From: Candidatus Latescibacterota bacterium | GTDB lineage: Bacteria > Latescibacterota > UBA2968 > UBA8231 | Reading direction: 5' to 3' | DNA length: 64,000 bases | Assembly (NCBI GenBank): GCA_965248265.1 | Contig: CBDFJF010000001.1 | Coordinates: 2,080,001-2,144,000 of the forward strand | Shown here: piece by piece, positions 1 to 64,000 of the stretch | Numbering within the stretch: position 1 is the first letter of the stretch | How the letters are laid out: each line of letters opens with the position of its first letter | Program-made: the position numbers and the translations under genes | The notes under the pieces: generated by a model | What the model saw: only the letters and a program-made list of their open reading frames with translations | Databases searched by the model: none | What the model was told of the DNA's origin: nothing

Positions 1-1
1 T

Positions 2-757
2 GGTTTTGCCGGCGCGGGGACAGTGGAGAGCCAGGAAGCGATAAGAGATGTTCTGGTAGAGGAAGGTTTCCACATCGACAACGTGCGCTCGATTACCAGT
101 GATGGCGGCTTGCTGTTGTGGGCTCTCGGCAACGACGGCATCGCCCTTATTGCCGGCACCGGGTCAATCTGCATCGGCCGCCGCAAGGAATCGTCCACAA
201 CGGACTATGTTGAGGCACGCGCGGGCGGGTACGGCTACCGCCTTGCCTCAGAGGTGGGTGGTTACGGGCTCGGCATCGGCGCCATCGATGCCGCCGTGCG
301 AATCGAAGATGGCCGGCGGCAGCAGCCAACTGCCCTGTACGAACTGGTTGGGCAGTGTTTCAGATTGACAAATCTGCAACAGATCATCCCCCACCTTTAT
401 CCGGCTGCCCAAGAGAAGGACGATGTGCGGGAAAAAGTCGCGACGCTGGCGAGCGGCGTGCTGAGAGCGGCCGCAACTGGAGACGGTGTGGCCTTGGAGT
501 TGGTTGAGAAAGCCGTCGATGAGCTTGCGGATCTCATCCAGGCCGTATTCCACAAATTGGGAGCCCGATCCTCCCATGTCGGCCTGCACGGCGGATTGTT
601 CACCGATCCGCATGCGCACGACCTGCTACTCGAGCCACTAAAACAGCATGTGGCGATATGCGAACTGCCACTGAAATTCGAGTCGCTGGGCGTGAAACCG
701 GGCGACAGGGACCCTTTGCTTGAGGCGATGAAATTCGTGTCACCATCATCACCATAG
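2..757 (+). CDS. BadF/BadG/BcrA/BcrD-type ATPase, N-acetylglucosamine kinase-like sugar kinase (5'-truncated by window edge)
   Basis: Frame open from window start (GFAGAG..); motifs SDG, IAGTGSI, RAGGYGY..SE.GGY..G, GLHGGLF typical of GlcNAc kinase-like ASKHA proteins. Confidence 0.8.
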   Translation, partial: GFAGAGTVESQEAIRDVLVEEGFHIDNVRSITSDGGLLLWALGNDGIALIAGTGSICIGRRKESSTTDYVEARAGGYGYRLASEVGGYGLGIGAIDAAVRIEDGRRQQPTALYELVGQCFRLTNLQQIIPHLYPAAQEKDDVREKVATLASGVLRAAATGDGVALELVEKAVDELADLIQAVFHKLGARSSHVGLHGGLFTDPHAHDLLLEPLKQHVAICELPLKFESLGVKPGDRDPLLEAMKFVSPSSP

Positions 758-913
758 CGACTCGATCAGCGAATCGTGCGCTCCAAACATCGTACATGTT
801 GCAATGACTCCCTGCGCTGCTTGTTCAGGCTCTCGTGCCATCGTAAGATAGCCCAGGCTTTCAAGCATCACAGCAATCTGACTCGAGCTGCTATAAACCA
901 GGAGTGACTCTGC

Positions 914-1609
914 GTGCCATCATTCCCGGGCGTCAAAGCTCTCACCTTCGACCTGTTCGGTACTGTGCTAGACCTCGGCGGCAGTCTTACGCCTCACGTC
1001 GGCTCCTTCCTGAATCAGAAGGGATCATCCATCTCAGCGGATCAATTCTGGCAGCAGTGGCGCGCCCGACAGCGTCTCGAGCAGTTTCAGGATACCATCA
1101 TGGCGCTGGGTCACGGGGGCTACCTGGAGACGGTGCGCAGAGCCTTCGTCTACACTCTTGGCTTGAACCGAATCGAGGCCACGGAGGACGAAGTCACCCA
1201 GTTCCTGGAGTGCTGGCAGCAACTTTCGCCCTTCCCGGATGTCGCAGAGGCCCTTCCTAGATTGCGTGAACACTACCAGCTGATCGCGCTCTCGAACGGC
1301 GATGCCTGGTTTCTGGAGCATCTGGCCGCCAATCGCATTCACTACGACTTCGATCATATCATCTCGGTCGATCTGATCGGCGCCTTCAAACCGCATCCAG
1401 GGGTCTATCGAAGAGCTGCCACCATCGCAAGTCTCGAAATCGGTGAGTGCATGATGGTGTCGACGAATTCCTTCGACGTGGTCGGCGCCAGGGCATGCGG
1501 CATGCGCGGAGCGTGGGTCAATCGCAACCAGCTGCCCTACGAGGATACTCCCTACCGCCCAGATGTAACCGTTGACGACTTCACGCAGTTGGCTCAGGTC
1601 ATCGCCTGA
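914..1609 (+). CDS. Haloacid dehalogenase type II (HAD family hydrolase)
   Basis: TFDLFGTVLD motif I, LSNG, FKPHPGVY, VSTNSFDVVGA..G; GGAG RBS at 901-904 before GTG. Confidence 0.88.
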   Translation: MPSFPGVKALTFDLFGTVLDLGGSLTPHVGSFLNQKGSSISADQFWQQWRARQRLEQFQDTIMALGHGGYLETVRRAFVYTLGLNRIEATEDEVTQFLECWQQLSPFPDVAEALPRLREHYQLIALSNGDAWFLEHLAANRIHYDFDHIISVDLIGAFKPHPGVYRRAATIASLEIGECMMVSTNSFDVVGARACGMRGAWVNRNQLPYEDTPYRPDVTVDDFTQLAQVIA

Positions 1610-1713
1610 GCGCAACCGGCGGCTTGCTTATATGGCGAGGTGCCATACAATCCGTATTACGATCACGAAACTGAATCCTGCAAGTACCATCCAATCAAGT
1701 TGGAGTCGATGAC

Positions 1714-2631
1714 ATGAACGTAGCAGATACCCGGACAGCCCTGACCGGCAATGCGGTCGCCGTGCCCCCGACGATTTGGCGCAGCGCCGGTGAACTGGAC
1801 CTGGATGCCAACGTCAAGAACGCCGAATTCGCTTTCGGGAATGGGATCTCCGCAGCCGTTTACGCCGGTGGGGTTGGTGAGCACGACCGCTTGTCAGCTG
1901 AGCAGCAGATTGAGTTACTGACTGCCGTGACGCCGGCGATCCGCGCCAAAGCCGGAAACGCCTGCATCGGCACAGGATTGGGCCGCACCTTGGAGCGTGT
2001 TAAAGAGTTGGTTCCGACTCTGGCGGAGTTGGAGATCGCCTACGCCATGATGATGCCGCCTGACACCGACGACATGGATGAACAGGTTGCCTACTACACC
2101 GAGGTCATGGGTCTTCTGACCGAGAACGGCATCGGACCCGTGTTGTATCCCCGGCCCGAGCATCCGATGAAGGCGGACATGGTAGAACGGTTGTTGGACT
2201 TGTGTGAAGTACCCGGTGTGAAACTGGCTAACAACGGCTTGCTGCTGGCCTATGCCGAAATGGTCGAGCGCCTCGGACACGGGCGCACCGCCTGGCTGTG
2301 CGGCACCGCAGGATGGTGGATGCCGGCTTACTGGTCAGTGGGCGCTGCCCGAGGCATGTCAACGGGTATCGGCAACGCCTTTCCTGACATACCCCTCAAT
2401 ATGTTGAAGCAGCTCGACGATGGCAGTTTCGAGCACGACAACACCTACTGGACCATGGTGCGCATCGAACAGATTCGCCTGCGTGAGAAATCCTACGTTG
2501 CCCTGGTCATCAAGCACTTGCAGGAACTGGCGGGCCTGACAGGCGGCATGAACGGGGATGGTTCTGAGTTGCCGGACGACGTCAAGGCCGAAGTAGAGGC
2601 GCTGGCGCGCGGTGCCGGCTGGCTCGGATAG
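1714..2631 (+). CDS. Dihydrodipicolinate synthase family protein (KdgD-like class I aldolase/dehydratase)
   Basis: GGVGE (cf. GGTGE), MMMPP, VLYPR, Schiff-base GVK, STGIGNAFP. Confidence 0.75.
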   Translation: MNVADTRTALTGNAVAVPPTIWRSAGELDLDANVKNAEFAFGNGISAAVYAGGVGEHDRLSAEQQIELLTAVTPAIRAKAGNACIGTGLGRTLERVKELVPTLAELEIAYAMMMPPDTDDMDEQVAYYTEVMGLLTENGIGPVLYPRPEHPMKADMVERLLDLCEVPGVKLANNGLLLAYAEMVERLGHGRTAWLCGTAGWWMPAYWSVGAARGMSTGIGNAFPDIPLNMLKQLDDGSFEHDNTYWTMVRIEQIRLREKSYVALVIKHLQELAGLTGGMNGDGSELPDDVKAEVEALARGAGWLG

Positions 2632-2647
2632 CGGCCACTCGCCGCGA

Positions 2648-3439
2648 TTATTCCGGTGCCTCGGGCAACGTCAACCCCAGCACGAACCCACCATCCACAC
2701 GCAGCACTGAGCCCGTAACATAATCGGCATCGTCGCTGGCCAGATAGGCCGCGGCCTTGCCGATGTCTTCGGGAACGCCCATCCGTCCCCAGGGAATTCT
2801 CTTTCCACCCGCTATCAGGTCTTCCTCGGTCGAGTACTTCCGCTCTCCAGGCGTGTCGATCCAACCCGGGTTGATGACGTTGACGTTGACATGCAGACGG
2901 GCTAGTTCCGCTGCCATCGTTCGTCCAAGATGATTGATCGCTGCCTTGGCCATGTTGTAGGCGGCGCTGGTCGGTATCGCCAGCTCGGCGTGCACGGAGC
3001 TGATGATGACGATCTTGCCGCGAGTGCGTCCGCTGATCTCCTGCTTGACCATCTGCTGTGCCGCCATCTGGCAGGTGTGAAACACCCCAAATTGCGCCAC
3101 GTCGGCCGTACGCTGCACATGCTCCCATTCAGCGTCGACGACCAGCTGTCGTTTGGAGGTGGCGGCATTGGCGACGGCGACGTCGAGCCGGCCGAAATGC
3201 TCCACGGTCGCATTCACGAGCCCGGCAACAGCCTCACGATCGCCCACATCAGCCTGCCAGACCATCGCCTTCCTCCCCATCTGGCGAATAGCCTCAGCCA
3301 CTTCCTCTGCCTCGTCCGGATGGGTGCGATAGTTCACGCAGACATCCGCACCCTCTTCGGCCAGGCACAGGGCGATGCCGCGTCCGATACCTCGTGACGC
3401 TCCAGTTATCAGCGCTACTTTGTCAGTGAATCGTTGCAT
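2648..3439 (-). CDS. Short-chain dehydrogenase/reductase (glucose 1-dehydrogenase/FabG-like)
   Basis: TGASRGIG, ANAA, SS, YNMAK, PGWIDT, YVTG..L.VDGG; start taken at MQRFTDK (3439). Confidence 0.9.
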   Translation of the reverse strand: MQRFTDKVALITGASRGIGRGIALCLAEEGADVCVNYRTHPDEAEEVAEAIRQMGRKAMVWQADVGDREAVAGLVNATVEHFGRLDVAVANAATSKRQLVVDAEWEHVQRTADVAQFGVFHTCQMAAQQMVKQEISGRTRGKIVIISSVHAELAIPTSAAYNMAKAAINHLGRTMAAELARLHVNVNVINPGWIDTPGERKYSTEEDLIAGGKRIPWGRMGVPEDIGKAAAYLASDDADYVTGSVLRVDGGFVLGLTLPEAPE

Positions 3440-3453
3440 CGTTCGACCGTCTT

Positions 3454-4158
3454 TCAATAAGAGATGTTGGGATACCAGTCCGTGCCGCGACCTTCCGGAG
3501 TCAGATCGAGCAGGTTCCACAGAGGCCATATCAGATCACAGTGACGCGGATTCTGACCCGCGGCGCTACCAGCGAAGAACAATTCGCTGTTGTAAGAATG
3601 GTGGATCTGCCCCTCAGATCGCACGAATACGTTCAGCGATGGATCCTGGTCGCCGTCCGCGTCCTCGGCGTAGTAGTCCTGGTTATAGGTGTTGTTCTCG
3701 GATGAGAGCAGCCGCAGATTGTGCCAGTTGCGCTCGGCCGCCCAAGCTCGAATTCTCGCCAGCGGCGCTCGGGCGACAATGACGAGATTGACTCGCGCTC
3801 GGGCGTGCAGGGCTGTGCCATTCAGGCTGTCCAGCAAGGAGGTGCACATCGGGCATGGTTTGTCGTCCGCACGGGGTCCGTACATGAATCCGTATATGAT
3901 CAGTGCGTCGCTGCTTGGACAGGTAAACAGGTCCGGCAGGCGCACCTCGTTGCTTGTGGTGGAGTCCGTCAGATCCGGCGCTCCCTCTTCGAACACGTAG
4001 TCCTCTTTGAGACGTCCGCCAGGAGGCAAGGTGCGCCGCAATGCCGCGACCTCTTCGATCTGTCTTCTCAGTTCGATCTCCCGGTCCAGCAGCCTGTCAC
4101 GTGCCTCTCGATACTCCGTGCTCTCACCAGGGAATTCCACATCGTGATGTCTGCCCAT
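3454..4158 (-). CDS. DUF899 family thioredoxin-like protein
   Basis: EYREAR..LL..E..LRRQIE.VAA.RR.LP.GG, CPMC, IWPLWNLLDLTPEGRG..W.P. Confidence 0.85.
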   Translation of the reverse strand: MGRHHDVEFPGESTEYREARDRLLDREIELRRQIEEVAALRRTLPPGGRLKEDYVFEEGAPDLTDSTTSNEVRLPDLFTCPSSDALIIYGFMYGPRADDKPCPMCTSLLDSLNGTALHARARVNLVIVARAPLARIRAWAAERNWHNLRLLSSENNTYNQDYYAEDADGDQDPSLNVFVRSEGQIHHSYNSELFFAGSAAGQNPRHCDLIWPLWNLLDLTPEGRGTDWYPNISY

Positions 4159-4199
4159 CGTCGACCTTCCTGAATCTATACTCGGTTTTTTCCGCTATT

Positions 4200-5141
4200 T
4201 CATGCCAGCGCCCTGTCAAAGAACAGGCGCAGCATGCGCTGTCTCTCAGCGGCGACGGCGCAACGGACACGCTGTCCCACTCTGTCGCCTTCATTCGCGT
4301 ACGGTCGTCGGTCAAATACTACCTGGCCGGCAGTAAGATCACCCTCTGTCTCGATATCGATCCAGTACTCTTCGTAGTCGCAGATCGATGCGTCTATCGT
4401 CGTCGCCACCGCCAGTGGATCGTGCAGGTAGAAGACTGCATCTCCGGACATTCTTTCAGCGTTGGCCATACCGACCCGAGTCGCATCCTCGCAGAACAGG
4501 ACAGCAGGTGATGAGTTGGTCTTCCTTTTCTGTTGGATCTCTTCCCGCGACAAATGCGCCATCCGCGTTGCGTCCAGGGGAACCAGACTCAGCCCTGCAC
4601 CGGACCTGATCACTGCCCTGGCGGCGTCAGGATCAACGAAGAAGTTGAACTCGCTGTGTGGAGCCACATTGCCGGGACTCTGCAACGCCCCTCCCATCAC
4701 GACGATCTCGTTGGCACACTGCAGAATACCGGGATCGTCCTGCTCGGCAAGGGCGAGATTGGTCAGGGGCCCCAGTCCGATCACCGTAACCGCACCAGGC
4801 TCTGCCCTTAATGCAAACCTCAGAAAATCGACGGCGTCACCGTGCGCGGAAATGGACGGCGCGGGCAATACGGCTTCGCCGAGGCCGGTCTCACCATGGA
4901 ACGCCTTGGCATGAACGGCATCCCGCCGCAGAGGACGCTCTGCCCCTTCATAGACGGGAATGTCTCCACGTCCGGCGAGCTCCAAAACCTTGAGCGCGTT
5001 TTCGACACCCAAGTTCAACGGCACGTTGCCGTTGACGACAGTGAGCGCCCGCACCTCTAATTCCTCAGAGCGCAGCGCCAATAGAATGGCAAGTGCATCA
5101 TCTACACCGGGATCGACGTCGAGAATGACAGGTTTCGGCAT
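4200..5141 (-). CDS. Inosine/uridine-preferring nucleoside hydrolase
   Basis: DVDPGVDDA Ca-binding motif, GPLTNLA, MGG..GNV...EFNF..DP, LHDPLA. Confidence 0.92.
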   Translation of the reverse strand: MPKPVILDVDPGVDDALAILLALRSEELEVRALTVVNGNVPLNLGVENALKVLELAGRGDIPVYEGAERPLRRDAVHAKAFHGETGLGEAVLPAPSISAHGDAVDFLRFALRAEPGAVTVIGLGPLTNLALAEQDDPGILQCANEIVVMGGALQSPGNVAPHSEFNFFVDPDAARAVIRSGAGLSLVPLDATRMAHLSREEIQQKRKTNSSPAVLFCEDATRVGMANAERMSGDAVFYLHDPLAVATTIDASICDYEEYWIDIETEGDLTAGQVVFDRRPYANEGDRVGQRVRCAVAAERQRMLRLFFDRALA

Positions 5142-5254
5142 GGCGGGCGATTCCTGGGCGTTGCCCACGGACGTTAATCGCGATACGTTCCTGATTCAGA
5201 TAGACGGAATAGTAAGACACGGAACCAGCTCGATCTACCGACCCGTTTCTCCAG

Positions 5255-6028
5255 ATGCCCGACCCTGACCCGCAACTCGTCGAACTGCTCCGCAACGCCG
5301 GCGACATCCTCATCTTTACCGGCGCTGGTATCTCCACCGGCAGCGGCATCCCCGACTTCCGCGGCCCACAGGGCGTCTGGAAAACCCGCCAACCCGTCTA
5401 CTATCAGGACTTCATGACCTCGGAAGAAGCCCGCGTCGAGGCCTGGGATTTCAAGCTCGAGAGCTGGGAGTACTTCAGGGACGCGCGACCGACGGCGACC
5501 CACCGTGCCATCGTCGAACTCGAACGCTCGGGTAAGTTGACTATGGTTGTCACCCAGAACATCGATGGACTCCATCAGACAGCCGGCACTTCACGGGACA
5601 AGCTGATCGAGATCCATGGCACCAACTCGGAGATAGAATGCCAGAGTTGTGGCGAACGCTCCGAACCACAAAAGCACTTCACGCAGTTTGCCACGACGCG
5701 CCAGCCACCCGTGTGCCACTGTGGCGGCTACCTAAAGTCCGCGACCATCAGCTTCGGTCAGAACCTGGTTGAGGACGATCTTGAAGCGGCATCGAAAGCT
5801 GCTCAGCAGTCTGATTTGGTTGTAGCGTTGGGTTCCACGCTTGGTGTCTACCCAGCCGCCTCGTTACCTCTGATGGCCGCCGAGCGCGGCGTACCCTACG
5901 TCATCGTCAACCGCGGTGAAACCGAACACGACGGGCGCCGCGGTGTGACCCGTCGCCTTGAAGGTAATGTCGACGAGTTGTTCGCACCGGCCTGCCTGGC
6001 AGCAACCGGAGGATGTGGTTCGATATGA
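5255..6028 (+). CDS. cobB: NAD-dependent protein deacylase, sirtuin family
   Basis: TGAGISTGSGIPDFRG, TQNIDGLHQ.AG, EIHG, CxxC...CxC, FGQ, GSTL.VYPAA, VN. Confidence 0.92.
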   Translation: MPDPDPQLVELLRNAGDILIFTGAGISTGSGIPDFRGPQGVWKTRQPVYYQDFMTSEEARVEAWDFKLESWEYFRDARPTATHRAIVELERSGKLTMVVTQNIDGLHQTAGTSRDKLIEIHGTNSEIECQSCGERSEPQKHFTQFATTRQPPVCHCGGYLKSATISFGQNLVEDDLEAASKAAQQSDLVVALGSTLGVYPAASLPLMAAERGVPYVIVNRGETEHDGRRGVTRRLEGNVDELFAPACLAATGGCGSI

Positions 6029-7173
6029 ACGTCCAGGTCAGACAGCTGTCGGCTGCTGATTTCGAGGAAGCGATGGAGATGATGAACCTCGCCTTCTTCG
6101 CAGGCAGTCCGACCCAGTTCCAGCGCCTCGTGCCGAAGCTCTACAGGCCGACCGATGAGCTCATGTCGTGTAACTACGCCGCCATTATCGATGGCAGCAT
6201 CAAAGCCGTCGTCGGCGTGTTCCCGCTGGACTGGCACATCGACCGCTCCCTATTGCGCGTGGCCGGCATTGGTGGTGTCTGTACCCATCCCGACTATCGC
6301 CAGCGCGGCCTGATGAAACTGCTGATGCCCCACTGCATGCATGAGGCACGCATTCAGGGATATCACCTCTCATGGCTCGGGGGACAGCGGCAACGCTATG
6401 CCTATTTCGGTTACGAGACCTGCGGCGTGGGCATCAAATTTAATCTCAATAGGAACAACATCAGGCATAACTTTGAGTCGCCGTCACAGATCCGCTTTGA
6501 AGTCATCCAGGAAGATCACAGCGATCGGCTTCAGCAGGCGTGCGACCTTCACGCCGCCCAGCCCATACATGTGCAACGCCCCGAGGCGGACGTCTACCAT
6601 TATCTGAGCGGTTGGGGTTTGCTCCCCCACGCGGCACTGGAGGCCGGCAAGATGGTCGGCTATCTCGTCGCCGGTTCAGACCCAACGATCAACGAGCTCG
6701 TCGCCCGCGATCACGACACGGCACTGCGGATGGCGCATGCCTGGGTGGAAAACGGCGACGCCGGGAAAGCCCAAATCACGGTGGGACCCCTGGAAGGTGG
6801 GATGCTCTCCTCGTTGGGCGATATCAGCGAGAGCGTGACCATCGGGCACGCCGGCAACTGGCAGGTGTTCGATTGGGTGAGCGTCGTCGATATCCTGCTC
6901 AAAGCCCGGCACTCGAGATCACCCTTGATCGACGGTGTGGTGAGCTTGTCGATTGAGAGCTACGGGGTGCTGGAGGTTGAAGTGGGTGGAGGAGAAGCCG
7001 GTTGCCGCATGATCGAGGGCGTTGCCACCATCCACTGCGATACCCTGCTGGCGCACCGCCTTCTGTTCGGTCCGCTCAGGCCGTCGCAGGTGATGGAACT
7101 TCCGGCCGGAGCGGAGACATTGGACGGCTGGTGTCCCCTGCCCCTGTACATGGCACCGCAAGACCGCGTCTGA
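6025..7173 (+). CDS. GNAT family N-acetyltransferase, Eis-like
   Basis: AGIGGVCTHPDYRQRGLM acetyl-CoA motif, RYAYFGYE, Eis-like length (about 380 aa); ATG overlaps sirtuin stop (ATGA 6025-6028). Confidence 0.82.
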   Translation: MNVQVRQLSAADFEEAMEMMNLAFFAGSPTQFQRLVPKLYRPTDELMSCNYAAIIDGSIKAVVGVFPLDWHIDRSLLRVAGIGGVCTHPDYRQRGLMKLLMPHCMHEARIQGYHLSWLGGQRQRYAYFGYETCGVGIKFNLNRNNIRHNFESPSQIRFEVIQEDHSDRLQQACDLHAAQPIHVQRPEADVYHYLSGWGLLPHAALEAGKMVGYLVAGSDPTINELVARDHDTALRMAHAWVENGDAGKAQITVGPLEGGMLSSLGDISESVTIGHAGNWQVFDWVSVVDILLKARHSRSPLIDGVVSLSIESYGVLEVEVGGGEAGCRMIEGVATIHCDTLLAHRLLFGPLRPSQVMELPAGAETLDGWCPLPLYMAPQDRV

Positions 7174-7198
7174 TCTGGGACACGCTGAGTGCCCGCAC

Positions 7199-8254
7199 TC
7201 ACCCGATTCTCAGCCGCGTCCAGCGGATACCGCACACACCCTCTTCCTCGCACCAGTGGGTGGCCAGAAAGATCTCATCGTCTAGGGGCACGGCTGTCGG
7301 AAATCCAAAGCGGATGAGAGCGATCTGTTCCTGAGAGCTGATTTTGTCTGTCAGCTCGAGCTGGGAGTTGCCGTCGTACATGGTACCCTCGAATTCAACA
7401 TCCCAGCTGGCACCCGCCGCGCACACCAGACACATCTGCACACTTTGCTGTCCGAAACGCTTGTTGTAGAGAACCAGAAAACGATCCTCGCCCAGTCCGA
7501 TCGGCGTCATCGTCTGACCCTGGATGCCCGTGGAGTGCGGACCGTCCCATGACGAACCTCCATCCTCGGAGAAGCTGTAGCGGTTCTTGAGATCAGTATC
7601 AGCGTCGTAGTCCTGTACCCACGCCGTTGCCAGCAGGCGCCCCGGTTGGTACTCGATCACCTTCTGTTCCAGGTAGCCGATTTTCGCGTCCGCGTCCTCG
7701 AAGACCGTGTGCATGGTCGGCCAGGTCGCACCTTGATCCGCCGACTCGTGAAGGACCACCCGCTCACCGTAGCGTCCATTGTGGAAGGTAGCTGCCGGCG
7801 CCAACCAGCGTCCATCCTCCGTGACCACGATCGAATTTGAGATCTCATAGGGACCGGAGATCTGGAATGGAATGACCTGCGGTGCGCCCCAGCTGCGGCC
7901 GCCGTCGGTGGAACGACACAGCACCGGCTCGGATTCATGACGCACGGTTTCTCCGCTGGACCGCTCCCTATGGTCCCGCTGTCCATAGGCGAGGATGGTT
8001 CCCTCCGCGGTGCGACTGAGCCGCAGGCTGTTGGTGACCAGCGGCTCCTCCGTCGGCTCCAGGATCGCTCCCTGGTAAGACCATGTACGGCCGTCGTCGC
8101 CAGATCGAGCGCAGTGAGTGCCACCCGATACGTGAGCCCCACCTCCCATGCTGAAACCACAGACGAGATCGCCGTCATCGAGCCGGACCGTGGTCGGAAA
8201 AGCCGAATCGCTGCGGTCGATATGACCGCTGTCGACTACTTCGATGCTAGGCAT
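7199..8254 (-). CDS. Sialidase/BNR (Asp-box) repeat protein
   Basis: AFP motif and Asp boxes SGDDGRTW, STDGGRSW, SADQGATW, SEDGGSSW; no signal peptide. Confidence 0.8.
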   Translation of the reverse strand: MPSIEVVDSGHIDRSDSAFPTTVRLDDGDLVCGFSMGGGAHVSGGTHCARSGDDGRTWSYQGAILEPTEEPLVTNSLRLSRTAEGTILAYGQRDHRERSSGETVRHESEPVLCRSTDGGRSWGAPQVIPFQISGPYEISNSIVVTEDGRWLAPAATFHNGRYGERVVLHESADQGATWPTMHTVFEDADAKIGYLEQKVIEYQPGRLLATAWVQDYDADTDLKNRYSFSEDGGSSWDGPHSTGIQGQTMTPIGLGEDRFLVLYNKRFGQQSVQMCLVCAAGASWDVEFEGTMYDGNSQLELTDKISSQEQIALIRFGFPTAVPLDDEIFLATHWCEEEGVCGIRWTRLRIG

Positions 8255-8504
8255 TGAGTAATCCTTCTCTCTTGTTTGTATAAGGTCGATCGTCTGTTGA
8301 GCAACAAATGCGTGGTGTATGTTTTGCCCGATAATGGTTGAGAACAATAACGAAGAGCTGCAGCGATCGACAATAGATGACCCATCTCCCGCTCACATTC
8401 CGATTGGCTCGATCTCAAGGTGGACTGGCCCCTTGGGATGCAGGATGTTTATCGCCTTCGTACCGGTTTCCATAACCTCCATTTCACCGCAAACAGCTGA
8501 CACC

Positions 8505-10424
8505 TTGAACTCCACCATCCCCAAGATTGGCCTGCTCACAGGCAGTATCCTGGTAGCCCTGGTCATCGGCGAAACGGCCTTGCGCCTGATAGGGAATGTG
8601 ACGGCTCCCGAGGTTCACGAGGAGGACGCGAAGGCCTTACCGGGTTTAGCGCGCGAGGATGAGCTCACCGAATGGTACCCACGGGAGGGCGTGACCCACC
8701 AGCGAACCGCCCCCGATGGCCGGCCCTTTCAGTTACGCATCAACTCCACTGGCCAGCGAGGGAACGAAGTCGGCGAGCGTGCGCCGGGAGAGCTTCGGGC
8801 ACTCTTTCTCGGCGACTCCTTTACCATGGCGCACTCACTCCCCGAAGAGGACACCTTCGTGGGCCGCGCTGGTACCCTTCTCGGGCAGGAATTGCCGTTC
8901 CCGACCATGTGCATCAATGGCGGCGTAAACGGTTACAGCACGTATCAGGAGTTGGCTTACTACCGATACTTCGGCCGCAAGTTGGAACCCGACGTCGTCG
9001 TCCTCTGCTTCTTCCTCGGAAACGATTTCCGCGACAACATGGTCGGCACCCGGCAGGCACGCTCCGTTAACCCGGTGATACTACCGACCTTCGAGCGTTT
9101 TGTGATGCGTCACCAGGAACCCTTTCTGCGACGGGGTGACGCAGCCCTGCGCGATCCGATCTCGGGAGATCTTGTTCTGCGTCCTGAATCAAAGTTCTTA
9201 GAAGTGGTCGAGCGCAACTCGTTTCTTGCTCGGTTGCTCGGTTCGCGCTACGCCAGCATTGTCGGCAAGTGGACCGGTGACATCGCGCTGCTGGATCGGC
9301 ATTCGCGCTACTACTTCTACGAAATCGGCCTGTTTCAACAACGCTTCGACGGATTGTTTCAGACAGCAATTGAGTTGACCCAGGAGGCAGTTCGACAGCT
9401 CCATCTATCTGTCGCCGAGGATGGCGCTGAACTCTTCGTGGTACTGCTGCCCTCACAGCACCAGGTTGATGAAGATCGCTGGCAGCGCACTTTGGCGGAA
9501 CTGGGCGTGACGGAAGATGATCTCGGGAGTCTCGACAAGCGCCATCCGAATCGCTTGATCACCGAGTTTTGCACTGCTCGCGGCATCCCCGTGCTCGATC
9601 TCCACGAACGCTTCGCCACGGCTCCAGACCCGTCAACGCTTTACACAGCCGCGATCGATGACCGGCATTTCTCCGCCGCCGGACAGGTATTGACCGCCGA
9701 GGTGATGGCGAGTTTTCTGGCACCGAGGCTGAGCGGACCTTTTTATAAAGCCACTCAGTCATTTCGATCGGGGCGACAATCAATGGACCGGAAACGTGTG
9801 GCCGCCGCCGAGCGTAGTCTGATCGAGGCATCGCGATTGCGACCACGGTGGAGCGCTCCCCACGTTGCCCTTGGCGAGCTGTACCATCAATCTGGTGCCT
9901 TGGAGAAAGCAGCCCAGCACTTCAATCAGGCCATCGCCCGCAATCCCGAGTCCTGGCGAGCCCGTGAGGGTTTCGCTGAGGTCTGTGTGGCAGGAGGCGA
10001 TCTGGAGACGGCTCTCCAGGCCTATCTCCAGGCCCTGAAGCTGCGTCCGGCGTGGTGGCCATATCGTCAGAGACTGCAGCAGATTCATCTTCTGCGCGGC
10101 GAGACGGTCGCTGCCGCACAACACCAACGCGCCGTTGAGAGTGCCGTCGCGGCATCCGCGCGTGTGAGACGGTTCTGGTGGTCGGAGCATTACGCCGCCG
10201 CCGCGAGGTTCGTCACTCGGAGCAAATGGCCCGAAGCGGAGCGCGAGTTCATTCGCGCCACCGTGTTTCTACCTGAGGACCCGGTATCGTACTTCAACTT
10301 GGCCAGCCTCTACGAACACTTGTCCAGACCAGACGAAGCAGTAGCCACCTACCAGAAAGCCCTTGAAGTGGCACCGGATTTTACGCCCGCGAGAGAGCGG
10401 CTACGCAGTTTGCGCGCGGAGTAA
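8505..10424 (+). CDS. Membrane-anchored SGNH/GDSL hydrolase fused to C-terminal TPR repeats
   Basis: N-terminal TM (IGLLTGSILVALVIGETALRL), GDSF, GVNGYSTYQE, FLGND, DRHF; TPR patterns (LGELY...A...P; NLASLY...A.ATYQKAL..P). Start uncertain: ORF is open from 8319, TTG at 8505 chosen. Confidence 0.75.
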   Translation: MNSTIPKIGLLTGSILVALVIGETALRLIGNVTAPEVHEEDAKALPGLAREDELTEWYPREGVTHQRTAPDGRPFQLRINSTGQRGNEVGERAPGELRALFLGDSFTMAHSLPEEDTFVGRAGTLLGQELPFPTMCINGGVNGYSTYQELAYYRYFGRKLEPDVVVLCFFLGNDFRDNMVGTRQARSVNPVILPTFERFVMRHQEPFLRRGDAALRDPISGDLVLRPESKFLEVVERNSFLARLLGSRYASIVGKWTGDIALLDRHSRYYFYEIGLFQQRFDGLFQTAIELTQEAVRQLHLSVAEDGAELFVVLLPSQHQVDEDRWQRTLAELGVTEDDLGSLDKRHPNRLITEFCTARGIPVLDLHERFATAPDPSTLYTAAIDDRHFSAAGQVLTAEVMASFLAPRLSGPFYKATQSFRSGRQSMDRKRVAAAERSLIEASRLRPRWSAPHVALGELYHQSGALEKAAQHFNQAIARNPESWRAREGFAEVCVAGGDLETALQAYLQALKLRPAWWPYRQRLQQIHLLRGETVAAAQHQRAVESAVAASARVRRFWWSEHYAAAARFVTRSKWPEAEREFIRATVFLPEDPVSYFNLASLYEHLSRPDEAVATYQKALEVAPDFTPARERLRSLRAE

Positions 10425-10523
10425 CGCTTGGTTTTTTGCCCGGGAGAGAGGATTGGCGTTGCTTTCAATCCACCGAGTCTCAATGACTGGATCAAACTGC
10501 CGATCGCATGACAGGAGCCGAAC

Positions 10524-11088
10524 ATGACCGTCGCTAACACGTTCGAGGAGGGACCAGAAGGCTGGTGTTCTTACGACTACCACGCCAGCATGGTCGCCAA
10601 CACAAACTACTTCGTGCTGACCACCTGGGATGAGCGCGGTGGCGCCGAAAACTCAGGCTGTGTATGGGCGGATCATACCCGTTGGAGCACCGACGCCCCG
10701 GAACGACCGATATCCATTCTGCCGTTGATCCTCTACCGCAATTGGGTAGGGAAACCGTCGATCGATCTTCGCGGTGCTGAGCTTGAGCGATGACCTGAAA
10801 CTGGCCGGCGCCGAGTGCTACTTCTGGGCTCATACCTCGGGCACCCGCTGGCATTGCGGCGGCAGACCAGTGGAGATAACCGACGCCCGCTGGGGAGAAC
10901 CTTCAATCCTGTTGTTGGAGAGCGACGAGTCTGTATGGTACAAGAGCTGGATAAGGGATCCGAAAATTGAGGCGAGCCTGGATGAGGTGCTCGGCAGCAC
11001 TACGAGTTACGGGTTTTCCTTCGTCGGCTTTTCCCAGGAAGTCACCGGCAAGTTGTCCATGAGCAGCTTTGAGATCCGCACTGCCTGA
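10524..11088 (+). pseudogene. Hypothetical protein split by a frameshift near 10785
   Basis: AGGAG RBS and ATG at 10524; frame ends ..DLRGAELER* at 10793 while overlapping frame continues SDDLKLAGAECYFWAH.. to 11088 with similar Trp/Tyr-rich composition and no RBS of its own. Confidence 0.6.
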
Positions 11089-11127
11089 CAGCGATCCGCT
11101 TTAGCGATCCCGCTTTGGCTATCCCCC

Positions 11128-11980
11128 TCACCTCTCCCAGCGATCCGGATCGATGGCGGGTGCCGCCGTCTTCATGCCCTTGGGTTTGTGCGCCTGTTCC
11201 CACTCCAGTCCCGTCGTGTTCAGGCTCGGGTGCCGCGGCGACGAGTTCGGGATCCCATTCCTCCATCGGTTGGATCGGGCCGGCCCAGGCCGGCCTGTAG
11301 CCGAGCTGAACCAGCGTACGCGACGAGGCCGCTTTGTTGGGATGCGTACCGTGGAACATGTTGATGGGTATGATCACGGCCGTTCCCGCCTTCGGACACA
11401 GCGTGATCTCGCCGGGGTGCCAGTGGTAGCGCACATAAGGGTTGGCCTGAGCGTGAAAGGACAGGTGCGAGCGCGGCACCAGGCGAAAAGGTGCTCGTTC
11501 CGGAACCAGGTCGTCCAGATAGTAGAGGATCCGTAGCAGCCGCGGCGAGCTGCCCTCGTAGCCGAATATGGACGAACCGAACGGTTGACCGTCCGTGTGC
11601 AGGGAGATCGGTGGTGAGCCGGCCAGGGTGCGCGTGAGCAAGCCGTGTGTGAACACGATGTCATCACCGAATAGAACCTTGAGAAAATCGGTGACCTTTG
11701 GATTCCCGATCAATTCAGCCACTTCCTTGCTGTACCACTGCGGCTCCATGTGGTAGGTCTGCGCCTCGCTGTAATCCTTCGTCTGCATCGGCGCGTCGGC
11801 CATCTGCGCCTTGATCCGATCAATCTGTTCAGCGCCGATTACCCCCGGAAGCACGACGTAGCCTTCGACTTCGAGGTGACGAATCTGCTGCCCCAACGAG
11901 AAACAGCTGAAATCCGTCCCATCGATGTTCATGAAATCGATCTCTCCATCCGTTTCTCTATCGATCGTGTTTTCAGTCAT
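11128..11980 (-). pseudogene. Phytanoyl-CoA dioxygenase (PhyH) family protein with apparent C-terminal frameshift
   Basis: EGYVVLPGV, LHTDG (HxD), LYYLDD, VPRSH, MFHGT, R..Y. After ..AAAPE the annotated frame runs into the opposite gene, while another frame gives SLNTTGLEWEQAHKPKGMKTAAPAIDPDRWER* ending at 11128. Confidence 0.7.
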
Positions 11981-11997
11981 TCCACAGTACCCCCGTC

Positions 11998-12127
11998 ATT
12001 ACAGAACCGACCGATCCGTCCGCCATGATGACGACGGGCCGCGCCCACGCTGAGGATGGATAGGCTCCCGTCGTCCTCGTTGAGCTCAATGCCCAAACCC
12101 GATTTTGGTCGGCAGCTCAATATACCT
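11998..12127 (-). pseudogene. C-terminal remnant of a mandelate racemase/galactonate dehydratase-like enolase-superfamily gene
   Basis: Stitching frames on the minus strand gives YIELPTK / SGLGIELNED / AYPSSAWARPVVIMADGSVG, matching the typical family C-terminus G.i.lP..PGLGielne....P....DGsv. Confidence 0.6.
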
Positions 12128-12299
12128 CTTGTTGCCCGAACCCTGAGTCACCGTTATGCTGCCGATGTCGGAGACGAGATCGCTGACGCTGACAGGGTCG
12201 TATTCAGTTGATCTGGCTGTAAGGGACCCCGATTATGCGATTTATTGCAGGAGCGTTCAACTTTCTACACTACACCAGTCCCTTTCCCATCGATTGATC

Positions 12300-13487
12300 A
12301 TGCCTGCTAGTGCATCTTCTCACTCCCCCAACACACATGTTGCCCGTTTCGGTTACGCGGCCATTGCCATCCTGGCCATCGGCCTGGTGGAACTAGCAAC
12401 ATACACTGTTTCAACGATGTTCCTCCTGGAAAGAACCCCCTTCCTCCTCTACGTCCCACCGCACATCGACCACGAACAATGGCAACACTACATACTCGAG
12501 CGTGACCCGGTGCTCGGTTGGCCTTCGAAGGGTGCGCTGGCCTCGGCAGACCATGACCGCTCAGGCTCTCGGCCCGTTCCCGCCTACCCCATACCTGGCG
12601 ACGAATGTGTGACCCTGTACGGCGACTCCTATACCTACGGATCCGAAGTGTCGGACGCGGAAGCCTGGGGCAACGTTCTGGCTCATCTACTTGACTGCCG
12701 CGTAGGAAATTTCGGCGTTGGCGGTTATGGGACTGACCAGTCGCTTCTGCGCTTTATTGGCAACAGCGCCGACACGGCACCCGTATCCATACTGGGGCTG
12801 TTTCCGGTGAACATGATGCGCAACGTCAACCAGTACCGCCATCTGCGCACCGGAGATTCCCCACTCGGCTTCAAACCGCGCTTCGTGGTCGAGGGCGATT
12901 CCCTGCGCTTGATTCCGAAGCCGAATCCAACCTTCGGCGAACTCCTACACCTCCGAGACGATCTCAGCCGACTGCTGCCCCACGAGGCCTTCGAGCCGGG
13001 GACCGCGGTCGGTCCCGTACCGTTCCAGTTTCCCTTCACGTTGACGGTGGCTAAGCTGGTTCTTCACGGCCAGGTAAGGAGTTGGCTGCTCGACAGACCC
13101 AGCTGGATCGATTTTCTCAACAGCGATCATCCGTCTCAGGCGCGACAGGTGACAACGGAGATTTGTCGTCGGTTCGTGGAGGAATGTCGTGCTCGGAACA
13201 AGGAATGCTTCGTGCTGTTGCTGCCCACACCCAACTCCTACGATTACTACAGGGCGACAGGAAGGCCGGTCATGGAGCCGGTGATGGAAGAATTCAGGAA
13301 GTGGGGCATTCCCCATCTCAACCTTACAGCACTGTTTGCCCAGGAATTGGGACGGCGTCCCTTTGCCGAAATCCTGACGAACAATCCCCAGCCCGGCATG
13401 GGACACTTCAACGCCGAGGGTAACGGCATGGTCGCACGATTCGTGTTTGAGCATCTGGTCAACCTCGACCAGCGGATAGGTGGTTGA
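12300..13487 (+). CDS. Membrane-anchored SGNH hydrolase-like protein
   Basis: TM segment, DPVLGW, YGDSYTYG, NFGVGGYGTDQS, HFNAEGN; start uncertain (ORF open from 12156). Confidence 0.72.
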   Translation: MPASASSHSPNTHVARFGYAAIAILAIGLVELATYTVSTMFLLERTPFLLYVPPHIDHEQWQHYILERDPVLGWPSKGALASADHDRSGSRPVPAYPIPGDECVTLYGDSYTYGSEVSDAEAWGNVLAHLLDCRVGNFGVGGYGTDQSLLRFIGNSADTAPVSILGLFPVNMMRNVNQYRHLRTGDSPLGFKPRFVVEGDSLRLIPKPNPTFGELLHLRDDLSRLLPHEAFEPGTAVGPVPFQFPFTLTVAKLVLHGQVRSWLLDRPSWIDFLNSDHPSQARQVTTEICRRFVEECRARNKECFVLLLPTPNSYDYYRATGRPVMEPVMEEFRKWGIPHLNLTALFAQELGRRPFAEILTNNPQPGMGHFNAEGNGMVARFVFEHLVNLDQRIGG

Positions 13488-13491
13488 TTTG

Positions 13492-15627
13492 ATGAAAGAA
13501 CACCTGCGCGCTATTGCCGCGGAACTGACGCTGAAAGCTGATCAAGTCCGCAACGCGGCCGAACTGCTTGCCGGCGGCGCCACAGTGCCGTTCATCGCCC
13601 GCTACCGCAAGGAAGCGACGGGCAGTTTGGATGAGATCGCCGTTACCGCCATCCAGGATCGGCTCGAGCAACTGGAGCAACTAGACAAGCGCCGCACGGC
13701 CGTACTGAAATCACTCGAAGAGCACGGCCACCTGACTCAGGATCTGGAAGTTACTGTCCGAGATGCCGCTACGCTGTCTGAGTTGGAGGATATCTATCTG
13801 CCGTATCGCCCAAAGCGACGTACCCGGGCCACCATCGCCAGGGGAAAAGGCCTGGAGCCCCTGGCGGAGATCCTTTGGGCGCAAAAGGGGGCCGATCCGA
13901 GCACTAAAGCGGCCGCTTTTGTCGATGTCGCCAAGGGGGTCGATACGGTCGACGCAGCGCTTGCCGGCGCCAGAGACATCATCGCCGAGCGCATCAATGA
14001 GGATCAATCCGTGCGCCGGCGCTTGCGAACTTTTTTCAGCGAGCGCTCTACCATCCGCTCCAAGCTCGTACCGGGTATGGAGGAGAAGGGACAGAAGTTC
14101 AGGGACTACTTCGACTGGGAGGAGCCGCTGGCCAGGGCCCCGTCCCACCGGGTCCTGGCGTTACGGCGTGGCGAGAGCGAGGGCGTCCTCAACCTTCGTA
14201 TCGAGCCCCCGGAAACCGAGGGCTTGGCCGTGCTCGAATCCCGCGTCGTCCGTGGGAGTGGCCCCGACCGGGATCAGGTACGTGAGGCCGCCCGAGACAG
14301 CTACCGCCGTTTGCTGAGCTCGTCACTGGAGACCGAGATGCGTCTGCAATCCAAGCAGGCTGCTGACGAAGAAGCCATCCGTGTCTTCTCCGAGAATGTC
14401 CGCGAGCTGTTGCTGGCAGCGCCTCTCGGGCGAAAGCGAGTCATGGCCATCGATCCCGGGTTCCGCACCGGATGCAAGCTCGTCTGCTTGGATCCACAGG
14501 GTAAGCTGCTCTTTGCGGATACTATCTACCCCGGACAGGGTGAGAGAAAGAACGCGGAGGCGGAGCGCAAACTCGCCGACTTGGTCGGCCGATATGAGAT
14601 CGAGGCGGTCGCCATCGGCAATGGCACTGGAGGGCGCGAGCTCGAAGCCGTCGTGCGCTCCGTTGTTGGCGAGCAGATTGACGTCGTCGTGGTCAACGAA
14701 AGCGGCGCCTCCGTCTACTCCGCCTCGCCAATCGCCAGGGAGGAGTTCCCCGACCACGACCTGACCGTGCGCGGCGCCGTGTCTATCGGCCGTCGACTGA
14801 TGGACCCGTTGGCCGAGCTGGTCAAGATCGATCCGAAGTCAATCGGCGTCGGGCAGTACCAGCATGATGTCGACCAGGCGGCCCTCAAAAGCAGGCTCGA
14901 CGGCGTCGTCACCAGCTGCGTCAATGCCGTGGGAGTGGAACTCAACACGGCCAGCAAACAACTTCTCACCTACGTTTCCGGGCTGGGTCCACAGCTGGCA
15001 CAGAGCATCGTCGACTACCGCGACGAAAACGGTCCCCTCACTTCGCGGCGGCAACTCAAGAAGGTTCCGCGCTTGGGCCCGAAGGCCTTCGAGCAATGTG
15101 CCGGATTTCTGCGCATCCGCGATGCCGTCAATCCACTCGACCGCAGCGGCGTGCACCCTGAGAGCTATGCCGTCGTCGACCAGCTCGCCACCGCGCTCTC
15201 GAGTGACGTCCAGAAACTGATGCGTGACCACGGCAAGTTGGACACCCTCGATCTGCGACAGTTCGTCACCGACCAAATCGGACTCCCGACGCTTACTGAC
15301 ATTCGCGACGAACTCGTGAAACCCGGTCGTGATCCACGCCCGCAGTTCGAAGCCTTTAGTTTCGCCGCGGGCATCGACAAGATCGACGACCTGAAACCGG
15401 GGATGAAACTTCCCGGCATCATCACCAACGTCACCAACTTCGGAGCCTTCGTCGACATCGGAGTCCACCAGGATGGACTCGTCCACATCAGCCAGCTTGC
15501 CGACGGATTCGTCCGCGACCCCAACCACGTGGTCAAGGTCCAGCAACAGGTTACCGTCAGTGTGATGGAGATCGACCTGCCACGCAACCGCATCTCGTTG
15601 TCGCTTCGACAGACCCAGGATGAGTGA
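13492..15627 (+). CDS. tex: Tex/YhgF RNA-binding transcriptional accessory protein
   Basis: GATVPFIARYRKEATG, DPGFRTGCK, NESGASVYSAS, IGVGQYQHDV, C-terminal S1 domain NFGAFVDIGVHQDGLVHIS. Confidence 0.96.
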   Translation: MKEHLRAIAAELTLKADQVRNAAELLAGGATVPFIARYRKEATGSLDEIAVTAIQDRLEQLEQLDKRRTAVLKSLEEHGHLTQDLEVTVRDAATLSELEDIYLPYRPKRRTRATIARGKGLEPLAEILWAQKGADPSTKAAAFVDVAKGVDTVDAALAGARDIIAERINEDQSVRRRLRTFFSERSTIRSKLVPGMEEKGQKFRDYFDWEEPLARAPSHRVLALRRGESEGVLNLRIEPPETEGLAVLESRVVRGSGPDRDQVREAARDSYRRLLSSSLETEMRLQSKQAADEEAIRVFSENVRELLLAAPLGRKRVMAIDPGFRTGCKLVCLDPQGKLLFADTIYPGQGERKNAEAERKLADLVGRYEIEAVAIGNGTGGRELEAVVRSVVGEQIDVVVVNESGASVYSASPIAREEFPDHDLTVRGAVSIGRRLMDPLAELVKIDPKSIGVGQYQHDVDQAALKSRLDGVVTSCVNAVGVELNTASKQLLTYVSGLGPQLAQSIVDYRDENGPLTSRRQLKKVPRLGPKAFEQCAGFLRIRDAVNPLDRSGVHPESYAVVDQLATALSSDVQKLMRDHGKLDTLDLRQFVTDQIGLPTLTDIRDELVKPGRDPRPQFEAFSFAAGIDKIDDLKPGMKLPGIITNVTNFGAFVDIGVHQDGLVHISQLADGFVRDPNHVVKVQQQVTVSVMEIDLPRNRISLSLRQTQDE

Positions 15628-15672
15628 GAAGGGAAGCTTGCTCCGGCAGGAATAGACCTTCATCTTCTCGAT

Positions 15673-17241
15673 GTGAACGACGACAGCCCAAAGCACGAGT
15701 GCGGCCTGGCCGCCCTGTACTGGCTCAACGAGCCGTACAACGGCGGCGCTCAGGATAGTGAGCACGACGAAAACGTAGCTCCCTTGATGTCGCAGATGTT
15801 GTTGGATCTGCAGAATCGTGGCCAACTGGCAACCGGTTTTACCTCCTATCAACCCGACCGCACGACGATCCTCAAGACCTACAAGGATGTCGGTACCGTA
15901 TCGGAGGCGATGCGGCTCTCCCATACCGGCAAGCACGATTCCATCTTGAGCGACCACGCCGGTCACGCGGCCATCGGACATACCCGCTACGCGACCAGCG
16001 GGGAGGAAGACGACGTTCTGTACGCCCAACCCTTCGAACGCCCCCACGGCCGTCTGTGGAAATGGTTCTCATTGGCGTTCAACGGCAACCTCGCCAACTA
16101 TTCGCAGCTGCGGGAACGATTGCTGTCGAAGCGCGGGTATCACTTCACCCTGAACACGGACACTGAGATCATCATGCACACCCTCGCCTACCGCCTGCGA
16201 GGGCAGCGTCGTCCGGATTTGGTCAAGGTGATGGCCGGATTGAACCGGGATTTCGACGGCGCCTTCAACATCGCTTTCGTCGACGCCATGGGACGCATGT
16301 TCCTTTCGCGTGATCCGCGTGGTTTCCGGCCACTGTGCTGGGCGGTGCGCGGACAGCTCTTCGCCGCGGCCAACGAGTCGGTGGCGTTGAGGAACCTCGG
16401 ATTTGACGAAATCAATCACCTCGAGCCCGGACAGATGGCCATCGTCGAAGACGGCCGCCTGCGACTCGAGCGCTTCGCCAAGAAAGAGGAAAAATCCAGG
16501 TGCTTTTTCGAGTGGGTTTACTTCTCGAACGTGGCCAGTGAGATCGACGGCAAGGGGGTCTATCATTCACGCGCGCGTGCTGGTCGCCTTCTCGCCGAGA
16601 TGGAGGATCAGCCAGTGGACGATTCCTGCATCGTCGTCCCCGTGCCGGATACCGCGAAGGCCGCTGCCGACGCCTACGCCTTCAACATGCGCATGCCCTG
16701 CATGGAGGGGGTGATCCGCAACCGCTATGTCGGCCGCACCTTCATTCAGCCGTCCAGCACGAGGGAGAGGAGCGCCCAGAGGAAATACACGACGGTGCGC
16801 TCGTTGTTGAACGGTCAACGGGTCTTCCTCCTGGAGGACTCGATCGTGCGATCGTTGACGCTGAAAACGCTGGTGAAGCAGGTGCGCGACGACGGCGCCA
16901 GTGAGGTTCACGTTCGCGTCGCCTGTCCCCCGATCGTCGGACCATGTTTCTACGGCATCGACATGTCGACGCTGGATGAGCTGTTCGGCACCCGATATGC
17001 GCCAGCTCGCTACAAAGGCGAACCCTCGGCAGAAATGTTGAAGAAAATGGCCCGCGCCCTCGATATCGACAGCCTCAAGTTCTTGCCGGTCTCTTCCCTG
17101 GGACAGGCCATCGACGTCGAACGCGACAGTTTGTGCATGGGATGCGTGACCTCGAAGTACCCGACCCCGTGGGGGAACAAGCTGATCCGCCGGGCCAAGC
17201 AGAATCGCAAGGATGGGGTCAAGGGTCGCACCTATGCATGA
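15673..17241 (+). CDS. purF: Amidophosphoribosyltransferase (propeptide and Fe-S type)
   Basis: HE|CG nucleophile after short propeptide, GHTRYAT, NGNL.N, CFFEWVYF, NRYVGRTFI, EDSIVR, PCFYGID, CMGC. Confidence 0.95.
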   Translation: MNDDSPKHECGLAALYWLNEPYNGGAQDSEHDENVAPLMSQMLLDLQNRGQLATGFTSYQPDRTTILKTYKDVGTVSEAMRLSHTGKHDSILSDHAGHAAIGHTRYATSGEEDDVLYAQPFERPHGRLWKWFSLAFNGNLANYSQLRERLLSKRGYHFTLNTDTEIIMHTLAYRLRGQRRPDLVKVMAGLNRDFDGAFNIAFVDAMGRMFLSRDPRGFRPLCWAVRGQLFAAANESVALRNLGFDEINHLEPGQMAIVEDGRLRLERFAKKEEKSRCFFEWVYFSNVASEIDGKGVYHSRARAGRLLAEMEDQPVDDSCIVVPVPDTAKAAADAYAFNMRMPCMEGVIRNRYVGRTFIQPSSTRERSAQRKYTTVRSLLNGQRVFLLEDSIVRSLTLKTLVKQVRDDGASEVHVRVACPPIVGPCFYGIDMSTLDELFGTRYAPARYKGEPSAEMLKKMARALDIDSLKFLPVSSLGQAIDVERDSLCMGCVTSKYPTPWGNKLIRRAKQNRKDGVKGRTYA

Positions 17242-17410
17242 CCCGAAGCAGCAATCAGGGCAGTCGGTCTCCGACCCTGACGACACCAACCCTGTGTGCG
17301 ATCTCGGTGAAAGCGACCATCGGTGTCCGCGCTGCGGCGACGACTTCATCAGCTGGGCCTGCGAGCTGGTGTGCTGGAACTGCGGCCTCAAATTCACCTG
17401 CGATGAGTGA
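17234..17410 (+). CDS. Small Cys-rich zinc-finger-like protein (58 aa)
   Basis: CPRC-x7-C-x3-CWNC-x5-C; overlaps purF stop and the next start codon. Confidence 0.7.
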   Translation: MHDPKQQSGQSVSDPDDTNPVCDLGESDHRCPRCGDDFISWACELVCWNCGLKFTCDE

Positions 17411-19076
17411 ACGGCTGACGACGGTAGCATTCGTCTTCCTCGCTCTTCTTACGGCCTGTGCGCCTCATACGATTACACCCACCCCACAACTGAGCACCGA
17501 TGGACCCCAGGCAACCGCTCCCCTGCTCGAGGGAGTGGGACAGGTGTCGATGCCTATCACCGCCCGCTCGGCGCATGCCCAAGTCTATTTCAACCAGGGC
17601 ATGGCCCTACTCTACGGCTACTGGTGGTTCGAGGCACGTCGGTCGTTTGAAGCGGCGGTGGAGTTGGACAGTACCTGCGCCATGTGCCATTGGGGCTTGT
17701 TCCAGTCTCTATCTGAAGGCTCCGGCAAAGCACGCACCGCCTTGGACAACGCCAAGCGTTTCGCGCACCTGGCCAGCGTCAGGGAGCAGCATTTCATCAG
17801 GGCGGACGCCCTGTATGATTCCATCGACACCTTTGCCGAAGCTGATGAGGCCTTCATCAGAGAAATGGAGTCAGCGTTGGAGGCCTTTCCGGATGATCTG
17901 AACGCACGGTTGTTTCTCATTCACTTCCTGATGGAAGACCATGACCCGGATGACCCGGCCGATCCTCGCCGCAATCCGGAGCCGATGCTGCAGCGTCTGA
18001 TGGAACAGCACCCTGACCACCTGGCCGTCCACCACTACTGGATTCATGCCGTCGAAGCTGGCAGCCATCCGGAAGTTGCCTTGGAGAGTGCACGCAGACT
18101 CGCTACCCTGGCACCCAATGCCGGCCACATCGTGCACATGCCCGGCCACGTCTACTACCGCACCGGTGACTACGAGCGCAGCCACGACAACTTCGTGCAT
18201 GCCTTCTCCGTCGATTCCACCTACCAGGCGGACTACAGCATCCCTCCGCACCGCAACTGGAATTTCATCCACAACCTCAACTACCTGGTCGCCAATTGTG
18301 GCGAGGATGGACGTTACTCGGAGGGCTTGCGTTGGACTCGCCACCTCGAACAACTGCCGATCGACCCCGATCGACCCCTCGTGTTCTATCAGGGACGACT
18401 GGCGCGCGCCCGCCTGCAGCTGCGCTACGGAATGTGGGAGCAGGCGGCGAATTCACTTGGAGAATTCGCAGACAATGACACTCTCGCGGGTACCTTCGCC
18501 GAGCATTTCGTTGATGGGACCCTCGCGTACGCCCGCGGAATGGCCGCCCTCGATCGAGCAGACCTGGCCGCTGCTACCACGCAGCGCAAGAAACTCGATG
18601 AAATGGAGTGGATCTTCATGATCGGGCCTGTGGACACGGACGACGGCTTCTACTCTGTGAAACGGCGTAACACCTTGCGTGCCTTTTCCCGCGAGTTGCG
18701 CGGTATGTTGCACGCGTTGAACGGAGAGTTCGACAAGGCGACGAAGGCCCTTCAGGAAGCCGTCGACATAGTCAGCGCCATGAGCTACGCCGAGCCTCCT
18801 GAATTTGCCGGGCTGCCTGCCGAGCGCCTGGGAGAGGCGCGCCTGCTGGCCGGCAACTGGGAGGCTGCGGAATCAGCCTTCCGTCTGTCACTGGAGGCCC
18901 GTCCCGCCAACGGGCATGGGCTGTACGGGTTGGCGAGAGCGCTCGCAGGGCAGGGACTGATGGAGGAAGCCGGGCAGACCTATGCCAGATTCGTGGACAC
19001 CTGGCGACATGGAGATCTTGACCTGCCCCAACTCCAGAACGCCAGGTCCTGGCTGGAGTCGGCGGACGGCGGTTAA
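17403..19076 (+). CDS. TPR-repeat lipoprotein with His-rich motifs
   Basis: Lipobox LTAC after hydrophobic stretch; AQ.YFNQG..L.YG...EA.RSF, HYWIH, GHIVHMPGHVY, P.NG.GLYGLA. Confidence 0.8.
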   Translation: MSERLTTVAFVFLALLTACAPHTITPTPQLSTDGPQATAPLLEGVGQVSMPITARSAHAQVYFNQGMALLYGYWWFEARRSFEAAVELDSTCAMCHWGLFQSLSEGSGKARTALDNAKRFAHLASVREQHFIRADALYDSIDTFAEADEAFIREMESALEAFPDDLNARLFLIHFLMEDHDPDDPADPRRNPEPMLQRLMEQHPDHLAVHHYWIHAVEAGSHPEVALESARRLATLAPNAGHIVHMPGHVYYRTGDYERSHDNFVHAFSVDSTYQADYSIPPHRNWNFIHNLNYLVANCGEDGRYSEGLRWTRHLEQLPIDPDRPLVFYQGRLARARLQLRYGMWEQAANSLGEFADNDTLAGTFAEHFVDGTLAYARGMAALDRADLAAATTQRKKLDEMEWIFMIGPVDTDDGFYSVKRRNTLRAFSRELRGMLHALNGEFDKATKALQEAVDIVSAMSYAEPPEFAGLPAERLGEARLLAGNWEAAESAFRLSLEARPANGHGLYGLARALAGQGLMEEAGQTYARFVDTWRHGDLDLPQLQNARSWLESADGG

Positions 19077-19834
19077 CCACCACACTTACCGCCGCCGCAT
19101 TTACCTCCCCCACACTTGCCACCGCAACCGCCGCAGCCGCCACCACACTTGCCACCGCCACACCCGCCACATCCCCCACAGCCACAACAACCACAACCAC
19201 CCCCAGCAGCGTCAGGGCTGTCGGTCAGGCGTGAGACCAGGTGGATGTCGACATGCGTACCGACTTTCAGGACGAGCATCTCCGGACGCTCGATCCCGTA
19301 GTCGGCCAACGCGACTCTAAAATTTGCTTTCAGGGCAACGATGTTGCCCGGCAGTACGCCTTTCGTGGCTTCACTGCCCTCGATGTAAGTGATCGTCGCC
19401 TTGACGGTCTCCTTGCGGCTGACACCGTGAAGGGTCATTGTGCCTTCGGCCTCCACGTCAACGGACTCACCAGATTTCACCTTTGACTTGGAGGCGCTGG
19501 TGATCTTCTCCAGCTTGAAGGTCGATGTCGGATAGTCATCGGTGTGGAGAAAGTTGTCGCGAAAATGCTCGTCTCGCAGGTCGATTCCGGTGTTGAATGA
19601 CGTGACGTCGACGGTGAATTCCCCGTAACCGTTCCCGTTGACGTTGTTCGGGTCGAATTTGTAGTGCCCGGACACGCCGGCACTGGTCCCGACAATCGTT
19701 TCCAGCGGCGCCGAGATATTGAACGTCACCGTGTTCCCGGGATCGTTCTTGCCGGTCGCGAACTCGGCCGTCAACGCGGGACTGACTGCCAACAGGCCAG
19801 CGGCCAGAGCGACAACAGTGTTGCGTAAGCGCAT
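19073..19834 (-). CDS. Secreted YceI-family (lipid/polyisoprenoid-binding) protein with C-terminal Gly/Cys-rich tail
   Basis: Signal peptide MRLRNTVVALAAGLLAVSPALTA; SFNTGIDLRDEH, FL.TD.YP...F, G.MTLHGV, L.DYGI; GGAAGG RBS; 43-aa G/C/K tail. Confidence 0.88.
   Translation of the reverse strand: MRLRNTVVALAAGLLAVSPALTAEFATGKNDPGNTVTFNISAPLETIVGTSAGVSGHYKFDPNNVNGNGYGEFTVDVTSFNTGIDLRDEHFRDNFLHTDDYPTSTFKLEKITSASKSKVKSGESVDVEAEGTMTLHGVSRKETVKATITYIEGSEATKGVLPGNIVALKANFRVALADYGIERPEMLVLKVGTHVDIHLVSRLTDSPDAAGGGCGCCGCGGCGGCGGGKCGGGCGGCGGKCGGGKCGGGKCGG
19076..19204 (-). repeat. Low-complexity coding repeat (GGC/GKCGG)n
   Basis: Encodes GGGCGCCGCGGCGGCGGGKCGGGCGGCGGKCGGGKCGGGKCGG with varied synonymous codons. 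Confidence 0.9.
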
Positions 19835-19980
19835 TGGTCTTGCCTTCCGATGAATGTGAGTGGAAATCACAGACGGTCCCGCCTTCGAGACGCCTGTCCC
19901 ATGCATACAATGCGGACCGGATGCCAGATGGTCTGTGAACTTTTCACACCCCTCCCACGATAGGTGTGCGTCGTGGACCG

Positions 19981-20859
19981 TCATGGCAGAGGCTGGAACT
20001 CGACCAGGCGTGACCGAGCCGTCTCAAAGGCGGGCGTTCCGACGTATTGCACTGCGGAGGGCGAAATTGAGTCGATGTGCTCGAAGTGGACGTGGCCGCA
20101 GAAGATGGCGACCAGGTTGGTGGCAGCGGAGATTACCCGTGCGAACTCGATAGTGACGTCGGTGCCCGCCCTCGACGGGTCCCCCGCAGGATCTGCCAAA
20201 AGCAGGGGGGTCTCCCATTTGTCAATCGTGGGTCCGCGCAGAGTCGGCACGCTGATGGGAATATGAGTCAGCAGGACCGTCGGCAGTTCAGCAGCCAGCT
20301 GTTCCGTAGCAAACTCCAGCTGCTCTTCACTGACCTGGTAGATCGAGTTGTCGATGGCCACGAAGCGGATACCACCTATGTCGCGTACCTCATGTGAAGG
20401 CCGGCCCCCGGTGAGCGTATCCAACGACGGCCAGTTCTGTTCCCGCAATCCGGCTACGTTCTCTACTCCTGCAAAAAGCCAGTCGTGGTTGCCTGAGGTG
20501 TACATGAACTCGAGGCCGGTGCTCGTCAGGCCGGCGGTGGCCCGTTCGATGTTGGCTTGCGACGGGAAGTGGATCAGATCTCCGGTGTGAGCCAGCAGAT
20601 CAATCCCCGTCCCCATCGAGGTGGCTCCCGCCATCATCGTGTCGAAGGTCGTCTCCGTGAAGACGCTGTTGCCATCCGCGTCCAGACGGCGCGCGCCGAA
20701 GCGCTCGTGGGCACCGCTGCACGCTTCCACATGGTCGGCATCGCGCTCGTCGATCAGCGCCAGGTGGGTGTCGGTCACATGCAGAAGGCGAACCGTGTCC
20801 GCCAGTCCTTCGACCTTGATCATCGCTGTGTCATCTTTACAGGTGTGGGTGATGCGCAT
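19981..20859 (-). CDS. Calcineurin-like metallophosphoesterase
   Basis: HVTDTH, TGDL, GNHD, THIP, CGHVH motifs. Confidence 0.88.
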   Translation of the reverse strand: MRITHTCKDDTAMIKVEGLADTVRLLHVTDTHLALIDERDADHVEACSGAHERFGARRLDADGNSVFTETTFDTMMAGATSMGTGIDLLAHTGDLIHFPSQANIERATAGLTSTGLEFMYTSGNHDWLFAGVENVAGLREQNWPSLDTLTGGRPSHEVRDIGGIRFVAIDNSIYQVSEEQLEFATEQLAAELPTVLLTHIPISVPTLRGPTIDKWETPLLLADPAGDPSRAGTDVTIEFARVISAATNLVAIFCGHVHFEHIDSISPSAVQYVGTPAFETARSRLVEFQPLP

Positions 20860-20886
20860 TCGGATTCTCTCCAAGAGTCGCGGCCA

Positions 20887-21993
20887 TCAATGGACAGCCA
20901 GTTCTTTCTTCTCATCATTGTCCGACTCGAATTGACGCCACAAATCTTCCAGATGCGAAGCGGCAGGCAACTCCGGACTGCGAATGATGAGATGCCGTAC
21001 GTGTGTCGTGAACTTGCCGCCAGGTTCGAGGCTGAGTTTACCCGGGTAGAGGACGTAGTCCATTGCCACCCCCTTCATGCCGCACGAAATACCGGCGGTG
21101 TGTTGCCGCTCGGTCAGAATCACGTGCCGCCATCCAGCATCCGTGGCGTGGCCGACCAACAGGGGAAACCGCCATGTCGCGTTGATGACGCCCTCGGTAC
21201 GGGGAAAATGCGGGATGCAGTTGAGCTCGAGAAACGGAGAGCTCGGATCCACAACGAAGGCCTGGAGATGAAAGACAAAAATGTCCAGGAAGTTCACCAG
21301 CCCCCCGGCTTCCGTGTGCCAGAAGAAGCAGCCGTTAAGCCCATTGATCTGGGTGTAATTGGCGAAGAACTGGCTGTACTCCACCATGGTCTCAGTGCCG
21401 ACATTTTCGATGGTGATCAGGCAGTCGTATTGAATGGTGTCCGAAACGACCACGTCGGTGAAATCCCAGAGTTGGCTGGTGCGTACTCCGTCTACCTCGT
21501 ACGCGCTCCAGACCCCCATTCGACCATCGTCGTCGATGCTGCCCGACTCGGCCGGCGTTCGCCGTGGACGCATCTCCAGGCCATGTGGCCGTCCTCGCCA
21601 CATCTGCCACTCCCTGCAGTCCCACGAACAATGGCTGCCGGGGCGTTGACGGGGATCGCCGTCGTATCGGACTTCGTAATCGGAATCGGGGACTGGTCGA
21701 CCCCATCCAGAAACTGACCCGGGTGGCGACAGCAGAGTCGCCGTTCCTGCCTCGTGAGCACCAATCCACTGACGCGGCCCTCGCCGGTAGGTCATGGTGA
21801 GACGCTCGTCCACCGGCTGGAACCACTCCACGCCCGTGTAGGGATGTCCATCCCCGCGTACCGTGATGGCCGCGGCGGCGTCACCGGCCACCGTTCGCAA
21901 CAAGATGTCGTACATCGTCGACTTCTTCTCGTGCGGCCAGAGATCGTCGTCCCCAGTGTATTCCAGAATGCGCTGGCTGAACGTGGAGTTCAT
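20887..21993 (-). CDS. Hypothetical protein
   Basis: 368-aa ORF with GAGG RBS, 27 bp upstream of co-directional phosphoesterase; no family recognised. Confidence 0.65.
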   Translation of the reverse strand: MNSTFSQRILEYTGDDDLWPHEKKSTMYDILLRTVAGDAAAAITVRGDGHPYTGVEWFQPVDERLTMTYRRGPRQWIGAHEAGTATLLSPPGSVSGWGRPVPDSDYEVRYDGDPRQRPGSHCSWDCREWQMWRGRPHGLEMRPRRTPAESGSIDDDGRMGVWSAYEVDGVRTSQLWDFTDVVVSDTIQYDCLITIENVGTETMVEYSQFFANYTQINGLNGCFFWHTEAGGLVNFLDIFVFHLQAFVVDPSSPFLELNCIPHFPRTEGVINATWRFPLLVGHATDAGWRHVILTERQHTAGISCGMKGVAMDYVLYPGKLSLEPGGKFTTHVRHLIIRSPELPAASHLEDLWRQFESDNDEKKELAVH

Positions 21994-22056
21994 TTCACCT
22001 CAATTGTTGCCTATCGTTGGTCGCGGAGTGAACAACCTAACCCCGGGAAGCAACCT

Positions 22057-23166
22057 GTGTCACGAATAGTCATCTGCGGTGGTGGCGTCATCGGCGCCTC
22101 GATCGCCTATTTCCTGAGTCTGCGCAATGTCGAAGCGGTCGTGATCGAGCGTACCGGCATCGCCAACGCCGCTTCCGGCAAATCAGGCGGTTTTCTAGCA
22201 CTGGACTGGTGTCATGGTACTCCAGTCGATGCCCTGGCCAGAAGGAGCTTCGCGCTGCATGAGGAGCTGGCCGCCACACTTGCCTCCGAAATGGAGCTGG
22301 AGTGGGGTTACCGGCGGCTGGACACCCTCAGTGTCGCCGCCAGCCAACAACGCGATCTCAGCTCTTTGGCCCGGCTTGAATCACCCAGTTGGGTGGCCCC
22401 GGCCGCTGCCGTGCACTCGCGGATCGGCACCCAGGAGACAACCGCGCAGGTAAACCCCGCGGCCTTCACTCAGAGTCTGATGAAAGCAGCCGAAGCGAAC
22501 GGTTCTCGCCTCGTCATCGGCACGGTGGAAGGAGTAGCACTTACCGATGATGGACGCCGGGTAACCGGGGCCATCGTCGATGGCGACGAAGTAGAGGCAG
22601 ACGCCGTCGTCATCGCTATGGGACCGTGGTCAATTCTCGCTTGCCAGTGGCTGCCGCTGCCAGCCGTGTACGGACTCAAAGGCCACAGCATAGTGTTCCG
22701 CTTCACGCCGAAGGACCCGCATGCGCTCTTCCTCGAGCTGGAGACGGAGGCTGGTGACGTGGAGACGCCCGAAGTGATGCCCCGTACGGATGGCACCACC
22801 TACGTCTGCGGCCTCTCCGCGGAAACCGCGCTGCCCGTAGACCCGGCACAGGTCGTCGAGGAACCCGGAGCCTGCGAACAGTTGCGCGCCATGACCTCGG
22901 CGGTCTGCCCCGAACTGGGTGCATCCGAGGTGCTGGCGGCACAGGCCTGCTATCGCCCGGTGACGGTGGATGGCTTGCCGTTGATTGGGCGCGTTCCGGG
23001 TGTGGATGCAGCCTTCGTCGCCACCGGGCACAGCGTCTGGGGGATGCTGAACGGGCCTGCTACCGGCGAGGCCATGGCGGAGCTCATCGTCGATGGGACA
23101 GCCTCCACCGTGGACATTACCGCTTTTGATCCGGCTAGGCAGCCGGCGTTCTCGCTACCGCAATAG
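22057..23166 (+). CDS. FAD-dependent oxidoreductase, DAO/glycine oxidase family
   Basis: ICGGGVIGA, ASGKSGGFL, AMGPWS, QACYRP...DGLPLIG, GHSVWG.LNGPATG; GTG start at 22057. Confidence 0.88.
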   Translation: MSRIVICGGGVIGASIAYFLSLRNVEAVVIERTGIANAASGKSGGFLALDWCHGTPVDALARRSFALHEELAATLASEMELEWGYRRLDTLSVAASQQRDLSSLARLESPSWVAPAAAVHSRIGTQETTAQVNPAAFTQSLMKAAEANGSRLVIGTVEGVALTDDGRRVTGAIVDGDEVEADAVVIAMGPWSILACQWLPLPAVYGLKGHSIVFRFTPKDPHALFLELETEAGDVETPEVMPRTDGTTYVCGLSAETALPVDPAQVVEEPGACEQLRAMTSAVCPELGASEVLAAQACYRPVTVDGLPLIGRVPGVDAAFVATGHSVWGMLNGPATGEAMAELIVDGTASTVDITAFDPARQPAFSLPQ

Positions 23167-24618
23167 CAGCACCTTCTGGACCTGATCCATCCCGCCTGCG
23201 CGCATGCGAATCGAGTAGACACCGCTCGCTGTGGCTTGTCCTGCGCTGTCTTTACCATCCCATCGCACTTGGTAGTAGCCGGCTTGTTGGGTTCCGTGAG
23301 TGAGCACGCGAATCAGCTGCCCCGCCAGGTCGTAGACGGCTATCTCCACCACGGATTTCCGAGAGAGGCTGTAGGGAATTACTGTATCAGGGTTGAATGG
23401 ATTCGGGTAATTCTGACCCAGTTCGAAAGCGACCGGAGTAGCCCCGTACTCCTCGGCGATGGCCGTGGGTGCTACTGGGGCTACTTCGGGACCGACAGCG
23501 TAGTAGACGAGTCCCGTCGACGACGAGCCCGAGTTGTCAATCTCGTAGAACGCGATATGTGGCCTGCCACCGGCCTCCACTTCCAGGGTCACAAACTGAG
23601 CCAGGAACTGATCGTCCTGGATCGGGCCGGTAACGTCCTCTATCTCCCAACTGTCTTCCATCTTGGTGGCGAAACGCAACACCGATCTATCAGCATAGGC
23701 CACGTGGACGTTGTCTCCTTCATCCAGAGCGACGGCGGTAGTTCGACGCGCCCCGATGAAGGCGATCTGAAGGTCGCTGAGATCGTCGACGATATCGAAA
23801 TTCCACTCCTCCCCGTCGTGGAAGGCGTATTTGACTCTGCCGGCCTGCTGCCCGGTGCGGTCCAGGTAGGTGATGTGGGGCCGGTTGGCGCTGTCCAGCG
23901 CTATGGATGGAAATTTGCCGACATCTCCATCGACATCCACTTGCTCGATCTGCCACTCGCCATCGCTCAACACGGCGTAGAACAGATCAGCTCCCGGGCT
24001 AGTGGTGTTGAGACGCGATTCACCATCGTGGTAGACGACATGAAGGCGGCCGTCTTCACTGATCGCCATGGCAACCCCGAATTCGTAGGGAATGCCTCCA
24101 CTGCCGATCTCCTCCACCTGCCAGTTTCCGTCGCGTCGCACCGCCCATTCGATCCCGGACGAGGAGCCAAACTGGGACGGATCGATTGAGACGATGTGCA
24201 CATCTCCGGCTGGATCGACCGCGATCCTGCCATCCCAACCGTCGTGACCTTCATGCACGATGACCTCCAGCGACCAGTCCTCTTGAGAGCCCACGGCGTA
24301 CACGATGTCCTCGTTGTCGTGGTCGTGGTAGGCAATGTGGATCAGGTCGTCATCGTCGATGGTCATGTCCAGGGGTGCATAAAAATAACCTTCGGATATA
24401 GTGTCGATTTCCCAGGTGCCGTCATCATCTCTGAGTCCGTGGAACACGCCTCCCCCGAACGACTCTATCATGTATGCCATATGCGGACGGCCCTGATTGT
24501 CGAGTCTTACTTCGGGCTTCGTCCCCTGCCTGGTGACGAATTCGATCTGCCACCCCTCCTGGCCAAACGCCGCCGTTGCCATCGTGGCTGCGACCAACAA
24601 AACGCTCACTCTCAACAT
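23155..24618 (-). CDS. Secreted beta-propeller-like protein with T9SS-type/FlgD Ig-like C-terminal domain
   Basis: Signal peptide; repeated W.IE.v....G....iAlD....pHi.Y units; LGQNYPNPFNP...IAVYDLAGQ.IR.L...WDGKD..G...ASGVY. Confidence 0.8.
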   Translation of the reverse strand: MLRVSVLLVAATMATAAFGQEGWQIEFVTRQGTKPEVRLDNQGRPHMAYMIESFGGGVFHGLRDDDGTWEIDTISEGYFYAPLDMTIDDDDLIHIAYHDHDNEDIVYAVGSQEDWSLEVIVHEGHDGWDGRIAVDPAGDVHIVSIDPSQFGSSSGIEWAVRRDGNWQVEEIGSGGIPYEFGVAMAISEDGRLHVVYHDGESRLNTTSPGADLFYAVLSDGEWQIEQVDVDGDVGKFPSIALDSANRPHITYLDRTGQQAGRVKYAFHDGEEWNFDIVDDLSDLQIAFIGARRTTAVALDEGDNVHVAYADRSVLRFATKMEDSWEIEDVTGPIQDDQFLAQFVTLEVEAGGRPHIAFYEIDNSGSSSTGLVYYAVGPEVAPVAPTAIAEEYGATPVAFELGQNYPNPFNPDTVIPYSLSRKSVVEIAVYDLAGQLIRVLTHGTQQAGYYQVRWDGKDSAGQATASGVYSIRMRAGGMDQVQKVLLLR

Positions 24619-24814
24619 GTGGAAAACCCTCGCTGTTTATCAGGGACCTGCACCCCCTGTACTCATTGTTGCACCTTGTTTCAATATACAATAACGCTCC
24701 GTGGACTCGTTCACCGTTAAAGATTCCCTATGCCGCGGGTGCCGCCTTCCCCAACTTTTGACATCGTCTCCAATAGACTGATCTTCCTTTTTTCTTTTCA
24801 CCCCGCCCATTGGG

Positions 24815-24885
24815 GGCGATCCAGCCCGTTTGGGGGCGGTCCAGCCCACTCGTTGGGCGGGCCACCTCCTGCGGGAGGCGGCCCA
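24815..24885. repeat. Four phased direct repeats GGCGRNCCA (20-21 bp period)
   Basis: Copies at 24815, 24835, 24856 and 24877 in a divergent intergenic region. Confidence 0.6.
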
Positions 24886-24926
24886 ATCCTGTACGGCGCC
24901 ACCAACCGGTGTATGGAGTCCACTCG

Positions 24927-26093
24927 ATGAAGCCCAGTCAGCAAGCCAAGCTCATGCGGCAATATCCTACTATTGCCGACCTGCGGGATCGAGCACAGAG
25001 AAGACTCCCGCACGTCGCCTGGGAGTACCTCAGCTGCGGCACCGGTGAGGAAGCGGCCCTGTCGCGGAACCTGGACAGCATGAAGGAAGTGACCCTCGTC
25101 CCTCGATTCATGCGAGGGGAGATCCACCCGGAAGTTGGCGTCACATTGTTTGGCCAATCCTATGATGCGCCGTTTGGCGTTGCCCCCGTGGGGTTGTGCG
25201 GTTTGATGTGGCCGAGGGCCGAGAGGATCCTCGCCAGAGCGGCAGCCCGCTACTCGATTCCATTGTGTCTGAGTACGGTTGCCGCCGAAACCCCCGAAAC
25301 GATCGGCCCGCTGGCGGACGGCATGGGCTGGTTTCAACTCTATCCTCCTCGTGGACGGGAGTTGCGCAGTGAACTGTTGAGTCGGGCAAAGGACTCTGGC
25401 TTTACCACGCTGGTGGTCACGGCCGATGTCCCCACCCCGGGCCGGCGTGAGCGAACGATACGGTCCGGATTGAACATGCCACCGCGCATCACACCCAGGT
25501 TCGTTTGGGAAGCCCTGCGTCACCCGGGATGGACAGTTGCCACCCTGAGAGCCGGATTGCCGAGACTGAGAACGATGGAGCCGTACGCGAAATCGGCGAG
25601 CATGCGCGACGTGATACGGTTCGTCGAGACGGAAATGGGTTTCGGCATAACGTGGGATTATCTCGAGCAGGTGCGGGACCAGTGGCAGGGCTCGCTGATT
25701 CTCAAGGGGATTCTGCACCCTGCCGATGCCGAGCGCGCGCTTCAGGCAGGTGTCGACGGTATACAGGTTTCCAACCACGGAGCCCGCCAGCTGGATGCCG
25801 TGCCGGCCGCAATCGATGTGCTGCCGGCGATCGTGCGCCAGGTGGACGGCAAGGCGAGCGTCATCTTTGACAGCGGCGCACGCTCGGGACTCGATATCGC
25901 GAGGGCGCTGGCGCTCGGGGCCGACTTTGTCATGCTCGGACGCGCTTTCGTGTACGGAGTGGCGGCCCTGGGTGCTTGGGGCGCCGACCACGCGGTGGAG
26001 ATTTTGTTGGAAGAGCTGAAGAACAACATGGCGCAACTGGGGTGTGTGACGCTGAAGGACTTGAGGGAGTCAGCGGCCCAGGCAACTCCCTAG
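24927..26093 (+). CDS. FMN-dependent alpha-hydroxy acid dehydrogenase (LldD/mandelate dehydrogenase family)
   Basis: PFGVAPVG, WFQLY, ILKGI, VSNHGARQLD, DSGARSGLD, GRAFVYG. Confidence 0.92.
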   Translation: MKPSQQAKLMRQYPTIADLRDRAQRRLPHVAWEYLSCGTGEEAALSRNLDSMKEVTLVPRFMRGEIHPEVGVTLFGQSYDAPFGVAPVGLCGLMWPRAERILARAAARYSIPLCLSTVAAETPETIGPLADGMGWFQLYPPRGRELRSELLSRAKDSGFTTLVVTADVPTPGRRERTIRSGLNMPPRITPRFVWEALRHPGWTVATLRAGLPRLRTMEPYAKSASMRDVIRFVETEMGFGITWDYLEQVRDQWQGSLILKGILHPADAERALQAGVDGIQVSNHGARQLDAVPAAIDVLPAIVRQVDGKASVIFDSGARSGLDIARALALGADFVMLGRAFVYGVAALGAWGADHAVEILLEELKNNMAQLGCVTLKDLRESAAQATP

Positions 26094-26100
26094 GAGAGCC

Positions 26101-27198
26101 ATGTCGGAGGCAACCGAGGCACCGCACCCCGTCCCCACACGGGCGAATCCCGATCACGCGATCCGGTTGCTCGCACAGCGGCACGCCAGCACGGAGGGCA
26201 AGCGGGTCTGGGTGGCGGACGAAAACTGGTCCGATTCTGACATCCTCTCCCCAGCCCGGTTCGACGATTCAACCCTGATCGTCACCAACCGCATCGATAT
26301 ATACCGATCACACATTCACCACCACCGGCACGTCGAGTTGAGCGACTTCGCCTTCGAAAAGGCCGTCAGCGGAGAGGTCGACGCGCTCTTCTTCCGGGTA
26401 TCTAAGGAAAAACCGGTTGTCCATCACGTCATCAACACCAGCGCTCGACTGTTGCGTCAGGGAGGCGAGTTGTACCTGACTGGAAACAAGAGTGACGGCA
26501 CCAAAACCTACTTTGACAAGGCGAAGGAGCTGCTGGGAGTTGGAGGTGCTGAGTGGAAGAAGGAAAAACACGGCGCCTATTGCGGACGCCTGACCAAGTC
26601 CTCCTCAGCCGCGACGCCATTGGACTGTGAGGACTACCACGACCTGCGCCCCATTGCGGAACTCGATGATGCCCGTTTCGACAGCAAACCCGGAATCTTC
26701 GGCTGGAACAAGATCGACCGGGGCAGCGCTCTGTTAATCGAACAACTGCCGCGATTCATCCGGGAGTTGGAACGACCACCGGCCACCCTGCTCGATCTGG
26801 GATGCGGCTTCGGGTACCTGGCGGTGATGGCTGGAAAGCAGCTGGAGATACCGGTCACGGCCACCGACAACAACGTCGCTGCCGTGGCCGCCTGTGAGCG
26901 CAACATGAAAATGAACGGTATCGGCGGGAATGTCCTGCTCGATGACTGCGGCGGCGACATCGATTCTCAGTTTGACGCGATCCTGTGCAATCCCCCGTTT
27001 CATCGCGGGTTTTCGACGCAGGGCCAGCTGACCCAGCGCTTCCTACGAAGCTGCCAGCGCCTGCTGGCACCCGGCGGCGCTGCCTTGTTCGTGGTAAATC
27101 AGTTCATCCCGCTGGAAACGATGGCGACGCCACACTTCACTAGCTTAGAGCGGCTCGGCGAGAACGGATCATTCAAACTGGTCAGCTTGAGGCACTGA
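26101..27198 (+). CDS. rsmC: 16S rRNA m2G1207 methyltransferase (RsmC/MTS family)
   Basis: SKPGIF...ID.GS.LL, LDLGCGFG, CNPPFH.G, two-domain length. Confidence 0.8.
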   Translation: MSEATEAPHPVPTRANPDHAIRLLAQRHASTEGKRVWVADENWSDSDILSPARFDDSTLIVTNRIDIYRSHIHHHRHVELSDFAFEKAVSGEVDALFFRVSKEKPVVHHVINTSARLLRQGGELYLTGNKSDGTKTYFDKAKELLGVGGAEWKKEKHGAYCGRLTKSSSAATPLDCEDYHDLRPIAELDDARFDSKPGIFGWNKIDRGSALLIEQLPRFIRELERPPATLLDLGCGFGYLAVMAGKQLEIPVTATDNNVAAVAACERNMKMNGIGGNVLLDDCGGDIDSQFDAILCNPPFHRGFSTQGQLTQRFLRSCQRLLAPGGAALFVVNQFIPLETMATPHFTSLERLGENGSFKLVSLRH

Positions 27199-27248
27199 CG
27201 GCCTCGCGCCTGGCCACTGAAAAGGCCGCCAGACTCCAAGTCCGGCGA

Positions 27249-27812
27249 CTACTGAATTCGCGTCAAATGCATGTCGTGAGCCTGCATCGCTTCGCCTTCC
27301 TGGAACATGGTCCAGCGCTGCGTGATGTTGTCAGCGTCAACGATCGACAGATTCATCGAGTGCATGTGCATGCCCGTGGCAGGATCAAGCATGTTTTCTT
27401 CGGCAAAGGTGAAGCTCATCTTGCCAGGCCCCGATCCATCCAGGTCCATGCGCGGTTGGTTGCCCAGCATGCAATAGTGCGTCATGCTGAGGTTGCCACC
27501 TCGATCGTGATACATGCTGACCATCTCCATCGGAGACCCTGCGTTGAAGGTTTCCTGAATGGCGCTGCCGCCGGCGGTCAGTCGGTACTCGACCCTCATC
27601 GTCATCATCTCCGGCATACCCTCGTGCTTGGCTCCCTCACCCCCCTTGTCCTTCATGGGCATCTCACCCTCCCATACTCCGATCAATTGCTTGAGCTGTT
27701 CGAACTCTGCGGATCCCTTGTAGGGTTCCATTCCCATTTGCGCACTTGCAGGCGCCGCAGTCGCAAACGTGACGCAGAGCAGTACTATGATAGTGGTGAT
27801 GGCTGCTCTCAT
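27249..27812 (-). CDS. Secreted Met-rich hypothetical protein
   Basis: Signal peptide, L.G.WEG, EMVSMYH, THYCMLGNQPRM, HMH; CAGGAG RBS. Confidence 0.75.
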   Translation of the reverse strand: MRAAITTIIVLLCVTFATAAPASAQMGMEPYKGSAEFEQLKQLIGVWEGEMPMKDKGGEGAKHEGMPEMMTMRVEYRLTAGGSAIQETFNAGSPMEMVSMYHDRGGNLSMTHYCMLGNQPRMDLDGSGPGKMSFTFAEENMLDPATGMHMHSMNLSIVDADNITQRWTMFQEGEAMQAHDMHLTRIQ

Positions 27813-27847
27813 AAGAGTCTCTCCTGATGCAGGTTGTGTGGTCACTT

Positions 27848-28300
27848 TCAGTTCGATAAATAGCGGTCCAGGCTGCTGAAGCAGCTGGTCCAACCTTCGT
27901 TGTGGCGTCCGGCGCTCTCTTCCGAGGCCAGTTGCGTGTGCACGAGCTCGATGTCGGTGCCGCTGTCGCTGGAGCTCAACGATATGGTCACCAGGGACTC
28001 GTGCTCGTCCGCCTCATCATCCTCTTCCCAGGACCAGGTGTACTCGATCAACTCCGGTTCGCTGAGCCGCTGGATCACTCCTTTTACCGTGAACAGCTCG
28101 CCGTCTGGGGCGCGAATGGCTATACGGTAATCGCCACCGACCCGTGTGTCCATGTGAACGTTTTCTACGGTGAAACTCTCGTGGCCGAACCATTTGTGCA
28201 GCTCGGCCGCGTTGGTGAACGCCTGGAATACCCTTCCGATGGGGGCCGCGGCGTGATGGGTCAGGGTTAGGGTTGCACCCTCAACCTTCGTTTCCGTCAT
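27848..28300 (-). CDS. SRPBCC/AHSA1 (START-like) domain protein
   Basis: AP..RVF.AFT....KWF, D.RVGG.YR, YTW.WE, H..GW.S...L. Confidence 0.88.
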   Translation of the reverse strand: MTETKVEGATLTLTHHAAAPIGRVFQAFTNAAELHKWFGHESFTVENVHMDTRVGGDYRIAIRAPDGELFTVKGVIQRLSEPELIEYTWSWEEDDEADEHESLVTISLSSSDSGTDIELVHTQLASEESAGRHNEGWTSCFSSLDRYLSN

Positions 28301-28625
28301 CCTTGTCCTCCTTCAAATGCTTGTCGAGGGCCTCGAAGCGGCTCTGCCAAAACACTTTGTACTTGGCGAGAAACCGTTCGACTGCCTCGACGGGTTCCTG
28401 GTTTAATCGGCATAAGTTGTTGCGGCCGTTGCGTCTTCGCATGATCAATCCGGCTCTCTCGAGCACCTGCAAATGCTTGGATACCGCCGGCTGGGACATG
28501 GCAAAGATGTCGGCCAGGTCCTTCACCGGCACCTCGTCGGGTCCGATCCGCTGCAGAATCGTCCTGCGGGTACCGTCAGACAGGGCCTTGAATATGAGGT
28601 CCAGCTGATCTTGAATCATAACCAT
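28281..28625 (-). CDS. ArsR/SmtB family transcriptional regulator
   Basis: FKALSD.TRR.IL, MSQPAVSKHLQVLERAGLI, FW..RF..L. Confidence 0.92.
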   Translation of the reverse strand: MVMIQDQLDLIFKALSDGTRRTILQRIGPDEVPVKDLADIFAMSQPAVSKHLQVLERAGLIMRRRNGRNNLCRLNQEPVEAVERFLAKYKVFWQSRFEALDKHLKEDKDDGNEG

Positions 28626-28662
28626 TTGGTTATATATTAGCTCGTGAGGAGGACCGATGCAA
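28618..28662 (-). promoter_or_regulatory. Sigma70-type promoter with overlapping palindromic operator for the ArsR operon
   Basis: Minus strand TTGCAT-17bp-TAATAT (28662-28634); inverted repeat ATAACCA-TT-TGGTTAT at 28618-28633 covers the start codon. Confidence 0.65.
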
Positions 28663-28708
28663 GGATTTTTTTGCTTCTACCGCGTTTGATTCCCTACCCT
28701 ACTCCAGG

Positions 28709-30844
28709 ATGAATCTTTTCGATCTGTTTGCCAGCCTGGACACCGGCGCCATCACCACCGTGGCAGGCGTCGGCTACAGCGAGGGCATAGAAGCAGCCGA
28801 AGCCGATATCGGCTGGCCCATGGGCGTCGTTAGGCTGCCCGATGGCGATCTCGTCTTCGCCGATATCCGCGGCCACCGCATCTGGCGCATTGATCTTGAG
28901 GGAATCCTCCACACCTTTGCCGGCGACGGCGTGCCAGGCAATTCAGGCGACGGTGGGCCGGCCCTCGACGGTCGCGTCTACACGCCCCACGACTTCTGTC
29001 TGGATTCCGAAGGCAACCTGTTCTTTTCCCAATTGGGTGCCCGCGGGCCCGACGAGGGTCCGAATACCATTAGAAGGATCGACCACCACACAGGTATCCT
29101 CACTACAGTAGTCGGCAATGGCAGGATGGGCCGCGGCGGCGAGGGCCTGCATGCGTTGGAAGCCGAGTTCGACACCACCACCGGGATCGCCGTGGATGAG
29201 GCTGGCAACCTGTTCGTCTGCGGCAAATGGGACAGCAATGTGCGCAAAGTCGATGCCCAGACTGGGATCATGTCCCTTTACGCCGGCCAAACCACGCGTC
29301 ATTACCCCGCGGAACGGGACACCAGTCGACCCTATAGCGGCAGCGCCTATTCCTTCGGCGGTTTCCACGGTGACGGTGGGCCAGCCTCCGAAGCCGCCCT
29401 CTACCATCCTGAACACCTGGCGTTCGATTCCGGGGGAAACCTCTATGTGTGCGACAACGGCAATCACCGTGTCCGGGCCATTGACCGCGACTCAGGCGTC
29501 ATCAACACCGTCTTCGGCGACGGCCAGGCCGCCTCGAGCGGCGATGGTGGCCCGGCAGTCGAGGCCAGCAGCCACGCGCCGGACGCCCTCTTCATTGACG
29601 GCCGCGGCCATCTCTACGTCGGTGAGGCCAGAGGCTGCAAGGTGCGCAAGGTCGATGGACGCACCGGCATGGTCTCGACCCTGGCGGGCACGGGGATCCC
29701 GGGGTTCGGCGAGGAAGGCCTGCCGGGACCCCAGACTCGTTGCAGCGCCGTCGAGTCTGGCATCTGGGTGGACGACGATGGCACCGTCTTCTACAGCGAC
29801 TCCACCGGACACCTTCGCCGTATCGATGCGGACACCGGCATCGTCAACACCGTGGCCGGGGGCACCAGCATCCATGACGGGGGACCAGCGGATCGAGCCT
29901 ACCTCGGCTGCCCCCGAGCGCTCTGCGTCGGTCCCGACGGCCACATCTACTTCTGTGACATGGTCCATGACCGCATCCGCGCCATCGACCCGGACACTGG
30001 CATCATACGGACGATAGCCGGTGATGGCGGACGCGCCTATGGAGGCGATGGCGGCCCGGCGACCTCCGCCTTCCTGCTCAATCCCTACGGTCTGTGTGTG
30101 GACCGCCAGGGCTGCGTCATCATCGCCGACACCCTCAGCAACCGCATCCGACGGGTCGATGATCGGGGCATCATCGAGACCATCGCCGGCACGGGAGTGG
30201 CGTCAGACCAGGGCGACGGTGGACCCGCTCGTAACGCCCCTGTCAACACTCCGCACGCGGTGGCCTGTCATCCCGGCGGCGATCTGTATATGGGGGATGC
30301 ATCTGGCCGCATCCGCGTCATCGACGGATCGGAGCGCATCCGCACGTTGATCGGTATTGGCCGGCAGGGCTGGAGTGGAGACGGCGGACCGGCCACGGAC
30401 GCACGGATTGGCACCCCGTCCTCCATCTGCTTCGATGCGGCCGGCAACCTCTACTTTGCCGATTTGACCCAACACGTCATACGCAGGGTGGATACTCACG
30501 GCATCATCACGACCCTGGCAGGCAGCGGAGAGCAGGGGTTTTCTCCAGACGGCACCCCTGCACGGGAAGCGCGTCTCCATCGGCCGTTCGGCGTAGTCGT
30601 CAGCAACGGCGGCACCGTCTACTTCTCCGATGCGCGCAACAACCGCGTTCGACGGATTGCTGCGGACGGCTCCTTGCAGACTATTGCCGGGGGCGACTAC
30701 GGCGGAGACAGCGGTGACGGAGGGCCGGCCATCCACGCCCGCCTCAACGAGCCCCATGGCTTGTGCCTGTACGGTGACGCCATCCTTCTTATCAGTGACC
30801 ATTACAACAACCGCATCAGGGCCGTGAAGCTCGACGCGGTTTGA
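28709..30844 (+). CDS. NHL-repeat (teneurin-like) beta-propeller protein
   Basis: About 12 repeats of I.T.AG.G..g..GDGGPA..A.l..P.gl..d..G.ly..D..n.riR.id; no signal peptide. Confidence 0.85.
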   Translation: MNLFDLFASLDTGAITTVAGVGYSEGIEAAEADIGWPMGVVRLPDGDLVFADIRGHRIWRIDLEGILHTFAGDGVPGNSGDGGPALDGRVYTPHDFCLDSEGNLFFSQLGARGPDEGPNTIRRIDHHTGILTTVVGNGRMGRGGEGLHALEAEFDTTTGIAVDEAGNLFVCGKWDSNVRKVDAQTGIMSLYAGQTTRHYPAERDTSRPYSGSAYSFGGFHGDGGPASEAALYHPEHLAFDSGGNLYVCDNGNHRVRAIDRDSGVINTVFGDGQAASSGDGGPAVEASSHAPDALFIDGRGHLYVGEARGCKVRKVDGRTGMVSTLAGTGIPGFGEEGLPGPQTRCSAVESGIWVDDDGTVFYSDSTGHLRRIDADTGIVNTVAGGTSIHDGGPADRAYLGCPRALCVGPDGHIYFCDMVHDRIRAIDPDTGIIRTIAGDGGRAYGGDGGPATSAFLLNPYGLCVDRQGCVIIADTLSNRIRRVDDRGIIETIAGTGVASDQGDGGPARNAPVNTPHAVACHPGGDLYMGDASGRIRVIDGSERIRTLIGIGRQGWSGDGGPATDARIGTPSSICFDAAGNLYFADLTQHVIRRVDTHGIITTLAGSGEQGFSPDGTPAREARLHRPFGVVVSNGGTVYFSDARNNRVRRIAADGSLQTIAGGDYGGDSGDGGPAIHARLNEPHGLCLYGDAILLISDHYNNRIRAVKLDAV

Positions 30845-30960
30845 GCATGACTGACCGCCGACTCATGTGTAGGTTATTGAGTACACGCTCAAACGCAGGC
30901 ATTCGGGTAGATGCCTGAGGACTGAACCACGAGCCGGGTGAACCGAACAGGCAACCCACC

Positions 30961-31194
30961 ATGACGATGTTCGTACTGCTGCAGAATGCTGCGCCCACAC
31001 AGCAACGGCTCAAAGCAGCCATCGATGAGTTCAACCGATCGATCAGCACGGAGACGCTGATCGTGTCAGCCGTTGTGCTGCTGATCGCTCTGCTGTGGCT
31101 CTACGCCATGAAACGTGCCTACCAGGCCTGGTTCATGCGCAAGCATGGTTTCCAGGATTCGTATATGCGAAAACGCAAGAAGTTCGACGACTGA
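30961..31194 (+). CDS. Small single-TM hypothetical protein
   Basis: 77-aa ORF with one hydrophobic helix and basic C-terminus. Confidence 0.55.
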   Translation: MTMFVLLQNAAPTQQRLKAAIDEFNRSISTETLIVSAVVLLIALLWLYAMKRAYQAWFMRKHGFQDSYMRKRKKFDD

Positions 31195-31298
31195 CCCGAC
31201 ATCTCTTGCCATTGCGACGGCGGTCTTTGTTCATTACGCCTGCCCGTCAAGGAACTCACGACCTCCCGGTGTTTGTGCTTGCGTGCGGAACACACTGC

Positions 31299-31335
31299 TG
31301 GCGGCGCACGCCTCCGGATTTGGCGCAAACCGCCA
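31299..31335 (+). promoter_or_regulatory. Putative tandem enhancer (UAS) sites for the PspF-like activator
   Basis: TGGCG-GCGCA-CGCCT (31299-31313) and TGGCG-CAAAC-CGCCA (31321-31335), 22 bp apart, about 80 bp upstream of a sigma54 promoter; same palindrome recurs before pspA2. Confidence 0.65.
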
Positions 31336-31412
31336 TTCGATCAGTCGAAAGGAATGTTGTAACTCGTTTTCCCAGTGAGAGCTTGCGACATTATTATCGA
31401 GTCCTGTCGGGC

Positions 31413-31428
31413 TGGCACATCCCTTGCA
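31413..31428 (+). promoter_or_regulatory. Sigma54 (-24/-12) promoter of the pspA1 operon
   Basis: TGGCAC-ATCCC-TTGCA. Confidence 0.85.
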
Positions 31429-31523
31429 TAACAGGTGGCAGACCCCTGCGTTGCACCACAGATGGTGCGCAGTCGAAATGCCAGGGGTACTGGACGAATC
31501 GAAAAGGTGACGGGAGAGCGAAA

Positions 31524-32219
31524 ATGGCCAAGGGAATGTTTGCTCGCATGGCGGATATCGTGAAGTCAAACATCAACGAGCTGCTTGACCGGGCGGAAGA
31601 ACCGGAAAAGATGATTCGGCAGATGATCCGCGAGATGGAGGACGCCGTGGGCAAGGCCACCGCGTCGGTCGGCACGGCGTTGGCCAACCAGAAACGGCTG
31701 GAGCGTCAGCGGAATGAGAAGCTGACCCAAGTGGCTGAGTGGCGGCGCAAAGCGGAGATCTCCGTTGCGGCGGGTGACGACGATCTGGCTCGGCGAGCAC
31801 TCGAGCGCAAGAGCGGGCTTCAGAAAGCGGCTGATGAACTGGGTCCGGCCGTGGAAGAGAGCAGTCAGATGGCCGAGCAACTCAAGGAGCAGCTACGGGA
31901 ATTGAAAGGAAAGCTGGAGGAGGCGCGTACCCGTCAGGGAACGCTGGTGGCGCGCCATCAGGCGGCCCGGGCGCGGGCTAAACTTGCCCAGAGCATCAAT
32001 GGGCTGGGAAGCGACGCGTTCTCGAGTTTCGAGCGCTTCGAGCAGAACGTCGAGCGCAGTGAAGCCGAAGCCGAGGCCCACACCGAGATCGCCGGCGAAT
32101 TGGCCGAGGTCGAGCGCCAAGCAAACCGTCTCGATCGCGAGGTGGCCGTGGATGATGAGTTGCGGGCGCTGAAGGAAAAGCACAACGCCCAAACGGGCGG
32201 GGACCAAACACGAGACTGA
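31524..32219 (+). CDS. pspA: PspA/IM30 family protein (paralogue 1)
   Basis: GMFARMADIVKSNINELLDRAEEPEKMIRQMIREMED, W..KA.....GDDDLAR.AL..K, FERFE..V...EAEAEA, VDDEL.ALK. Confidence 0.95.
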   Translation: MAKGMFARMADIVKSNINELLDRAEEPEKMIRQMIREMEDAVGKATASVGTALANQKRLERQRNEKLTQVAEWRRKAEISVAAGDDDLARRALERKSGLQKAADELGPAVEESSQMAEQLKEQLRELKGKLEEARTRQGTLVARHQAARARAKLAQSINGLGSDAFSSFERFEQNVERSEAEAEAHTEIAGELAEVERQANRLDREVAVDDELRALKEKHNAQTGGDQTRD

Positions 32220-32226
32220 GGCCGCA

Positions 32227-32751
32227 ATGCGTCTGCAATGGATACTGGAAGGCGGTATCAAACGACTGGGGGGCCTGTTTCTGCTGGTTTGGGCCATTCC
32301 CCTGTTCGCCGTGGGACTGGGACTTATGCTCTGGGGTCTATCGAAGGCTCTGACCTTGGCCATCCATACCGGCCCGCCTGGTTTTCTTCTGAGCGGAAGT
32401 CACTTCGAGCACCCGCTGTCCATCGGCGTCGCCCTCGTCGTGCTGAGTGTGTTAATGTGGGTCGGATCTCGCCGGCTGGACGCAGCCGTACGCACGTTGA
32501 AGGATCGCCGCGTTGAAAATGCTTTGTTGCGTCTGGCGCAGCAACGCGGTGGTCGGCTCACGGTCATCGAAGCTGCCGCGGAAACCGGTTACACCGCCGA
32601 GGAGGTGGCCCTCGTGCTCAGAAGGTTGTCAGAGCAGGGCTTTGTCGAGATCGAGGTCACGGATGCCGGTGTGATGGTGTATCGTTTTCCCGAAATCGCC
32701 TACGCGCCAACACCGGGTGAGAGCTGGACGAACAGAATAGAATCGGCGTGA
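32227..32751 (+). CDS. Two-TM membrane protein with C-terminal winged-helix-like domain
   Basis: Two hydrophobic segments, then LLRLAQQRGGRLTVIEAAAETGYTAEEV..VL..L...G.V...VTD.G..VYRF. Confidence 0.75.
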   Translation: MRLQWILEGGIKRLGGLFLLVWAIPLFAVGLGLMLWGLSKALTLAIHTGPPGFLLSGSHFEHPLSIGVALVVLSVLMWVGSRRLDAAVRTLKDRRVENALLRLAQQRGGRLTVIEAAAETGYTAEEVALVLRRLSEQGFVEIEVTDAGVMVYRFPEIAYAPTPGESWTNRIESA

Positions 32752-32769
32752 ACCGCGCCGGGAGGACTC

Positions 32770-32928
32770 GTGTCCGCGTCGGACAACGAGGTGAAGGAAC
32801 GCCTGACCCAGATTGAGAGACGCCTGACGGACACGCAAGAAGTGATGATCGCCTTGAACGAGAAAATGGATCGTTGGGAGGAAGGTCCCCGAATCAGGAG
32901 CGAGCAATGGTCGAAGTCATCTTCATAA
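32770..32928 (+). CDS. Small soluble coiled-coil protein (52 aa, not in ORF track)
   Basis: GGAGG RBS at 32761, GTG start; MSASDNEVKERLTQIERRLTDTQEVMIALNEKMDRWEEGPRIRSEQWSKSSS; similar to the next gene. Confidence 0.72.
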   Translation: MSASDNEVKERLTQIERRLTDTQEVMIALNEKMDRWEEGPRIRSEQWSKSSS

Positions 32929-33134
32929 GTATAGCCATCGCCGTCGTCATCCTCAGTGCCGGTGCTGTAAAGTGGATGAACATCTATATGCATAGGCGGC
33001 CGACGGCTGCCGATGCCGGTATCGATGAACTCGGGCAGCGCCTCGATGTCATCGAGGGAAGACTCCGCGATATCACCGACGTAATGATTTCGGTCAGCGA
33101 AAAGGTAGATAGCATGGACCAGACGCGGCCGTAG
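32907..33134 (+). CDS. PspB-like single-TM protein with C-terminal coiled coil
   Basis: AGGAG RBS; N-terminal TM, then ELGQRLDVIEGRLRDITDVMISVSEKVD. Confidence 0.7.
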   Translation: MVEVIFISIAIAVVILSAGAVKWMNIYMHRRPTAADAGIDELGQRLDVIEGRLRDITDVMISVSEKVDSMDQTRP

Positions 33135-33153
33135 ACGAACAGGAGAGCAACGG

Positions 33154-33306
33154 ATGGATATTCTGTGGAAAATCGCCGGGGTCGTCCTACTGATCGGCGG
33201 CGCGATCATCGCCTTCAAACTGATCGCCAGTATGTTGATGTTTGTCGTCACCGTGGCGGTCGCCGGAGGGCTCATTTACGGCGGTTACCGGTTGCTGACG
33301 CGTTAA
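33154..33306 (+). CDS. Small two-TM membrane protein (50 aa, not in ORF track)
   Basis: AGGAG RBS at 33141; MDILWKIAGVVLLIGGAIIAFKLIASMLMFVVTVAVAGGLIYGGYRLLTR; its TAA overlaps the kinase ATG. Confidence 0.78.
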   Translation: MDILWKIAGVVLLIGGAIIAFKLIASMLMFVVTVAVAGGLIYGGYRLLTR

Positions 33307-34697
33307 TGGTGCAGACGGCCGGTACAGAGGACGCCGCCGCGGGCGCTGTCGCGTCAGAGACGGAGGTCTTCTTTCGGCGGGGTATGGCCCTGCTGAAAGA
33401 TGGTCAGCAGGTCGAAGCGAGGGAGGAACTCGAACGCGCCGCCTCTGCCGGCCACATGGAGGCGCACTTTCAACTGGCTCTGCAGTACGCACGCGACGGG
33501 CGGCACCAGCGCGAGATACATAGACGCGCCGTCGAGCACCTGGAAGCGATTCTCGCATCAGCGGACGAACCGGACGGGATCGATACCCTCACCGCTGGCC
33601 TCGATCGGGTTTGTTTCGCCCTTGGCGGTTTGTACGCCGACAGCAACGGAGAGGGATCGCTGCAGCGCGGCATCGAAGTCTACCGCCGCGGGCTGACGAT
33701 CAATCCCCTGTCCGCGGTCGGTCACAGCAGTCTTGGACTCTTGCTCAAGAGGGCCGGGCATTACCTCGGCGCTCTCGGCGAATGCAAGCTGGCCATTCAA
33801 CTCGACCCCGACCACAAGGCGGCCTACACCAGCCTCGCTCAGCTGCTGTGCGAACACGTCGATGCGCAGGATCTGGCCACCGAGTATGCCCACATGATGG
33901 AAGAGTTCGGGGAGAGCGCACCGCGCGTGATCGCGACGTTGTCCATCGAGCTGATGGAACAGGGCCGTGGACAGATGCAGCGGGAAATGTACACGAAGAG
34001 CCACCAACTCAAGAATCTGCTGGGTCTCGTCGGCAGCCGTCTGCGCCGCGTCAGCCGCAAGCTGACGAAACGGGAAAAGGTATCAGCACCATTGGAGGAG
34101 CTCGTCGACGAGGTTGGCGAGGAGATGCACGGCGTCGAAGCGGAGTACGAACGACTCTACGAAGAATGGGTCGGTTTCCTGGCGGCGCTGACGCCGGACA
34201 CCCTATACACCAGCCTGGTGGAACCGGGGCGTGTCGTCGAGCGCGTGCTCGAAGCGCTGAGGCCGCGGGCCGGGGACACGGCACTGAAGTTGAGAACTCA
34301 TGAAGGGGTCCCCCGCATTCAAGCCGACGAGCGACTCCTGCGCGATGTGATTACCAACCTGTGCCTGAACGCCCTCGAAGCGACGGCAGAGCTGGGAGCC
34401 GGAACTGAGATTTCGGTAGGAGTGGGATATGATGCCAGCGCCGGTGTCGTCTTCGTCGAAGTCGAGGACGAGGGCCCCGGGATCGCCCCCGAGTACATCG
34501 ATCACGTCTTCGATCCAGGGTTCACTACCAAGGACAACGGCAGTGGCTACGGCCTGAGCATCGCTCGCCGCATCGCCCTGGCACACCACGGCGATCTCAG
34601 GGTGAAGAGCAAAATCGGGCACGGCAGCGTCTTCCGACTGGACATACCCGTGAACTTCGATGCGGAGGCTGGTCCTCACCTGGGGGAGATCCGGTAA
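33306..34697 (+). CDS. Soluble TPR-domain sensor histidine kinase
   Basis: N-terminal TPR/Sel1-like helices; H-box SHQLKNLL, N-box NLCLNALEA, G1 DEGPGI, F FDPGFTTK, G2 GSGYGL; no TM. Confidence 0.88.
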   Translation: MVQTAGTEDAAAGAVASETEVFFRRGMALLKDGQQVEAREELERAASAGHMEAHFQLALQYARDGRHQREIHRRAVEHLEAILASADEPDGIDTLTAGLDRVCFALGGLYADSNGEGSLQRGIEVYRRGLTINPLSAVGHSSLGLLLKRAGHYLGALGECKLAIQLDPDHKAAYTSLAQLLCEHVDAQDLATEYAHMMEEFGESAPRVIATLSIELMEQGRGQMQREMYTKSHQLKNLLGLVGSRLRRVSRKLTKREKVSAPLEELVDEVGEEMHGVEAEYERLYEEWVGFLAALTPDTLYTSLVEPGRVVERVLEALRPRAGDTALKLRTHEGVPRIQADERLLRDVITNLCLNALEATAELGAGTEISVGVGYDASAGVVFVEVEDEGPGIAPEYIDHVFDPGFTTKDNGSGYGLSIARRIALAHHGDLRVKSKIGHGSVFRLDIPVNFDAEAGPHLGEIR

Positions 34698-34698
34698 C

Positions 34699-36123
34699 AT
34701 GGCGCCCACCGAAGCTGCCGGCGTTGTGCTGATCGCCGACGATCAACCAGAGGTACTGGACGTGTTGGCGCAGCATCTGCGCACTCGCGGCAAGCAGGTG
34801 TTGGAGTTTCCCACTGGTGCCCTGCTCGCCCAGCATTTGAATCAGACCGCCGACGCCGTCGAGCTGGTCGTGCTGGATCTCGACTTCGGTGCCGGCGAGC
34901 AGGATGGCATCGCCACCCTCAGGCAGATCAAGCGAGATCGTCCCGACACCCCCGTCATCATCCTCACTGGCAAGGGCAACGTCGACGCCGCCGTCGACGC
35001 CGTGCAGCAGGGCGCGGCTGATTTCATCGAAAAGGACCTATTCGTCGAGGACAAGCTCGAACTGAGCATGGAAAAGGTGGAGCGCATGCTGCAGGTCTTG
35101 CGTGAGAACGCTGAACTGCGCGCCCGCAACCAGACCTTGGACCGCGACAACACGCTCTATCGCTCAGAACTGGGGCTCCGTTACCGCATCATCAGCGACA
35201 GCCCCAAGATTCACAGCATCCTGCGCCAGGTCGAACAGATCGCCAGCGTGCCGCGACCCGTCCTGATCCGGGGCGAGCGCGGCACGGGCAAGGAACTGAT
35301 CGCCGCGGCCCTCCACTACGGCAGCGATCGCGCCGATCGTCCGTTCGTCAAGCTCAACTGCGCGGCGGTGTCGGAATCACTCCTCGAAGCAGAGTTGTTC
35401 GGCCACGAAAAAGGCGCGTTCACCGGCGCCAATGAGGCGCGGCCCGGTCGCTTCGAAATGGCCGATGGCGGCACGCTGTTCCTTGATGAAATCGGTAACA
35501 CCAGCCTGGAGTTTCAGCAGAATCTGTTGCGTGTCATCGAGTACCCCGAGTTTGAGCGCATAGGCGGCAAGCACACGATTCGAGTCGACGTGCGCGTGGT
35601 CGCGGCGACCAATGCCGAACTCGAGGAAGCGATCACGCAGGGCAGTTTCCGAGCCGATCTCTACGATCGACTGCGATTCTCTGAACTGTCGATACCGCCG
35701 TTGCGACAGCGACGCGAAGACATCCGATTGCTCGTCGATTTTTTCGCTGCCGAGATGACGCGGGAAGTCGCCTCGATACCGGCACGCGGCTTCAACCCCC
35801 AGGCGCTGGCCGCCTTGGAAACCTATGGCTGGCCGGGTAACGTCAGAGAGCTCAAGTTTGCCGTCGAAAGGGCCCTGTGCGTGGCGACGGGTGAAGCCGT
35901 GGAGCCGGCCGATCTGCCACCTGAGATCACCATCGGCAAGACCGCCCCGAGCGACCAGACGACAGCCTCCTTCGACGATCAACTGGAAGGACTCGAACGC
36001 GGTATACTGCGACGCGCACTCGACGAGGCCAATGGCAGCCAGAAGAGTGCTGCAACCGCACTCGGCCTCACCTATGACCGCTACCGGCACCTGCTGCGCA
36101 AGCACAGCCTCACCGGCCAGTAG
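34699..36123 (+). CDS. Sigma54-dependent response regulator (REC-AAA+-HTH), PspF-like
   Basis: REC (ADD, LD, T, K); [48 protein letters not shown]; PspF-type [25 protein letters not shown]. Confidence 0.92.
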
Positions 36124-36130
36124 CACCGAT

Positions 36131-36266
36131 TCCCTGCTGAGTAGCTTCGGTGGCGATCAGCGCCACGAGCAACACTATACTCCCTGCTGAGTAGCTTCGG
36201 TGGCGATCAGCGCCACAAGCAACACTACACTCCCTGCTGAGTAGCTTCGGTGGCGATCAGCGCCAC
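36131..36266 (+). repeat. 50-bp tandem repeat (2.7 copies), each carrying GTGGCG-ATCAG-CGCCAC
   Basis: Units start at 36131, 36181 and 36231; units 1 and 2 differ at 2 positions; palindromes at 36150-36166, 36200-36216, 36250-36266. Confidence 0.95.
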
Positions 36267-36331
36267 GCCGTTGGCCCCACCCGCCTTCAGCTGTTTCGTT
36301 ACAATAGCGATAAATCATTCAAGTTTATTAA

Positions 36332-36344
36332 AAACAACAGATTG
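36332..36344 (+). promoter_or_regulatory. Possible IHF site in AT-rich spacer between UAS and sigma54 promoter
   Basis: AAACAACAGATTG, one mismatch to WATCAANNNNTTR, inside an unusually AT-rich tract (about 36300-36352). Confidence 0.4.
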
Positions 36345-36372
36345 TAAGTTTTGTCGGGCAATCAGAATCCTC

Positions 36373-36387
36373 TGGCACAGTCCTTGC
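36373..36387 (+). promoter_or_regulatory. Sigma54 (-24/-12) promoter of the pspA2 operon
   Basis: TGGCAC-AGTCC-TTGC. Confidence 0.85.
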
Positions 36388-36452
36388 CATGAGTGTTTTG
36401 TGGACTCGGCCATTGCGGGTCCGTCGGTTTTCGCTAATTGCAGAGGAGGTAG

Positions 36453-37163
36453 ATGATGGTCAAGTCAACGCTGGGTCGAATCGGACACATTCTGTCATCC
36501 AGTGTCAACGACGCTCTGGACCGACTCGAAGATCCGGAGAAGCAGGTGCGTCAACTCATCCGGGACATGGAGGCAGCAATCGAGGACGCCATCCGTTCGG
36601 TGAGTACGGCGGTCGCCGATGAGCGACGGCTTGCCCGTCGCTGCGAAGAGGATGAGCGTCAGGTGAAGAAGCTCGACAAGTTGGCCCGTCGCGCGATCGA
36701 AAGCGGCGACGAGAGTCTCGCCCGCGCCATGACCGTACGTCGACTGGCGTACGAGCAGGCGAGCGCCGTCGATGCCCTCGGCGAAAGCCGCGACACCGTG
36801 ACCAGGCTGAAAACCCAACTCACCGAGATGCGTTGCAACCTGCAGCAGGCACGAGACCGACAAGGCAGTCTGATCGCTCGTATTCGGGCGGCCAGATCCA
36901 TGCCGGGATGGTCGACGACGGCCACGGCTCAGAAGGAAGATCCCTACGCGGACTTTCAGCGTCTTGCGTGCAAGCTCGATCGCAGTCGCGAAGAGCTCGA
37001 ACACCTCAGGGCTGAGGTCGAAATCTTCGAAGAGACCAAGGTGGGAATAGAAGAGGAACAGACCGGCACCGGGGCGGCATTCGAAAGGCAGGTGCGAGAT
37101 CTCGAGCTGAAACGGCGTATCGACGAGGAGATGGATCTGCTGCGACAGAAAGTGGGCACCTGA
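36453..37163 (+). CDS. pspA: PspA/IM30 family protein (divergent paralogue 2)
   Basis: GAGGAGG RBS; LGRI..ILSS.VN.ALD.LEDPEK..RQLIRDME, A..AI..GDE.LAR, IDEEM..LR.K. Confidence 0.85.
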   Translation: MMVKSTLGRIGHILSSSVNDALDRLEDPEKQVRQLIRDMEAAIEDAIRSVSTAVADERRLARRCEEDERQVKKLDKLARRAIESGDESLARAMTVRRLAYEQASAVDALGESRDTVTRLKTQLTEMRCNLQQARDRQGSLIARIRAARSMPGWSTTATAQKEDPYADFQRLACKLDRSREELEHLRAEVEIFEETKVGIEEEQTGTGAAFERQVRDLELKRRIDEEMDLLRQKVGT

Positions 37164-37564
37164 TGACTCCTCTACATGTCTCACCCCGTTCGCGACTCGT
37201 TGCCCTCGTACTCTGTTTCTTCGCCGGTTTTCTTGGCGCTCACCGGTTTTACGTCGGCAAGACCGGCACGGCCCTGCTCATGCTGGTCACCTTTGGCGGA
37301 TTTGGTCTGTGGACCCTCATCGATTTCATCCTCATAGGGCTCGGTTCGTTCGCGGATGACCGGGGGTACCTGCTGCTGAGGTGGAGTGTCGAGGAGCCGA
37401 CATCGAGCGTCGAGGTGCCATCTCGGAGTGAGGTGCCGCCCGAACCCGATGTACCCGCCCGACGGGAGCTGGTGACGAGGATGGACCGGATCGATGGTGA
37501 ATTGTGCGACCTGCAATCGATCATGACGAGAATAGACGGGAGACTCGAACGTCCTCGATTGTGA
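37163..37564 (+). CDS. TM2-domain membrane protein with C-terminal coiled coil
   Basis: SRLVALVLCFF.G.LGAHRFYVGK.GT..L...T.GG.G.W..IDFI.I..G.F.D..G; start overlaps pspA2 stop (TGATG). Confidence 0.88.
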   Translation: MTPLHVSPRSRLVALVLCFFAGFLGAHRFYVGKTGTALLMLVTFGGFGLWTLIDFILIGLGSFADDRGYLLLRWSVEEPTSSVEVPSRSEVPPEPDVPARRELVTRMDRIDGELCDLQSIMTRIDGRLERPRL

Positions 37565-37590
37565 GAGGCCCACGCCTACTTGTACCTACC

Positions 37591-38583
37591 TCAAAGATCT
37601 ACGCGTTCACCTGTCCGTGCCGATTCGAAAATCGCCTCTACGATCGCGATGGTGCCCAGTGCGTTGGTCGCAGGAACGGCCAGCTGTTTGTTGTCGAGCA
37701 AGACATCGTGGAAATGTTCGATTGCCGGGGTGAAGGGATGTCGGCCGTCGCCGAAGGGGTAGCGCACTTCGCTATCAGGAGTCTGTACCAATAAATAGGA
37801 ACCGTTGCGGGGGTGGTATGGTTGGGGAACGTTGATGAAACCCTTCTCGCCGTAGATGGCCGCGCCTTGACCACCTGTACCATCCATGGCCATCTGGATC
37901 GTGGCAAAGCGGCCATCAGAGAATTCCGCAACGGCGCTTGTCCGTATGTCGACCCCATACTCTGGATCGATGAGGCAGGCCCCCTGCACGGCGATCGGCT
38001 CTTCACCGAACACGAACCGCGTAAAGGTTATCGGGTAGACGCCGCCATCCAGCAGACCACCACCACCCAGTTCCCTGTTAAGTCGAATGTTATTGGAGGG
38101 ACGCGGGATGCGAAAATCCATGTAGGCGTGTGTGGCCGTGATCTCTCCGATGGCGCTACTGTCCAGGATCTGGCGAAGCTTCAGGGTCTGTTCATGAAAC
38201 AGGAACACGAACGCCTCAACCAGCTTCACGCCGGCACGTTCGCAGCTATCCGACATGCTGGTGATTTCGTCCGCTGACATGGCAAGCGGTTTTTCACAGA
38301 AAACGTGTTTGCCATTCTCGGCAGCCTTGATCGTCCACTCCGCGTGCATGGTGTTGGGGAGCGGGTTGTAGAGCGCGTCGATCTCGTCGCTTTCCAGAAG
38401 GCTTGTGTAGTCATCGCACACGACTGGGATGTCGTGCTTCTTGGCGAAGGCGTCAGCCTTGCTGCGATCTCGGCTGGCGACGGCGGCCAGCTCACCACGA
38501 TCGGTCTCACGAAGCGCGGGGATGAATGATCTTTCGGCGATAGCCGCGGTGCTGATGATGCCCCATCGGATCTTGTTCGGCAT
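37591..38583 (-). CDS. Gfo/Idh/MocA family oxidoreductase
   Basis: IRWGIISTA.IA, YNPLPN..H.EW, GKHVFCEKP, GGG.LLD.G.Y. Confidence 0.92.
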   Translation of the reverse strand: MPNKIRWGIISTAAIAERSFIPALRETDRGELAAVASRDRSKADAFAKKHDIPVVCDDYTSLLESDEIDALYNPLPNTMHAEWTIKAAENGKHVFCEKPLAMSADEITSMSDSCERAGVKLVEAFVFLFHEQTLKLRQILDSSAIGEITATHAYMDFRIPRPSNNIRLNRELGGGGLLDGGVYPITFTRFVFGEEPIAVQGACLIDPEYGVDIRTSAVAEFSDGRFATIQMAMDGTGGQGAAIYGEKGFINVPQPYHPRNGSYLLVQTPDSEVRYPFGDGRHPFTPAIEHFHDVLLDNKQLAVPATNALGTIAIVEAIFESARTGERVDL

Positions 38584-38914
38584 GGTCAGATTGCTTTCAA
38601 TGTGTGAATTCCATTTGGTTGCGGACCTACCTGGCTAAATCATGGGCAGTATATGAAATACTGGATTGAACTGCTGAACTGAGAAGTCGATCGGTATAAC
38701 CTGGACCTGACCGAAAGCCATCAGCATGTTTCCAGGCCGCGACCCTGCACTTGCGACGACCTGTGGGGACGAGTGTCTACAGGAGTGCCCGTTACACTGT
38801 GATCTGAAATCCTCGATGATGGGTGCCGCAGCTCTTCTATCGCGAGGATGCTAGCGCCCACTCTGGATCCACCCTAGTGAAAACACTGCATACTCGACCT
38901 ATACTCTGATCCCC

Positions 38915-39694
38915 ATGGGTACATCAAACACAGAGGACTGGTTTCCGGGTCGAGTAGCACTGGTTACCGGCGCATCATCCGGCATAGGCCTCGAGATCGC
39001 CGTGGCGCTGGGAGCCGCAGGCGCGAAGGTGGGTGTCAACTACCGTGCCAATCGAGAGAGCGCCGAGGGTACACGGGAGAAAATCGAGGCCTCTGGCGGC
39101 CAGGCCGTCGCCATTCAGGCCGACGTCAGCCGCACCGAGGACGTAGCCCGCCTGTTCGACGAACTCGCTTCGGCGTTTGGTGATCGGATCGACATGCTGG
39201 TCAACAACGCCGGCGACTGGATGCCGAAGAGCCTGATCGTTGACTGTGACGATGCAACCTGGGAGCGAATGTTGGCCGTGAACACGACCAGCGTGTTTCT
39301 GTGCTGCCGCACTGCCGCGAGCAAGATGGTCGCTCAGGGCGAGGGGTCGATCGTCAATATCGGCTCGGTAGCCGGACACACGGGTGGGGGCGGCGGCACC
39401 GTGCCCTACGCGGCGGCGAAGGCGGCCGTGCACACCTTCACCCGCGGCCTGGCACGAGAACTCGGACCCAAAGGCGTCCGCGTCAACTGCGTCGCGCCGG
39501 GCATGATCGCCACCCCCATGCTGGAGGGCCGTGTCACACAGGAAGCGCACGAGGCATTGACAGGGATGACACCGCTTGGCCGCTTCGGCCAGGCGCACGA
39601 AATAGCGCCGATCGTCCTGACCCTGCTCTCCCCGGCCGCATCGTTCATGACCGGCGAAGTGGTGCAGGTGGACGGCGGCCTGTTGATGCGATGA
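38915..39694 (+). CDS. Short-chain dehydrogenase/reductase
   Basis: TGASSGIG, LVNNAG, YAAAK, VRVNCVAPG, VDGG. Confidence 0.92.
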   Translation: MGTSNTEDWFPGRVALVTGASSGIGLEIAVALGAAGAKVGVNYRANRESAEGTREKIEASGGQAVAIQADVSRTEDVARLFDELASAFGDRIDMLVNNAGDWMPKSLIVDCDDATWERMLAVNTTSVFLCCRTAASKMVAQGEGSIVNIGSVAGHTGGGGGTVPYAAAKAAVHTFTRGLARELGPKGVRVNCVAPGMIATPMLEGRVTQEAHEALTGMTPLGRFGQAHEIAPIVLTLLSPAASFMTGEVVQVDGGLLMR

Positions 39695-39744
39695 CGATCA
39701 AACCGTCAGCAATCTCACCTCATTTGACAAGGCGCTGAATCTCG

Positions 39745-40584
39745 ATGATCAAACTCAGTCTGCAATCCCTTTCTTTCGGACACACATTCAACGCCGGCGA
39801 AATTGACCTCGTGGGTATCATCGACAAGGCTGCTGAGTTGCGGATGGACGGCGTGGACCTGCACTTCCAGCACTTTGCTTCCACTGACGACGATTATCTC
39901 GAGCACTTGCGCCATCTTTGCCTCAGGCAGGGCCTGCACGTCTGCTACATCGGCATCAGCAATAACTTTCTCAAGACAGGCGCTGAATACGATGAGCAAA
40001 TCCAGCTCTGCAAAGACTGGATCGATGTGGCGGCAAGGATGGGCGTCCCCATGGTCAGGCTGTTCGGTGGCTGGCTGAACGAAGGGCAGACGGAGGAGGA
40101 GGCTTGGCCTCAGTTGGTGGCGGCGACGAAGGAGGTCGTGGCGTACGGACGCTCGAAGCACACCGTGTGCGCGCTGCACAACCACAACCACGGTTGCATT
40201 CCTGCCACGGGCGATCAAGTCGTCCGCATCCTCGATGAAATCGACGACCAGTACTACTCGCACATCCTCGACACCGGTCAGTACCGCGGCTCACCCGGTG
40301 CCTCCTTCGGCGAGCGCGGCAAAGAGGACCCCCAGTACGACTTTTACGGCAGCATCGCCACCAGCGCCCCGCGAGCCGCCCAGGTACGTGCCAAGATCTA
40401 TCGCATTGTCTCGGGCACTGAGGCCTGGCTCGATTACGAGCGCATCATGCCCATTTTGAAGAGCGTGGGGTTCAACGGTTGGATGTCATTGGTATTCGAA
40501 GGCCAGGATGAGCTCGACGAACCCACCGCCATGCCGCTGGCCAACCAGTATCTGCGCGATCTGCTGACAAGGCACGAGATGTGA
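39745..40584 (+). CDS. Sugar phosphate isomerase/epimerase family (AP endonuclease 2 TIM barrel)
   Basis: DGVD, WID.AA..G.P.VR.F.G, HNH, LDTG, LDY..I..IL...GFNG..S..FEG. Confidence 0.82.
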   Translation: MIKLSLQSLSFGHTFNAGEIDLVGIIDKAAELRMDGVDLHFQHFASTDDDYLEHLRHLCLRQGLHVCYIGISNNFLKTGAEYDEQIQLCKDWIDVAARMGVPMVRLFGGWLNEGQTEEEAWPQLVAATKEVVAYGRSKHTVCALHNHNHGCIPATGDQVVRILDEIDDQYYSHILDTGQYRGSPGASFGERGKEDPQYDFYGSIATSAPRAAQVRAKIYRIVSGTEAWLDYERIMPILKSVGFNGWMSLVFEGQDELDEPTAMPLANQYLRDLLTRHEM

Positions 40585-42065
40585 GCAGCCCTAACATCCT
40601 GCTCATTCTCACCGACCAGCAGCGCACCGATTCACTCGGTTTCATGGGCCGGACACCTTGCAGCACACCGAACATGGATCGCATTGCCCGCGAAGGGATC
40701 TCCTTCGACCGCGCCATATGCTCAAGTCCTCTCTGTCTGCCGTCGAGGGCATCCATTTTCACGGGCCAGTACCCGCACCAGATCGACATGATGCGGAACA
40801 GCGACACCCTTCGCGCCGAGCCGACACTCACGGAACGGCTCAGAGCGCAGGGGTATTACACTGCCTATGCCGGGAAATGGCATCTGGAACCATCCGGCCA
40901 ACCCAAGGCCTTCAGAGGCAGAGGAAAAGAGTTGGGGTTGAGCCAGTTTCAATCTGACGCGGCACCCGCAGGTCAACGGGTAGTAGACCGCTGGTTCGAC
41001 ATTGCCGAAGGGCAAGCGAATGCGGACTACAGCGAATGGTGCGAGCAAAACGGTCTGCCCGACGGCTGGCCCGTCTCCGACCCGGACGTGCGTACCCATC
41101 GCACGCCCTCGATGACGACACCAAAAACTAAGGTGCAGGACCTGCCGCCCGACAAAACCTACGATGCCTGGGTCACCGACATCGCTCTTCGCTTCTATCA
41201 AGATCGACCCAAAGACCAGCCGTTTTTCCTGGTGTCCAGTTGGTTCGGGCCCCACCCGCCCTTCCTGATCCCGGAGCCCTACTACAGCATGTACGACTCC
41301 AGCGATATTCCCGAACCACCCAACTTCGGTCCGCGACCAAAAGCGCCCCGTTCCAATACCACCAATTTCTACCACCAACTCTGGCACGACCACGGTGATG
41401 ACTGGCAAGCATGGAAGAAATCGATGGCCGTTTACTGGGGGTATGTAACAATGATGGATGCCTTGGTGGGCCGGCTGCTGCAAGCATTGGAAAGCGATGG
41501 AATCCTCGACGACACCCTGGTCGTCTTTGCCTCCGATCACGGCGAAATGCTGGGCAGTCACGGCCAGTGGCATAAGATGATGCCTTATGAAGAGAGCCTG
41601 CGGGTGCCGCTGTTGATGCGCTATCCGGAACGGATCCAACCCGGTCTGCGCAGCACAGCGCTATCATCGTTGATCGACATCCCCGCTACGATTCTATCGG
41701 TCACCGATGAGACCATCCCGGATGAGTACGAAGGATGCGACCTGTCCCCGGCCTTTACGGACGGCGCCGAGTTTCAGGAGGACGCCTACCGGTTCTCGGA
41801 ACACCAACCACTGGGCGAGTGGCACCGTGCTACTGATTTTCGACTGGTTATCGATGAGCGCTACAAGTACGTCTGGAACAACAACGACCTGAACCAGTTG
41901 TACGATCTGGAAAGCGACCCCTTCGAGCTCGTCAACCTGATCGATGTTCCGAGTGCTGCCGAAGAGCTTATCCGGCTTCGCAGCCGCCTGCATCGCTGGA
42001 TGGTCGAAACCAGTGATCCACTCTTGGAAAACTTCACCCGTCAGTTAGGTATAGAAAGTGAATGA
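40581..42065 (+). CDS. Sulfatase (Cys-type, S1 family)
   Basis: PNILLILTDQQR, CLPSRASIFTG, GKWHL, SDHGEMLG.H, YEES.RVPL, LYDL..DP.E..NL. Confidence 0.92.
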   Translation: MSSPNILLILTDQQRTDSLGFMGRTPCSTPNMDRIAREGISFDRAICSSPLCLPSRASIFTGQYPHQIDMMRNSDTLRAEPTLTERLRAQGYYTAYAGKWHLEPSGQPKAFRGRGKELGLSQFQSDAAPAGQRVVDRWFDIAEGQANADYSEWCEQNGLPDGWPVSDPDVRTHRTPSMTTPKTKVQDLPPDKTYDAWVTDIALRFYQDRPKDQPFFLVSSWFGPHPPFLIPEPYYSMYDSSDIPEPPNFGPRPKAPRSNTTNFYHQLWHDHGDDWQAWKKSMAVYWGYVTMMDALVGRLLQALESDGILDDTLVVFASDHGEMLGSHGQWHKMMPYEESLRVPLLMRYPERIQPGLRSTALSSLIDIPATILSVTDETIPDEYEGCDLSPAFTDGAEFQEDAYRFSEHQPLGEWHRATDFRLVIDERYKYVWNNNDLNQLYDLESDPFELVNLIDVPSAAEELIRLRSRLHRWMVETSDPLLENFTRQLGIESE

Positions 42066-43413
42066 GCGTCCCAACATTCTGATCATCACGTGCCACGACC
42101 TCGGCGACTACCTGGGTTGTTATGGCACTCCGGTGACCACTCCCAACCTGGATGCCCTGGCCGGACAGGGTATGGTCTTTCAGAATCACTTCGCCGCCGC
42201 CTCCATCTGCAGCCCCAGTCGCGGTTCACTGATGACCGGATGCTATCCTCACACGCACGGGTTAATGGGACTGGTTCCACGAGGTTGGGAAATGGATGTG
42301 GATCGGTGTCCGGCTCTGCCCCGGATCCTCCAGGATACCGGCTATCAAACACACCTTTTCGGTATTCAACACGAGCACTGGGACCCCCAGCGAGTGGGTT
42401 ACGCCCACGTGCATCCGGTCGCATCAACCTGCAGTGATGATGTCGCGCCCGTTTTCGCAGACTGGGTTCGGCAAAGAGATCAAACGGGGCCATCATTCCT
42501 CGCCAATATTGGATTGTTTGAGCCGCATCGCTTCGGTCTGGCGAGTCAGGGTTACGACCAGGCGTTGCTGGGCACCGTTCCCTCCCATTTCAGACGCGGG
42601 GTCTACGGATCCGCAGATCCGGCCGAGGTCGAGGTTCGTCCCTATCTGCCCGACATTCCCGAGATGCAGCAGGAAGTAGCCGACTTCTATGGCGCCGTCG
42701 AGTTCATGGATCATCACGTGGGTACGGTGCTGCAGGCTCTGGATGATGCTGGTTTGACCGAAAGCACCCTGGTCCTCTTCGCCACCGACCACGGTGCGTC
42801 GTTCCCACACTCGAAGGGCACGCTCTACGATGGCGGCACCAAAGTCGCCTGCATGATGCGCTGGCCCGGCCATCTTCCGGTAGGCGGCAGCGTGACAGAG
42901 TTGACCAGCCACGTCGATATGCTGCCAACGCTGCTGGAGTTGTTGAATCTGCCCGTGCCGAGCCACTGTCAGGGGCACAGTTTCACCGATGTGGTTCAGC
43001 GCACGCCAGGCGCGGGACGCGAATTCGTCTATGCGGAGAAGAACTATACCCAGTATTACGATCCCGCGCGGATGATCCGCTCGAATTCATTCAAGTACAT
43101 ACGCAAGGGTCTCAAGACCTGCATTTTCGACTTTGTTCTGACCGAAATCGAACTGAGCCCGGCCAACTTTCGTACCAGCAAAGCGGTTTTCGATTTTTAC
43201 TCTTCCCTGCGAACCACTGAGGAACTCTACGACCTCAACCTCGATCCAGCCGAGATGAGCAATCTGGCCGATGATCCGGCGCACCGGGACACGCTCCATG
43301 CAATGCAGACGGCCCTGGATGTCCATCTCGAATCCACGGATGATCCGTTCAGGCATCTGCGCCATGATCTGCTCATGCCGGCGGATGTGTACGCGGCCGT
43401 GAAGGGATCATGA
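42058..43413 (+). CDS. Sulfatase (sulfamidase/N-sulfatase-like)
   Basis: PNIL.I..HDLG, CSPSRGSLMTG, TDHG..FP..KGTLYD.G, ELYDL..DP.E..NLA. Confidence 0.9.
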   Translation: MNERPNILIITCHDLGDYLGCYGTPVTTPNLDALAGQGMVFQNHFAAASICSPSRGSLMTGCYPHTHGLMGLVPRGWEMDVDRCPALPRILQDTGYQTHLFGIQHEHWDPQRVGYAHVHPVASTCSDDVAPVFADWVRQRDQTGPSFLANIGLFEPHRFGLASQGYDQALLGTVPSHFRRGVYGSADPAEVEVRPYLPDIPEMQQEVADFYGAVEFMDHHVGTVLQALDDAGLTESTLVLFATDHGASFPHSKGTLYDGGTKVACMMRWPGHLPVGGSVTELTSHVDMLPTLLELLNLPVPSHCQGHSFTDVVQRTPGAGREFVYAEKNYTQYYDPARMIRSNSFKYIRKGLKTCIFDFVLTEIELSPANFRTSKAVFDFYSSLRTTEELYDLNLDPAEMSNLADDPAHRDTLHAMQTALDVHLESTDDPFRHLRHDLLMPADVYAAVKGS

Positions 43414-43532
43414 GTATTTGCGAATGCCAAACCGATTCATAGATTGGATGCCTCCGTGGCACCGCAGTTGAGAGCGCCATGTACCGAACGACACTTGAGT
43501 GTCGTCCCTGCACACAAGGTCGAGACCACCAT

Positions 43533-46500
43533 ATGGTAGCACTCCGGCAAGAGGTCTTCTGGACAACCAGACAGGTGCTCGTGGTCCTCTTCCTGTTTGC
43601 TCCAGGCGTCTTGCAGGCCGCTGTCGAGCCCGACCCAAAATCCTCCAACCACTTGACATCCAGCAACAACGGCACCGGTCACTGGCGCACCTACACCGCT
43701 GAGGATGGCCTGGCCCATGGCAATGTGAATGCCCTGCTCCAGGACCGTGCGGGGTACCTCTGGATCGGTACCCGGGGTGGAGTGAGCCGTTTTGACGGCC
43801 GCAGATTCGTGAGCTTCACCACTACTGACGGACTTGGCCACGACAATGCAAAGGCCGTCATCCAGGATCGGTCGGGGGATGTGTGGGTCGGCACAGATGC
43901 CGGAGTGAGCCGTTTCGACGGTGAGTCCTGGACGACCTACACGACTGAGGATGGATTGGCTCACAGCGAAGTTCAGGCGCTGATGGTGGATCGTTCAGGT
44001 GCGGTATGGGTGGGCACCGACGGCGGAGTGAACCGCATCGACGGTGAGCTCTGGACGACCTTCACCACTAGGGATGGGCTGGCCGCGGGCGAGGTGGAGG
44101 TGTTCCTGGAGGACCGATCGGGCGCCGTATGGGTGGGCACGGAAGGAGGTGGAGTCAGTCGTTTCGACGGCGAGAGCTGGAAGACCTATACCATGGCCGA
44201 TGGGCTGGCCTACGACAAGGTGAAGGGGATTGCTCAGGACCATAATGGCAACCTGTGGTTCGCCACCGAGGGCGGGGTGAGCCGATTCGACGGAAAGCTG
44301 TGGAAGACTTACCAGACAACCGATGGCCTGACCGACGATGAGGTTGAAGCGGTCCTGACGGACCGGGAGGGCAACCTCTGGTTCGGGACCGAGGGAGGCG
44401 GTGTGAGCCACTTCGACGGGGAGCTGTGGACGACCTACACCACGGCTGATGGTTTGGCGGGAGACATGGTAGAGGTGCTTTTGGAGGATCGGGAGGGCAA
44501 TCTGTGGATGGGCACCAAGGGCGATGGCCTGAGCTGTTTCGCCGGGCAGAGTTGGACGACCTACACCACCCGTGATGGTCTGGGCTTCGACAAGGTGAAG
44601 TCGGTACTACAGGATCCAGCGGGAAATATGTGGATCGCCACGGATGGCGGCGGCGTGAGCCGCTTCGACGGACTTACCTGGACGACCTACACGACGGCCG
44701 ATGGTCTGGTCTACGATGAGGTAGAATCGGTTCTGATAGATCGGGAAGGCCACTTCTGGTTTGGCACCGAAGGCAGAGGAGTGAGTCGGTTCGACGGGCA
44801 GAACTGGACGAGCTACACCACAGACAATGGCCTGCCGCACGGAGAGGTAGAGGCCCTTTTTGAGGATGTGTCGGGTGCTATCTGGTTCGGCACCGATGGG
44901 GGCGGCGTGTGCCGCTTTGACGGGGAGACGTGGAAGACCTACTCCACCACCGATGGGCTGGCCCACAACGAGGTGAAGGAGATACTCCAGGATCGAGACG
45001 AGAACCTGTGGTTCGCCACCGAAAATGGGGTGAGTCGCTTCGGGAGGGACGGATGGAGGAGTTATACGACCAGAGATGGGCTCCCCCATGAGCGCATCGA
45101 CGCGGTGTACCTGGACGGGCAGGATCGTCTCTGGTTCGGTTCGAAGGGTGGGGCTACCCGGTTTGACGGGGAGAATTGGAGGACCTACACCACGGCAGAC
45201 GGGCTGGTCAACGACAAAGTGTCGGATATCACCCAGGACGATGACGGACACATCTGGTTCGCCACCGGCGGTGGGGTGAGCCGTTTCGACGGGCACAACT
45301 GGACCAGCTACAACGTGGCTGACGGTCTTGTCCACGATCACGTGGGGACGGTCTACCAGGATCGAGAGGGGCGTTTCTGGTTTGGCACGTTGGGTGGCCT
45401 CAGCCGCTTCGTCCCTCCTCCCCCTACTTCGCCGCTGGTTTCAATCGATGCGATTGTTGCTGACCAACGATACACAGCGTCCTCGAAACCGGCCATTCCG
45501 GCAGGTGAGCACCTGATCGCCTTAGAGTTCAGCGCCATCAGCTTCAAGACCCGCCCGGAGGCGATGCGCTACATCTATCGTCTGAAGGGCTACGAGGAGG
45601 AGTGGCAGAGCTCCCACATCCCGCGCGTCGAATACCCCCAGCTACCCGCGGGTGACTACACCTTCGAGGTCAATGCGATCGACCGTGACCTCGTCAGCTC
45701 TCAAAGACCGGCCACTGCGCAACTGCGGGTGCGCGTGGATTACACGTGGATTGGTGTGTGGACGCTTCTGAGCGGCGCGCTCGTGCTCATCGTCCTGCAG
45801 TCAGTGCGGGTCGTACGTCGCGGGCACACTCTCCAGAGACTTCACGGCGACCTGCAGCTGGCAAACGAGGAACTGGAACTACGCGTCGAGGAGCGAACCG
45901 CCGAACTGAGCTCGACCAACGAGCAATTACAGGTCGAAATCGCCGAGCGCAAACAGATGGAGGAGGACCTGCGCCGGTACCAGAAAATGGAGTTGATCGG
46001 CGAGCTATCGGCGGGAATCGCCCACAATTTCAACAATGTGCTCCAGGGAATGATCGGCGGCCTCGAGGTCTCCATCCTCAAGGCTACGCCGTCTCAGCAA
46101 ACCGCTCTGACCAAGGTCGTCGAGATGGCCGAGCGGGGGGCCAGCGTAGTGCGTCAACTCATGCTGTTCGGCCAACCGGTCAGGACGTCAGATTTGAGGC
46201 CGATCGATTTGCGGATGGTGATCGAGAACACGGTGGGATTGTGCCACAAATCGTTTGACCAGAGGATCGAGGTCAAGGTCGAATGGTCCGAGATCCTTCC
46301 CGCTATCCAGGGGGACGTTGGACAGCTGGAGCAGGTCCTGTTGAATCTGTGTCTCAACGCGCGGGACGCACTTATGGAGGCGGAGCGCGAGGCCTGGTAC
46401 GTGCGCATCGCCGTGGACACGTGTGTTGTCAGGACCGAGGATCTGCCGAGAAACATGGACCTGGCGGTTGGCGTGTACGGAAGGGTGCAGGTGGAGGACA

Positions 46501-47117
46501 ACGGTGCGGGCATGGACGAGGCCACCCAGGAACGCATCTTCGAGCCATTCTTCACCACCAAGGAAGTGGACCAAGGTTCGGGTTTGGGGTTGGCGACGGT
46601 CTATGCCATCGTTCGCGATCACGGTGGATGGGTCGAATGCGAAAGCGAGGTGGGGGTTGGCACGACGGTGTCGATCTATCTGCCGACGCTGCGCCAGCAG
46701 GGTGTGATCGAACCGTCGCAACCCGAGCAAACGCCGGTCCAACGGGGAACGGAGACTATCCTCGTGATCGACGACGAGCCCATGGTGCGGCAGTTTCTGT
46801 GCTCCTTCCTCGATCAATGCGGGTACGGTGCTCTGGAGGCAGCTGACGGCCTGGAAGGACTCGAGGTGTTGCGCCGGGAGGAGGTCGATCTGGTGCTGCT
46901 GGATCTGTCGATGCCGCGGATGCCGGGCCGCGAGGTGCTGGAGCGGATTCAAGCCGAGTTTCCGCACGTACGGGTGATCATCTTTACGGGCTATGCCACG
47001 CGCATGGAAGAATTCGCCGGAGCTCACGGCGTCTTGCAGAAACCGCTGCCGCCCAAGGCGGTAACCAACAAAGTACGTGAAGTGTTGGATGGGTCCATCC
47101 TAACCGGAGGTTCCTGA
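43533..47117 (+). CDS. Hybrid sensor histidine kinase (14 regulator-propeller repeats, Y_Y_Y, TM, HisKA, HATPase, REC)
   Basis: 14 W.TYT..DGL....V...Dr.G.lW.gT.GGVSRFDG repeats; YIYRLKG..Y..L..G.YTFEV; GIAHNFNN, NLCLNARDA, FEPFFTTK, GSGLGL; REC LLDLSMP. Start uncertain (ORF open from 43479). Confidence 0.92.
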   Translation: MVALRQEVFWTTRQVLVVLFLFAPGVLQAAVEPDPKSSNHLTSSNNGTGHWRTYTAEDGLAHGNVNALLQDRAGYLWIGTRGGVSRFDGRRFVSFTTTDGLGHDNAKAVIQDRSGDVWVGTDAGVSRFDGESWTTYTTEDGLAHSEVQALMVDRSGAVWVGTDGGVNRIDGELWTTFTTRDGLAAGEVEVFLEDRSGAVWVGTEGGGVSRFDGESWKTYTMADGLAYDKVKGIAQDHNGNLWFATEGGVSRFDGKLWKTYQTTDGLTDDEVEAVLTDREGNLWFGTEGGGVSHFDGELWTTYTTADGLAGDMVEVLLEDREGNLWMGTKGDGLSCFAGQSWTTYTTRDGLGFDKVKSVLQDPAGNMWIATDGGGVSRFDGLTWTTYTTADGLVYDEVESVLIDREGHFWFGTEGRGVSRFDGQNWTSYTTDNGLPHGEVEALFEDVSGAIWFGTDGGGVCRFDGETWKTYSTTDGLAHNEVKEILQDRDENLWFATENGVSRFGRDGWRSYTTRDGLPHERIDAVYLDGQDRLWFGSKGGATRFDGENWRTYTTADGLVNDKVSDITQDDDGHIWFATGGGVSRFDGHNWTSYNVADGLVHDHVGTVYQDREGRFWFGTLGGLSRFVPPPPTSPLVSIDAIVADQRYTASSKPAIPAGEHLIALEFSAISFKTRPEAMRYIYRLKGYEEEWQSSHIPRVEYPQLPAGDYTFEVNAIDRDLVSSQRPATAQLRVRVDYTWIGVWTLLSGALVLIVLQSVRVVRRGHTLQRLHGDLQLANEELELRVEERTAELSSTNEQLQVEIAERKQMEEDLRRYQKMELIGELSAGIAHNFNNVLQGMIGGLEVSILKATPSQQTALTKVVEMAERGASVVRQLMLFGQPVRTSDLRPIDLRMVIENTVGLCHKSFDQRIEVKVEWSEILPAIQGDVGQLEQVLLNLCLNARDALMEAEREAWYVRIAVDTCVVRTEDLPRNMDLAVGVYGRVQVEDNGAGMDEATQERIFEPFFTTKEVDQGSGLGLATVYAIVRDHGGWVECESEVGVGTTVSIYLPTLRQQGVIEPSQPEQTPVQRGTETILVIDDEPMVRQFLCSFLDQCGYGALEAADGLEGLEVLRREEVDLVLLDLSMPRMPGREVLERIQAEFPHVRVIIFTGYATRMEEFAGAHGVLQKPLPPKAVTNKVREVLDGSILTGGS

Positions 47118-47120
47118 CCC

Positions 47121-49928
47121 ATGCGTCTGTTCTTGCTCATCTTCACCATCGGTTTCGTCGCTCAGGTAAACGGAGCGTCCACGGCGACAATTTCGGGTCG
47201 CGTCATCGACGGTGTCTCGGGTCTGCCCCTGCCCGGGGCTAACATCCTCATCGAGGACACCTCTCTAGGGACGGTCAGCGACCGCGACGGCAACTTCCGC
47301 CTAACTGGAATCACGGGGGGTTCGCGGACTGTAACCGTGACGTACATCGGCTATCAGACCATGTCGAGCTCGACCACGTTGACGCCCGGTCAGATCGCGC
47401 TCATCGATTTCGCCCTCGAGCCCGGGGTCATCATCGCCGACGGGATCATCGTGGTCGGTCAGCGGCTGCAGGGACAGGCCAGAGCCATCAACCAGCAGCG
47501 CGCCAGCGCCAACATCACGAACATCGTCGCCGCCGACCAGATCGGCCGCTTTCCCGACGCCAACATCGGCGACGCCATGAAGCGTATCCCCGGCATTGTC
47601 GTCGAGTACGACCAGGGTGAAGCCCGCTTCGGCCTGATCCGCGGCACGGAGGCCCGCATGAACTCCGTGATGCTCAACGGAGAGCGGGTACCCTCCGCCG
47701 AGGGCGCGATCCGAGCGGTGCAACTCGACCTGGTCCCGGCGGACATGATCCAGACCGTGGAGGTCAACAAGTCACTGACGCCGGACATGGACGCCGATGC
47801 CATTGGTGGCACCGTCAACCTGGTCACTCGGTCGGCTCCCGAAAGGTTGCGCATCTCCGGCACGTTGGGCAGCGGTTACAATTTCCTGTCCGAAAAACCG
47901 ATGGGCATCTCCTCAGTGCTCGTCGGCAATCGCTATCTCGATGGCCGTCTGGGCCTACTTGTCAGTGCCTCCTACCACAATCACCACCTCGGATCCGACA
48001 ACATCGAACCGGAATGGAAGGATGCCGACGAAGTGGCTTTCGTCGAAGAGATGCAGGTGCGCGAGTATGACGTGCATCGCATCCGCCGCAGCCTCGGCAG
48101 CTCCGTCGACTTCGAACTCGACGGTCGCAACCGCCTGTTCCTGCGTTCCATCTGGAACCAGCGCGACGACTACGAAAACCGCTACCGACTCAAGATCAAG
48201 GACTTGGGCCTGCCTGTAGAAGGGCAAACAGAGACCTGGGAGGTGGTTCGCGACTTGAAAGGCGGCAGCAGCGCCAATGACGACGGCCGCCTCGAAGACC
48301 AGAGCGCATCCAGCACGACGCTAGGAGGCGTGCACCTGGTCAGAGGGGACATCGAGGCTTCCTGGTCGGCGACCTACTCACGAGCCTCGGAAGACAAGCC
48401 CAACGAGCGTCACTTGGAGTACACCGTAGCTCGGGACGCGGACGATGGCGACTCCGGCATCGGCGTGCGCGCCAATCTTTCCGACCCGGAAAAGCCGCAA
48501 TTCTCCTTCCTCGATCCCGCGGACGTCGCCATCGGCGAGTTCGAGCTCAACGAGCTCAACGAGGAACACCAGTTCGTCGAGGAGACCGACATCAACGGGC
48601 GCATCGATGTCAAAATCCCGTGGCTTGCCGGCCGCTGGCACAACCGGATTGTCACGGGCCTGCGCCATCGCGGCAAGGACAAAAAACGCGACAACCGCTT
48701 CTTCGAGTACGCACCTATCGACGACGACGCTTTCGCCACCCTGGCGCAGGTTCCGACCACGGATGTGACGAATCCCGACTTTCTCGCCGGCGACTACGAG
48801 GCCGGCACGTTTCCCAGCGAAGCGTTTCTGGGCAGCCTGGATCTGACGGACGCGACACAGTTCGAACAGGAGGACAAACCCGACGAGTACGTTCCCGCCA
48901 ACTACGAAGCCACCGAAACTGTAGACGGCGGCTACCTGATGCTCGAGCAGGATTACGGCGAGGACTGGAGCTTCATCATCGGCCTCCGCCTGGAGCACAC
49001 CAGCATCGACTACACTGGCAACGAGCTGTTCATCGATCCAGACGCGGATGAGGAGTTTCGCACGACGCCGGTCAGCGGCGAAGAGTCCTACACCCATGCG
49101 CTGCCGGGGTTCCACGTACGCCACCAGATCGACGCTCGGACCGTCTTGCGCTTGGCCTGGACCAACACGATCTCGCGGCCCAACTACTACGACCTGGTGC
49201 CCTACCGCCAGGTCATCATCGAGGACGCCGTACTCTCCGAGGGCAACCCTGCACTCGACCCGACCACGTCAATGAACTTCGATATCACGGCGGAGCGCTA
49301 CCTCGAATCGGTGGGACTGATATCGGCGGGCGTGTTCACCAAGACCATCGACGACTTCACCTTCTTCTTCCTCGAAGAGGACTATCTCGATCCGGTAACG
49401 GGCCGGACCTTCGACGAGTACCTGCAGCCGCGCAACGGCAAAGGCGCCTCGTTATCCGGCTTCGAACTGGCCCTGCAGCGCCAACTCGACTTCGTTCCGG
49501 CGGTGACTGGCCTCGGCATCTACGCGAACTACACCTACACCGACTCCGAGATAGACGAGCTCCCCATCCAGGGCCGCGAAAATGACAAACTGTCACTGCC
49601 AGGTACCGCCAAGCACTCCCTGAACGGCTCTCTCTCATACGAGCGCGGCCTGGTCACCGTGCGCTTATCGGCCAACTACAACAGCTCGCACATCGATGCC
49701 GCCGCAGGAGAGTTTCGCGACGATGCCTTCTCGGATCGTTATTACGACTCGGCCACGCACGTAGACCTGAACGGATCCGTGCGGCTCACGCCACAGGTGC
49801 GCGTGTTCTTCGAAGCCAACAACCTCTCCAATCAACCCTTACGGTTTTACCAGGGGATCGAGGAACGAACCGCGCAAGCGGAGTACTACGACCGCCGATT
49901 CAGCCTCGGTCTGAAGTTCGACCTGTAA
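47121..49928 (+). CDS. TonB-dependent receptor with N-terminal carboxypeptidase-regulatory-like domain
   Basis: Signal peptide; G.V.D...G.PLPGANI, IGRFPD.NI.DA.KRIPG, plug VEVNK..TPDMDADAIGGTVNL; C-terminal LGLKFDL. Confidence 0.93.
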   Translation: MRLFLLIFTIGFVAQVNGASTATISGRVIDGVSGLPLPGANILIEDTSLGTVSDRDGNFRLTGITGGSRTVTVTYIGYQTMSSSTTLTPGQIALIDFALEPGVIIADGIIVVGQRLQGQARAINQQRASANITNIVAADQIGRFPDANIGDAMKRIPGIVVEYDQGEARFGLIRGTEARMNSVMLNGERVPSAEGAIRAVQLDLVPADMIQTVEVNKSLTPDMDADAIGGTVNLVTRSAPERLRISGTLGSGYNFLSEKPMGISSVLVGNRYLDGRLGLLVSASYHNHHLGSDNIEPEWKDADEVAFVEEMQVREYDVHRIRRSLGSSVDFELDGRNRLFLRSIWNQRDDYENRYRLKIKDLGLPVEGQTETWEVVRDLKGGSSANDDGRLEDQSASSTTLGGVHLVRGDIEASWSATYSRASEDKPNERHLEYTVARDADDGDSGIGVRANLSDPEKPQFSFLDPADVAIGEFELNELNEEHQFVEETDINGRIDVKIPWLAGRWHNRIVTGLRHRGKDKKRDNRFFEYAPIDDDAFATLAQVPTTDVTNPDFLAGDYEAGTFPSEAFLGSLDLTDATQFEQEDKPDEYVPANYEATETVDGGYLMLEQDYGEDWSFIIGLRLEHTSIDYTGNELFIDPDADEEFRTTPVSGEESYTHALPGFHVRHQIDARTVLRLAWTNTISRPNYYDLVPYRQVIIEDAVLSEGNPALDPTTSMNFDITAERYLESVGLISAGVFTKTIDDFTFFFLEEDYLDPVTGRTFDEYLQPRNGKGASLSGFELALQRQLDFVPAVTGLGIYANYTYTDSEIDELPIQGRENDKLSLPGTAKHSLNGSLSYERGLVTVRLSANYNSSHIDAAAGEFRDDAFSDRYYDSATHVDLNGSVRLTPQVRVFFEANNLSNQPLRFYQGIEERTAQAEYYDRRFSLGLKFDL

Positions 49929-49930
49929 GC

Positions 49931-51004
49931 ATGAGGTATTTCAGCGCGGCCGACGGCCAGGCATTCGGTCTGCTCCTCACACTGGTCACTACGATTTCCG
50001 GCTGTGCCTCAGGGATGCTGTCGGCATCCTCCGTGGTCGTCGGCGAAACCTGGATGTCGCCGTGGTCACAGGAGGACAACATCGATTCCCCAGCGGTCTG
50101 GCACGGTCCGGCGGGGCAGCACTGGGTCATTGCCACGGCCAAATCGACCCATCAGCTCCTCGTCTACGATGCTCGAGATGGTCGACTCCTGCGCCGCGCG
50201 GGCAACGCCGGCTCAGGAGCCGGACAGCTGCTGCGCCCCAACGGTATCACCATCGTCGACGACATGGCACTCGTGGTCGAACGCGACAACCACCGGGTGC
50301 AGGCCTTTGCACTGCCAGACCTCGTGCCTGCCGGTGAGTTCGGCGCGGACGTACTCCGTCGACCCTACGGCATAGCTGCGGCCCCGGACACGACCGCCGG
50401 CACTTACCGAGTCTTCATCACCGACAACTACATGACGGCTTCCGGAGAAATACCGCCTGACGGCGATTTGGGTGAACGCGTGCGGTCGTTCATCGTCACC
50501 GTCGACAGAGAGGCGGTGCGGGCCGAAGCTGCGATCGTCTTCGGCGACACCACTGGCCCTGGGTGCCTCCGGCAGGTAGAATCCGTCGGCGTCGATCCCC
50601 TCCAGCAGCGATTAGTCATCGTCGAAGAGCTGGAAGGCGCGCTGAAGATCTACGGTATGGACGGACGATTTCGCGACCTCGTAGTTGGGGGGGACGTCTT
50701 TCGGCGCCAGCCGGAAGGCATCGCCCTGCACGGCTGCGCCAATGGCAGAGGTTACTGGATAGTCGCCGACCAGGCACCGACGGAGAACCGGTTTCTGTTG
50801 TTCCGGCGGGATGACTTCGCTTACCTTGGCGCCTTCGAAGGCTCGGTCACAGCGCATACGGACGGAGTGGCGCTTACACAGCCACACTTCGGGCAGTTCA
50901 GCGGCGGCGCCTTTTATGCGGTGCATGACGATGGCGGAGTCGCGGCATTCGACTGGGCGCGCGTGTTGTCCGATCTCAACCTCGATCCCGAATGCAGCGA
51001 GTGA
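49931..51004 (+). CDS. Beta-propeller phytase (3-phytase-like), probable lipoprotein
   Basis: ISGC lipobox-like; DSPAVW, IATAK, L.VYD..G, PYG, PEGIAL, GYWIVADQ, TDG, F..G.F.A..D. Confidence 0.75.
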   Translation: MRYFSAADGQAFGLLLTLVTTISGCASGMLSASSVVVGETWMSPWSQEDNIDSPAVWHGPAGQHWVIATAKSTHQLLVYDARDGRLLRRAGNAGSGAGQLLRPNGITIVDDMALVVERDNHRVQAFALPDLVPAGEFGADVLRRPYGIAAAPDTTAGTYRVFITDNYMTASGEIPPDGDLGERVRSFIVTVDREAVRAEAAIVFGDTTGPGCLRQVESVGVDPLQQRLVIVEELEGALKIYGMDGRFRDLVVGGDVFRRQPEGIALHGCANGRGYWIVADQAPTENRFLLFRRDDFAYLGAFEGSVTAHTDGVALTQPHFGQFSGGAFYAVHDDGGVAAFDWARVLSDLNLDPECSE

Positions 51005-51142
51005 GTGACGAAACCCAACAACCAAGTCCCGATAGGGTTGCTTCGATCTCGACATGACGCCAGGATGAATCGTGTCAGTCTATGGCCGGAGAAGATCCTT
51101 TAGATCCAATTGCATCCCTCCCGATAGTCAGAGGAACTCCAA

Positions 51143-52321
51143 TTGAACCGCAGAGAAGCTCCGGCGGTAAACGTTCACGTCAGTGGCAGAGAGAGCAAAG
51201 CCATAGGCTTGAGCCTGGGCAGGAAGATCGGCCTGCTGGACGCTACTACTCAGCCGACAAGTAGCGAGAAGTTCGACAAGGGCAAATGGGACGCCCTGCA
51301 CCGGCAGCTCACCGTCGTCGACTCCTACTCGGCCGCCGTCGACATCGATGAGCTCCAGAGAGGCAGGGTGAACGTCGTGATCCAGGCGCTGGGTGCAGAA
51401 GAACTGCTGGTTAGCATACCAACCGAGGATGACGATGGCCTGCCGCTGCCCGGTGTGAAAATCTGGAAGCATGCCTTCGAAGGTGCCGAGCTTGTCGAAC
51501 GTGTCTGCCAGGTCATCGACGAGCACCGTCGTTTCGTTGACGCCTATGAGGATTACATCGGGCTGGCTCTCAGTGAAAGCGACGTGCGCCGCCTAGTCGG
51601 CGAGGGCAAAGTGGCCATGGTGATGATGCTGGTCAGCGGCTTGATCGCCGACGATCTCGACAACCTGCGCACCTACTACGACCTGGGTATCCGCACCATG
51701 GCGCTATGCCACCTGGGCAATGTCGGCTGGGCCGATTCGATGGCGGAACTGAAGGAATCCCCCGGACTCACGGACTTCGGCCGCGATGTCGTCAGAGCCT
51801 GTCAGGATTGGGGCATCCTCGTCGACCTGTCCCATGCCTCGGACCCGACATGCTGGCACGCCCTCGAAGTTTCGACAAGGCCGATCATGGCGACACATAC
51901 CAAGTGTCGCACTCTGACCGGCAGCTCCCGCGACCTGAGCGATGAACTGATCCGCGCCATCGCCGACACCGGTGGTGTGGTCGGGATCCTGGCTCCCACT
52001 CCGAAGACGGCTGACGAAAGCGGGGAATACCGCCTCCAGCGCGACCGGCGTTTGATGGAGAACTACCCGGACCCCTTCGAGCTGGCCGAGGCCAAGCTGG
52101 CGGACGCCGAGACCTGGGGCACCAAACTCGATCTGGAGAGCATCGATCACGCCGTCAAGGTCGCCGGCATCGATCACGTGGGCCTGGCTTCACACTTCCA
52201 GAATGTGCCTCAGTGGCGGGAATTCACCGGAGCGCTGATGGACCACGGCTACAAGCAAGAAGAGGCGGCCCAGATCCTGGGGGAAAACCACCTCCGGGTG
52301 CTTCGCGAGACCATCGATTGA
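51143..52321 (+). CDS. Membrane dipeptidase (peptidase M19)-like protein, active site degenerate
   Basis: YY.LGIR.M.L.H, GLT.FGR.VV.....GILVDLSH, P.MATH, R.LSDE.I.AIA..GGVVG, G.DHVGL, ILGEN.LRV; start uncertain. Confidence 0.78.
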   Translation: MNRREAPAVNVHVSGRESKAIGLSLGRKIGLLDATTQPTSSEKFDKGKWDALHRQLTVVDSYSAAVDIDELQRGRVNVVIQALGAEELLVSIPTEDDDGLPLPGVKIWKHAFEGAELVERVCQVIDEHRRFVDAYEDYIGLALSESDVRRLVGEGKVAMVMMLVSGLIADDLDNLRTYYDLGIRTMALCHLGNVGWADSMAELKESPGLTDFGRDVVRACQDWGILVDLSHASDPTCWHALEVSTRPIMATHTKCRTLTGSSRDLSDELIRAIADTGGVVGILAPTPKTADESGEYRLQRDRRLMENYPDPFELAEAKLADAETWGTKLDLESIDHAVKVAGIDHVGLASHFQNVPQWREFTGALMDHGYKQEEAAQILGENHLRVLRETID

Positions 52322-52343
52322 TAGGGCGACTCGCGCGGGCGGT

Positions 52344-53408
52344 CTAGCCGCCCCCTCGGGAATACCCTCCAACGATGCGTTCGATCGCTGCAGCGAACGC
52401 TTCGACATCCTCTTCCGTCGTATCGAAGGCCGACATCCACCGCACCTTGCTGGTGGGCGCCATCAGATCGAAGCAGTAGAAGTGGAATTCCTCCTGCAGG
52501 GGGACCACACAAGGTGTCGGAATCTCGGCAAACACTCCATTGGCCTGGGTCGGGAACAGGACGTCGACACCGCGCACGCCGCTCACCTTCGATGACAGCA
52601 ACTTCGCCATGCGATTGGCGTGGCGGGCACAGCGCAACCACAGATCGCCACCCAGAAGCGCTTCGAGCTGGGCGCTGACGAAGCGCATCTTCGATGCCAG
52701 CTGGAGTCCCTGCTTGCGGACGTACTTGAAATCCGTCGCCAGCTTCGGATCGAAGAACACGACCGCTTCACCGATCATCATCCCGTTCTTGGTACCGCCG
52801 AACGACAGCACATCCACCCCCGCGTCTCGGGTCAACGCCCGCAGCGGCACATCCAGGTGAGCGGCCGCATTGGCCACCCGCGCGCCGTCCATGTGCAGGA
52901 ACAGTCCCTGCTCGTGGACGAAATCAGCTAATACACGCGTTTCTTCGATTGAGTAAACGGTTCCCGTCTCCGTCGCCTGCGTCATCAATACCACACGCGG
53001 TTGACTGGCGTGCTCGAAGCCCACTGAGCGGATCTGCGGGCGCACGGTGTCGATCGTCAGCTTGCCCCCCACGGAAGGCACCGGAATCGCCCGAGCACCG
53101 GTGAACCGCTCGATGGCGCCACACTCATCGTTGTGGATGTGCGAGGTCTCGGCGCAGATGACGCAGTGGTAGGGCGCCGACAATCCCGCGACACTGAGTA
53201 CATTGGCCGCAGAGCCGTTCAGAACAAAGAACACCTCTGAGTCCTCGCCGAAGTGCTGGCGAAATGCCGCCACCGCCCGTTCGGTGTAGGGGTCGGCGCC
53301 GTAGGCCATCACATGGCCGACATTGGCATCGATGATGGCCTGCAACACCTCCGGATGCATGCCGGCGTGGGTGTCGCTGGCAAAACTACGCTCCTGTTTT
53401 GGCTCCAA
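52344..53408 (-). CDS. ltaE: Low-specificity L-threonine aldolase
   Basis: SFASD..AG, AYG.D, HI..DECGA.E, LHMDGAR.ANA, SFGGTKNG, KQ..QL.SKMR; TTG start after GGAG-rich RBS. Confidence 0.9.
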   Translation of the reverse strand: MEPKQERSFASDTHAGMHPEVLQAIIDANVGHVMAYGADPYTERAVAAFRQHFGEDSEVFFVLNGSAANVLSVAGLSAPYHCVICAETSHIHNDECGAIERFTGARAIPVPSVGGKLTIDTVRPQIRSVGFEHASQPRVVLMTQATETGTVYSIEETRVLADFVHEQGLFLHMDGARVANAAAHLDVPLRALTRDAGVDVLSFGGTKNGMMIGEAVVFFDPKLATDFKYVRKQGLQLASKMRFVSAQLEALLGGDLWLRCARHANRMAKLLSSKVSGVRGVDVLFPTQANGVFAEIPTPCVVPLQEEFHFYCFDLMAPTSKVRWMSAFDTTEEDVEAFAAAIERIVGGYSRGGG

Positions 53409-53539
53409 GTTTCCTCTCCCCTGAGCGGATTCGATGGTTTGGCATTGTGCGTGATGTACACTTTGTTCAATCACATTGTCCATTCGGCCGATGCGAATAT
53501 AACCCCCGTGTGGATATTCGTGAATAGGAGTAGCGTTTC

Positions 53540-54505
53540 ATGGAGTACACGACGTTGGGAAGAACCGGCTTGCGAGTCAGCGTGGCGGGATTGGGATGCG
53601 GCGGCTTCAGCCGCCTCGGTCAGAGCGCCGGACGCAGTGTGGAGGAGTCCGTGGCCGTTGTCCGCCAAGCGTTGGATCTGGGCATCAACTTCGTCGACAC
53701 CGCCGCCGGATATCACACCGAGCCGATCGTGGGCAAAGCCCTCCAGGGAGTTGGTCGGGACACTGTGGTCCTGTCCACCAAAGCATCGATCGCCAAGGAC
53801 GACAAGCGGGAATCTCCTGCACAGATAGTGAGCAGTCTGGATCAGTCGCTGAAGAACCTTCGAGTGGACTGCATCGACGTGTTTCATCTCCATGGCGTGG
53901 AAGCCCGGGATTGTGACTACGCCTGCGACGAGATCGTGCCAGCCGTGTTACGCGAACGCGACAGGGGCAAGTTCCGCTTCCTGGGGATCACGGAGATCCC
54001 ACCACACGACCCCGGCCACGAGTCCCTGGTGCAGGCGCTGCCGACAAACCTGTTCGACGTGACCATGGTCGCCTACCACATGCTGCATCAGTCCGCACGC
54101 CGGCTGATCTTGCCGCTCGCCGTAGAGAAAAACGTCGGAGTCCTCATCATGTTTGCCGTGCGTGTGATTTTCAGCGCGCCGGGCTGGCTGCAGCGCGTCG
54201 TCGGCGAGCTGGTCGAATCGGGACACCTACCACCGGAATTGAAGGACGACCCGGAACCCCTGGGATTCCTCCTGCGCGACGGGAACGCCCGCAGTGTAAT
54301 CGATGCGGCCTACCGCTACTGCCGCCACACACCGGGCACGGACGTGGTTCTGTTCGGAACCGGGGACCCGGACCACGTGCGAGCCAATGTCGAATCCATT
54401 CTGAGCCCGCCACTGCCGCCGGCCCACGTGCAGAAACTGGAGGCGCTGTTCGGGGCGCTGACGGACGTGGGACTGGATCTTCCCGCACCCGTGGACGAAG
54501 GATGA
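53540..54505 (+). CDS. Aldo/keto reductase
   Basis: LGRTGL.VS..GLG, GINF.DTA..Y, STK, D.IDVFHLH. Confidence 0.88.
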   Translation: MEYTTLGRTGLRVSVAGLGCGGFSRLGQSAGRSVEESVAVVRQALDLGINFVDTAAGYHTEPIVGKALQGVGRDTVVLSTKASIAKDDKRESPAQIVSSLDQSLKNLRVDCIDVFHLHGVEARDCDYACDEIVPAVLRERDRGKFRFLGITEIPPHDPGHESLVQALPTNLFDVTMVAYHMLHQSARRLILPLAVEKNVGVLIMFAVRVIFSAPGWLQRVVGELVESGHLPPELKDDPEPLGFLLRDGNARSVIDAAYRYCRHTPGTDVVLFGTGDPDHVRANVESILSPPLPPAHVQKLEALFGALTDVGLDLPAPVDEG

Positions 54506-54584
54506 CTCCCTGCCTGACGCTTGACGTGATCGTCTTAGTCGACGGACACTGCCCGGAGCGGCCATCGTCCGGTAGCGAGCCGCG

Positions 54585-55943
54585 ATGACCGCGTCCGATA
54601 CCGAAGCACCGATCGACGCCAACCCGTGGGAGCGCGCCCGCCGCGTGTGGCGCCTGGCCGTGCCCTCGGCGGCCGAGGCCATGCTGGGTATGTTGGTCGG
54701 GCTCGTGAACATTTACCTGGTGGGTCATCTGGGCGCGACCTCCATCGCCGCTGTCGGACTCGGGTGGCATGTGGCCCTGTCGGTCATGATTCTGTTCACT
54801 GGGGTAGGTACGGGGGCAACCGCCCTCGTCGCCCGCATGGTCGGCGCTCGGGACTGGGTCGGCGCCAACCGGGTAGTGATGCAGGCCGTCACCATCGCCT
54901 TCACGGTCGGCGTTTTGGCCACCGTGCTCCTCTTCGGCTTCGCTGAACCAGCCCTGGCTGTGATGGGTGCCGAAGGCGAGGTCCTGACCCAGGCGACCTT
55001 GTTCCTGCAGGCCATCAGTTCCGTCTTCTCCATCTCCGCCATCACCTTCGTCGGCAACGCCTGCATGCGGGGCGCCGGCGACGCCCGCACGCCAATGTTG
55101 GTTATGATGGTCGTTAACCTCGTCAACGTGGCCGTTGCCTGGGTCTTGGTTCAGGGTGTGGGACCCTTTCCTGCCCTTGGCGTTCTGGGAGCTGGGATCG
55201 GCTCGGCGGTCGGTCGTTCCCTGGGGGCCCTGCTCGTCATCGGTCTGTTGCTGCGCGGCCGGGCCGGCCTACGTCTGCGCTGGCACGGTCCGGACCCTGA
55301 CATCATCAAACGCCTGCTGCGGGTCGGCCTCCCAGCGTCACTGGACCAACTCATCCACCGGTTGGGCATGCTCTCCTTCGTCCGCATCGTCGCCACCCTG
55401 GGCACGGCCTCCTTCGCCGCCCATCAGATAGCCCTGAACGCCGAATCCATATTCTTCATGCCAGGTTGGGGATTCGCCATGGCCGCGACGACGCTGGTCG
55501 GCCAGGGACTGGGTGCGCGCGACCCCAGACAAGCAGAACGCGACGCCGTGCTCACCTTCTACATCGCCGCCGCTTTCATGTCGACGATGGGCATAGCCTT
55601 CCTCGTTTTCGCTCCGCAGTTCATCGGGCTGTTCACCGACGATCCCGAAGTCATCGCCGCCGGCAGCATGCCGCTGAGGTTGATCGGCCTCGCACAACCC
55701 TTCCTCGCTGCAATGATGATCTTTGGAGGCGGCTTGCGGGGCGCCGGCGATACCCTGACCCCAATGTGGATCAACGGCGGAGCCATCTGGCTCCTGCGCA
55801 TTCCACTGTCGTTGTTGGTGACCTACTGGTTGGGCTGGGGATTGACCGGTGTATGGATGGTCATGTCCTTCGATCTGGCCGTGCGTGGCGGTCTCATGTT
55901 CCGGCAGTTCAGGCGAGGCGGGTGGAAGAAGATGAGAGTGTAG
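54585..55943 (+). CDS. MATE family efflux transporter
   Basis: About 12 TM; RGAGD.RTPM, ATTLVGQ.LGA, GLRGAGDT..PM, F..G.WK. Confidence 0.93.
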   Translation: MTASDTEAPIDANPWERARRVWRLAVPSAAEAMLGMLVGLVNIYLVGHLGATSIAAVGLGWHVALSVMILFTGVGTGATALVARMVGARDWVGANRVVMQAVTIAFTVGVLATVLLFGFAEPALAVMGAEGEVLTQATLFLQAISSVFSISAITFVGNACMRGAGDARTPMLVMMVVNLVNVAVAWVLVQGVGPFPALGVLGAGIGSAVGRSLGALLVIGLLLRGRAGLRLRWHGPDPDIIKRLLRVGLPASLDQLIHRLGMLSFVRIVATLGTASFAAHQIALNAESIFFMPGWGFAMAATTLVGQGLGARDPRQAERDAVLTFYIAAAFMSTMGIAFLVFAPQFIGLFTDDPEVIAAGSMPLRLIGLAQPFLAAMMIFGGGLRGAGDTLTPMWINGGAIWLLRIPLSLLVTYWLGWGLTGVWMVMSFDLAVRGGLMFRQFRRGGWKKMRV

Positions 55944-55955
55944 ACCGATCCGCCA

Positions 55956-56840
55956 CTACACCGGCACTGCCCCTGCCGCCGCGAGCCGGCGTTTGGCTTC
56001 CTCGTAGACTTCGCCGGACAACGGACCCCGTCGAGCAGCCTCCGCGTTCTGGCGCAGGTGTTCCACATTCTGACTGCCGACGATGATCGTGTGGATAGCG
56101 GAATGCGACAGCGTCAGGCGGAGCATGAAGGCGGTCTTCGTGTCCCCGTCCCGGAGCTCGTCGAGTTTTGCCTGGTCCCACAGGTTCCATGCGTCGGCCC
56201 CCCCACGACTGCTGAGCCCGGGTTCGCCCTGGTGGACCCCGCCTCGAATGATCGTGCCCATGCCGGCCTTCGCCGCCTTCGTGATCCACTCCTCATTGGT
56301 GCGAGACAAGCCCGAGTAGGGAATCTGGAACGTATCGAAGACACCCTTTTCCGTGAAGACACCCAAGTGCGGTGAAGACGTGGAGGCGCCGATCCAGCGC
56401 ACCTTACCCTGGCCGCGCATTTCTTCTAGGGCGTCAACCAGTCCTCCCTCATCAACATGCTCCGGTGTCGCTCCGTGCAATTGCATGATGTCGATGTAGT
56501 CGGTCTGCAGCCGTTTCAAGCTGCGCTCGAGGCCTATGAACAGATTCTCCCGAGTCCACTCGCGACCCTTCGGAATGCACCCGCACTTGGTCGCCAGCGT
56601 GTATTCATCCCGTCGATGGGAGAGAAAACGGCCAATAAAGGGCTCACTGCGACCGTAGCAGTCAGCGGTGTCTATGAAGTTGATCCCATTGTCGAGTACG
56701 GTGTTGAGGACGGCTTCAGCGTGGTCGTCCTCGATAGGCCATTTGTTGCTCGCGTCCCTCAGGGCCATGCCGCCAAAACCAAGACGGGTAACTTCGATTC
56801 CGGTGCGCCCCAGCGTGGCTTCAGTCAGTTCATTCGGCAT
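55956..56840 (-). CDS. Aldo/keto reductase
   Basis: LGRTG.EV..LGFG.M, GINFIDTA..YG.SE, ATKCG, TDYID..QLH, GKVR.IG.S. Confidence 0.9.
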   Translation of the reverse strand: MPNELTEATLGRTGIEVTRLGFGGMALRDASNKWPIEDDHAEAVLNTVLDNGINFIDTADCYGRSEPFIGRFLSHRRDEYTLATKCGCIPKGREWTRENLFIGLERSLKRLQTDYIDIMQLHGATPEHVDEGGLVDALEEMRGQGKVRWIGASTSSPHLGVFTEKGVFDTFQIPYSGLSRTNEEWITKAAKAGMGTIIRGGVHQGEPGLSSRGGADAWNLWDQAKLDELRDGDTKTAFMLRLTLSHSAIHTIIVGSQNVEHLRQNAEAARRGPLSGEVYEEAKRRLAAAGAVPV

Positions 56841-56973
56841 GGCGATCCTCTTTGGTTTCTTGATAAGCTTCGGTAGTGTATTGAATAGTTGACCTGCAAG
56901 ATAGACTGCTGGCCCGCAGCCCTGCTTCCGTGTTACTTTGTTTGCTGCTGGACGGATACGAAAGGAGTTTCTG

Positions 56974-57711
56974 ATGGAGGTGATCATTGCAGAGGACGCC
57001 GCGGAGATGGGACGCACCGCGGCCGACGACGGGGCCGTGCTGATTCGCCGGGCCATCGAGAAGCGCGGCAGCGCCAACATCATCGTGGCGACGGGGGCAT
57101 CTCAGTTCGAGGTGTTCGCTGCCCTGACCTCGATAGGTGATATCGATTGGTCGAGAGTCAACGGTTTCCACCTCGACGAGTACATCGGCTTGCCGTTGTC
57201 TCACCCGGCTTCGTTCCGTGGTTACCTGAAGGAGCGCTTCGTCGACAAGGTGCCCCTGGCCGCCTTCCATTACGTCGACGGTGAAACCGATCCGACGTCT
57301 GAGTGCCAGCGTCTGGGAGCACTGATTACCGAGCATCCGATCGACGTGGCCTTCGTCGGCATCGGCGAGAACGGCCACCTGGCGTTCAATGACCCTCCGG
57401 CGGATTTCGACACCGAGCAACCCTACATCGTCGTGACGCTGGATGAGGGATGCCGTAAGCAACAACATGGCGAGGGCTGGTTCAAGACATTCGACGACGT
57501 CCCCGAGCAAGCCATCAGCATGTCCATCAAACAGATCCTGTTGTCCCGTACAATCGTTTGCAGCGTGCCGGACGAGCGCAAAGCTGGTGCGGTCGTACGT
57601 GCGATCGAAGGTCCGGTTACACCGCAAGTGCCGGCTTCCATCCTGCAACAGCATCCCAGAACCACCATCTATCTCGACGCGGCAGCGGCGAGTCAGCTGA
57701 CCTCGGACTGA
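56974..57711 (+). CDS. nagB: Glucosamine-6-phosphate deaminase
   Basis: ATGASQ, FHLDEY.GL...[24 protein letters not shown]. Confidence 0.9.
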
Positions 57712-57713
57712 CA

Positions 57714-58643
57714 ATGAACGCGGCCGCGCAAGACGGGTACGTCGACCTGCAGGTCAACGGCTATTTCGGCGTTGACTTCAACAGCGACGACCTGTCGGCG
57801 GAGACACTGCACAATGCCTGCACCCAGTTGAAAGCGGACGGCAACGCGGGAATCCTCGCTACCATCATTACCGATGATATCGATGTCATGTGTGCTCGCC
57901 TGCAGCGACTCGTCCACCTGCGCGCGGCCGACGACCTCGCCCGCGATCTCATCTGGGGAGTTCACATCGAAGGACCGTTCATCAACGAGACTCCCGGCTA
58001 CGTCGGCGCCCACCCGCCCGCGGCGGTACGGCCAGCCGATGTCGATGCCGCCGAACGACTGCTCGCGGCCGCCGATGGACTAACCCGCGTCGTCACCCTC
58101 GCTCCCGAGCGCGATCCCGGGTTGGCCGTAACGCGCTTTCTTGCCGATCAGGGAGTCACCGTCTCCGCCGGACACTGCAATCCGTCACTGGCCGAACTCG
58201 AAGCAGCGATTCAGGCCGGTCTGTCGATGTTCACTCACGTCGGCAACGGCTGCCCGATGCTGCTCGATCGCCACGACAACATCATCCAACGTGCCTTGAG
58301 CCTGGCCCAATCGCTCTGGCTCTGTTTCATCGCCGATGACGTCCATGTGCCCTGCGTTGCCCTGGGCAACTATCTGCGCACCGCCGGCATGGATCGTTGC
58401 ATCGTCGTCACCGACGCCATGGCCGCCGCCGGGTTAGGTCAGGGGCGCTACTCGATGGGGTCTCAAGTGGTTGAGGTCGATGAGAACCTGGTTGCCCGCA
58501 TCCCCGGAGTTGACACTCATCTGGCCGGCTCCGCCGTCACCATGCCACGGTCAGCCGAGAACCTGCGCGATGTCCTCGGATTGACCGGAAGAGAGATTGA
58601 CAGCCTGACCTCGCTCAACGCGAGGCAACTGCTGCAAGTTTGA
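57714..58643 (+). CDS. nagA: N-acetylglucosamine-6-phosphate deacetylase
   Basis: DLQVNG..G, G.HIEGPFI, GAH, TLAPE, GH, FTH.GN, IAD..H, VTDA, LAGS. Confidence 0.9.
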   Translation: MNAAAQDGYVDLQVNGYFGVDFNSDDLSAETLHNACTQLKADGNAGILATIITDDIDVMCARLQRLVHLRAADDLARDLIWGVHIEGPFINETPGYVGAHPPAAVRPADVDAAERLLAAADGLTRVVTLAPERDPGLAVTRFLADQGVTVSAGHCNPSLAELEAAIQAGLSMFTHVGNGCPMLLDRHDNIIQRALSLAQSLWLCFIADDVHVPCVALGNYLRTAGMDRCIVVTDAMAAAGLGQGRYSMGSQVVEVDENLVARIPGVDTHLAGSAVTMPRSAENLRDVLGLTGREIDSLTSLNARQLLQV

Positions 58644-58662
58644 CACCTGAGGAGATAGAATC

Positions 58663-59820
58663 ATGACGAACGCCAAATACAAAGTGGCCGGCATAGGCAT
58701 AGGACGCGCCGGCACCGGTCGCACTCGTGCCTACGCCATCCACCCGCTGTGCGAAGTCGTGGCCGTCGCTGAGTCCGATCCCGCCAACCTGGAGCTGGCC
58801 GCTGCCCGCTTCGAGGTACCCGGCTACGCCGACTGCGTGGAGATGTTCGAGAAACACCAGATTGACATCGCCGTCGCCTCCTTGCCGGTGCGCGCCAATC
58901 ACGCGGTGGTAATGGCCGCCGCAGAAGCCGGCGTCAAGGTGATGGTGACGGAAAAACCGTTGACGGCTGAGCTGTCTCAGGCAGATGAAATGGTTGAGGC
59001 CTGCCGCTCGCGCGGCATCCAGTTCGCGGCGGGACTCCTCTCAATGAACAGGATCAACCACTGGACGGCTAAGGAGATGGTCAGATCCGGAGCGATCGGC
59101 GAAATACGGCGCGTCAATATCTACGACACCAACACCCAGGGCGGTTGCCACGGCGTCAATCTGGCTCGCCACTTTGCCGGCACCCCTGAAGTCGACCATG
59201 TCATCGGATGGACAAAGGGCGACGCGGCCAGCGACTACGAAGACGCTCACACTGGACGAGAGCACGACCAGGGTTTCCAGGGATTGGGTGGCTACATCCG
59301 CTTCGCCAATGGAATAGAGGTCTTCAGCAGCTGTGGGCCGGTCCCCTGGCGGGGGTTCGAGGTCATCGGCTCCCACGGCATACTCTATAAAGACAACACG
59401 ACCGCGCTCCAGCTTCACATGTTAAAGGCGCCGGACGGAGTAGAAAAGGCCGATTTCGCCTCATTCGAGAGAGTCGAGGTGCCGGATATCGCACCTCCGC
59501 TGAGAAGTGGAGAGCACCAGTACGACGACGAGGGCTGGGCCAACCTGACCGACGGTATGGTTCGCAGCGCCGGTGCCGTCGTGGAATCTCTGGAGACTGG
59601 CACGGACGTAAGACTGACCACCGGAGGCGACCTGGCGGCCGCCCTGGAGATATGTATCGCCCTGCGCGAATCAGCCCGGCGCGGCAATACGCCGGTCGAG
59701 TTGCCCCTCGCCGATCGCAACCTGGTGATGTACCCTCAGAACTCGCGCTGGAACTACAAGAAGGAAATCATGGGCCACGACGCCTACATGGACGCCCTTG
59801 CCCAGCAGCGTAAAGACTAG
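58663..59820 (+). CDS. Gfo/Idh/MocA family oxidoreductase
   Basis: IGIGRAG, P...H, EKPL......ADEMV..C, ALEI.IALRES. Confidence 0.85.
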   Translation: MTNAKYKVAGIGIGRAGTGRTRAYAIHPLCEVVAVAESDPANLELAAARFEVPGYADCVEMFEKHQIDIAVASLPVRANHAVVMAAAEAGVKVMVTEKPLTAELSQADEMVEACRSRGIQFAAGLLSMNRINHWTAKEMVRSGAIGEIRRVNIYDTNTQGGCHGVNLARHFAGTPEVDHVIGWTKGDAASDYEDAHTGREHDQGFQGLGGYIRFANGIEVFSSCGPVPWRGFEVIGSHGILYKDNTTALQLHMLKAPDGVEKADFASFERVEVPDIAPPLRSGEHQYDDEGWANLTDGMVRSAGAVVESLETGTDVRLTTGGDLAAALEICIALRESARRGNTPVELPLADRNLVMYPQNSRWNYKKEIMGHDAYMDALAQQRKD

Positions 59821-59919
59821 GCCGGCGACGACCCACAATCGCGCAGTCTCAACAGCTAGATGGAGTACCTGCTGCGCGAAGCCGTGAAGAAGCAGCGGCG
59901 GCGCGAGAAAGGGACCTGA
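59821..59919 (+). pseudogene. Remnant of small Arc-like ribbon-helix-helix DNA-binding protein gene
   Basis: Reads ..RSLNS*MEYLLREAVKKQRR..; TAG at 59857 falls where the RSLN.QiEylLrea motif has Gln (CAG). Confidence 0.5.
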
Positions 59920-59953
59920 CGGAGACCGACGCGTTTACACCCATCGGTGTGTT

Positions 59954-61039
59954 TCAGCCCGCTCCCAGATCCAGGTTGTAGTCACCTGGATCCATCTCCA
60001 GATCCTCGGCCAATCCGCGCAGGCTGATCAGGACATCCTCTGGCAGCTCCATCCCGTCGACGACTGCTTTGTCGCGGCGTTCCCACTCCATCTCGCCCGG
60101 CATGTAGATGCGATCCGTACCCTCGGCGGTCGGCGCCGACAGCAGTTCCTGTCGCATGTGTGCCATGCGGCTGTTGAAGTCCGCCGCCGGCATCATCGCC
60201 GACACGTCGATGGCCAGAAAGGCATGTCCCTGATTGCTCGGATCGGGCAAATCGGAGGCCCAGCTCTGCACCTGACTCATCATTGCAGACCCCGTCATGA
60301 CCGCGGTCAGGATCTCTACCAGCACGGCCATGCCATATCCCTTGTGCCCCGCCATCGGCAGTTGTGCGCCCTTCTCCGGGTACTCGTTAGGATCCGTCGT
60401 CGGCACACCGTTCTCATCCACCAACCATGTGTCCGGAATACTGCGGCCTTCGTTCCGCGCGGCGAAAATCTTGGTTGCAGCTACGGCGCTCGTAGCGATG
60501 TCCAGCATTACCGTGTGCTCGGTCCCCGTCGGCGCCGCGTAGGCAATCGGATTGGTCCCCAGCATCTTGGCCTTACCTCCTGGCACGGTCATGCAAGGCT
60601 CCACGTTGCACATCGACATCCCGAGCATGCCGTGCTCGGCAATCATGTTGGCGTAGAAGCCGGCCGCCCCGTAGTGACTGCTTCCACGGATACCGATATA
60701 GGCCATGCCGGTCTCGCGGGCCTTGCGAATCGCAAGCTCGACAGCACGGTACGAGATCGAAGGCGGCATGCCATCACAGGCATCGATGATGGCCCAGGCC
60801 GGACCTTCTGTAACGATCTTCTCGCGCGCCTCGAGCTTCAGGCGCCCGCTGCGGGCATTCTTGAGCAGACCGCGGATCTGCCGGCTGCCATGGGTATAGG
60901 TGCCCCAGGTGTCAGTGGTTACGAAGACCTTCGCCGTGAGATTGGCATCATCCTCACTCAAGCCGGCTTTGCACAACGCCGCGACGCAGAACGCCTCGAG
61001 GTCGTTGGGGCGTATGGTAGCTGAATCGTTGTTTGCCAT
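59954..61039 (-). CDS. Ldh_2 family oxidoreductase (AllD/ComC-like malate/L-lactate dehydrogenase)
   Basis: D..G..THG, S.HYGAAG.Y, GTNPIAYA.P, DIATS, GHKGYG, Y.PGE.E. Confidence 0.9.
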   Translation of the reverse strand: MANNDSATIRPNDLEAFCVAALCKAGLSEDDANLTAKVFVTTDTWGTYTHGSRQIRGLLKNARSGRLKLEAREKIVTEGPAWAIIDACDGMPPSISYRAVELAIRKARETGMAYIGIRGSSHYGAAGFYANMIAEHGMLGMSMCNVEPCMTVPGGKAKMLGTNPIAYAAPTGTEHTVMLDIATSAVAATKIFAARNEGRSIPDTWLVDENGVPTTDPNEYPEKGAQLPMAGHKGYGMAVLVEILTAVMTGSAMMSQVQSWASDLPDPSNQGHAFLAIDVSAMMPAADFNSRMAHMRQELLSAPTAEGTDRIYMPGEMEWERRDKAVVDGMELPEDVLISLRGLAEDLEMDPGDYNLDLGAG

Positions 61040-61074
61040 TGTTCGTTCACTCCTCCGTTTTGAATCGGGCAAGG

Positions 61075-62826
61075 CTATCCAACCACTGGACGGCGCTCAA
61101 ACTCGATCATGAACTGGGTACCGCTCTCTCGATGGACCTGCATCGTGCCCTTGAGCTGACCGACGAGAATGTTGACCAACTTCAACCCCAGGGACTTGCT
61201 GTCCTGTACGTCCACGTCGCCGGGTAAGCCGATGCCGTCGTCGCTGATCTCCAGGGTGATGGCGTGCTCCCGTTGTCGCAGATCGATGCGCAGCTCTCCG
61301 CCCCTGTCCGCGAAGGCATGCTTCAACGAATTGGAGACCAACTCATTTATGATCAGGCCGCAGGGAATGGCCTGGTCTATCCCCAGGCTCACTTCCTCTA
61401 CGTTGACACCCAGGGCCACCTGTGAAGAGACCCGGTACGACTGGAAAAGACTGGTCGCCAATGCCTGGACGTAGTCGGCGAAATCAAGCCTGGCAAGGTC
61501 CTCGGACAGGTACAGCTTTTCGTGAATCAAGGCCATCGACTTAACCCGATGCTGGCTCTCCGTGAACATCTCTGTCCCGCGTCGGTCGGGCAGGTATTCC
61601 GATTGCAGATTCAGCAGGCTCGAGATGACCTGCAGGTTGTTCTTAACCCGGTGGTGTATCTCCTTGAGCAGGATCTCCTTCTCCTGCAGCGAACGCTTGA
61701 TGCGCTCTTCGGCGCGCACCCGCTCGCTGAGATCGACGGCGCTCAACACGTAACCCCCTTCCCCGCTACTCTCGCTCCTGTCCTCCAACCCGGCGACGCT
61801 AACCAGGACTGGTATCCGCTCCTCGGTGCGAGACCGCAAGGTCGACTCCCGAGTTCCACCTTCCGTCTGCAGCAGCTCCTCCGCGTTTTCAAACAAATAG
61901 CTGACTGGCTGGCCGCGCAGATCGGACTCGCTGTAACCAGACAACTCGCAGACGCTTCGATTGAGCATTCGAATGATGCCGTCGGCGTTGGAGACCAACA
62001 GCAGATCCCGCATACCGGTGAGGATGCTGTCCAGAAAATCCTTCGATACCGTCGTAGCGGCCAGATCGCGGCTCATGCGATTGAAACTGATCGCGAGCCT
62101 TCCCATTTCGTCGTTCGACAGCACCGGAACGGTCTCTCCCAATTCTCCCTGACCCAACCGCTCGGTCGCCGTCGCCATCAGGTGAACCGGACGCAGGATC
62201 CTGCGCACATAAAACAGGCTGATGCCCATCGCCAGCAAATTGACGAGGGTCACGATCCAGAGCACTTGATTCGAAATCTGATCAGCCGTGTCCAGAGTGG
62301 GTCCCAGCGGCAGGGCCAGACGGATGGTACCAAGGCGTCGCCGGGCGTGGTCGTGTCTGGTCCCCAGAAACAGAAACTCTTCGTCGGCACCTGCCCGCCT
62401 GCGCGCCTCCCACACTGGAAAAGAGAGATCGACGATGGGGCGACCGTCGCGTTGGACGCGCTCGTTCAGCGGCGCGTCCGCCTTCACGGCCGCCTTCGTG
62501 AAGCGATCGGAGTACAGCTTGCCAGTCTCCATCACGTTGGTGTGGGCGACCACGCGTCCTTCCCTGTCCAGGACCATGACGTATTCGCTGCCCATGTTTG
62601 TATCAATCTGTTGCAGCAGGGGCAGCAAAGCGTGCTCATCACCAGACTCAAAGCTGGCGACGACCCCCGGACTCTGGGCGAGGTTGAGAGTGACTGACCG
62701 CCCCGTCTCAACGACGTTCTTCACCAGTACGCTCTGCACGGCCCGGGTGGCAAACAACGATACTGTTACCACAGACAACCCGAAGGTCGGGATGAAGAGG
62801 AGGAGAATTTTCCTGGTGATTCTCAT
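61075..62826 (-). CDS. Membrane sensor histidine kinase (HAMP-PAS-HisKA_2)
   Basis: Two TM, HAMP (DEMG.LA.SFN.M), PAS, EIHHRVKNNLQVISSLL.LQ, NELVSNSLKHAF, DDGIG, SLG..LV. Confidence 0.92.
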   Translation of the reverse strand: MRITRKILLLFIPTFGLSVVTVSLFATRAVQSVLVKNVVETGRSVTLNLAQSPGVVASFESGDEHALLPLLQQIDTNMGSEYVMVLDREGRVVAHTNVMETGKLYSDRFTKAAVKADAPLNERVQRDGRPIVDLSFPVWEARRRAGADEEFLFLGTRHDHARRRLGTIRLALPLGPTLDTADQISNQVLWIVTLVNLLAMGISLFYVRRILRPVHLMATATERLGQGELGETVPVLSNDEMGRLAISFNRMSRDLAATTVSKDFLDSILTGMRDLLLVSNADGIIRMLNRSVCELSGYSESDLRGQPVSYLFENAEELLQTEGGTRESTLRSRTEERIPVLVSVAGLEDRSESSGEGGYVLSAVDLSERVRAEERIKRSLQEKEILLKEIHHRVKNNLQVISSLLNLQSEYLPDRRGTEMFTESQHRVKSMALIHEKLYLSEDLARLDFADYVQALATSLFQSYRVSSQVALGVNVEEVSLGIDQAIPCGLIINELVSNSLKHAFADRGGELRIDLRQREHAITLEISDDGIGLPGDVDVQDSKSLGLKLVNILVGQLKGTMQVHRESGTQFMIEFERRPVVG

Positions 62827-62839
62827 GGCGATTCAGCGC

Positions 62840-63781
62840 TCATGGACGCGAGCCGACGATTTCATCCGCCGCCGCCAGCGCAGCAGGGGCCAGCGACAAT
62901 CCAGCCTGCTCAGCGGACACCTGGTTCACGGTGACTTCAATCTGTTTTGGATAGACATCCGGCTGGATTCGTTCCCCCGCGAGTATCCGCCGCACCTCGA
63001 TGGCCGCGGCGGCACCGATTTGCCGGAAACTGGGTGCCACGGAAGCCGTCGCCCCGGACTGGGCCAGTCCACTTGTGGGCGCATAAAAAGGAATGTCGTT
63101 GGACCAGGAAAATTCCCGTATCACGGAAATACTTTGCGGATTGATCAACAACGGATCCGGCGGCAGCCACAGTGCATCAATGTCCTGTTTCATCAGCGCT
63201 CGCAGATGTTCTGGCAATTCCTTGGCTGACTCCAAATGCTGGTTGAAGATTTCAATCCCATGATCTTCGGCTGCCAGCCTCATGTCACTGATGAAACGCT
63301 TCGGTGTCTTCAGCACCTGCAGGACCCCCAACCGCCGCAGCCGTGGCTGCAAGAGGTGCAGGGTCTCGAGTATTCGTGAGGGCGGTGGCAGCAGGTGAAC
63401 GTGCGCCGTTTTGGCCGATCGCCGGGCGCGCTCGATTGATGCCCCGGGAGCCATACAATGAACTCGGGTCACGGTCTCGGGATAGCTGGCCAGCGCCGCT
63501 CGCGTACCGAAGGTGGCCACTACTCGGGTCTCAAGGGGAAGCTCGACTGCTGAGGAACTCATGCTCACGACTGTGGCTGAAGACTCGAGCGAATCGAGAA
63601 AACCCTCATACGCCTCCCTGTAGGGCGCTAGCTGTGAGCTGAGAACGACGACGACCTCCTGTGCCTGCACCAGGGACGGATACAGGATCAAAGCCAATGC
63701 GAATACGGCGGCGCCCGATCGCCCGCGGAAACGACACCTTGCCGCTAGGAAGTTCCTCAAAGTCGTCAAAGCGTTCATCAA
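62840..63781 (-). CDS. Periplasmic ABC-type substrate-binding-like protein (ABC_sub_bind)
   Basis: Signal peptide; V.LS....PY.EA..GF, P...R.GVL, DALWL.PD, G..AA....RIL.G. Confidence 0.75.
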   Translation of the reverse strand: MMNALTTLRNFLAARCRFRGRSGAAVFALALILYPSLVQAQEVVVVLSSQLAPYREAYEGFLDSLESSATVVSMSSSAVELPLETRVVATFGTRAALASYPETVTRVHCMAPGASIERARRSAKTAHVHLLPPPSRILETLHLLQPRLRRLGVLQVLKTPKRFISDMRLAAEDHGIEIFNQHLESAKELPEHLRALMKQDIDALWLPPDPLLINPQSISVIREFSWSNDIPFYAPTSGLAQSGATASVAPSFRQIGAAAAIEVRRILAGERIQPDVYPKQIEVTVNQVSAEQAGLSLAPAALAAADEIVGSRP

Positions 63782-64000
63782 AATGCGTAGGTGACTCTGA
63801 GGCTATGCCGGGAGCGGATGATTTCGCCAGATTGACCTGCCGTCAGCACGCCCTCGGAAGGCAGAATCTCGAAGTGATCGTTGTCGAAGAGATTGAAGGC
63901 GTGCCCCTCGATCTGCCAGCCCTGTAAAGGACCGGAAAACGAATAGCCGGCACGCACGTTCACGAGTGAGTACGCGTCAACCTCTCCGAAAGCAGATTGG
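63778..64000 (-). CDS. C-terminal fragment of a TonB-dependent receptor (5'-truncated by window edge)
   Basis: VDAYSLVNVRAGY.F...NLFD..H.E...R.....TYAF with terminal Phe; ATGA overlap with downstream gene. Confidence 0.75.
   Translation of the reverse strand, partial: QSAFGEVDAYSLVNVRAGYSFSGPLQGWQIEGHAFNLFDNDHFEILPSEGVLTAGQSGEIIRSRHSLRVTYAF

What the first reader, a model, noticed from the sequence alone, without database searches (positions are those of the whole stretch)
19073..19834. Secreted YceI protein with a 12-Cys Gly/Lys tail resembling MNIO-substrate or metallothionein-like peptides
Seen: after a complete YceI domain the protein ends in 43 residues of only Gly (27), Cys (12) and Lys (4), with four GKCGG units. 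Codons vary, so selection acts on the protein rather than DNA slippage. Known: EGKCG-repeat secreted precursors (HvfA-type) are modified at Cys by DUF692/MNIO enzymes to give metal-binding products, and Gly/Cys tails occur on other DUF692-linked proteins. Inference: a YceI carrier fused to a copper/metal-binding or post-translationally modified tail. No MNIO gene is visible in this window, so any modifier would act in trans.
Basis: partly seen in the sequence, partly recalled or inferred. Interest (0 to 1): 0.74.

Follow-up and report, generated by a model that had tools for sequence, protein, structure and literature searches.

The report
Exported YceI lipocalin with poly-cysteine tail
A secreted lipid-binding (YceI) protein of an uncultured marine bacterium ends in a floppy glycine/cysteine tail whose length varies between close relatives; it most likely soaks up metals or reactive compounds, but this is untested.

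Summary
Window 19073..19834 (-) encodes a 253-aa protein: signal peptide, full YceI barrel, then 43 residues of only Gly (27), Cys (12) and Lys (4). A Cys-rich tail is present in 19 of 25 close homologues and in the three complete related genome loci (Latescibacterota/Gemmatimonadota MAGs). Only the composition is kept; the repeat type differs between lineages (GKCGG, CGGCGG, ACNPCGG, SCGGSEG). Within one cluster of ≥90% identity the YceI domain is identical while the tail holds 0-6 copies of an 8-residue unit (2-14 Cys). Cys at position -3 from the C-terminus is conserved in 22 of 28. Similar Cys-rich stretches, at either terminus, occur in 15 of the 150 nearest YceI cluster representatives.

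The MNIO reading is not supported locally. No DUF692, DUF2063 or DoxX gene was found among 51 window ORFs or 65 ORFs of three related loci, and the HvfA-like GKCG pentads occur only in the window's nearest relatives. A modifier elsewhere in the genome could not be checked.

Best reading (about 0.4): an unmodified, disordered poly-thiol arm that binds soft metals stoichiometrically. Main rival (0.25): thiol chemistry coupled to the quinone or lipid bound in the barrel. I rate it a new variant of a known kind, of moderate interest.

The parts
19073..19834 (-). Whole gene: exported YceI-family protein with Gly/Cys/Lys tail (253 aa plus stop)
   Evidence: Translation; Pfam YceI E 4.1e-24; homologues up to 88% identity over the aligned part.
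19843..19848 (-). Ribosome-binding-site-like GGAAGG, 8 nt upstream of the ATG
   Evidence: Read from the sequence; inference only.
19766..19834 (-). Predicted Sec signal peptide, residues 1-23 (MRLRNTVVALAAGLLAVSPALTA, cleavage before EF)
   Evidence: By inspection: basic n-region, hydrophobic core, LTA before the cut. No lipobox Cys. No predictor was run.
19238..19732 (-). YceI lipocalin-like beta-barrel, residues 35-199
   Evidence: Pfam PF04264. AlphaFold2 model with a confident barrel. Foldseek top hits 1wub, 1y0g, 7bwl, 3hpe, 5ixh with target-normalised TM 0.77-0.83.
19076..19204 (-). Disordered tail, residues 211-253: 27 Gly, 12 Cys, 4 Lys; 4 x GKCGG; 5 CxxC, 2 CxC, 1 CC
   Evidence: pLDDT below 40 for residues 212-253.
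19076..19084 (-). C-terminal Cys-Gly-Gly-COOH (Cys at position -3), the most conserved element of the tail
   Evidence: Cys at -3 in 19 of 25 close homologues plus L001 and L004 and L003 (read).
17403..19076 (+). Convergent neighbour: TPR lipoprotein (lipobox LLTA|C) whose stop overlaps the yceI stop by 4 nt. Orthologues lie next to every tail-bearing yceI locus that has a downstream flank. A functional link is not shown.

Best explanation
The gene encodes a Sec-exported YceI-type lipocalin. Its C-terminus is an intrinsically disordered, glycine-spaced poly-cysteine arm. The arm is used as translated, without an MNIO-type modification. It acts stoichiometrically as a periplasmic or envelope thiolate sponge for thiophilic metal ions (Cu(I), Zn(II), Cd(II), Hg(II)). 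Repeat number sets the capacity, and the YceI barrel serves as the soluble, exportable carrier.

Shown here: export signal, YceI fold, disorder of the tail, conservation of Cys-richness across changing repeat types, copy-number variation, the conserved terminal Cys-Gly-X, and absence of MNIO genes nearby.

Inferred: that the thiols bind metal, which metal, and that they stay reduced and unmodified.
For: 1. All 12 Cys lie in a 43-residue Gly/Lys stretch with CxxC, CxC and CC spacings. These are the spacings I recall from metallothioneins (recalled, no call). There are none in the other 210 residues.

2. The tail is predicted to be disordered (pLDDT 34-38).

3. The property kept in evolution is Cys density, not sequence. 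19 of 25 close homologues have at least 4 tail Cys with six different repeat types, and the net charge ranges from basic (K) to acidic (D/E) to neutral. L001, L003 and L004 carry such tails too.

4. Capacity-like variation. In one cluster of at least 90% identity I read 12 of the 67 members. Ten of the 12 have an identical YceI domain, yet they hold 0-6 copies of the unit GAGG[CS]G[GS]C, giving 2-14 Cys. A catalytic or sorting role would not need 14 Cys; a stoichiometric role does.

5. The module is independent of position. Among the 150 best cluster representatives, 15 have a Cys-rich stretch: C-terminal in 11 and N-terminal in 4. Two of those four, P0057 and P0104, also carry one at the C-terminus.

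6. There is precedent for exported Cys-repeat proteins that bind Cu(I): bufferins and oxazolins, and the unstructured periplasmic Ser/Gly/Cys tails of TIGR04222 proteins (passages of PMC12452194; PMC11252979).

7. No modifying enzyme is encoded nearby.
Against: No metal-homeostasis gene lies next to the gene in the window or in L001, L003 or L004.

The argument from composition is by analogy only. No metallothionein or other metal-binding family matched in Pfam or NCBIfam.

In an oxidising periplasm the Cys could form disulfides instead of thiolates.

The recurrent attachment of such tails to YceI specifically hints at cooperation with the barrel's ligand, which a plain metal sponge does not explain. 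The redox-type contexts of relatives point the same way: fusions to di-haem cytochrome c, Rieske neighbours and MarR/FMN-reductase/pirin operons.

The conserved terminal Cys-Gly-X is also not required by a sponge model.
Confidence: 0.4

Rival explanations
1. Thiol-quinone (redox or scavenger) module. The barrel holds an isoprenoid quinone or another lipid electrophile. The flexible Cys arm reduces it, is oxidised by it, or captures reactive quinones, aldehydes or lipid radicals. In this clade the arm replaces the cytochrome or iron-sulfur partners that other YceI proteins have.
For: YceI structures carry ubiquinone-8 or octaprenyl ligands, and BcnA with cytochrome b561 LcoA protects against lipid peroxyl radicals. 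[quoted passage not shown] YceI-like X158 domains are fused to c-type cytochromes in Cbp2D (passages of PMC8981238).

Among the 150 nearest representatives, 3 are YceI plus di-haem cytochrome c fusions. Tail-less relatives sit in FMN_red-Pirin-MarR-YceI (L005), MarR-YceI (L006) and YceI-Rieske (L008, L014) arrangements. No cytochrome b561 was found among the 51 window ORFs.

This reading explains why Cys tails recur on YceI in particular.
Against: One CxxC would suffice for catalysis, whereas 2-14 Cys vary freely. No periplasmic reductant or oxidant partner was identified. The ligand of this barrel is unknown. The gene-context evidence comes from homologues of 45% identity or less.
Confidence: 0.25
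2. The tail is a substrate of an MNIO (DUF692) enzyme, or another Cys-modifying enzyme, encoded elsewhere in the genome. That enzyme converts Cys to thiooxazole or oxazolone-thioamide Cu(I) ligands before export.
For: GGKCG pentads have the same period and GKCG core as HvfA's AEGKCGEGKCG. HvfBC still modifies small fragments and does not need the signal peptide (PMC11252979). Sec-exported precursors, fusions of bufferin domains to larger proteins, stand-alone precursor genes, and Gly/Ser/Cys tails of TIGR04222 proteins are all described (PMC12452194).
Against: 0 of 51 window ORFs and 0 of 65 ORFs in L001, L003 and L004 match DUF692, DUF2063 or DoxX. The GKCG motif is limited to the closest relatives (P0001-P0004, P0069), while orthologues use unrelated repeats. 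NCBIfam gave no hit other than YceI at E up to 0.1. The word YceI does not occur in the MNIO landscape paper. That paper describes Buf_EGKCG proteins as mostly from Pseudomonadota.
Confidence: 0.1
3. SoxY-like swinging arm. The C-terminal Gly-flanked Cys (and the upstream ones) covalently carry sulfane sulfur or another substrate between envelope enzymes.
For: Cys at -3 (C-G/S-x-COOH) is kept in 22 of 28 sequences, against about 27% expected if the stop fell at random within the Cys-rich part. It is kept even in relatives whose tail has only 1-2 Cys (P0005, P0022, P0024). In SoxY the Cys of the carboxy-terminal GGCGG binds the sulfur substrate (passage of PMC6067878).
Against: No sox, dsr or other sulfur-oxidation genes were found in the window or the related loci. 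The fold is YceI, not SoxY. Multiple Cys are unnecessary for a carrier arm. The ending could partly be a by-product of CGG-type repeats.
Confidence: 0.05
4. Structural role. The tail forms intermolecular disulfides (oligomers or cross-links to envelope proteins), or it is the ligand of the neighbouring TPR lipoprotein, which would tether YceI to a membrane.
For: An orthologous TPR lipoprotein lies beside the gene in the window, L001, L003 and L004, and in none of the other 26 loci. Four further YceI/TPR pairs share the same longest-contig length. TPR domains that bind C-terminal tails, such as Tom71 with the Hsp70 tail, are among the fold matches.
Against: The genes are convergent, so not co-transcribed. 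The TPR family is far wider than the tail-bearing clade (646 hits at E up to 1e-10, including Acidobacteriota and Flavobacteriia), so the adjacency may be lineage synteny. Cys number is odd in some alleles (7, 11).
Confidence: 0.08
5. Functionless low-complexity expansion: a slippage-prone GC-rich repeat at the 3' end that is tolerated rather than selected.
For: Near-perfect DNA tandem repeats in relatives: 24 nt x 6.0 at 91%, 18 nt x 3.3 at 95%, 24 nt x 3.1 at 94%. Copy number varies freely.
Against: The Cys-encoding frame is kept in 19 of 25 homologues across unrelated repeat units. The window copy has degenerate DNA repeats (76% at best) but pure Gly/Cys/Lys protein composition. The terminal Cys is conserved. 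Cys-rich stretches arose at both termini in distant YceI proteins.
Confidence: 0.07

Closest known systems
YceI / BcnA family of bacterial lipocalins (PF04264; PDB 1wub, 1y0g, 7bwl, 5ixh)
   Same: Signal peptide plus an eight-stranded barrel. Pfam score far above the cut-off. Fold match with target-normalised TM 0.77-0.83.
   Different: Per PMC9113575, BcnA and its homologues lack cysteines. This clade adds a 12-Cys disordered tail. No cytochrome b561 gene was found among the 51 window ORFs.
HvfA / Buf_EGKCG (oxazolin) MNIO-modified Cu(I)-binding precursors
   Same: Sec signal peptide. Repeated xGKCG pentads with 5-residue Cys spacing near the C-terminus (one search compared).
   Different: HvfA is 95 aa and is encoded with an MNIO, a DUF2063 protein and DoxX. 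Here there is a 190-aa folded domain, Gly in place of Glu, no such genes nearby, and orthologues that lack the motif.
TIGR04222 membrane proteins with periplasmic Ser/Gly-rich, Cys-interspersed C-terminal tails
   Same: An unstructured Gly-rich, Cys-interspersed tail at the C-terminus, exposed to the periplasm (PMC12452194).
   Different: Those are multi-pass membrane proteins, mostly of Actinomycetota and often next to MNIO genes. There was no TIGR04222 match here. The carrier here is a soluble lipocalin.
SoxY C-terminal GGCGG swinging arm
   Same: A periplasmic protein ending in a Gly-flanked Cys at position -3.
   Different: Different fold, a single Cys, and part of the Sox system. No sox genes were seen here.
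Metallothioneins and phytochelatin-like Cys/Gly peptides
   Same: Cys content of about 28%, CxxC/CxC/CC spacings and Lys next to Cys. This comparison is recalled; it comes from no call.
   Different: Not homologous: no Pfam or NCBIfam match. The tail is exported and fused to a lipocalin, and it is a hypervariable tandem repeat.

Membership tests
YceI family (PF04264) | Profile match above the curated cut-off | tested here: met
   86.1 bits against 23.7, E 4.1e-24, profile positions 9-146 of 150.
YceI family (PF04264) | Lipocalin-like beta-barrel fold | tested here: met
   AlphaFold2 model. Foldseek hits to 1wub, 1y0g, 7bwl, 3hpe and 5ixh at E 4e-12 to 4e-11.
YceI family (PF04264) | Bound polyisoprenoid or quinone ligand | not testable with these tools
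   Needs native purification and lipid mass spectrometry.
Buf_EGKCG / oxazolin (HvfA-type) MNIO precursors | [quoted passage not shown] | tested here: inconclusive
   GKCGG occurs four times with the same pentad spacing, but without Glu and without 17-residue repeats. The authors' own profile was not available. NCBIfam gave no hit other than YceI.
Buf_EGKCG / oxazolin (HvfA-type) MNIO precursors | Gene cluster with MNIO (DUF692), DUF2063-RRE partner and DoxX | tested here: not met
   0 of 51 window ORFs and 0 of 65 ORFs of L001, L003 and L004. The rest of the genome was not searched.
Buf_EGKCG / oxazolin (HvfA-type) MNIO precursors | Sec signal peptide | tested here: met
   By inspection of the N-terminus; no predictor was run.
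Buf_EGKCG / oxazolin (HvfA-type) MNIO precursors | Cys converted to oxazolone-thioamide or thiooxazole | not testable with these tools
   Needs mass spectrometry of native or co-expressed protein.
TIGR04222 proteins | Match to the TIGR04222 model; multi-pass membrane topology | tested here: not met
   No NCBIfam hit at E up to 0.1 other than YceI. The model shows no hydrophobic helix after the signal peptide.
SoxY | SoxY fold plus a single C-terminal GGCGG, within a sox gene cluster | tested here: not met
   The fold is YceI. No sox genes were found among the scanned ORFs. Only the terminal KCGG resembles the motif.
Bacterial metallothionein | Match to a metallothionein family profile | tested here: not met
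   Pfam returned only YceI for P0001 at E up to 0.01 and for relatives P0004 and P0020 at E up to 1.

The most novel reading that the evidence does not exclude
The Cys arm and the lipocalin barrel form one self-contained envelope redox device. The flexible poly-CxxC arm swings to the mouth of the barrel and exchanges electrons with, or forms covalent adducts with, the bound isoprenoid quinone. This would be a soluble thiol-quinone module that stands in for the cytochrome b561, di-haem cytochrome c or Rieske partners of other YceI proteins, with capacity tuned in natural populations by repeat copy number.
Probability: 0.2. Interest if true: 0.8.

Novelty: new variant of a known kind. Interest (0 to 1): 0.55.

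Why it matters
YceI lipocalins are widespread, but their physiological role is still debated: quinone carrier, antibiotic sink, or lipid-radical defence. The paper read here states that BcnA and its homologues lack cysteines. A clade that has repeatedly acquired disordered poly-cysteine arms gives a natural experiment on what YceI does. The arms have different repeat types, sit at either terminus, and vary in copy number between otherwise identical proteins. If the arm binds metal, this is a new periplasmic metallothionein-like architecture that needs no RiPP enzyme. If it works with the barrel ligand, it links YceI to thiol-quinone chemistry. It also marks a limit for mining MNIO substrates by motif alone: a GKCG repeat here has no MNIO nearby.

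Tried and rejected
A tail-only protein search (residues 206-253) returned only the query among 8000 scored candidates. The language-model atlas on residues 200-253 gave no usable hit. So whether other protein families carry this tail could not be answered by sequence search.

A composition scan of all DNA held (518,288 bases: the window plus 30 loci) found Gly/Cys runs only in the YceI genes. The other rows it lists are Cys-rich stretches without the Gly/Cys repeat, which I take for chance frames. The truncated L002 tail has 3 Cys and fell under the threshold.

A literature search for the peptide motifs listed only papers with nucleotide CGG-type repeats; none of the 15 listed held NPCNPC or CNPCG. 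Searches for YceI with 'cysteine-rich' and 'C-terminal' (2 irrelevant papers) and for cysteine-rich periplasmic tails found nothing on such proteins.

Pfam at E up to 1 on nine tail-bearing relatives gave, besides YceI, only weak matches below the curated cut-offs: the low-complexity families Cornifin, Mst87F, MSSP and DnaJ_CXXCXGXG, and four unrelated ones (DUF1439, G8, GBS104-like_Ig).

The promoter and terminator scan of 18800-21100 found no site relevant to the gene.

For the TPR neighbour, the PDB sequence search, fold search and atlas gave only generic TPR matches.

A complex prediction of the TPR protein (residues 40-549) with mature YceI (residues 24-253) returned 'no answer' with score 0.00. 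This is neither for nor against binding.

A haem-binding role of the CAMCH motif in the window's TPR protein was considered and set aside, because L001, L003 and L004 have CAMAW, CAVAW and CALAW.

The xylose-isomerase-like TIM-barrel ORF at 39745-40584 was considered as a hidden MNIO. It was rejected because its only Pfam match at E up to 1e-4 is AP_endonuc_2, and it lies about 20 kb away beside an SDR dehydrogenase gene and two sulfatase genes.

L002's 8 ORFs were not scanned with Pfam. In L016-L030 (weak matches) the YceI reading frames themselves were not read.

Full report
**1. What is there**

The minus strand of window 19073..19834 holds an ORF of 253 codons. It has four parts:
- An N-terminus that reads as a Sec signal peptide, MRLRNTVVALAAGLLAVSPALTA|EF. 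This is by inspection; no predictor was run.
- A YceI domain at residues 35-199 (Pfam PF04264, E 4.1e-24, 86.1 bits against a cut-off of 23.7, profile positions 9-146 of 150).
- A short linker.
- Forty-three residues made only of Gly (27), Cys (12) and Lys (4), with GKCGG four times.

The rest of the protein has no Cys. A GGAAGG lies 8 nt upstream of the ATG, and the 22 aligned homologues that have an N-terminus start at the same Met. An AlphaFold2 model built on 23 sequences gives a confident barrel and pLDDT 34-38 for residues 212-253. Foldseek against the PDB returns the YceI structures 1wub, 1y0g, 7bwl, 3hpe and 5ixh first (E 4e-12 to 4e-11, target-normalised TM 0.77-0.83).

**2. Is the tail conserved?**

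The word-indexed search found 54 relatives. I looked at the 25 closest, at 54-88% identity, all with the RLTD-type end of the domain.
- 19 of the 25 have at least 4 Cys in the tail.
- Six do not: P0005, P0006, P0018, P0022, P0023 and P0024 have 0-2 Cys. Some of these come from very short contigs.
- P0026 and P0027 are truncated fragments.

The repeat type differs between lineages: GGKCG in the window's nearest relatives (P0001-P0004), then CGGCGG, CDGGCGG, GAGGCGxC, SCGGSEG, ACNPCGG and GKCNPCG. Net charge runs from basic to acidic to neutral.

L001-L004 are MAGs labelled Gemmatimonadetes or Latescibacterota, at 59-63% identity. L001, L003 and L004 encode full Gly/Cys tails, and L002 runs off its contig inside one. 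The eleven next loci, L005-L015, at 45% identity or less (Calditrichota, Zixibacteria, Kapabacteria, Bacteroidota and others), have no tail.

A profile search of 1.84 billion cluster representatives found 5816 YceI relatives at E up to 0.001. Among the best 150, 15 carry a Cys-rich low-complexity stretch (at least 4 Cys in 25 residues). It is C-terminal in 11 and N-terminal, just after the signal peptide, in 4. Two of those four, P0057 and P0104, also have one at the C-terminus. Most are of the NPCNPC type. Of the remaining 135, 70 have no Cys at all.

**3. Hypervariability**

The ≥90% identity cluster of P0015 has 67 members. I read 12 of them. Ten have an identical YceI domain, yet lengths run 222, 230, 246, 254, 262 and 270 aa. 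The reason is that the tail holds 0-6 copies of the 8-residue unit GAGG[CS]G[GS]C, giving 2-14 Cys. All 12 end in GAGGCGE.

P0016 and L004 likewise differ only in the tail, as do P0015 and L001. At the DNA level these relatives have near-perfect tandem repeats: 24 nt x 6.0 at 91% in L001, 18 nt x 3.3 at 95% in L003, and 24 nt x 3.1 at 94% in L004. So the tail evolves by gain and loss of units. The window's copy is an older, degenerate array that still encodes pure Gly/Cys/Lys, which argues for selection on composition.

**4. A conserved end**

Cys sits at position -3 (C-G/S-x-COOH) in 19 of 25 close homologues and in L001, L003 and L004 (L003 read, because my script mis-framed it). About 27% would be expected if the stop fell at random in the Cys-rich part. 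The relatedness of the sequences inflates this contrast. The feature survives even in relatives whose tail has only 1-2 Cys (P0005 CSG, P0022 CGD, P0024 CGE). It is not kept in the distant NPC-type tails: 1 of the 10 C-terminal tails I printed has it. The only precedent I could document is the carboxy-terminal GGCGG of SoxY, whose Cys carries the sulfur substrate (passage of PMC6067878).

**5. The MNIO hypothesis**

From passages of PMC11252979:
- HvfA is 95 aa, with a 24-residue signal peptide and three AEGKCGEGKCG repeats.
- HvfB (an MNIO) and HvfC together convert six Cys to oxazolone/thioamide pairs that bind Cu(I).
- Small fragments are still modified, and the signal peptide is dispensable.

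The window's GGKCGGGKCGGGKCGG has the same pentad period and GKCG core, so the resemblance is real.

From passages of PMC12452194:
- Buf_EGKCG clusters consist of precursor, MNIO, DUF2063 and DoxX genes, mostly in Pseudomonadota.
- Fusions such as MerC|Buf and EGKCG|EF-hand exist, and so do some stand-alone precursor genes.
- TIGR04222 proteins have unstructured periplasmic Ser/Gly tails interspersed with Cys, yet 490 of 1372 genomes that have them lack an MNIO.
- The word YceI does not occur in that paper.

Against the hypothesis:
- None of 51 window ORFs (12, 39) matches DUF692, DUF2063, DoxX or radical SAM.
- None of 65 ORFs of L001, L003 and L004 does either.
- NCBIfam recognises nothing but YceI.
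- The motif an enzyme would have to recognise is not conserved among orthologues.

A modifier encoded elsewhere remains possible and could not be tested.

**6. Context**

The gene follows a calcineurin-like phosphoesterase gene on the same strand. It converges on a TPR lipoprotein gene (17403..19076, lipobox LLTA|C), and the two stop codons overlap inside the palindrome GGTTAACC.

Orthologues of this TPR protein (43% identity) lie next to the tail-bearing yceI in the window, L001, L003 and L004. They appear in none of the other 26 loci. L002 has no downstream flank. Four further YceI/TPR pairs share the same longest-contig length. However, the TPR family is much broader than the tail clade: 646 hits at E up to 1e-10, including Acidobacteriota and Flavobacteriia. 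A 42-sequence alignment shows an invariant His/Glu/Asn cluster: H203, H207, E210, H237, H241, N279, H282, N283. The model is confident (pLDDT 92.8) but matches only generic TPR superhelices. The link between the two proteins is a lead, not a finding.

Tail-less relatives sit in redox-flavoured contexts: FMN_red-Pirin-MarR-YceI in L005, MarR-YceI in L006, and YceI-Rieske in L008 and L014. Three of the 150 nearest representatives are YceI fused to di-haem cytochrome c. The literature read supports a quinone-linked role for YceI: ubiquinone-8 or octaprenyl ligands and the BcnA/LcoA defence against lipid peroxyl radicals (PMC9113575), and the quinone-binding X158 domains of Cbp2D/E (PMC8981238).

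**7. Interpretation**

Several facts together point to a stoichiometric use of exposed thiol(ate)s rather than a catalytic site, a sorting signal or an enzyme-recognised motif: disorder, pure Cys/Gly composition, free variation of repeat type, charge and copy number, and independence of terminus.

The most economical chemistry is binding of thiophilic metals, as in metallothioneins and as in the exported Cu(I)-binding Cys-repeat proteins of the bufferin and oxazolin families, but here without modification. I give this about 0.4.

The chief rival, at 0.25, is that the thiols work with the barrel's quinone or lipid ligand. That reading alone explains why such tails recur on YceI, and it fits the redox partners of relatives.

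The remaining readings share the rest:
- trans MNIO modification, 0.1;
- a SoxY-like carrier arm, 0.05;
- cross-linking or TPR tethering, 0.08;
- a neutral repeat, 0.07.

No experiment exists, and all functional statements are inference.

**8. Novelty and score**

I found no description of Cys-tailed YceI proteins in the paper library (searches; the MNIO survey has no mention). Database names for these proteins are just 'YceI family protein' or 'polyisoprenoid-binding protein YceI'. The domain is known and Cys-repeat metal binders are known. The combination, its hypervariability and its conserved terminal Cys are new. I rate it a new variant of a known kind, with interest 0.55.

Noticed in passing
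window 17403-19076 (+); L001 10864-12597 (-); L003 12169-13848 (-); L004 12119-13852 (-): A TPR lipoprotein of about 550 aa is the conserved convergent neighbour of the tail-bearing yceI. Its family is widespread and unnamed. It has an invariant His/Glu/Asn cluster (H203, H207, E210, H237, H241, N279, H282, N283) that looks like a metal or active site. CAMCH is the majority motif in the family but is absent in L001, L003 and L004.
   Followed up: partly
window 19071-19078: The stop codons of the two convergent genes overlap inside the palindrome GGTTAACC, giving a 4-nt gene overlap with no intergenic terminator. In L001 the same gene pair is separated by about 75 bp.
   Followed up: no
P0149, P0171, P0183 (profile-search hits): YceI domains fused to a C-terminal region with two CxxCH motifs (Cytochrome_CBB3 / Cytochrom_C matches), among the 150 nearest cluster representatives. 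P0092 and P0094 are tandem YceI-YceI proteins.
   Followed up: partly
L005 8160-10636; L006 9414-10531; L008 9701-11043; L014 about 9905-11040: Tail-less homologues lie in the arrangements FMN reductase-Pirin-MarR-YceI, MarR-YceI and YceI-Rieske [2Fe-2S]. This suggests a quinone- or electrophile-stress or redox role for this YceI subfamily.
   Followed up: partly
P0005 (239 aa, 88% identity over 81% of the query): Its tail is Ala-rich (AAAANAKPASVAAAAASAEDD...) but still ends in CSG. It could be a frameshifted reading of a GC-rich Gly/Cys repeat or a real replacement.
   Followed up: no
window 40581-51004: A polysaccharide-utilisation-like block: two sulfatases (40581-42065, 42058-43413), a hybrid sensor kinase with Reg_prop/Y_Y_Y domains (43479-47117), a TonB-dependent receptor with a CarboxypepD_reg domain (47121-49928) and a weak phytase-like ORF (49931-51004).
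   Followed up: no
window 31095-37163: Two PspA/IM30 genes (31095-32219 and 36453-37163) flank a TPR-containing histidine kinase (33165-34697) and a sigma-54 activator with a receiver domain (34660-36123).
   Followed up: no
window 23155-24618 (-): A protein with BNR_4 and FlgD_ig matches and a Por_Secre_tail match that is below the curated cut-off (22.6 bits against 27). It hints that the organism may use a type IX-like secretion C-terminal domain, in contrast to the YceI tail.
   Followed up: no
window 20887-21993 (-): A 368-aa ORF, two genes upstream of yceI on the same strand, with no Pfam or NCBIfam match. Its 5' end overlaps the annotated start of the FAD oxidoreductase ORF on the other strand.
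   Followed up: no

Follow-up and report, generated by a model that had tools for sequence, protein, structure and literature searches.

Three regulatory designs are known from the characterised systems of Psp/ESCRT-III membrane repair: PspF held off by PspA, LiaRS and ClgR. In the Psp system of E. coli and Yersinia (pspF, pspABCDE, pspG), pspG is a separate second member of the regulon. The Y51-L52-W56 ('YLW') hydrophobic patch of PspF is described as the key determinant of PspA binding (PMC3791423). In the LiaIH-GFSR system of Bacillus subtilis, the kinase LiaS sits in the membrane and its partner LiaR, with a REC-HTH architecture, regulates a sigma-A promoter; the survey of Psp systems that describes them also reports, in its section 17, PspF variants with N-terminal ACT or PAS domains (PMC11237479).

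The locus described here (31299..37564, on the + strand throughout) lies within a window of 64 kb, i.e., the whole stretch of DNA analysed. Judged by its genes, it appears to be a phage-shock-type membrane-stress cluster, with all functions assigned by homology and context. We consider it probable (roughly 0.7) that a two-component system controls it as a phage-shock-type membrane-stress regulon specific to this lineage. It would then show a fourth, conserved design: a receiver domain and a soluble TPR kinase would gate a PspF-type sigma-54 engine, and the surface through which PspA inhibits PspF appears to be largely missing from the activator. Every gene listed in an earlier, sequence-only reading of this DNA was found, all on the + strand, and the features are as follows:

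31299..31335, +, putative upstream activator site 1: two 15-bp dyads, 22 bp apart
31413..31428, +, predicted sigma-54 promoter P1: TGGCAC-N5-TTGCA, 96 nt 5' of the pspA1 start
31524..32219, +, pspA1: PspA/IM30 (bacterial ESCRT-III), 231 aa; PF04012, 148.5 bits, E 2.7e-43
32227..32751, +, 2TM-winged-helix protein, 174 aa: two TM helices and a C-terminal cytoplasmic winged helix
32770..32928, +, small soluble motif protein, 52 aa: GTG start, GGGAGGA ribosome-binding site, no TM helix
32907..33134, +, small single-pass membrane protein, 75 aa: N-terminal TM helix, then a conserved cytoplasmic motif
33154..33306, +, small hydrophobic protein, 50 aa: two predicted TM helices
33306..34697, +, soluble TPR + HATPase_c histidine kinase, 463 aa: TPR, long helix with H233, HATPase_c
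34699..36123, +, REC-Sigma54_activat-HTH_8 regulator, 474 aa: REC, AAA+ with GAFTGA, Fis-type HTH
36131..36267, +, putative upstream activator site 2: 50-bp tandem repeat, 2.7 copies, 96% matches
36373..36388, +, predicted sigma-54 promoter P2: TGGCAC-N5-TTGCC, 65 nt 5' of the pspA2 start
36453..37163, +, pspA2: divergent PspA/IM30 paralogue, 236 aa; PF04012, 90.4 bits, E 1.7e-25
37163..37564, +, TM2-domain membrane protein, 133 aa: PF05154, 73.1 bits, E 2.1e-20

The gaps between genes from pspA1 through the regulator are, in order, 7, 18, -22, 19, -1 and 1 nt; a 329-nt intergenic region then precedes pspA2, which overlaps the TM2 gene by 1 nt. An alternative start for the regulator gene lies at 34660. 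Both PspA proteins exceeded the PF04012 cut-off of 33.9 bits, and neither reached the NCBIfam pspA equivalog (166.2 bits for PspA1 and 71.8 for PspA2, against 242.95). Orthologues of PspA1 were 59-72% identical. The locus had been called self-contained, but rpoN (one copy in the genome) and a third PspA paralogue are both encoded elsewhere. No RNA run contained the locus.

The locus resembles the E. coli/Yersinia system in its PspA effector (over 217 aa, PspA1 has 36% identity to the E. coli protein), in a sigma-54 promoter preceded by putative activator sites, in an activator whose AAA+ and HTH core matches PspF at 47% identity, and in a separate second regulon member, comparable to pspG (PMC9239133). 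In contrast to that system, its activator has a receiver and a cognate kinase and is without two of the three YLW residues; there is no PspB, PspC or PspD homologue; the regulator genes lie within the target operon rather than divergent from it; and two PspA paralogues are sigma-54-driven. With LiaIH-GFSR it has in common a PspA homologue (LiaH model, 92.8 bits) with small membrane proteins and, we infer, induction through an autoregulated two-component system of the same locus, but here the kinase is a soluble TPR protein and the output is sigma-54/AAA+. Pfam found no LiaI, LiaF or Toastrack domain at the locus.

The REC-AAA+-Fis architecture, like the paired dyads about two helical turns apart, is shared with two-component sigma-54 systems of the NtrB/NtrC, ZraS/ZraR and AtoS/AtoC type, and the regulator scored 369 bits against the AtoC model and 361 bits against NtrC, both below cut-offs. 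However, the output of those systems is metabolism or metal tolerance, whereas here it is PspA, with a TPR kinase as input and an AAA+ core nearest PspF. In the ACT/PAS variants, as here, a PspF-type activator beside psp genes has gained an N-terminal regulatory domain. They differ in that the domains reported are ligand-binding, in Gammaproteobacteria, with PspB and PspC kept, whereas the present activator has a phospho-receiver, accompanied by a kinase and by another set of membrane genes. A receiver-bearing PspF is not mentioned in the main text of that survey (PMC11237479), and no description of this layout was found by literature word searches or in the main text of two Psp surveys.

Within the window, TGGCAC-N5-TTGCH occurred exactly twice (31413 and 36373), each time preceding a pspA gene (chance expectation 0.11; at least two sites in 0 of 100 shuffles). 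The dyad TGGCG-N5-CGCCA occurred exactly four times (31321, 36151, 36201 and 36251), always upstream of P1 or P2 (chance expectation 0.14; at least four sites in 0 of 100 shuffles). Within these 64 kb both motifs are confined to the regions upstream of pspA1 and pspA2, which agrees with the earlier proposal of two sigma-54 promoters with a common dyad. A fifth dyad, with one mismatch (31299-31313), lies 22 bp before the exact dyad at 31321-31335, and the two are 92-114 bp upstream of the -24 element of P1. The whole 7.3 Mb genome contains 59 sigma-54-like sites and 43 exact dyads, combined only at P1 and P2. A -24 GG, a -12 GC, the spacing, the presence of rpoN and an upstream candidate activator site all argue for genuine sigma-54 promoters.

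In relatives, a strict match (TGGCA[CT]-N5-TTGC) precedes pspA1 in 18 of the 19 loci having upstream DNA, with a poor match in L045. This was the sole same-strand strict match in 11-14.5 kb per locus, except for an additional intragenic one in L038. The paired-dyad layout was present in 7/8 relatives of family f1 with sufficient upstream DNA, and in a variant form in aligned g19 loci.

The regulator scored 223.7 bits for Sigma54_activat, 78.5 for AAA_lid_14 and 68.6 for Response_reg (residues ~10-114, cut-off 30.2). Conserved in all 20 orthologous sequences were the acidic pocket of the receiver, an LDLD motif (D60/D62) and GAFTGA or GAYTGA. HTH_8 reached 19.0 bits, under the cut-off of 22; the C-terminus nonetheless aligns with the HTH of PspF. 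With REC, AAA+ with GAFTGA and a Fis-type HTH, the protein can be assigned by sequence to the NtrC family. Over 320 aa it had 47% identity to PspF of E. coli, for which it was the best match of 30 in the genome (279 versus 229 bits). By E-value, pspF was its top NCBIfam model, at scores below the PspF equivalog cut-offs (369.5 versus 443.55 bits, and 312 versus 529; TIGR02974 / PRK11608). PspF is defined as having no N-terminal regulatory domain and as being regulated in trans by PspA, and this protein has a receiver; it is, as had been proposed, a receiver-bearing PspF relative.

The kinase consists of TPR repeats (residues ~18-184), a long helix with H233 in a DHp hairpin, and HATPase_c (79.6 bits). 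No hydrophobic segment was found in it, in line with the soluble kinase of the sequence-only reading. H233 is invariant in two sets (33/33 and 21/21 sequences), and the G1 and G2 boxes are conserved in the 21-sequence alignment. The predicted model (pLDDT 84.3) showed TPR, long helix, DHp and CA domains, with a helical hairpin of H187-256 and H263-295. None of the Pfam HisKA models matched; the ATP-binding domain and the His in the modelled DHp hairpin are those expected of a histidine kinase. Its H-box resembles the NtrB type.

The membrane proteins were as non-standard as first proposed, with no PspB or PspC homologue by profile, hhalign (PspB) or tblastn. Members of the small TM+motif family did not match PspB (PF06667; 0/20, even at E <= 10), hhalign against E. 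coli PspB gave a probability of 2.9%, no locus protein matched PspC (PF04024) at E <= 0.01, and tblastn of E. coli PspB and PspC found nothing in the genome. With PspB the family shares no more than its layout, in which a short helix comes after a TM helix. Where generic coiled coils had been suggested, the small genes instead belong to a single conserved family, whose hallmark is a strongly conserved cytoplasmic motif also present in the C-terminal tail of the TM2 protein. The tail motif is conserved in 5/5 TM2 orthologues, and tblastn cross-matches connect it to the small motif genes; the TM2 domain itself spans residues 8-56 (73.1 bits, cut-off 27.9). The same motif is terminal in exported CBM9-like sensor proteins. 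Small TM+motif genes, one to three per locus, were present in 19/20 loci, and the family comprises 260 representative clusters. Relatives of the 50-aa 2TM mini-protein occurred in 11/20 loci and also beside a second pspA in G029, G036 and G040.

The 2TM-winged-helix protein, whose gene is immediately 3' of pspA1 in 20/20 loci, matched no Pfam family at cut-off, and none of the 208 clusters of its family carries a Pfam domain. Its AlphaFold2 model (pLDDT 83.6) resembles generic winged helices. Foldseek placed 3cuq_A (ESCRT-II) in the first row (E 7e-3), and a CdvB model gave E 0.092. The membrane proteins of the locus would most likely serve as tethers or reporters of PspA, replacing PspB/PspC or LiaI/LiaF. 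Three unnamed families, i.e., the 2TM-winged-helix protein, the TM+motif module and the 2TM mini-protein, are candidate PspA partners, and the locus appears to connect TM2-domain proteins with PspA by genomic context for the first time.

As predicted, the gene set stays together in relatives. A core of pspA1, the 2TM-winged-helix gene, at least one small TM+motif gene, the TPR-kinase gene and the REC-PspF-like activator gene keeps its order and strand in 20/20 loci from three families. Kinase orthologues were detected in 98/168 genomes of the phylum, all within these families (f1 48/75, f2 28/31, f4 21/22), and in 0/39 genomes of the other eleven. In f2 and f4 the small genes and the kinase gene are ~4 kb apart, with an ECF sigma factor, a membrane protein and a Band_7 flotillin encoded in between, so that a single transcript is less certain there; internal sigma-70 promoters are possible anywhere.

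The 'double-PspA locus' did not hold as a conserved unit, since pspA2-TM2 follows the regulator in this genome and in 0/20 relatives. PspA2 forms a clade with the relatives' unlinked second pspA genes (support 100/99). Unlinked second pspA units occurred in 11 relatives, with a sigma-54-like site in 10/11 and a dyad, exact or with one mismatch, in 9/11; the region preceding the second pspA of G040 showed no sigma-54 match. Genus g6 has kept a pspA2-TM2 unit with promoter and dyad, and a kinase orthologue is absent. The regulator of G019, a member of g6, is without the first ~61 residues, including the Asp; in this genome at least, it would seem, the output can exist without the phosphorelay.

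From these conserved domains, residues, promoters and dyads we infer the phosphorylation partners, dyad binding, feedback and protein contacts. The TPR domain, the likely site of input, would be joined through one long helix to the DHp hairpin of a kinase that autophosphorylates on H233. The phosphate acceptor would be the invariant LDLD motif in the receiver of the PspF-type sigma-54 activator. The activated regulator would bind TGG-N9-CCA dyads ~90-220 bp upstream of the promoters and open both. P1 would drive pspA1, the 2TM-winged-helix protein, the TM+motif proteins, the 2TM mini-protein, the kinase and the regulator; because the last two lie at the 3' part of their own apparent target operon, as originally noted, we propose positive autoregulation. 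P2 would drive pspA2 and the TM2 protein. The PspA proteins would be the effectors, acting as ESCRT-III-type membrane stabilisers, and it is the identity of these output genes that suggests membrane or envelope stress as the signal.

Control could also be E. coli-like, with PspA1 and/or PspA2 binding the AAA+ domain of the regulator and holding it off, and with the receiver and kinase as a second, unrelated input. The AAA+ and HTH core is the genome's closest PspF relative, Y207 aligns with Y51 of the YLW patch (PMC3791423), and genus g6 apparently runs pspA2-TM2 with a receiver-truncated regulator and no kinase, so that a brake in trans, such as PspA, would be needed. However, the other patch equivalents are G208 and A212; in 20/20 orthologues the L52 position is G or S and the W56 position A, R, K or S, with L at the second or W at the third position in none. 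The replaced patch is the key PspA-binding determinant in the account of PMC3791423, and the intact acid pocket and dedicated kinase argue that phosphorylation is the main switch, which makes PspA-held control unlikely. This raises the question of where PspA feedback would enter if PspA no longer binds the activator as it binds PspF.

The 2TM-winged-helix protein might instead be a membrane-tethered DNA-binding regulator of these promoters (repressor or co-activator) and the membrane-stress sensor in place of the TPR kinase. Its constant position 3' of pspA1, its weak MarR_2 and HTH_Crp_2 matches in Pfam and the presence of MarR, ArsR and IclR-type regulators among its top structural matches are consistent with this. 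We nevertheless think it quite improbable, given that no DNA-binding family reached the Pfam cut-off, that the helix at the DNA-recognition position is net negative in 19/19 orthologues (the domain being neutral to acidic in most), and that in a wide structural search protein-binding winged helices (VPS22 of ESCRT-II) scored on a par with the DNA binders at Z of about 10, the ESCRT-II structure 3cuq_A reaching Z 10.4 against 10-10.7 for the Z-alpha, ArsR and MarR domains. An equally long shot is that the 2TM-winged-helix and TM+motif proteins form a membrane-recruitment layer for ESCRT-III, in the role of ESCRT-II/CdvA, with the TPR kinase reading assembly state. A membrane-anchored, acidic, protein-binding winged helix would then nucleate or cap PspA polymers, the motif would be a portable docking peptide coupling varied membrane sensors to PspA, and the kinase would sense free or assembled complex, so that the phosphorelay monitors ESCRT-III assembly. 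That the kinase-regulator pair is merely adjacent, with its own promoter and other targets, while another activator binds the dyads, seems very improbable. The genome does hold ~29 activators above the Sigma54_activat cut-off, the link from regulator to dyads is one of sequence, and in f2 and f4 the pair sits 4 kb from the small genes. However, order and strand are constant in 20/20 loci of three families, the pair is missing from the other eleven families (39 genomes in all), the combination of dyad and promoter occurs nowhere else in the genome, and this regulator is the most PspF-like of all the activators. The lineage is apparently uncultured, so that any of these proposals would have to be tested by reconstitution in a heterologous host.

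The 50-bp tandem repeat at 36131-36267, which holds the pspA2 dyads, had been overlooked in the sequence-only reading. Each copy carries one exact dyad (36151, 36201 and 36251). Short-read contigs end within this repeat, and its shared 37-nt piece has a read depth 2.6-4x that of either flank.

Nine genes lie on the + strand within 31299-37564, separated by intergenic gaps of -22 to +19 nt except for a 329-nt spacer 5' of pspA2. A Shine-Dalgarno sequence precedes each of the small ORFs, and the gene 3' of the locus is convergent.

Genes of the psp locus (window coordinates)
31524-32219, + strand: pspA1, PspA/IM30 family (PF04012, 148.5 bits)
32227-32751, + strand: 2TM-winged-helix protein, 174 aa; two hydrophobic helices, winged helix at the C-terminus
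32770-32928, + strand: soluble ORF, 52 aa
32907-33134, + strand: single-pass membrane ORF, 75 aa
33154-33306, + strand: hydrophobic ORF, 50 aa
33306-34697, + strand: TPR + HATPase_c kinase, 463 aa
34699-36123, + strand: REC-Sigma54_activat-HTH_8 regulator, 474 aa
36453-37163, + strand: pspA2, PspA/IM30 family (PF04012, 90.4 bits)
37163-37564, + strand: TM2-domain protein (73.1 bits)

The 52-aa ORF shares the reading frame of the 2TM-winged-helix gene, whose stop it follows by 18 nt (window 32749-32772); because it has its own ribosome-binding site, read-through from that gene is not required. Immediately 5' of the locus is a gene for a Gly/Asp-rich repeat protein of 711 aa (window 28709-30844, + strand). 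Between it and the psp promoter lies a 77-aa TM ORF (30961-31194), which we excluded from the system because it has no counterpart in the loci of 20 relatives. An anti-phage defence reading was also dropped, PADLOC having returned only a generic AAA+/HTH likeness for the regulator and, for PspA2, one marginal LmuB match.

The sequence-only reading had described two sigma-54 promoters with a common upstream palindrome, and both elements were recovered ahead of both pspA genes. The pattern TGGCAC-N5-TTGCH matches twice in the 64 kb, at 31413 (P1) and 36373 (P2), against a chance expectation of 0.11 (0/100 shuffles gave two); the start codons of pspA1 and pspA2 follow 96 and 65 nt past these matches, respectively. 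The dyad TGGCG-N5-CGCCA has four copies in the window (31321, 36151, 36201 and 36251; chance expectation 0.14), plus one with a single mismatch at 31299, 22 bp ahead of the 31321 copy. Across the 7.3 Mb genome there are 59 sigma-54-like sites and 43 exact dyads, and only at P1 and P2 does an exact dyad lie within 320 bp upstream of such a site. One more sigma-54 site in the same genome (G000:C1:187928) has a dyad with one mismatch, but no open frame follows it, and it was put down to chance. The genome has one rpoN and about 29 activators above the Sigma54_activat cut-off.

Each of the three dyads 5' of pspA2 forms the core of one copy of a 50-bp tandem repeat (2.7 copies, 96% matches, window 36131-36267), so that they are spaced at 50 bp, as against the 22-bp pair 5' of pspA1. 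The tandem duplication, which starts 8 nt past the regulator stop codon, tripled the enhancer site ahead of pspA2; the repeat was not seen in any relative examined. Independent short-read contigs end within it and none spans it, and the 37-nt piece common to the repeat copies has 2.6-4x the depth of either flank, which fits several repeat copies, the runs representing one sample.

The kinase lacks any hydrophobic stretch, its hydropathy over 19 residues reaching 1.13 at most. Its predicted structure (pLDDT 84.3) comprises nine TPR-type helices (18-184), a long helix (187-256) bearing H233, a return helix and an ATP-binding domain. None of the Pfam HisKA models matches it; its orthologues show no variation at H233, the following K/N, or the G1 and G2 boxes.

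Over 320 residues, the AAA+ and HTH part of the regulator shares 47% identity with E. coli PspF, and when the genome was searched with E. coli PspF the regulator was the best of 30 matches (279 versus 229 bits). Its best NCBIfam model is pspF, below the cut-off (369.5 versus 443.55). The acidic pocket of the receiver, LDLD, is present in 20/20 orthologues, and GAFTGA or GAYTGA is conserved. In PspF, a Y51-L52-W56 patch is the PspA-binding determinant, according to the portion of PMC3791423 consulted. The residues aligned with this patch are Y, G and A in the regulator, with L or W in none of the 20 orthologues, so the known PspA docking surface is mostly lost; as predicted from these features, the protein is a PspF-like engine that is receiver-switched.

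Full-length kinase orthologues (42-59% identity) were found in 22 of 41 related genomes, the window's own included, with fragments in two more. From genomes with a full-length orthologue, the loci of 20 relatives were taken for comparison of gene order. All 20 carry pspA1, the 2TM-winged-helix gene, the kinase and the regulator in that order on one strand; in 19 the small motif family is represented between them by one to three genes, and a relative of the 50-aa hydrophobic protein occurs in 11. The core gene set thus stays together in relatives, as the sequence-only reading had asked. Its double-PspA locus is real in the window's genome and fails as a conserved unit: pspA2-TM2 directly follows the regulator in 0/20 relatives, and the double locus is therefore particular to this genome.

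A strict sigma-54 match precedes pspA1 in 18 of the 19 relatives' loci with upstream DNA, the nineteenth (L045) having a poor variant. No further match lies on the same strand in 11-14.5 kb, except at L038, where one extra match falls within a gene. Upstream DNA was long enough in eight f1 loci (f1, f2 and f4 being families); seven of these carry a pair of dyads (≤1 mismatch), spaced 21-22 bp in six and 32 bp in one, and the eighth has a single dyad. Aligned loci of genus g19 keep the same dyad geometry with variant half-sites. In the eleven f2 and f4 loci about 4 kb is inserted 5' of the kinase. In L037 (3393-6284), the one annotated locus, the insert carries genes for an ECF sigma factor, a membrane protein (230 aa) and a Band_7/flotillin protein (534 aa); Band_7 beside pspA is an association already known (PMC9239133, consulted in part). 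In L037 the gene 3' of the regulator encodes a SpoIIE-type phosphatase that also has a DUF975-like membrane domain.

Second pspA genes, unlinked to the regulator locus, were inspected in 11 relatives. A sigma-54-like site precedes them in ten (nine strict, one a TGGTAC variant) and was not found in G040. About 90-170 bp further upstream, nine of the 11 have a dyad (≤1 mismatch); the two units without one belong to f2 genomes, in which the dyad is divergent. Six genomes, all of them f1, have a gene for a TM2 + motif protein 3' of the second pspA; three (f2, f4) have one for a relative of the 50-aa protein there, and in two nothing was recognised. In a tree, PspA2 and five unlinked second pspA genes form one group (support 100/99), with long branches beside f1 PspA1. 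Because second units with promoter and dyad occur in relatives and PspA2 groups with them, the lineage has a two-promoter regulon, the two units of which came to sit side by side in the window's genome. Beside the second unit in G004 and G005 is an 80-84-aa helix-turn-helix ORF (L053 2725-2967, - strand; L049 574-828, + strand), preceded by paired dyads and, in G004, by its own sigma-54 site as well; at least eight paralogues of it occur in the window's genome, none of them at the psp locus.

None of the proteins of the locus matches PspB or PspC. Two protein-atlas searches gave generic neighbours only, with no family or fold. The small proteins form one family, in which an N-terminal TM helix is followed by a nearly invariant motif helix (R-L-x-x-h-E-x-R-L-T-D-h-Q-D-V-M-I-x-h-x-E-K-x-D-R); the 52-aa ORF is a copy of the motif without the TM helix. 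The same motif forms the C-terminal end of the TM2 proteins in 5/5 sequences. Two of the five come from genus g6, which lacks a kinase orthologue, so the motif probably has a partner other than, or besides, the kinase. When 1.84 billion representatives were searched with a profile, 260 relatives were retrieved (113 at E ≤ 1e-10), one of which, of 1776 aa, has 14 matching stretches. A CBM9-like domain lies N-terminal to the TM + motif module in nine of the 20 longer matches scanned (P0314, P0317, P0339, P0347, P0367, P0381, P0382, P0389 and P0378; 305-517 aa, TM + motif terminal), an arrangement in which the motif faces the cytoplasm. These results suggest that the motif serves as a portable element for output or docking.

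The 2TM-winged-helix family comprises 208 clusters, none with a Pfam domain. Many families, ESCRT-II VPS22 included, match the winged helix of its structural model (pLDDT 83.6) at Z ~10, and none stands out. Since the putative DNA-reading helix is net negative in 19/19 orthologues, we lean towards a protein-binding role for the winged helix.

We propose, with a probability of about 0.7, that the kinase phosphorylates the regulator, which would then bind the dyads and drive both sigma-54 promoters, and that the PspA proteins would act on the membrane. The kinase and regulator genes would be carried on the pspA1 transcript, producing positive feedback, a single transcript being uncertain in f2 and f4 because of the 4-kb insert. 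Genus g6 also speaks against so simple a picture: it keeps a pspA2-TM2 unit with promoter and dyad (L049, L050) with no kinase orthologue, and the receiver start is lost in the g6 genome G019. The G019 regulator orthologue (73% identity; L062, G019:C71, 1438-2745) begins within the receiver domain past the phospho-acceptor Asp, with a solute-symporter gene upstream on the opposite strand; the gene may be decaying, or it may represent a natural PspF-like derivative that has no receiver. As to the input, we favour, as a guess, a TPR domain that responds to PspA or to the membrane partners of PspA; feedback from PspA would then enter at the kinase and not at the AAA+ ring. A complex prediction for the TPR domain, PspA1 and the cytoplasmic part of the 75-aa motif protein, run without controls, scored 0.13 against a mark of 0.32, which speaks neither for nor against this guess.

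The response would work like those of Psp and Lia, yet the locus is a member of neither regulatory type. In the portions consulted, PspF variants with ACT/PAS domains and, in psp context, two-component systems with REC-HTH regulators are on record (PMC11237479; PMC9239133), and the Desulfovibrio psp activator is a single component (PMC4641369). The text consulted of PMC11237479 and PMC9239133, whose supplementary tables may differ, mentions no receiver-PspF with a TPR kinase, no TM2 partner and none of these small proteins. Literature word searches combining PspA with sigma-54, two-component, receiver or TM2 terms, or Latescibacter with phage shock, gave nothing relevant. The proposed novelty is a receiver-bearing PspF-like activator with a TPR kinase at psp genes, a context that the surveys' supplementary tables may hold. 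We regard the system as solidly conserved and of moderate interest; it elaborates a stress response already known and does not introduce a new principle.

At E ≤ 1e-50 the kinase occurs in 98 of 168 species genomes of the phylum (f1, 48/75; f2, 28/31; f4, 21/22) and was not found in the 39 genomes of the other eleven families; a search of genome contigs with the kinase gave four distant HATPase matches only and no orthologous locus. By family search PspA is present in 133 of the 168, typically in three copies with the kinase and one without. The third, distant paralogue in the window's genome (G000:C2:3394525-3395211; L001) is 28% identical to E. coli PspA and is preceded by a 132-aa acidic protein, with no sigma-54 site ahead of it; kinase-less genomes seem to have this type as their sole PspA. 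In G012 (G012:C35:15512-18597) the kinase (TGA, TAA) and the pspA1 match (two TAG) contain in-frame stops, and the psp locus there looks to be decaying.
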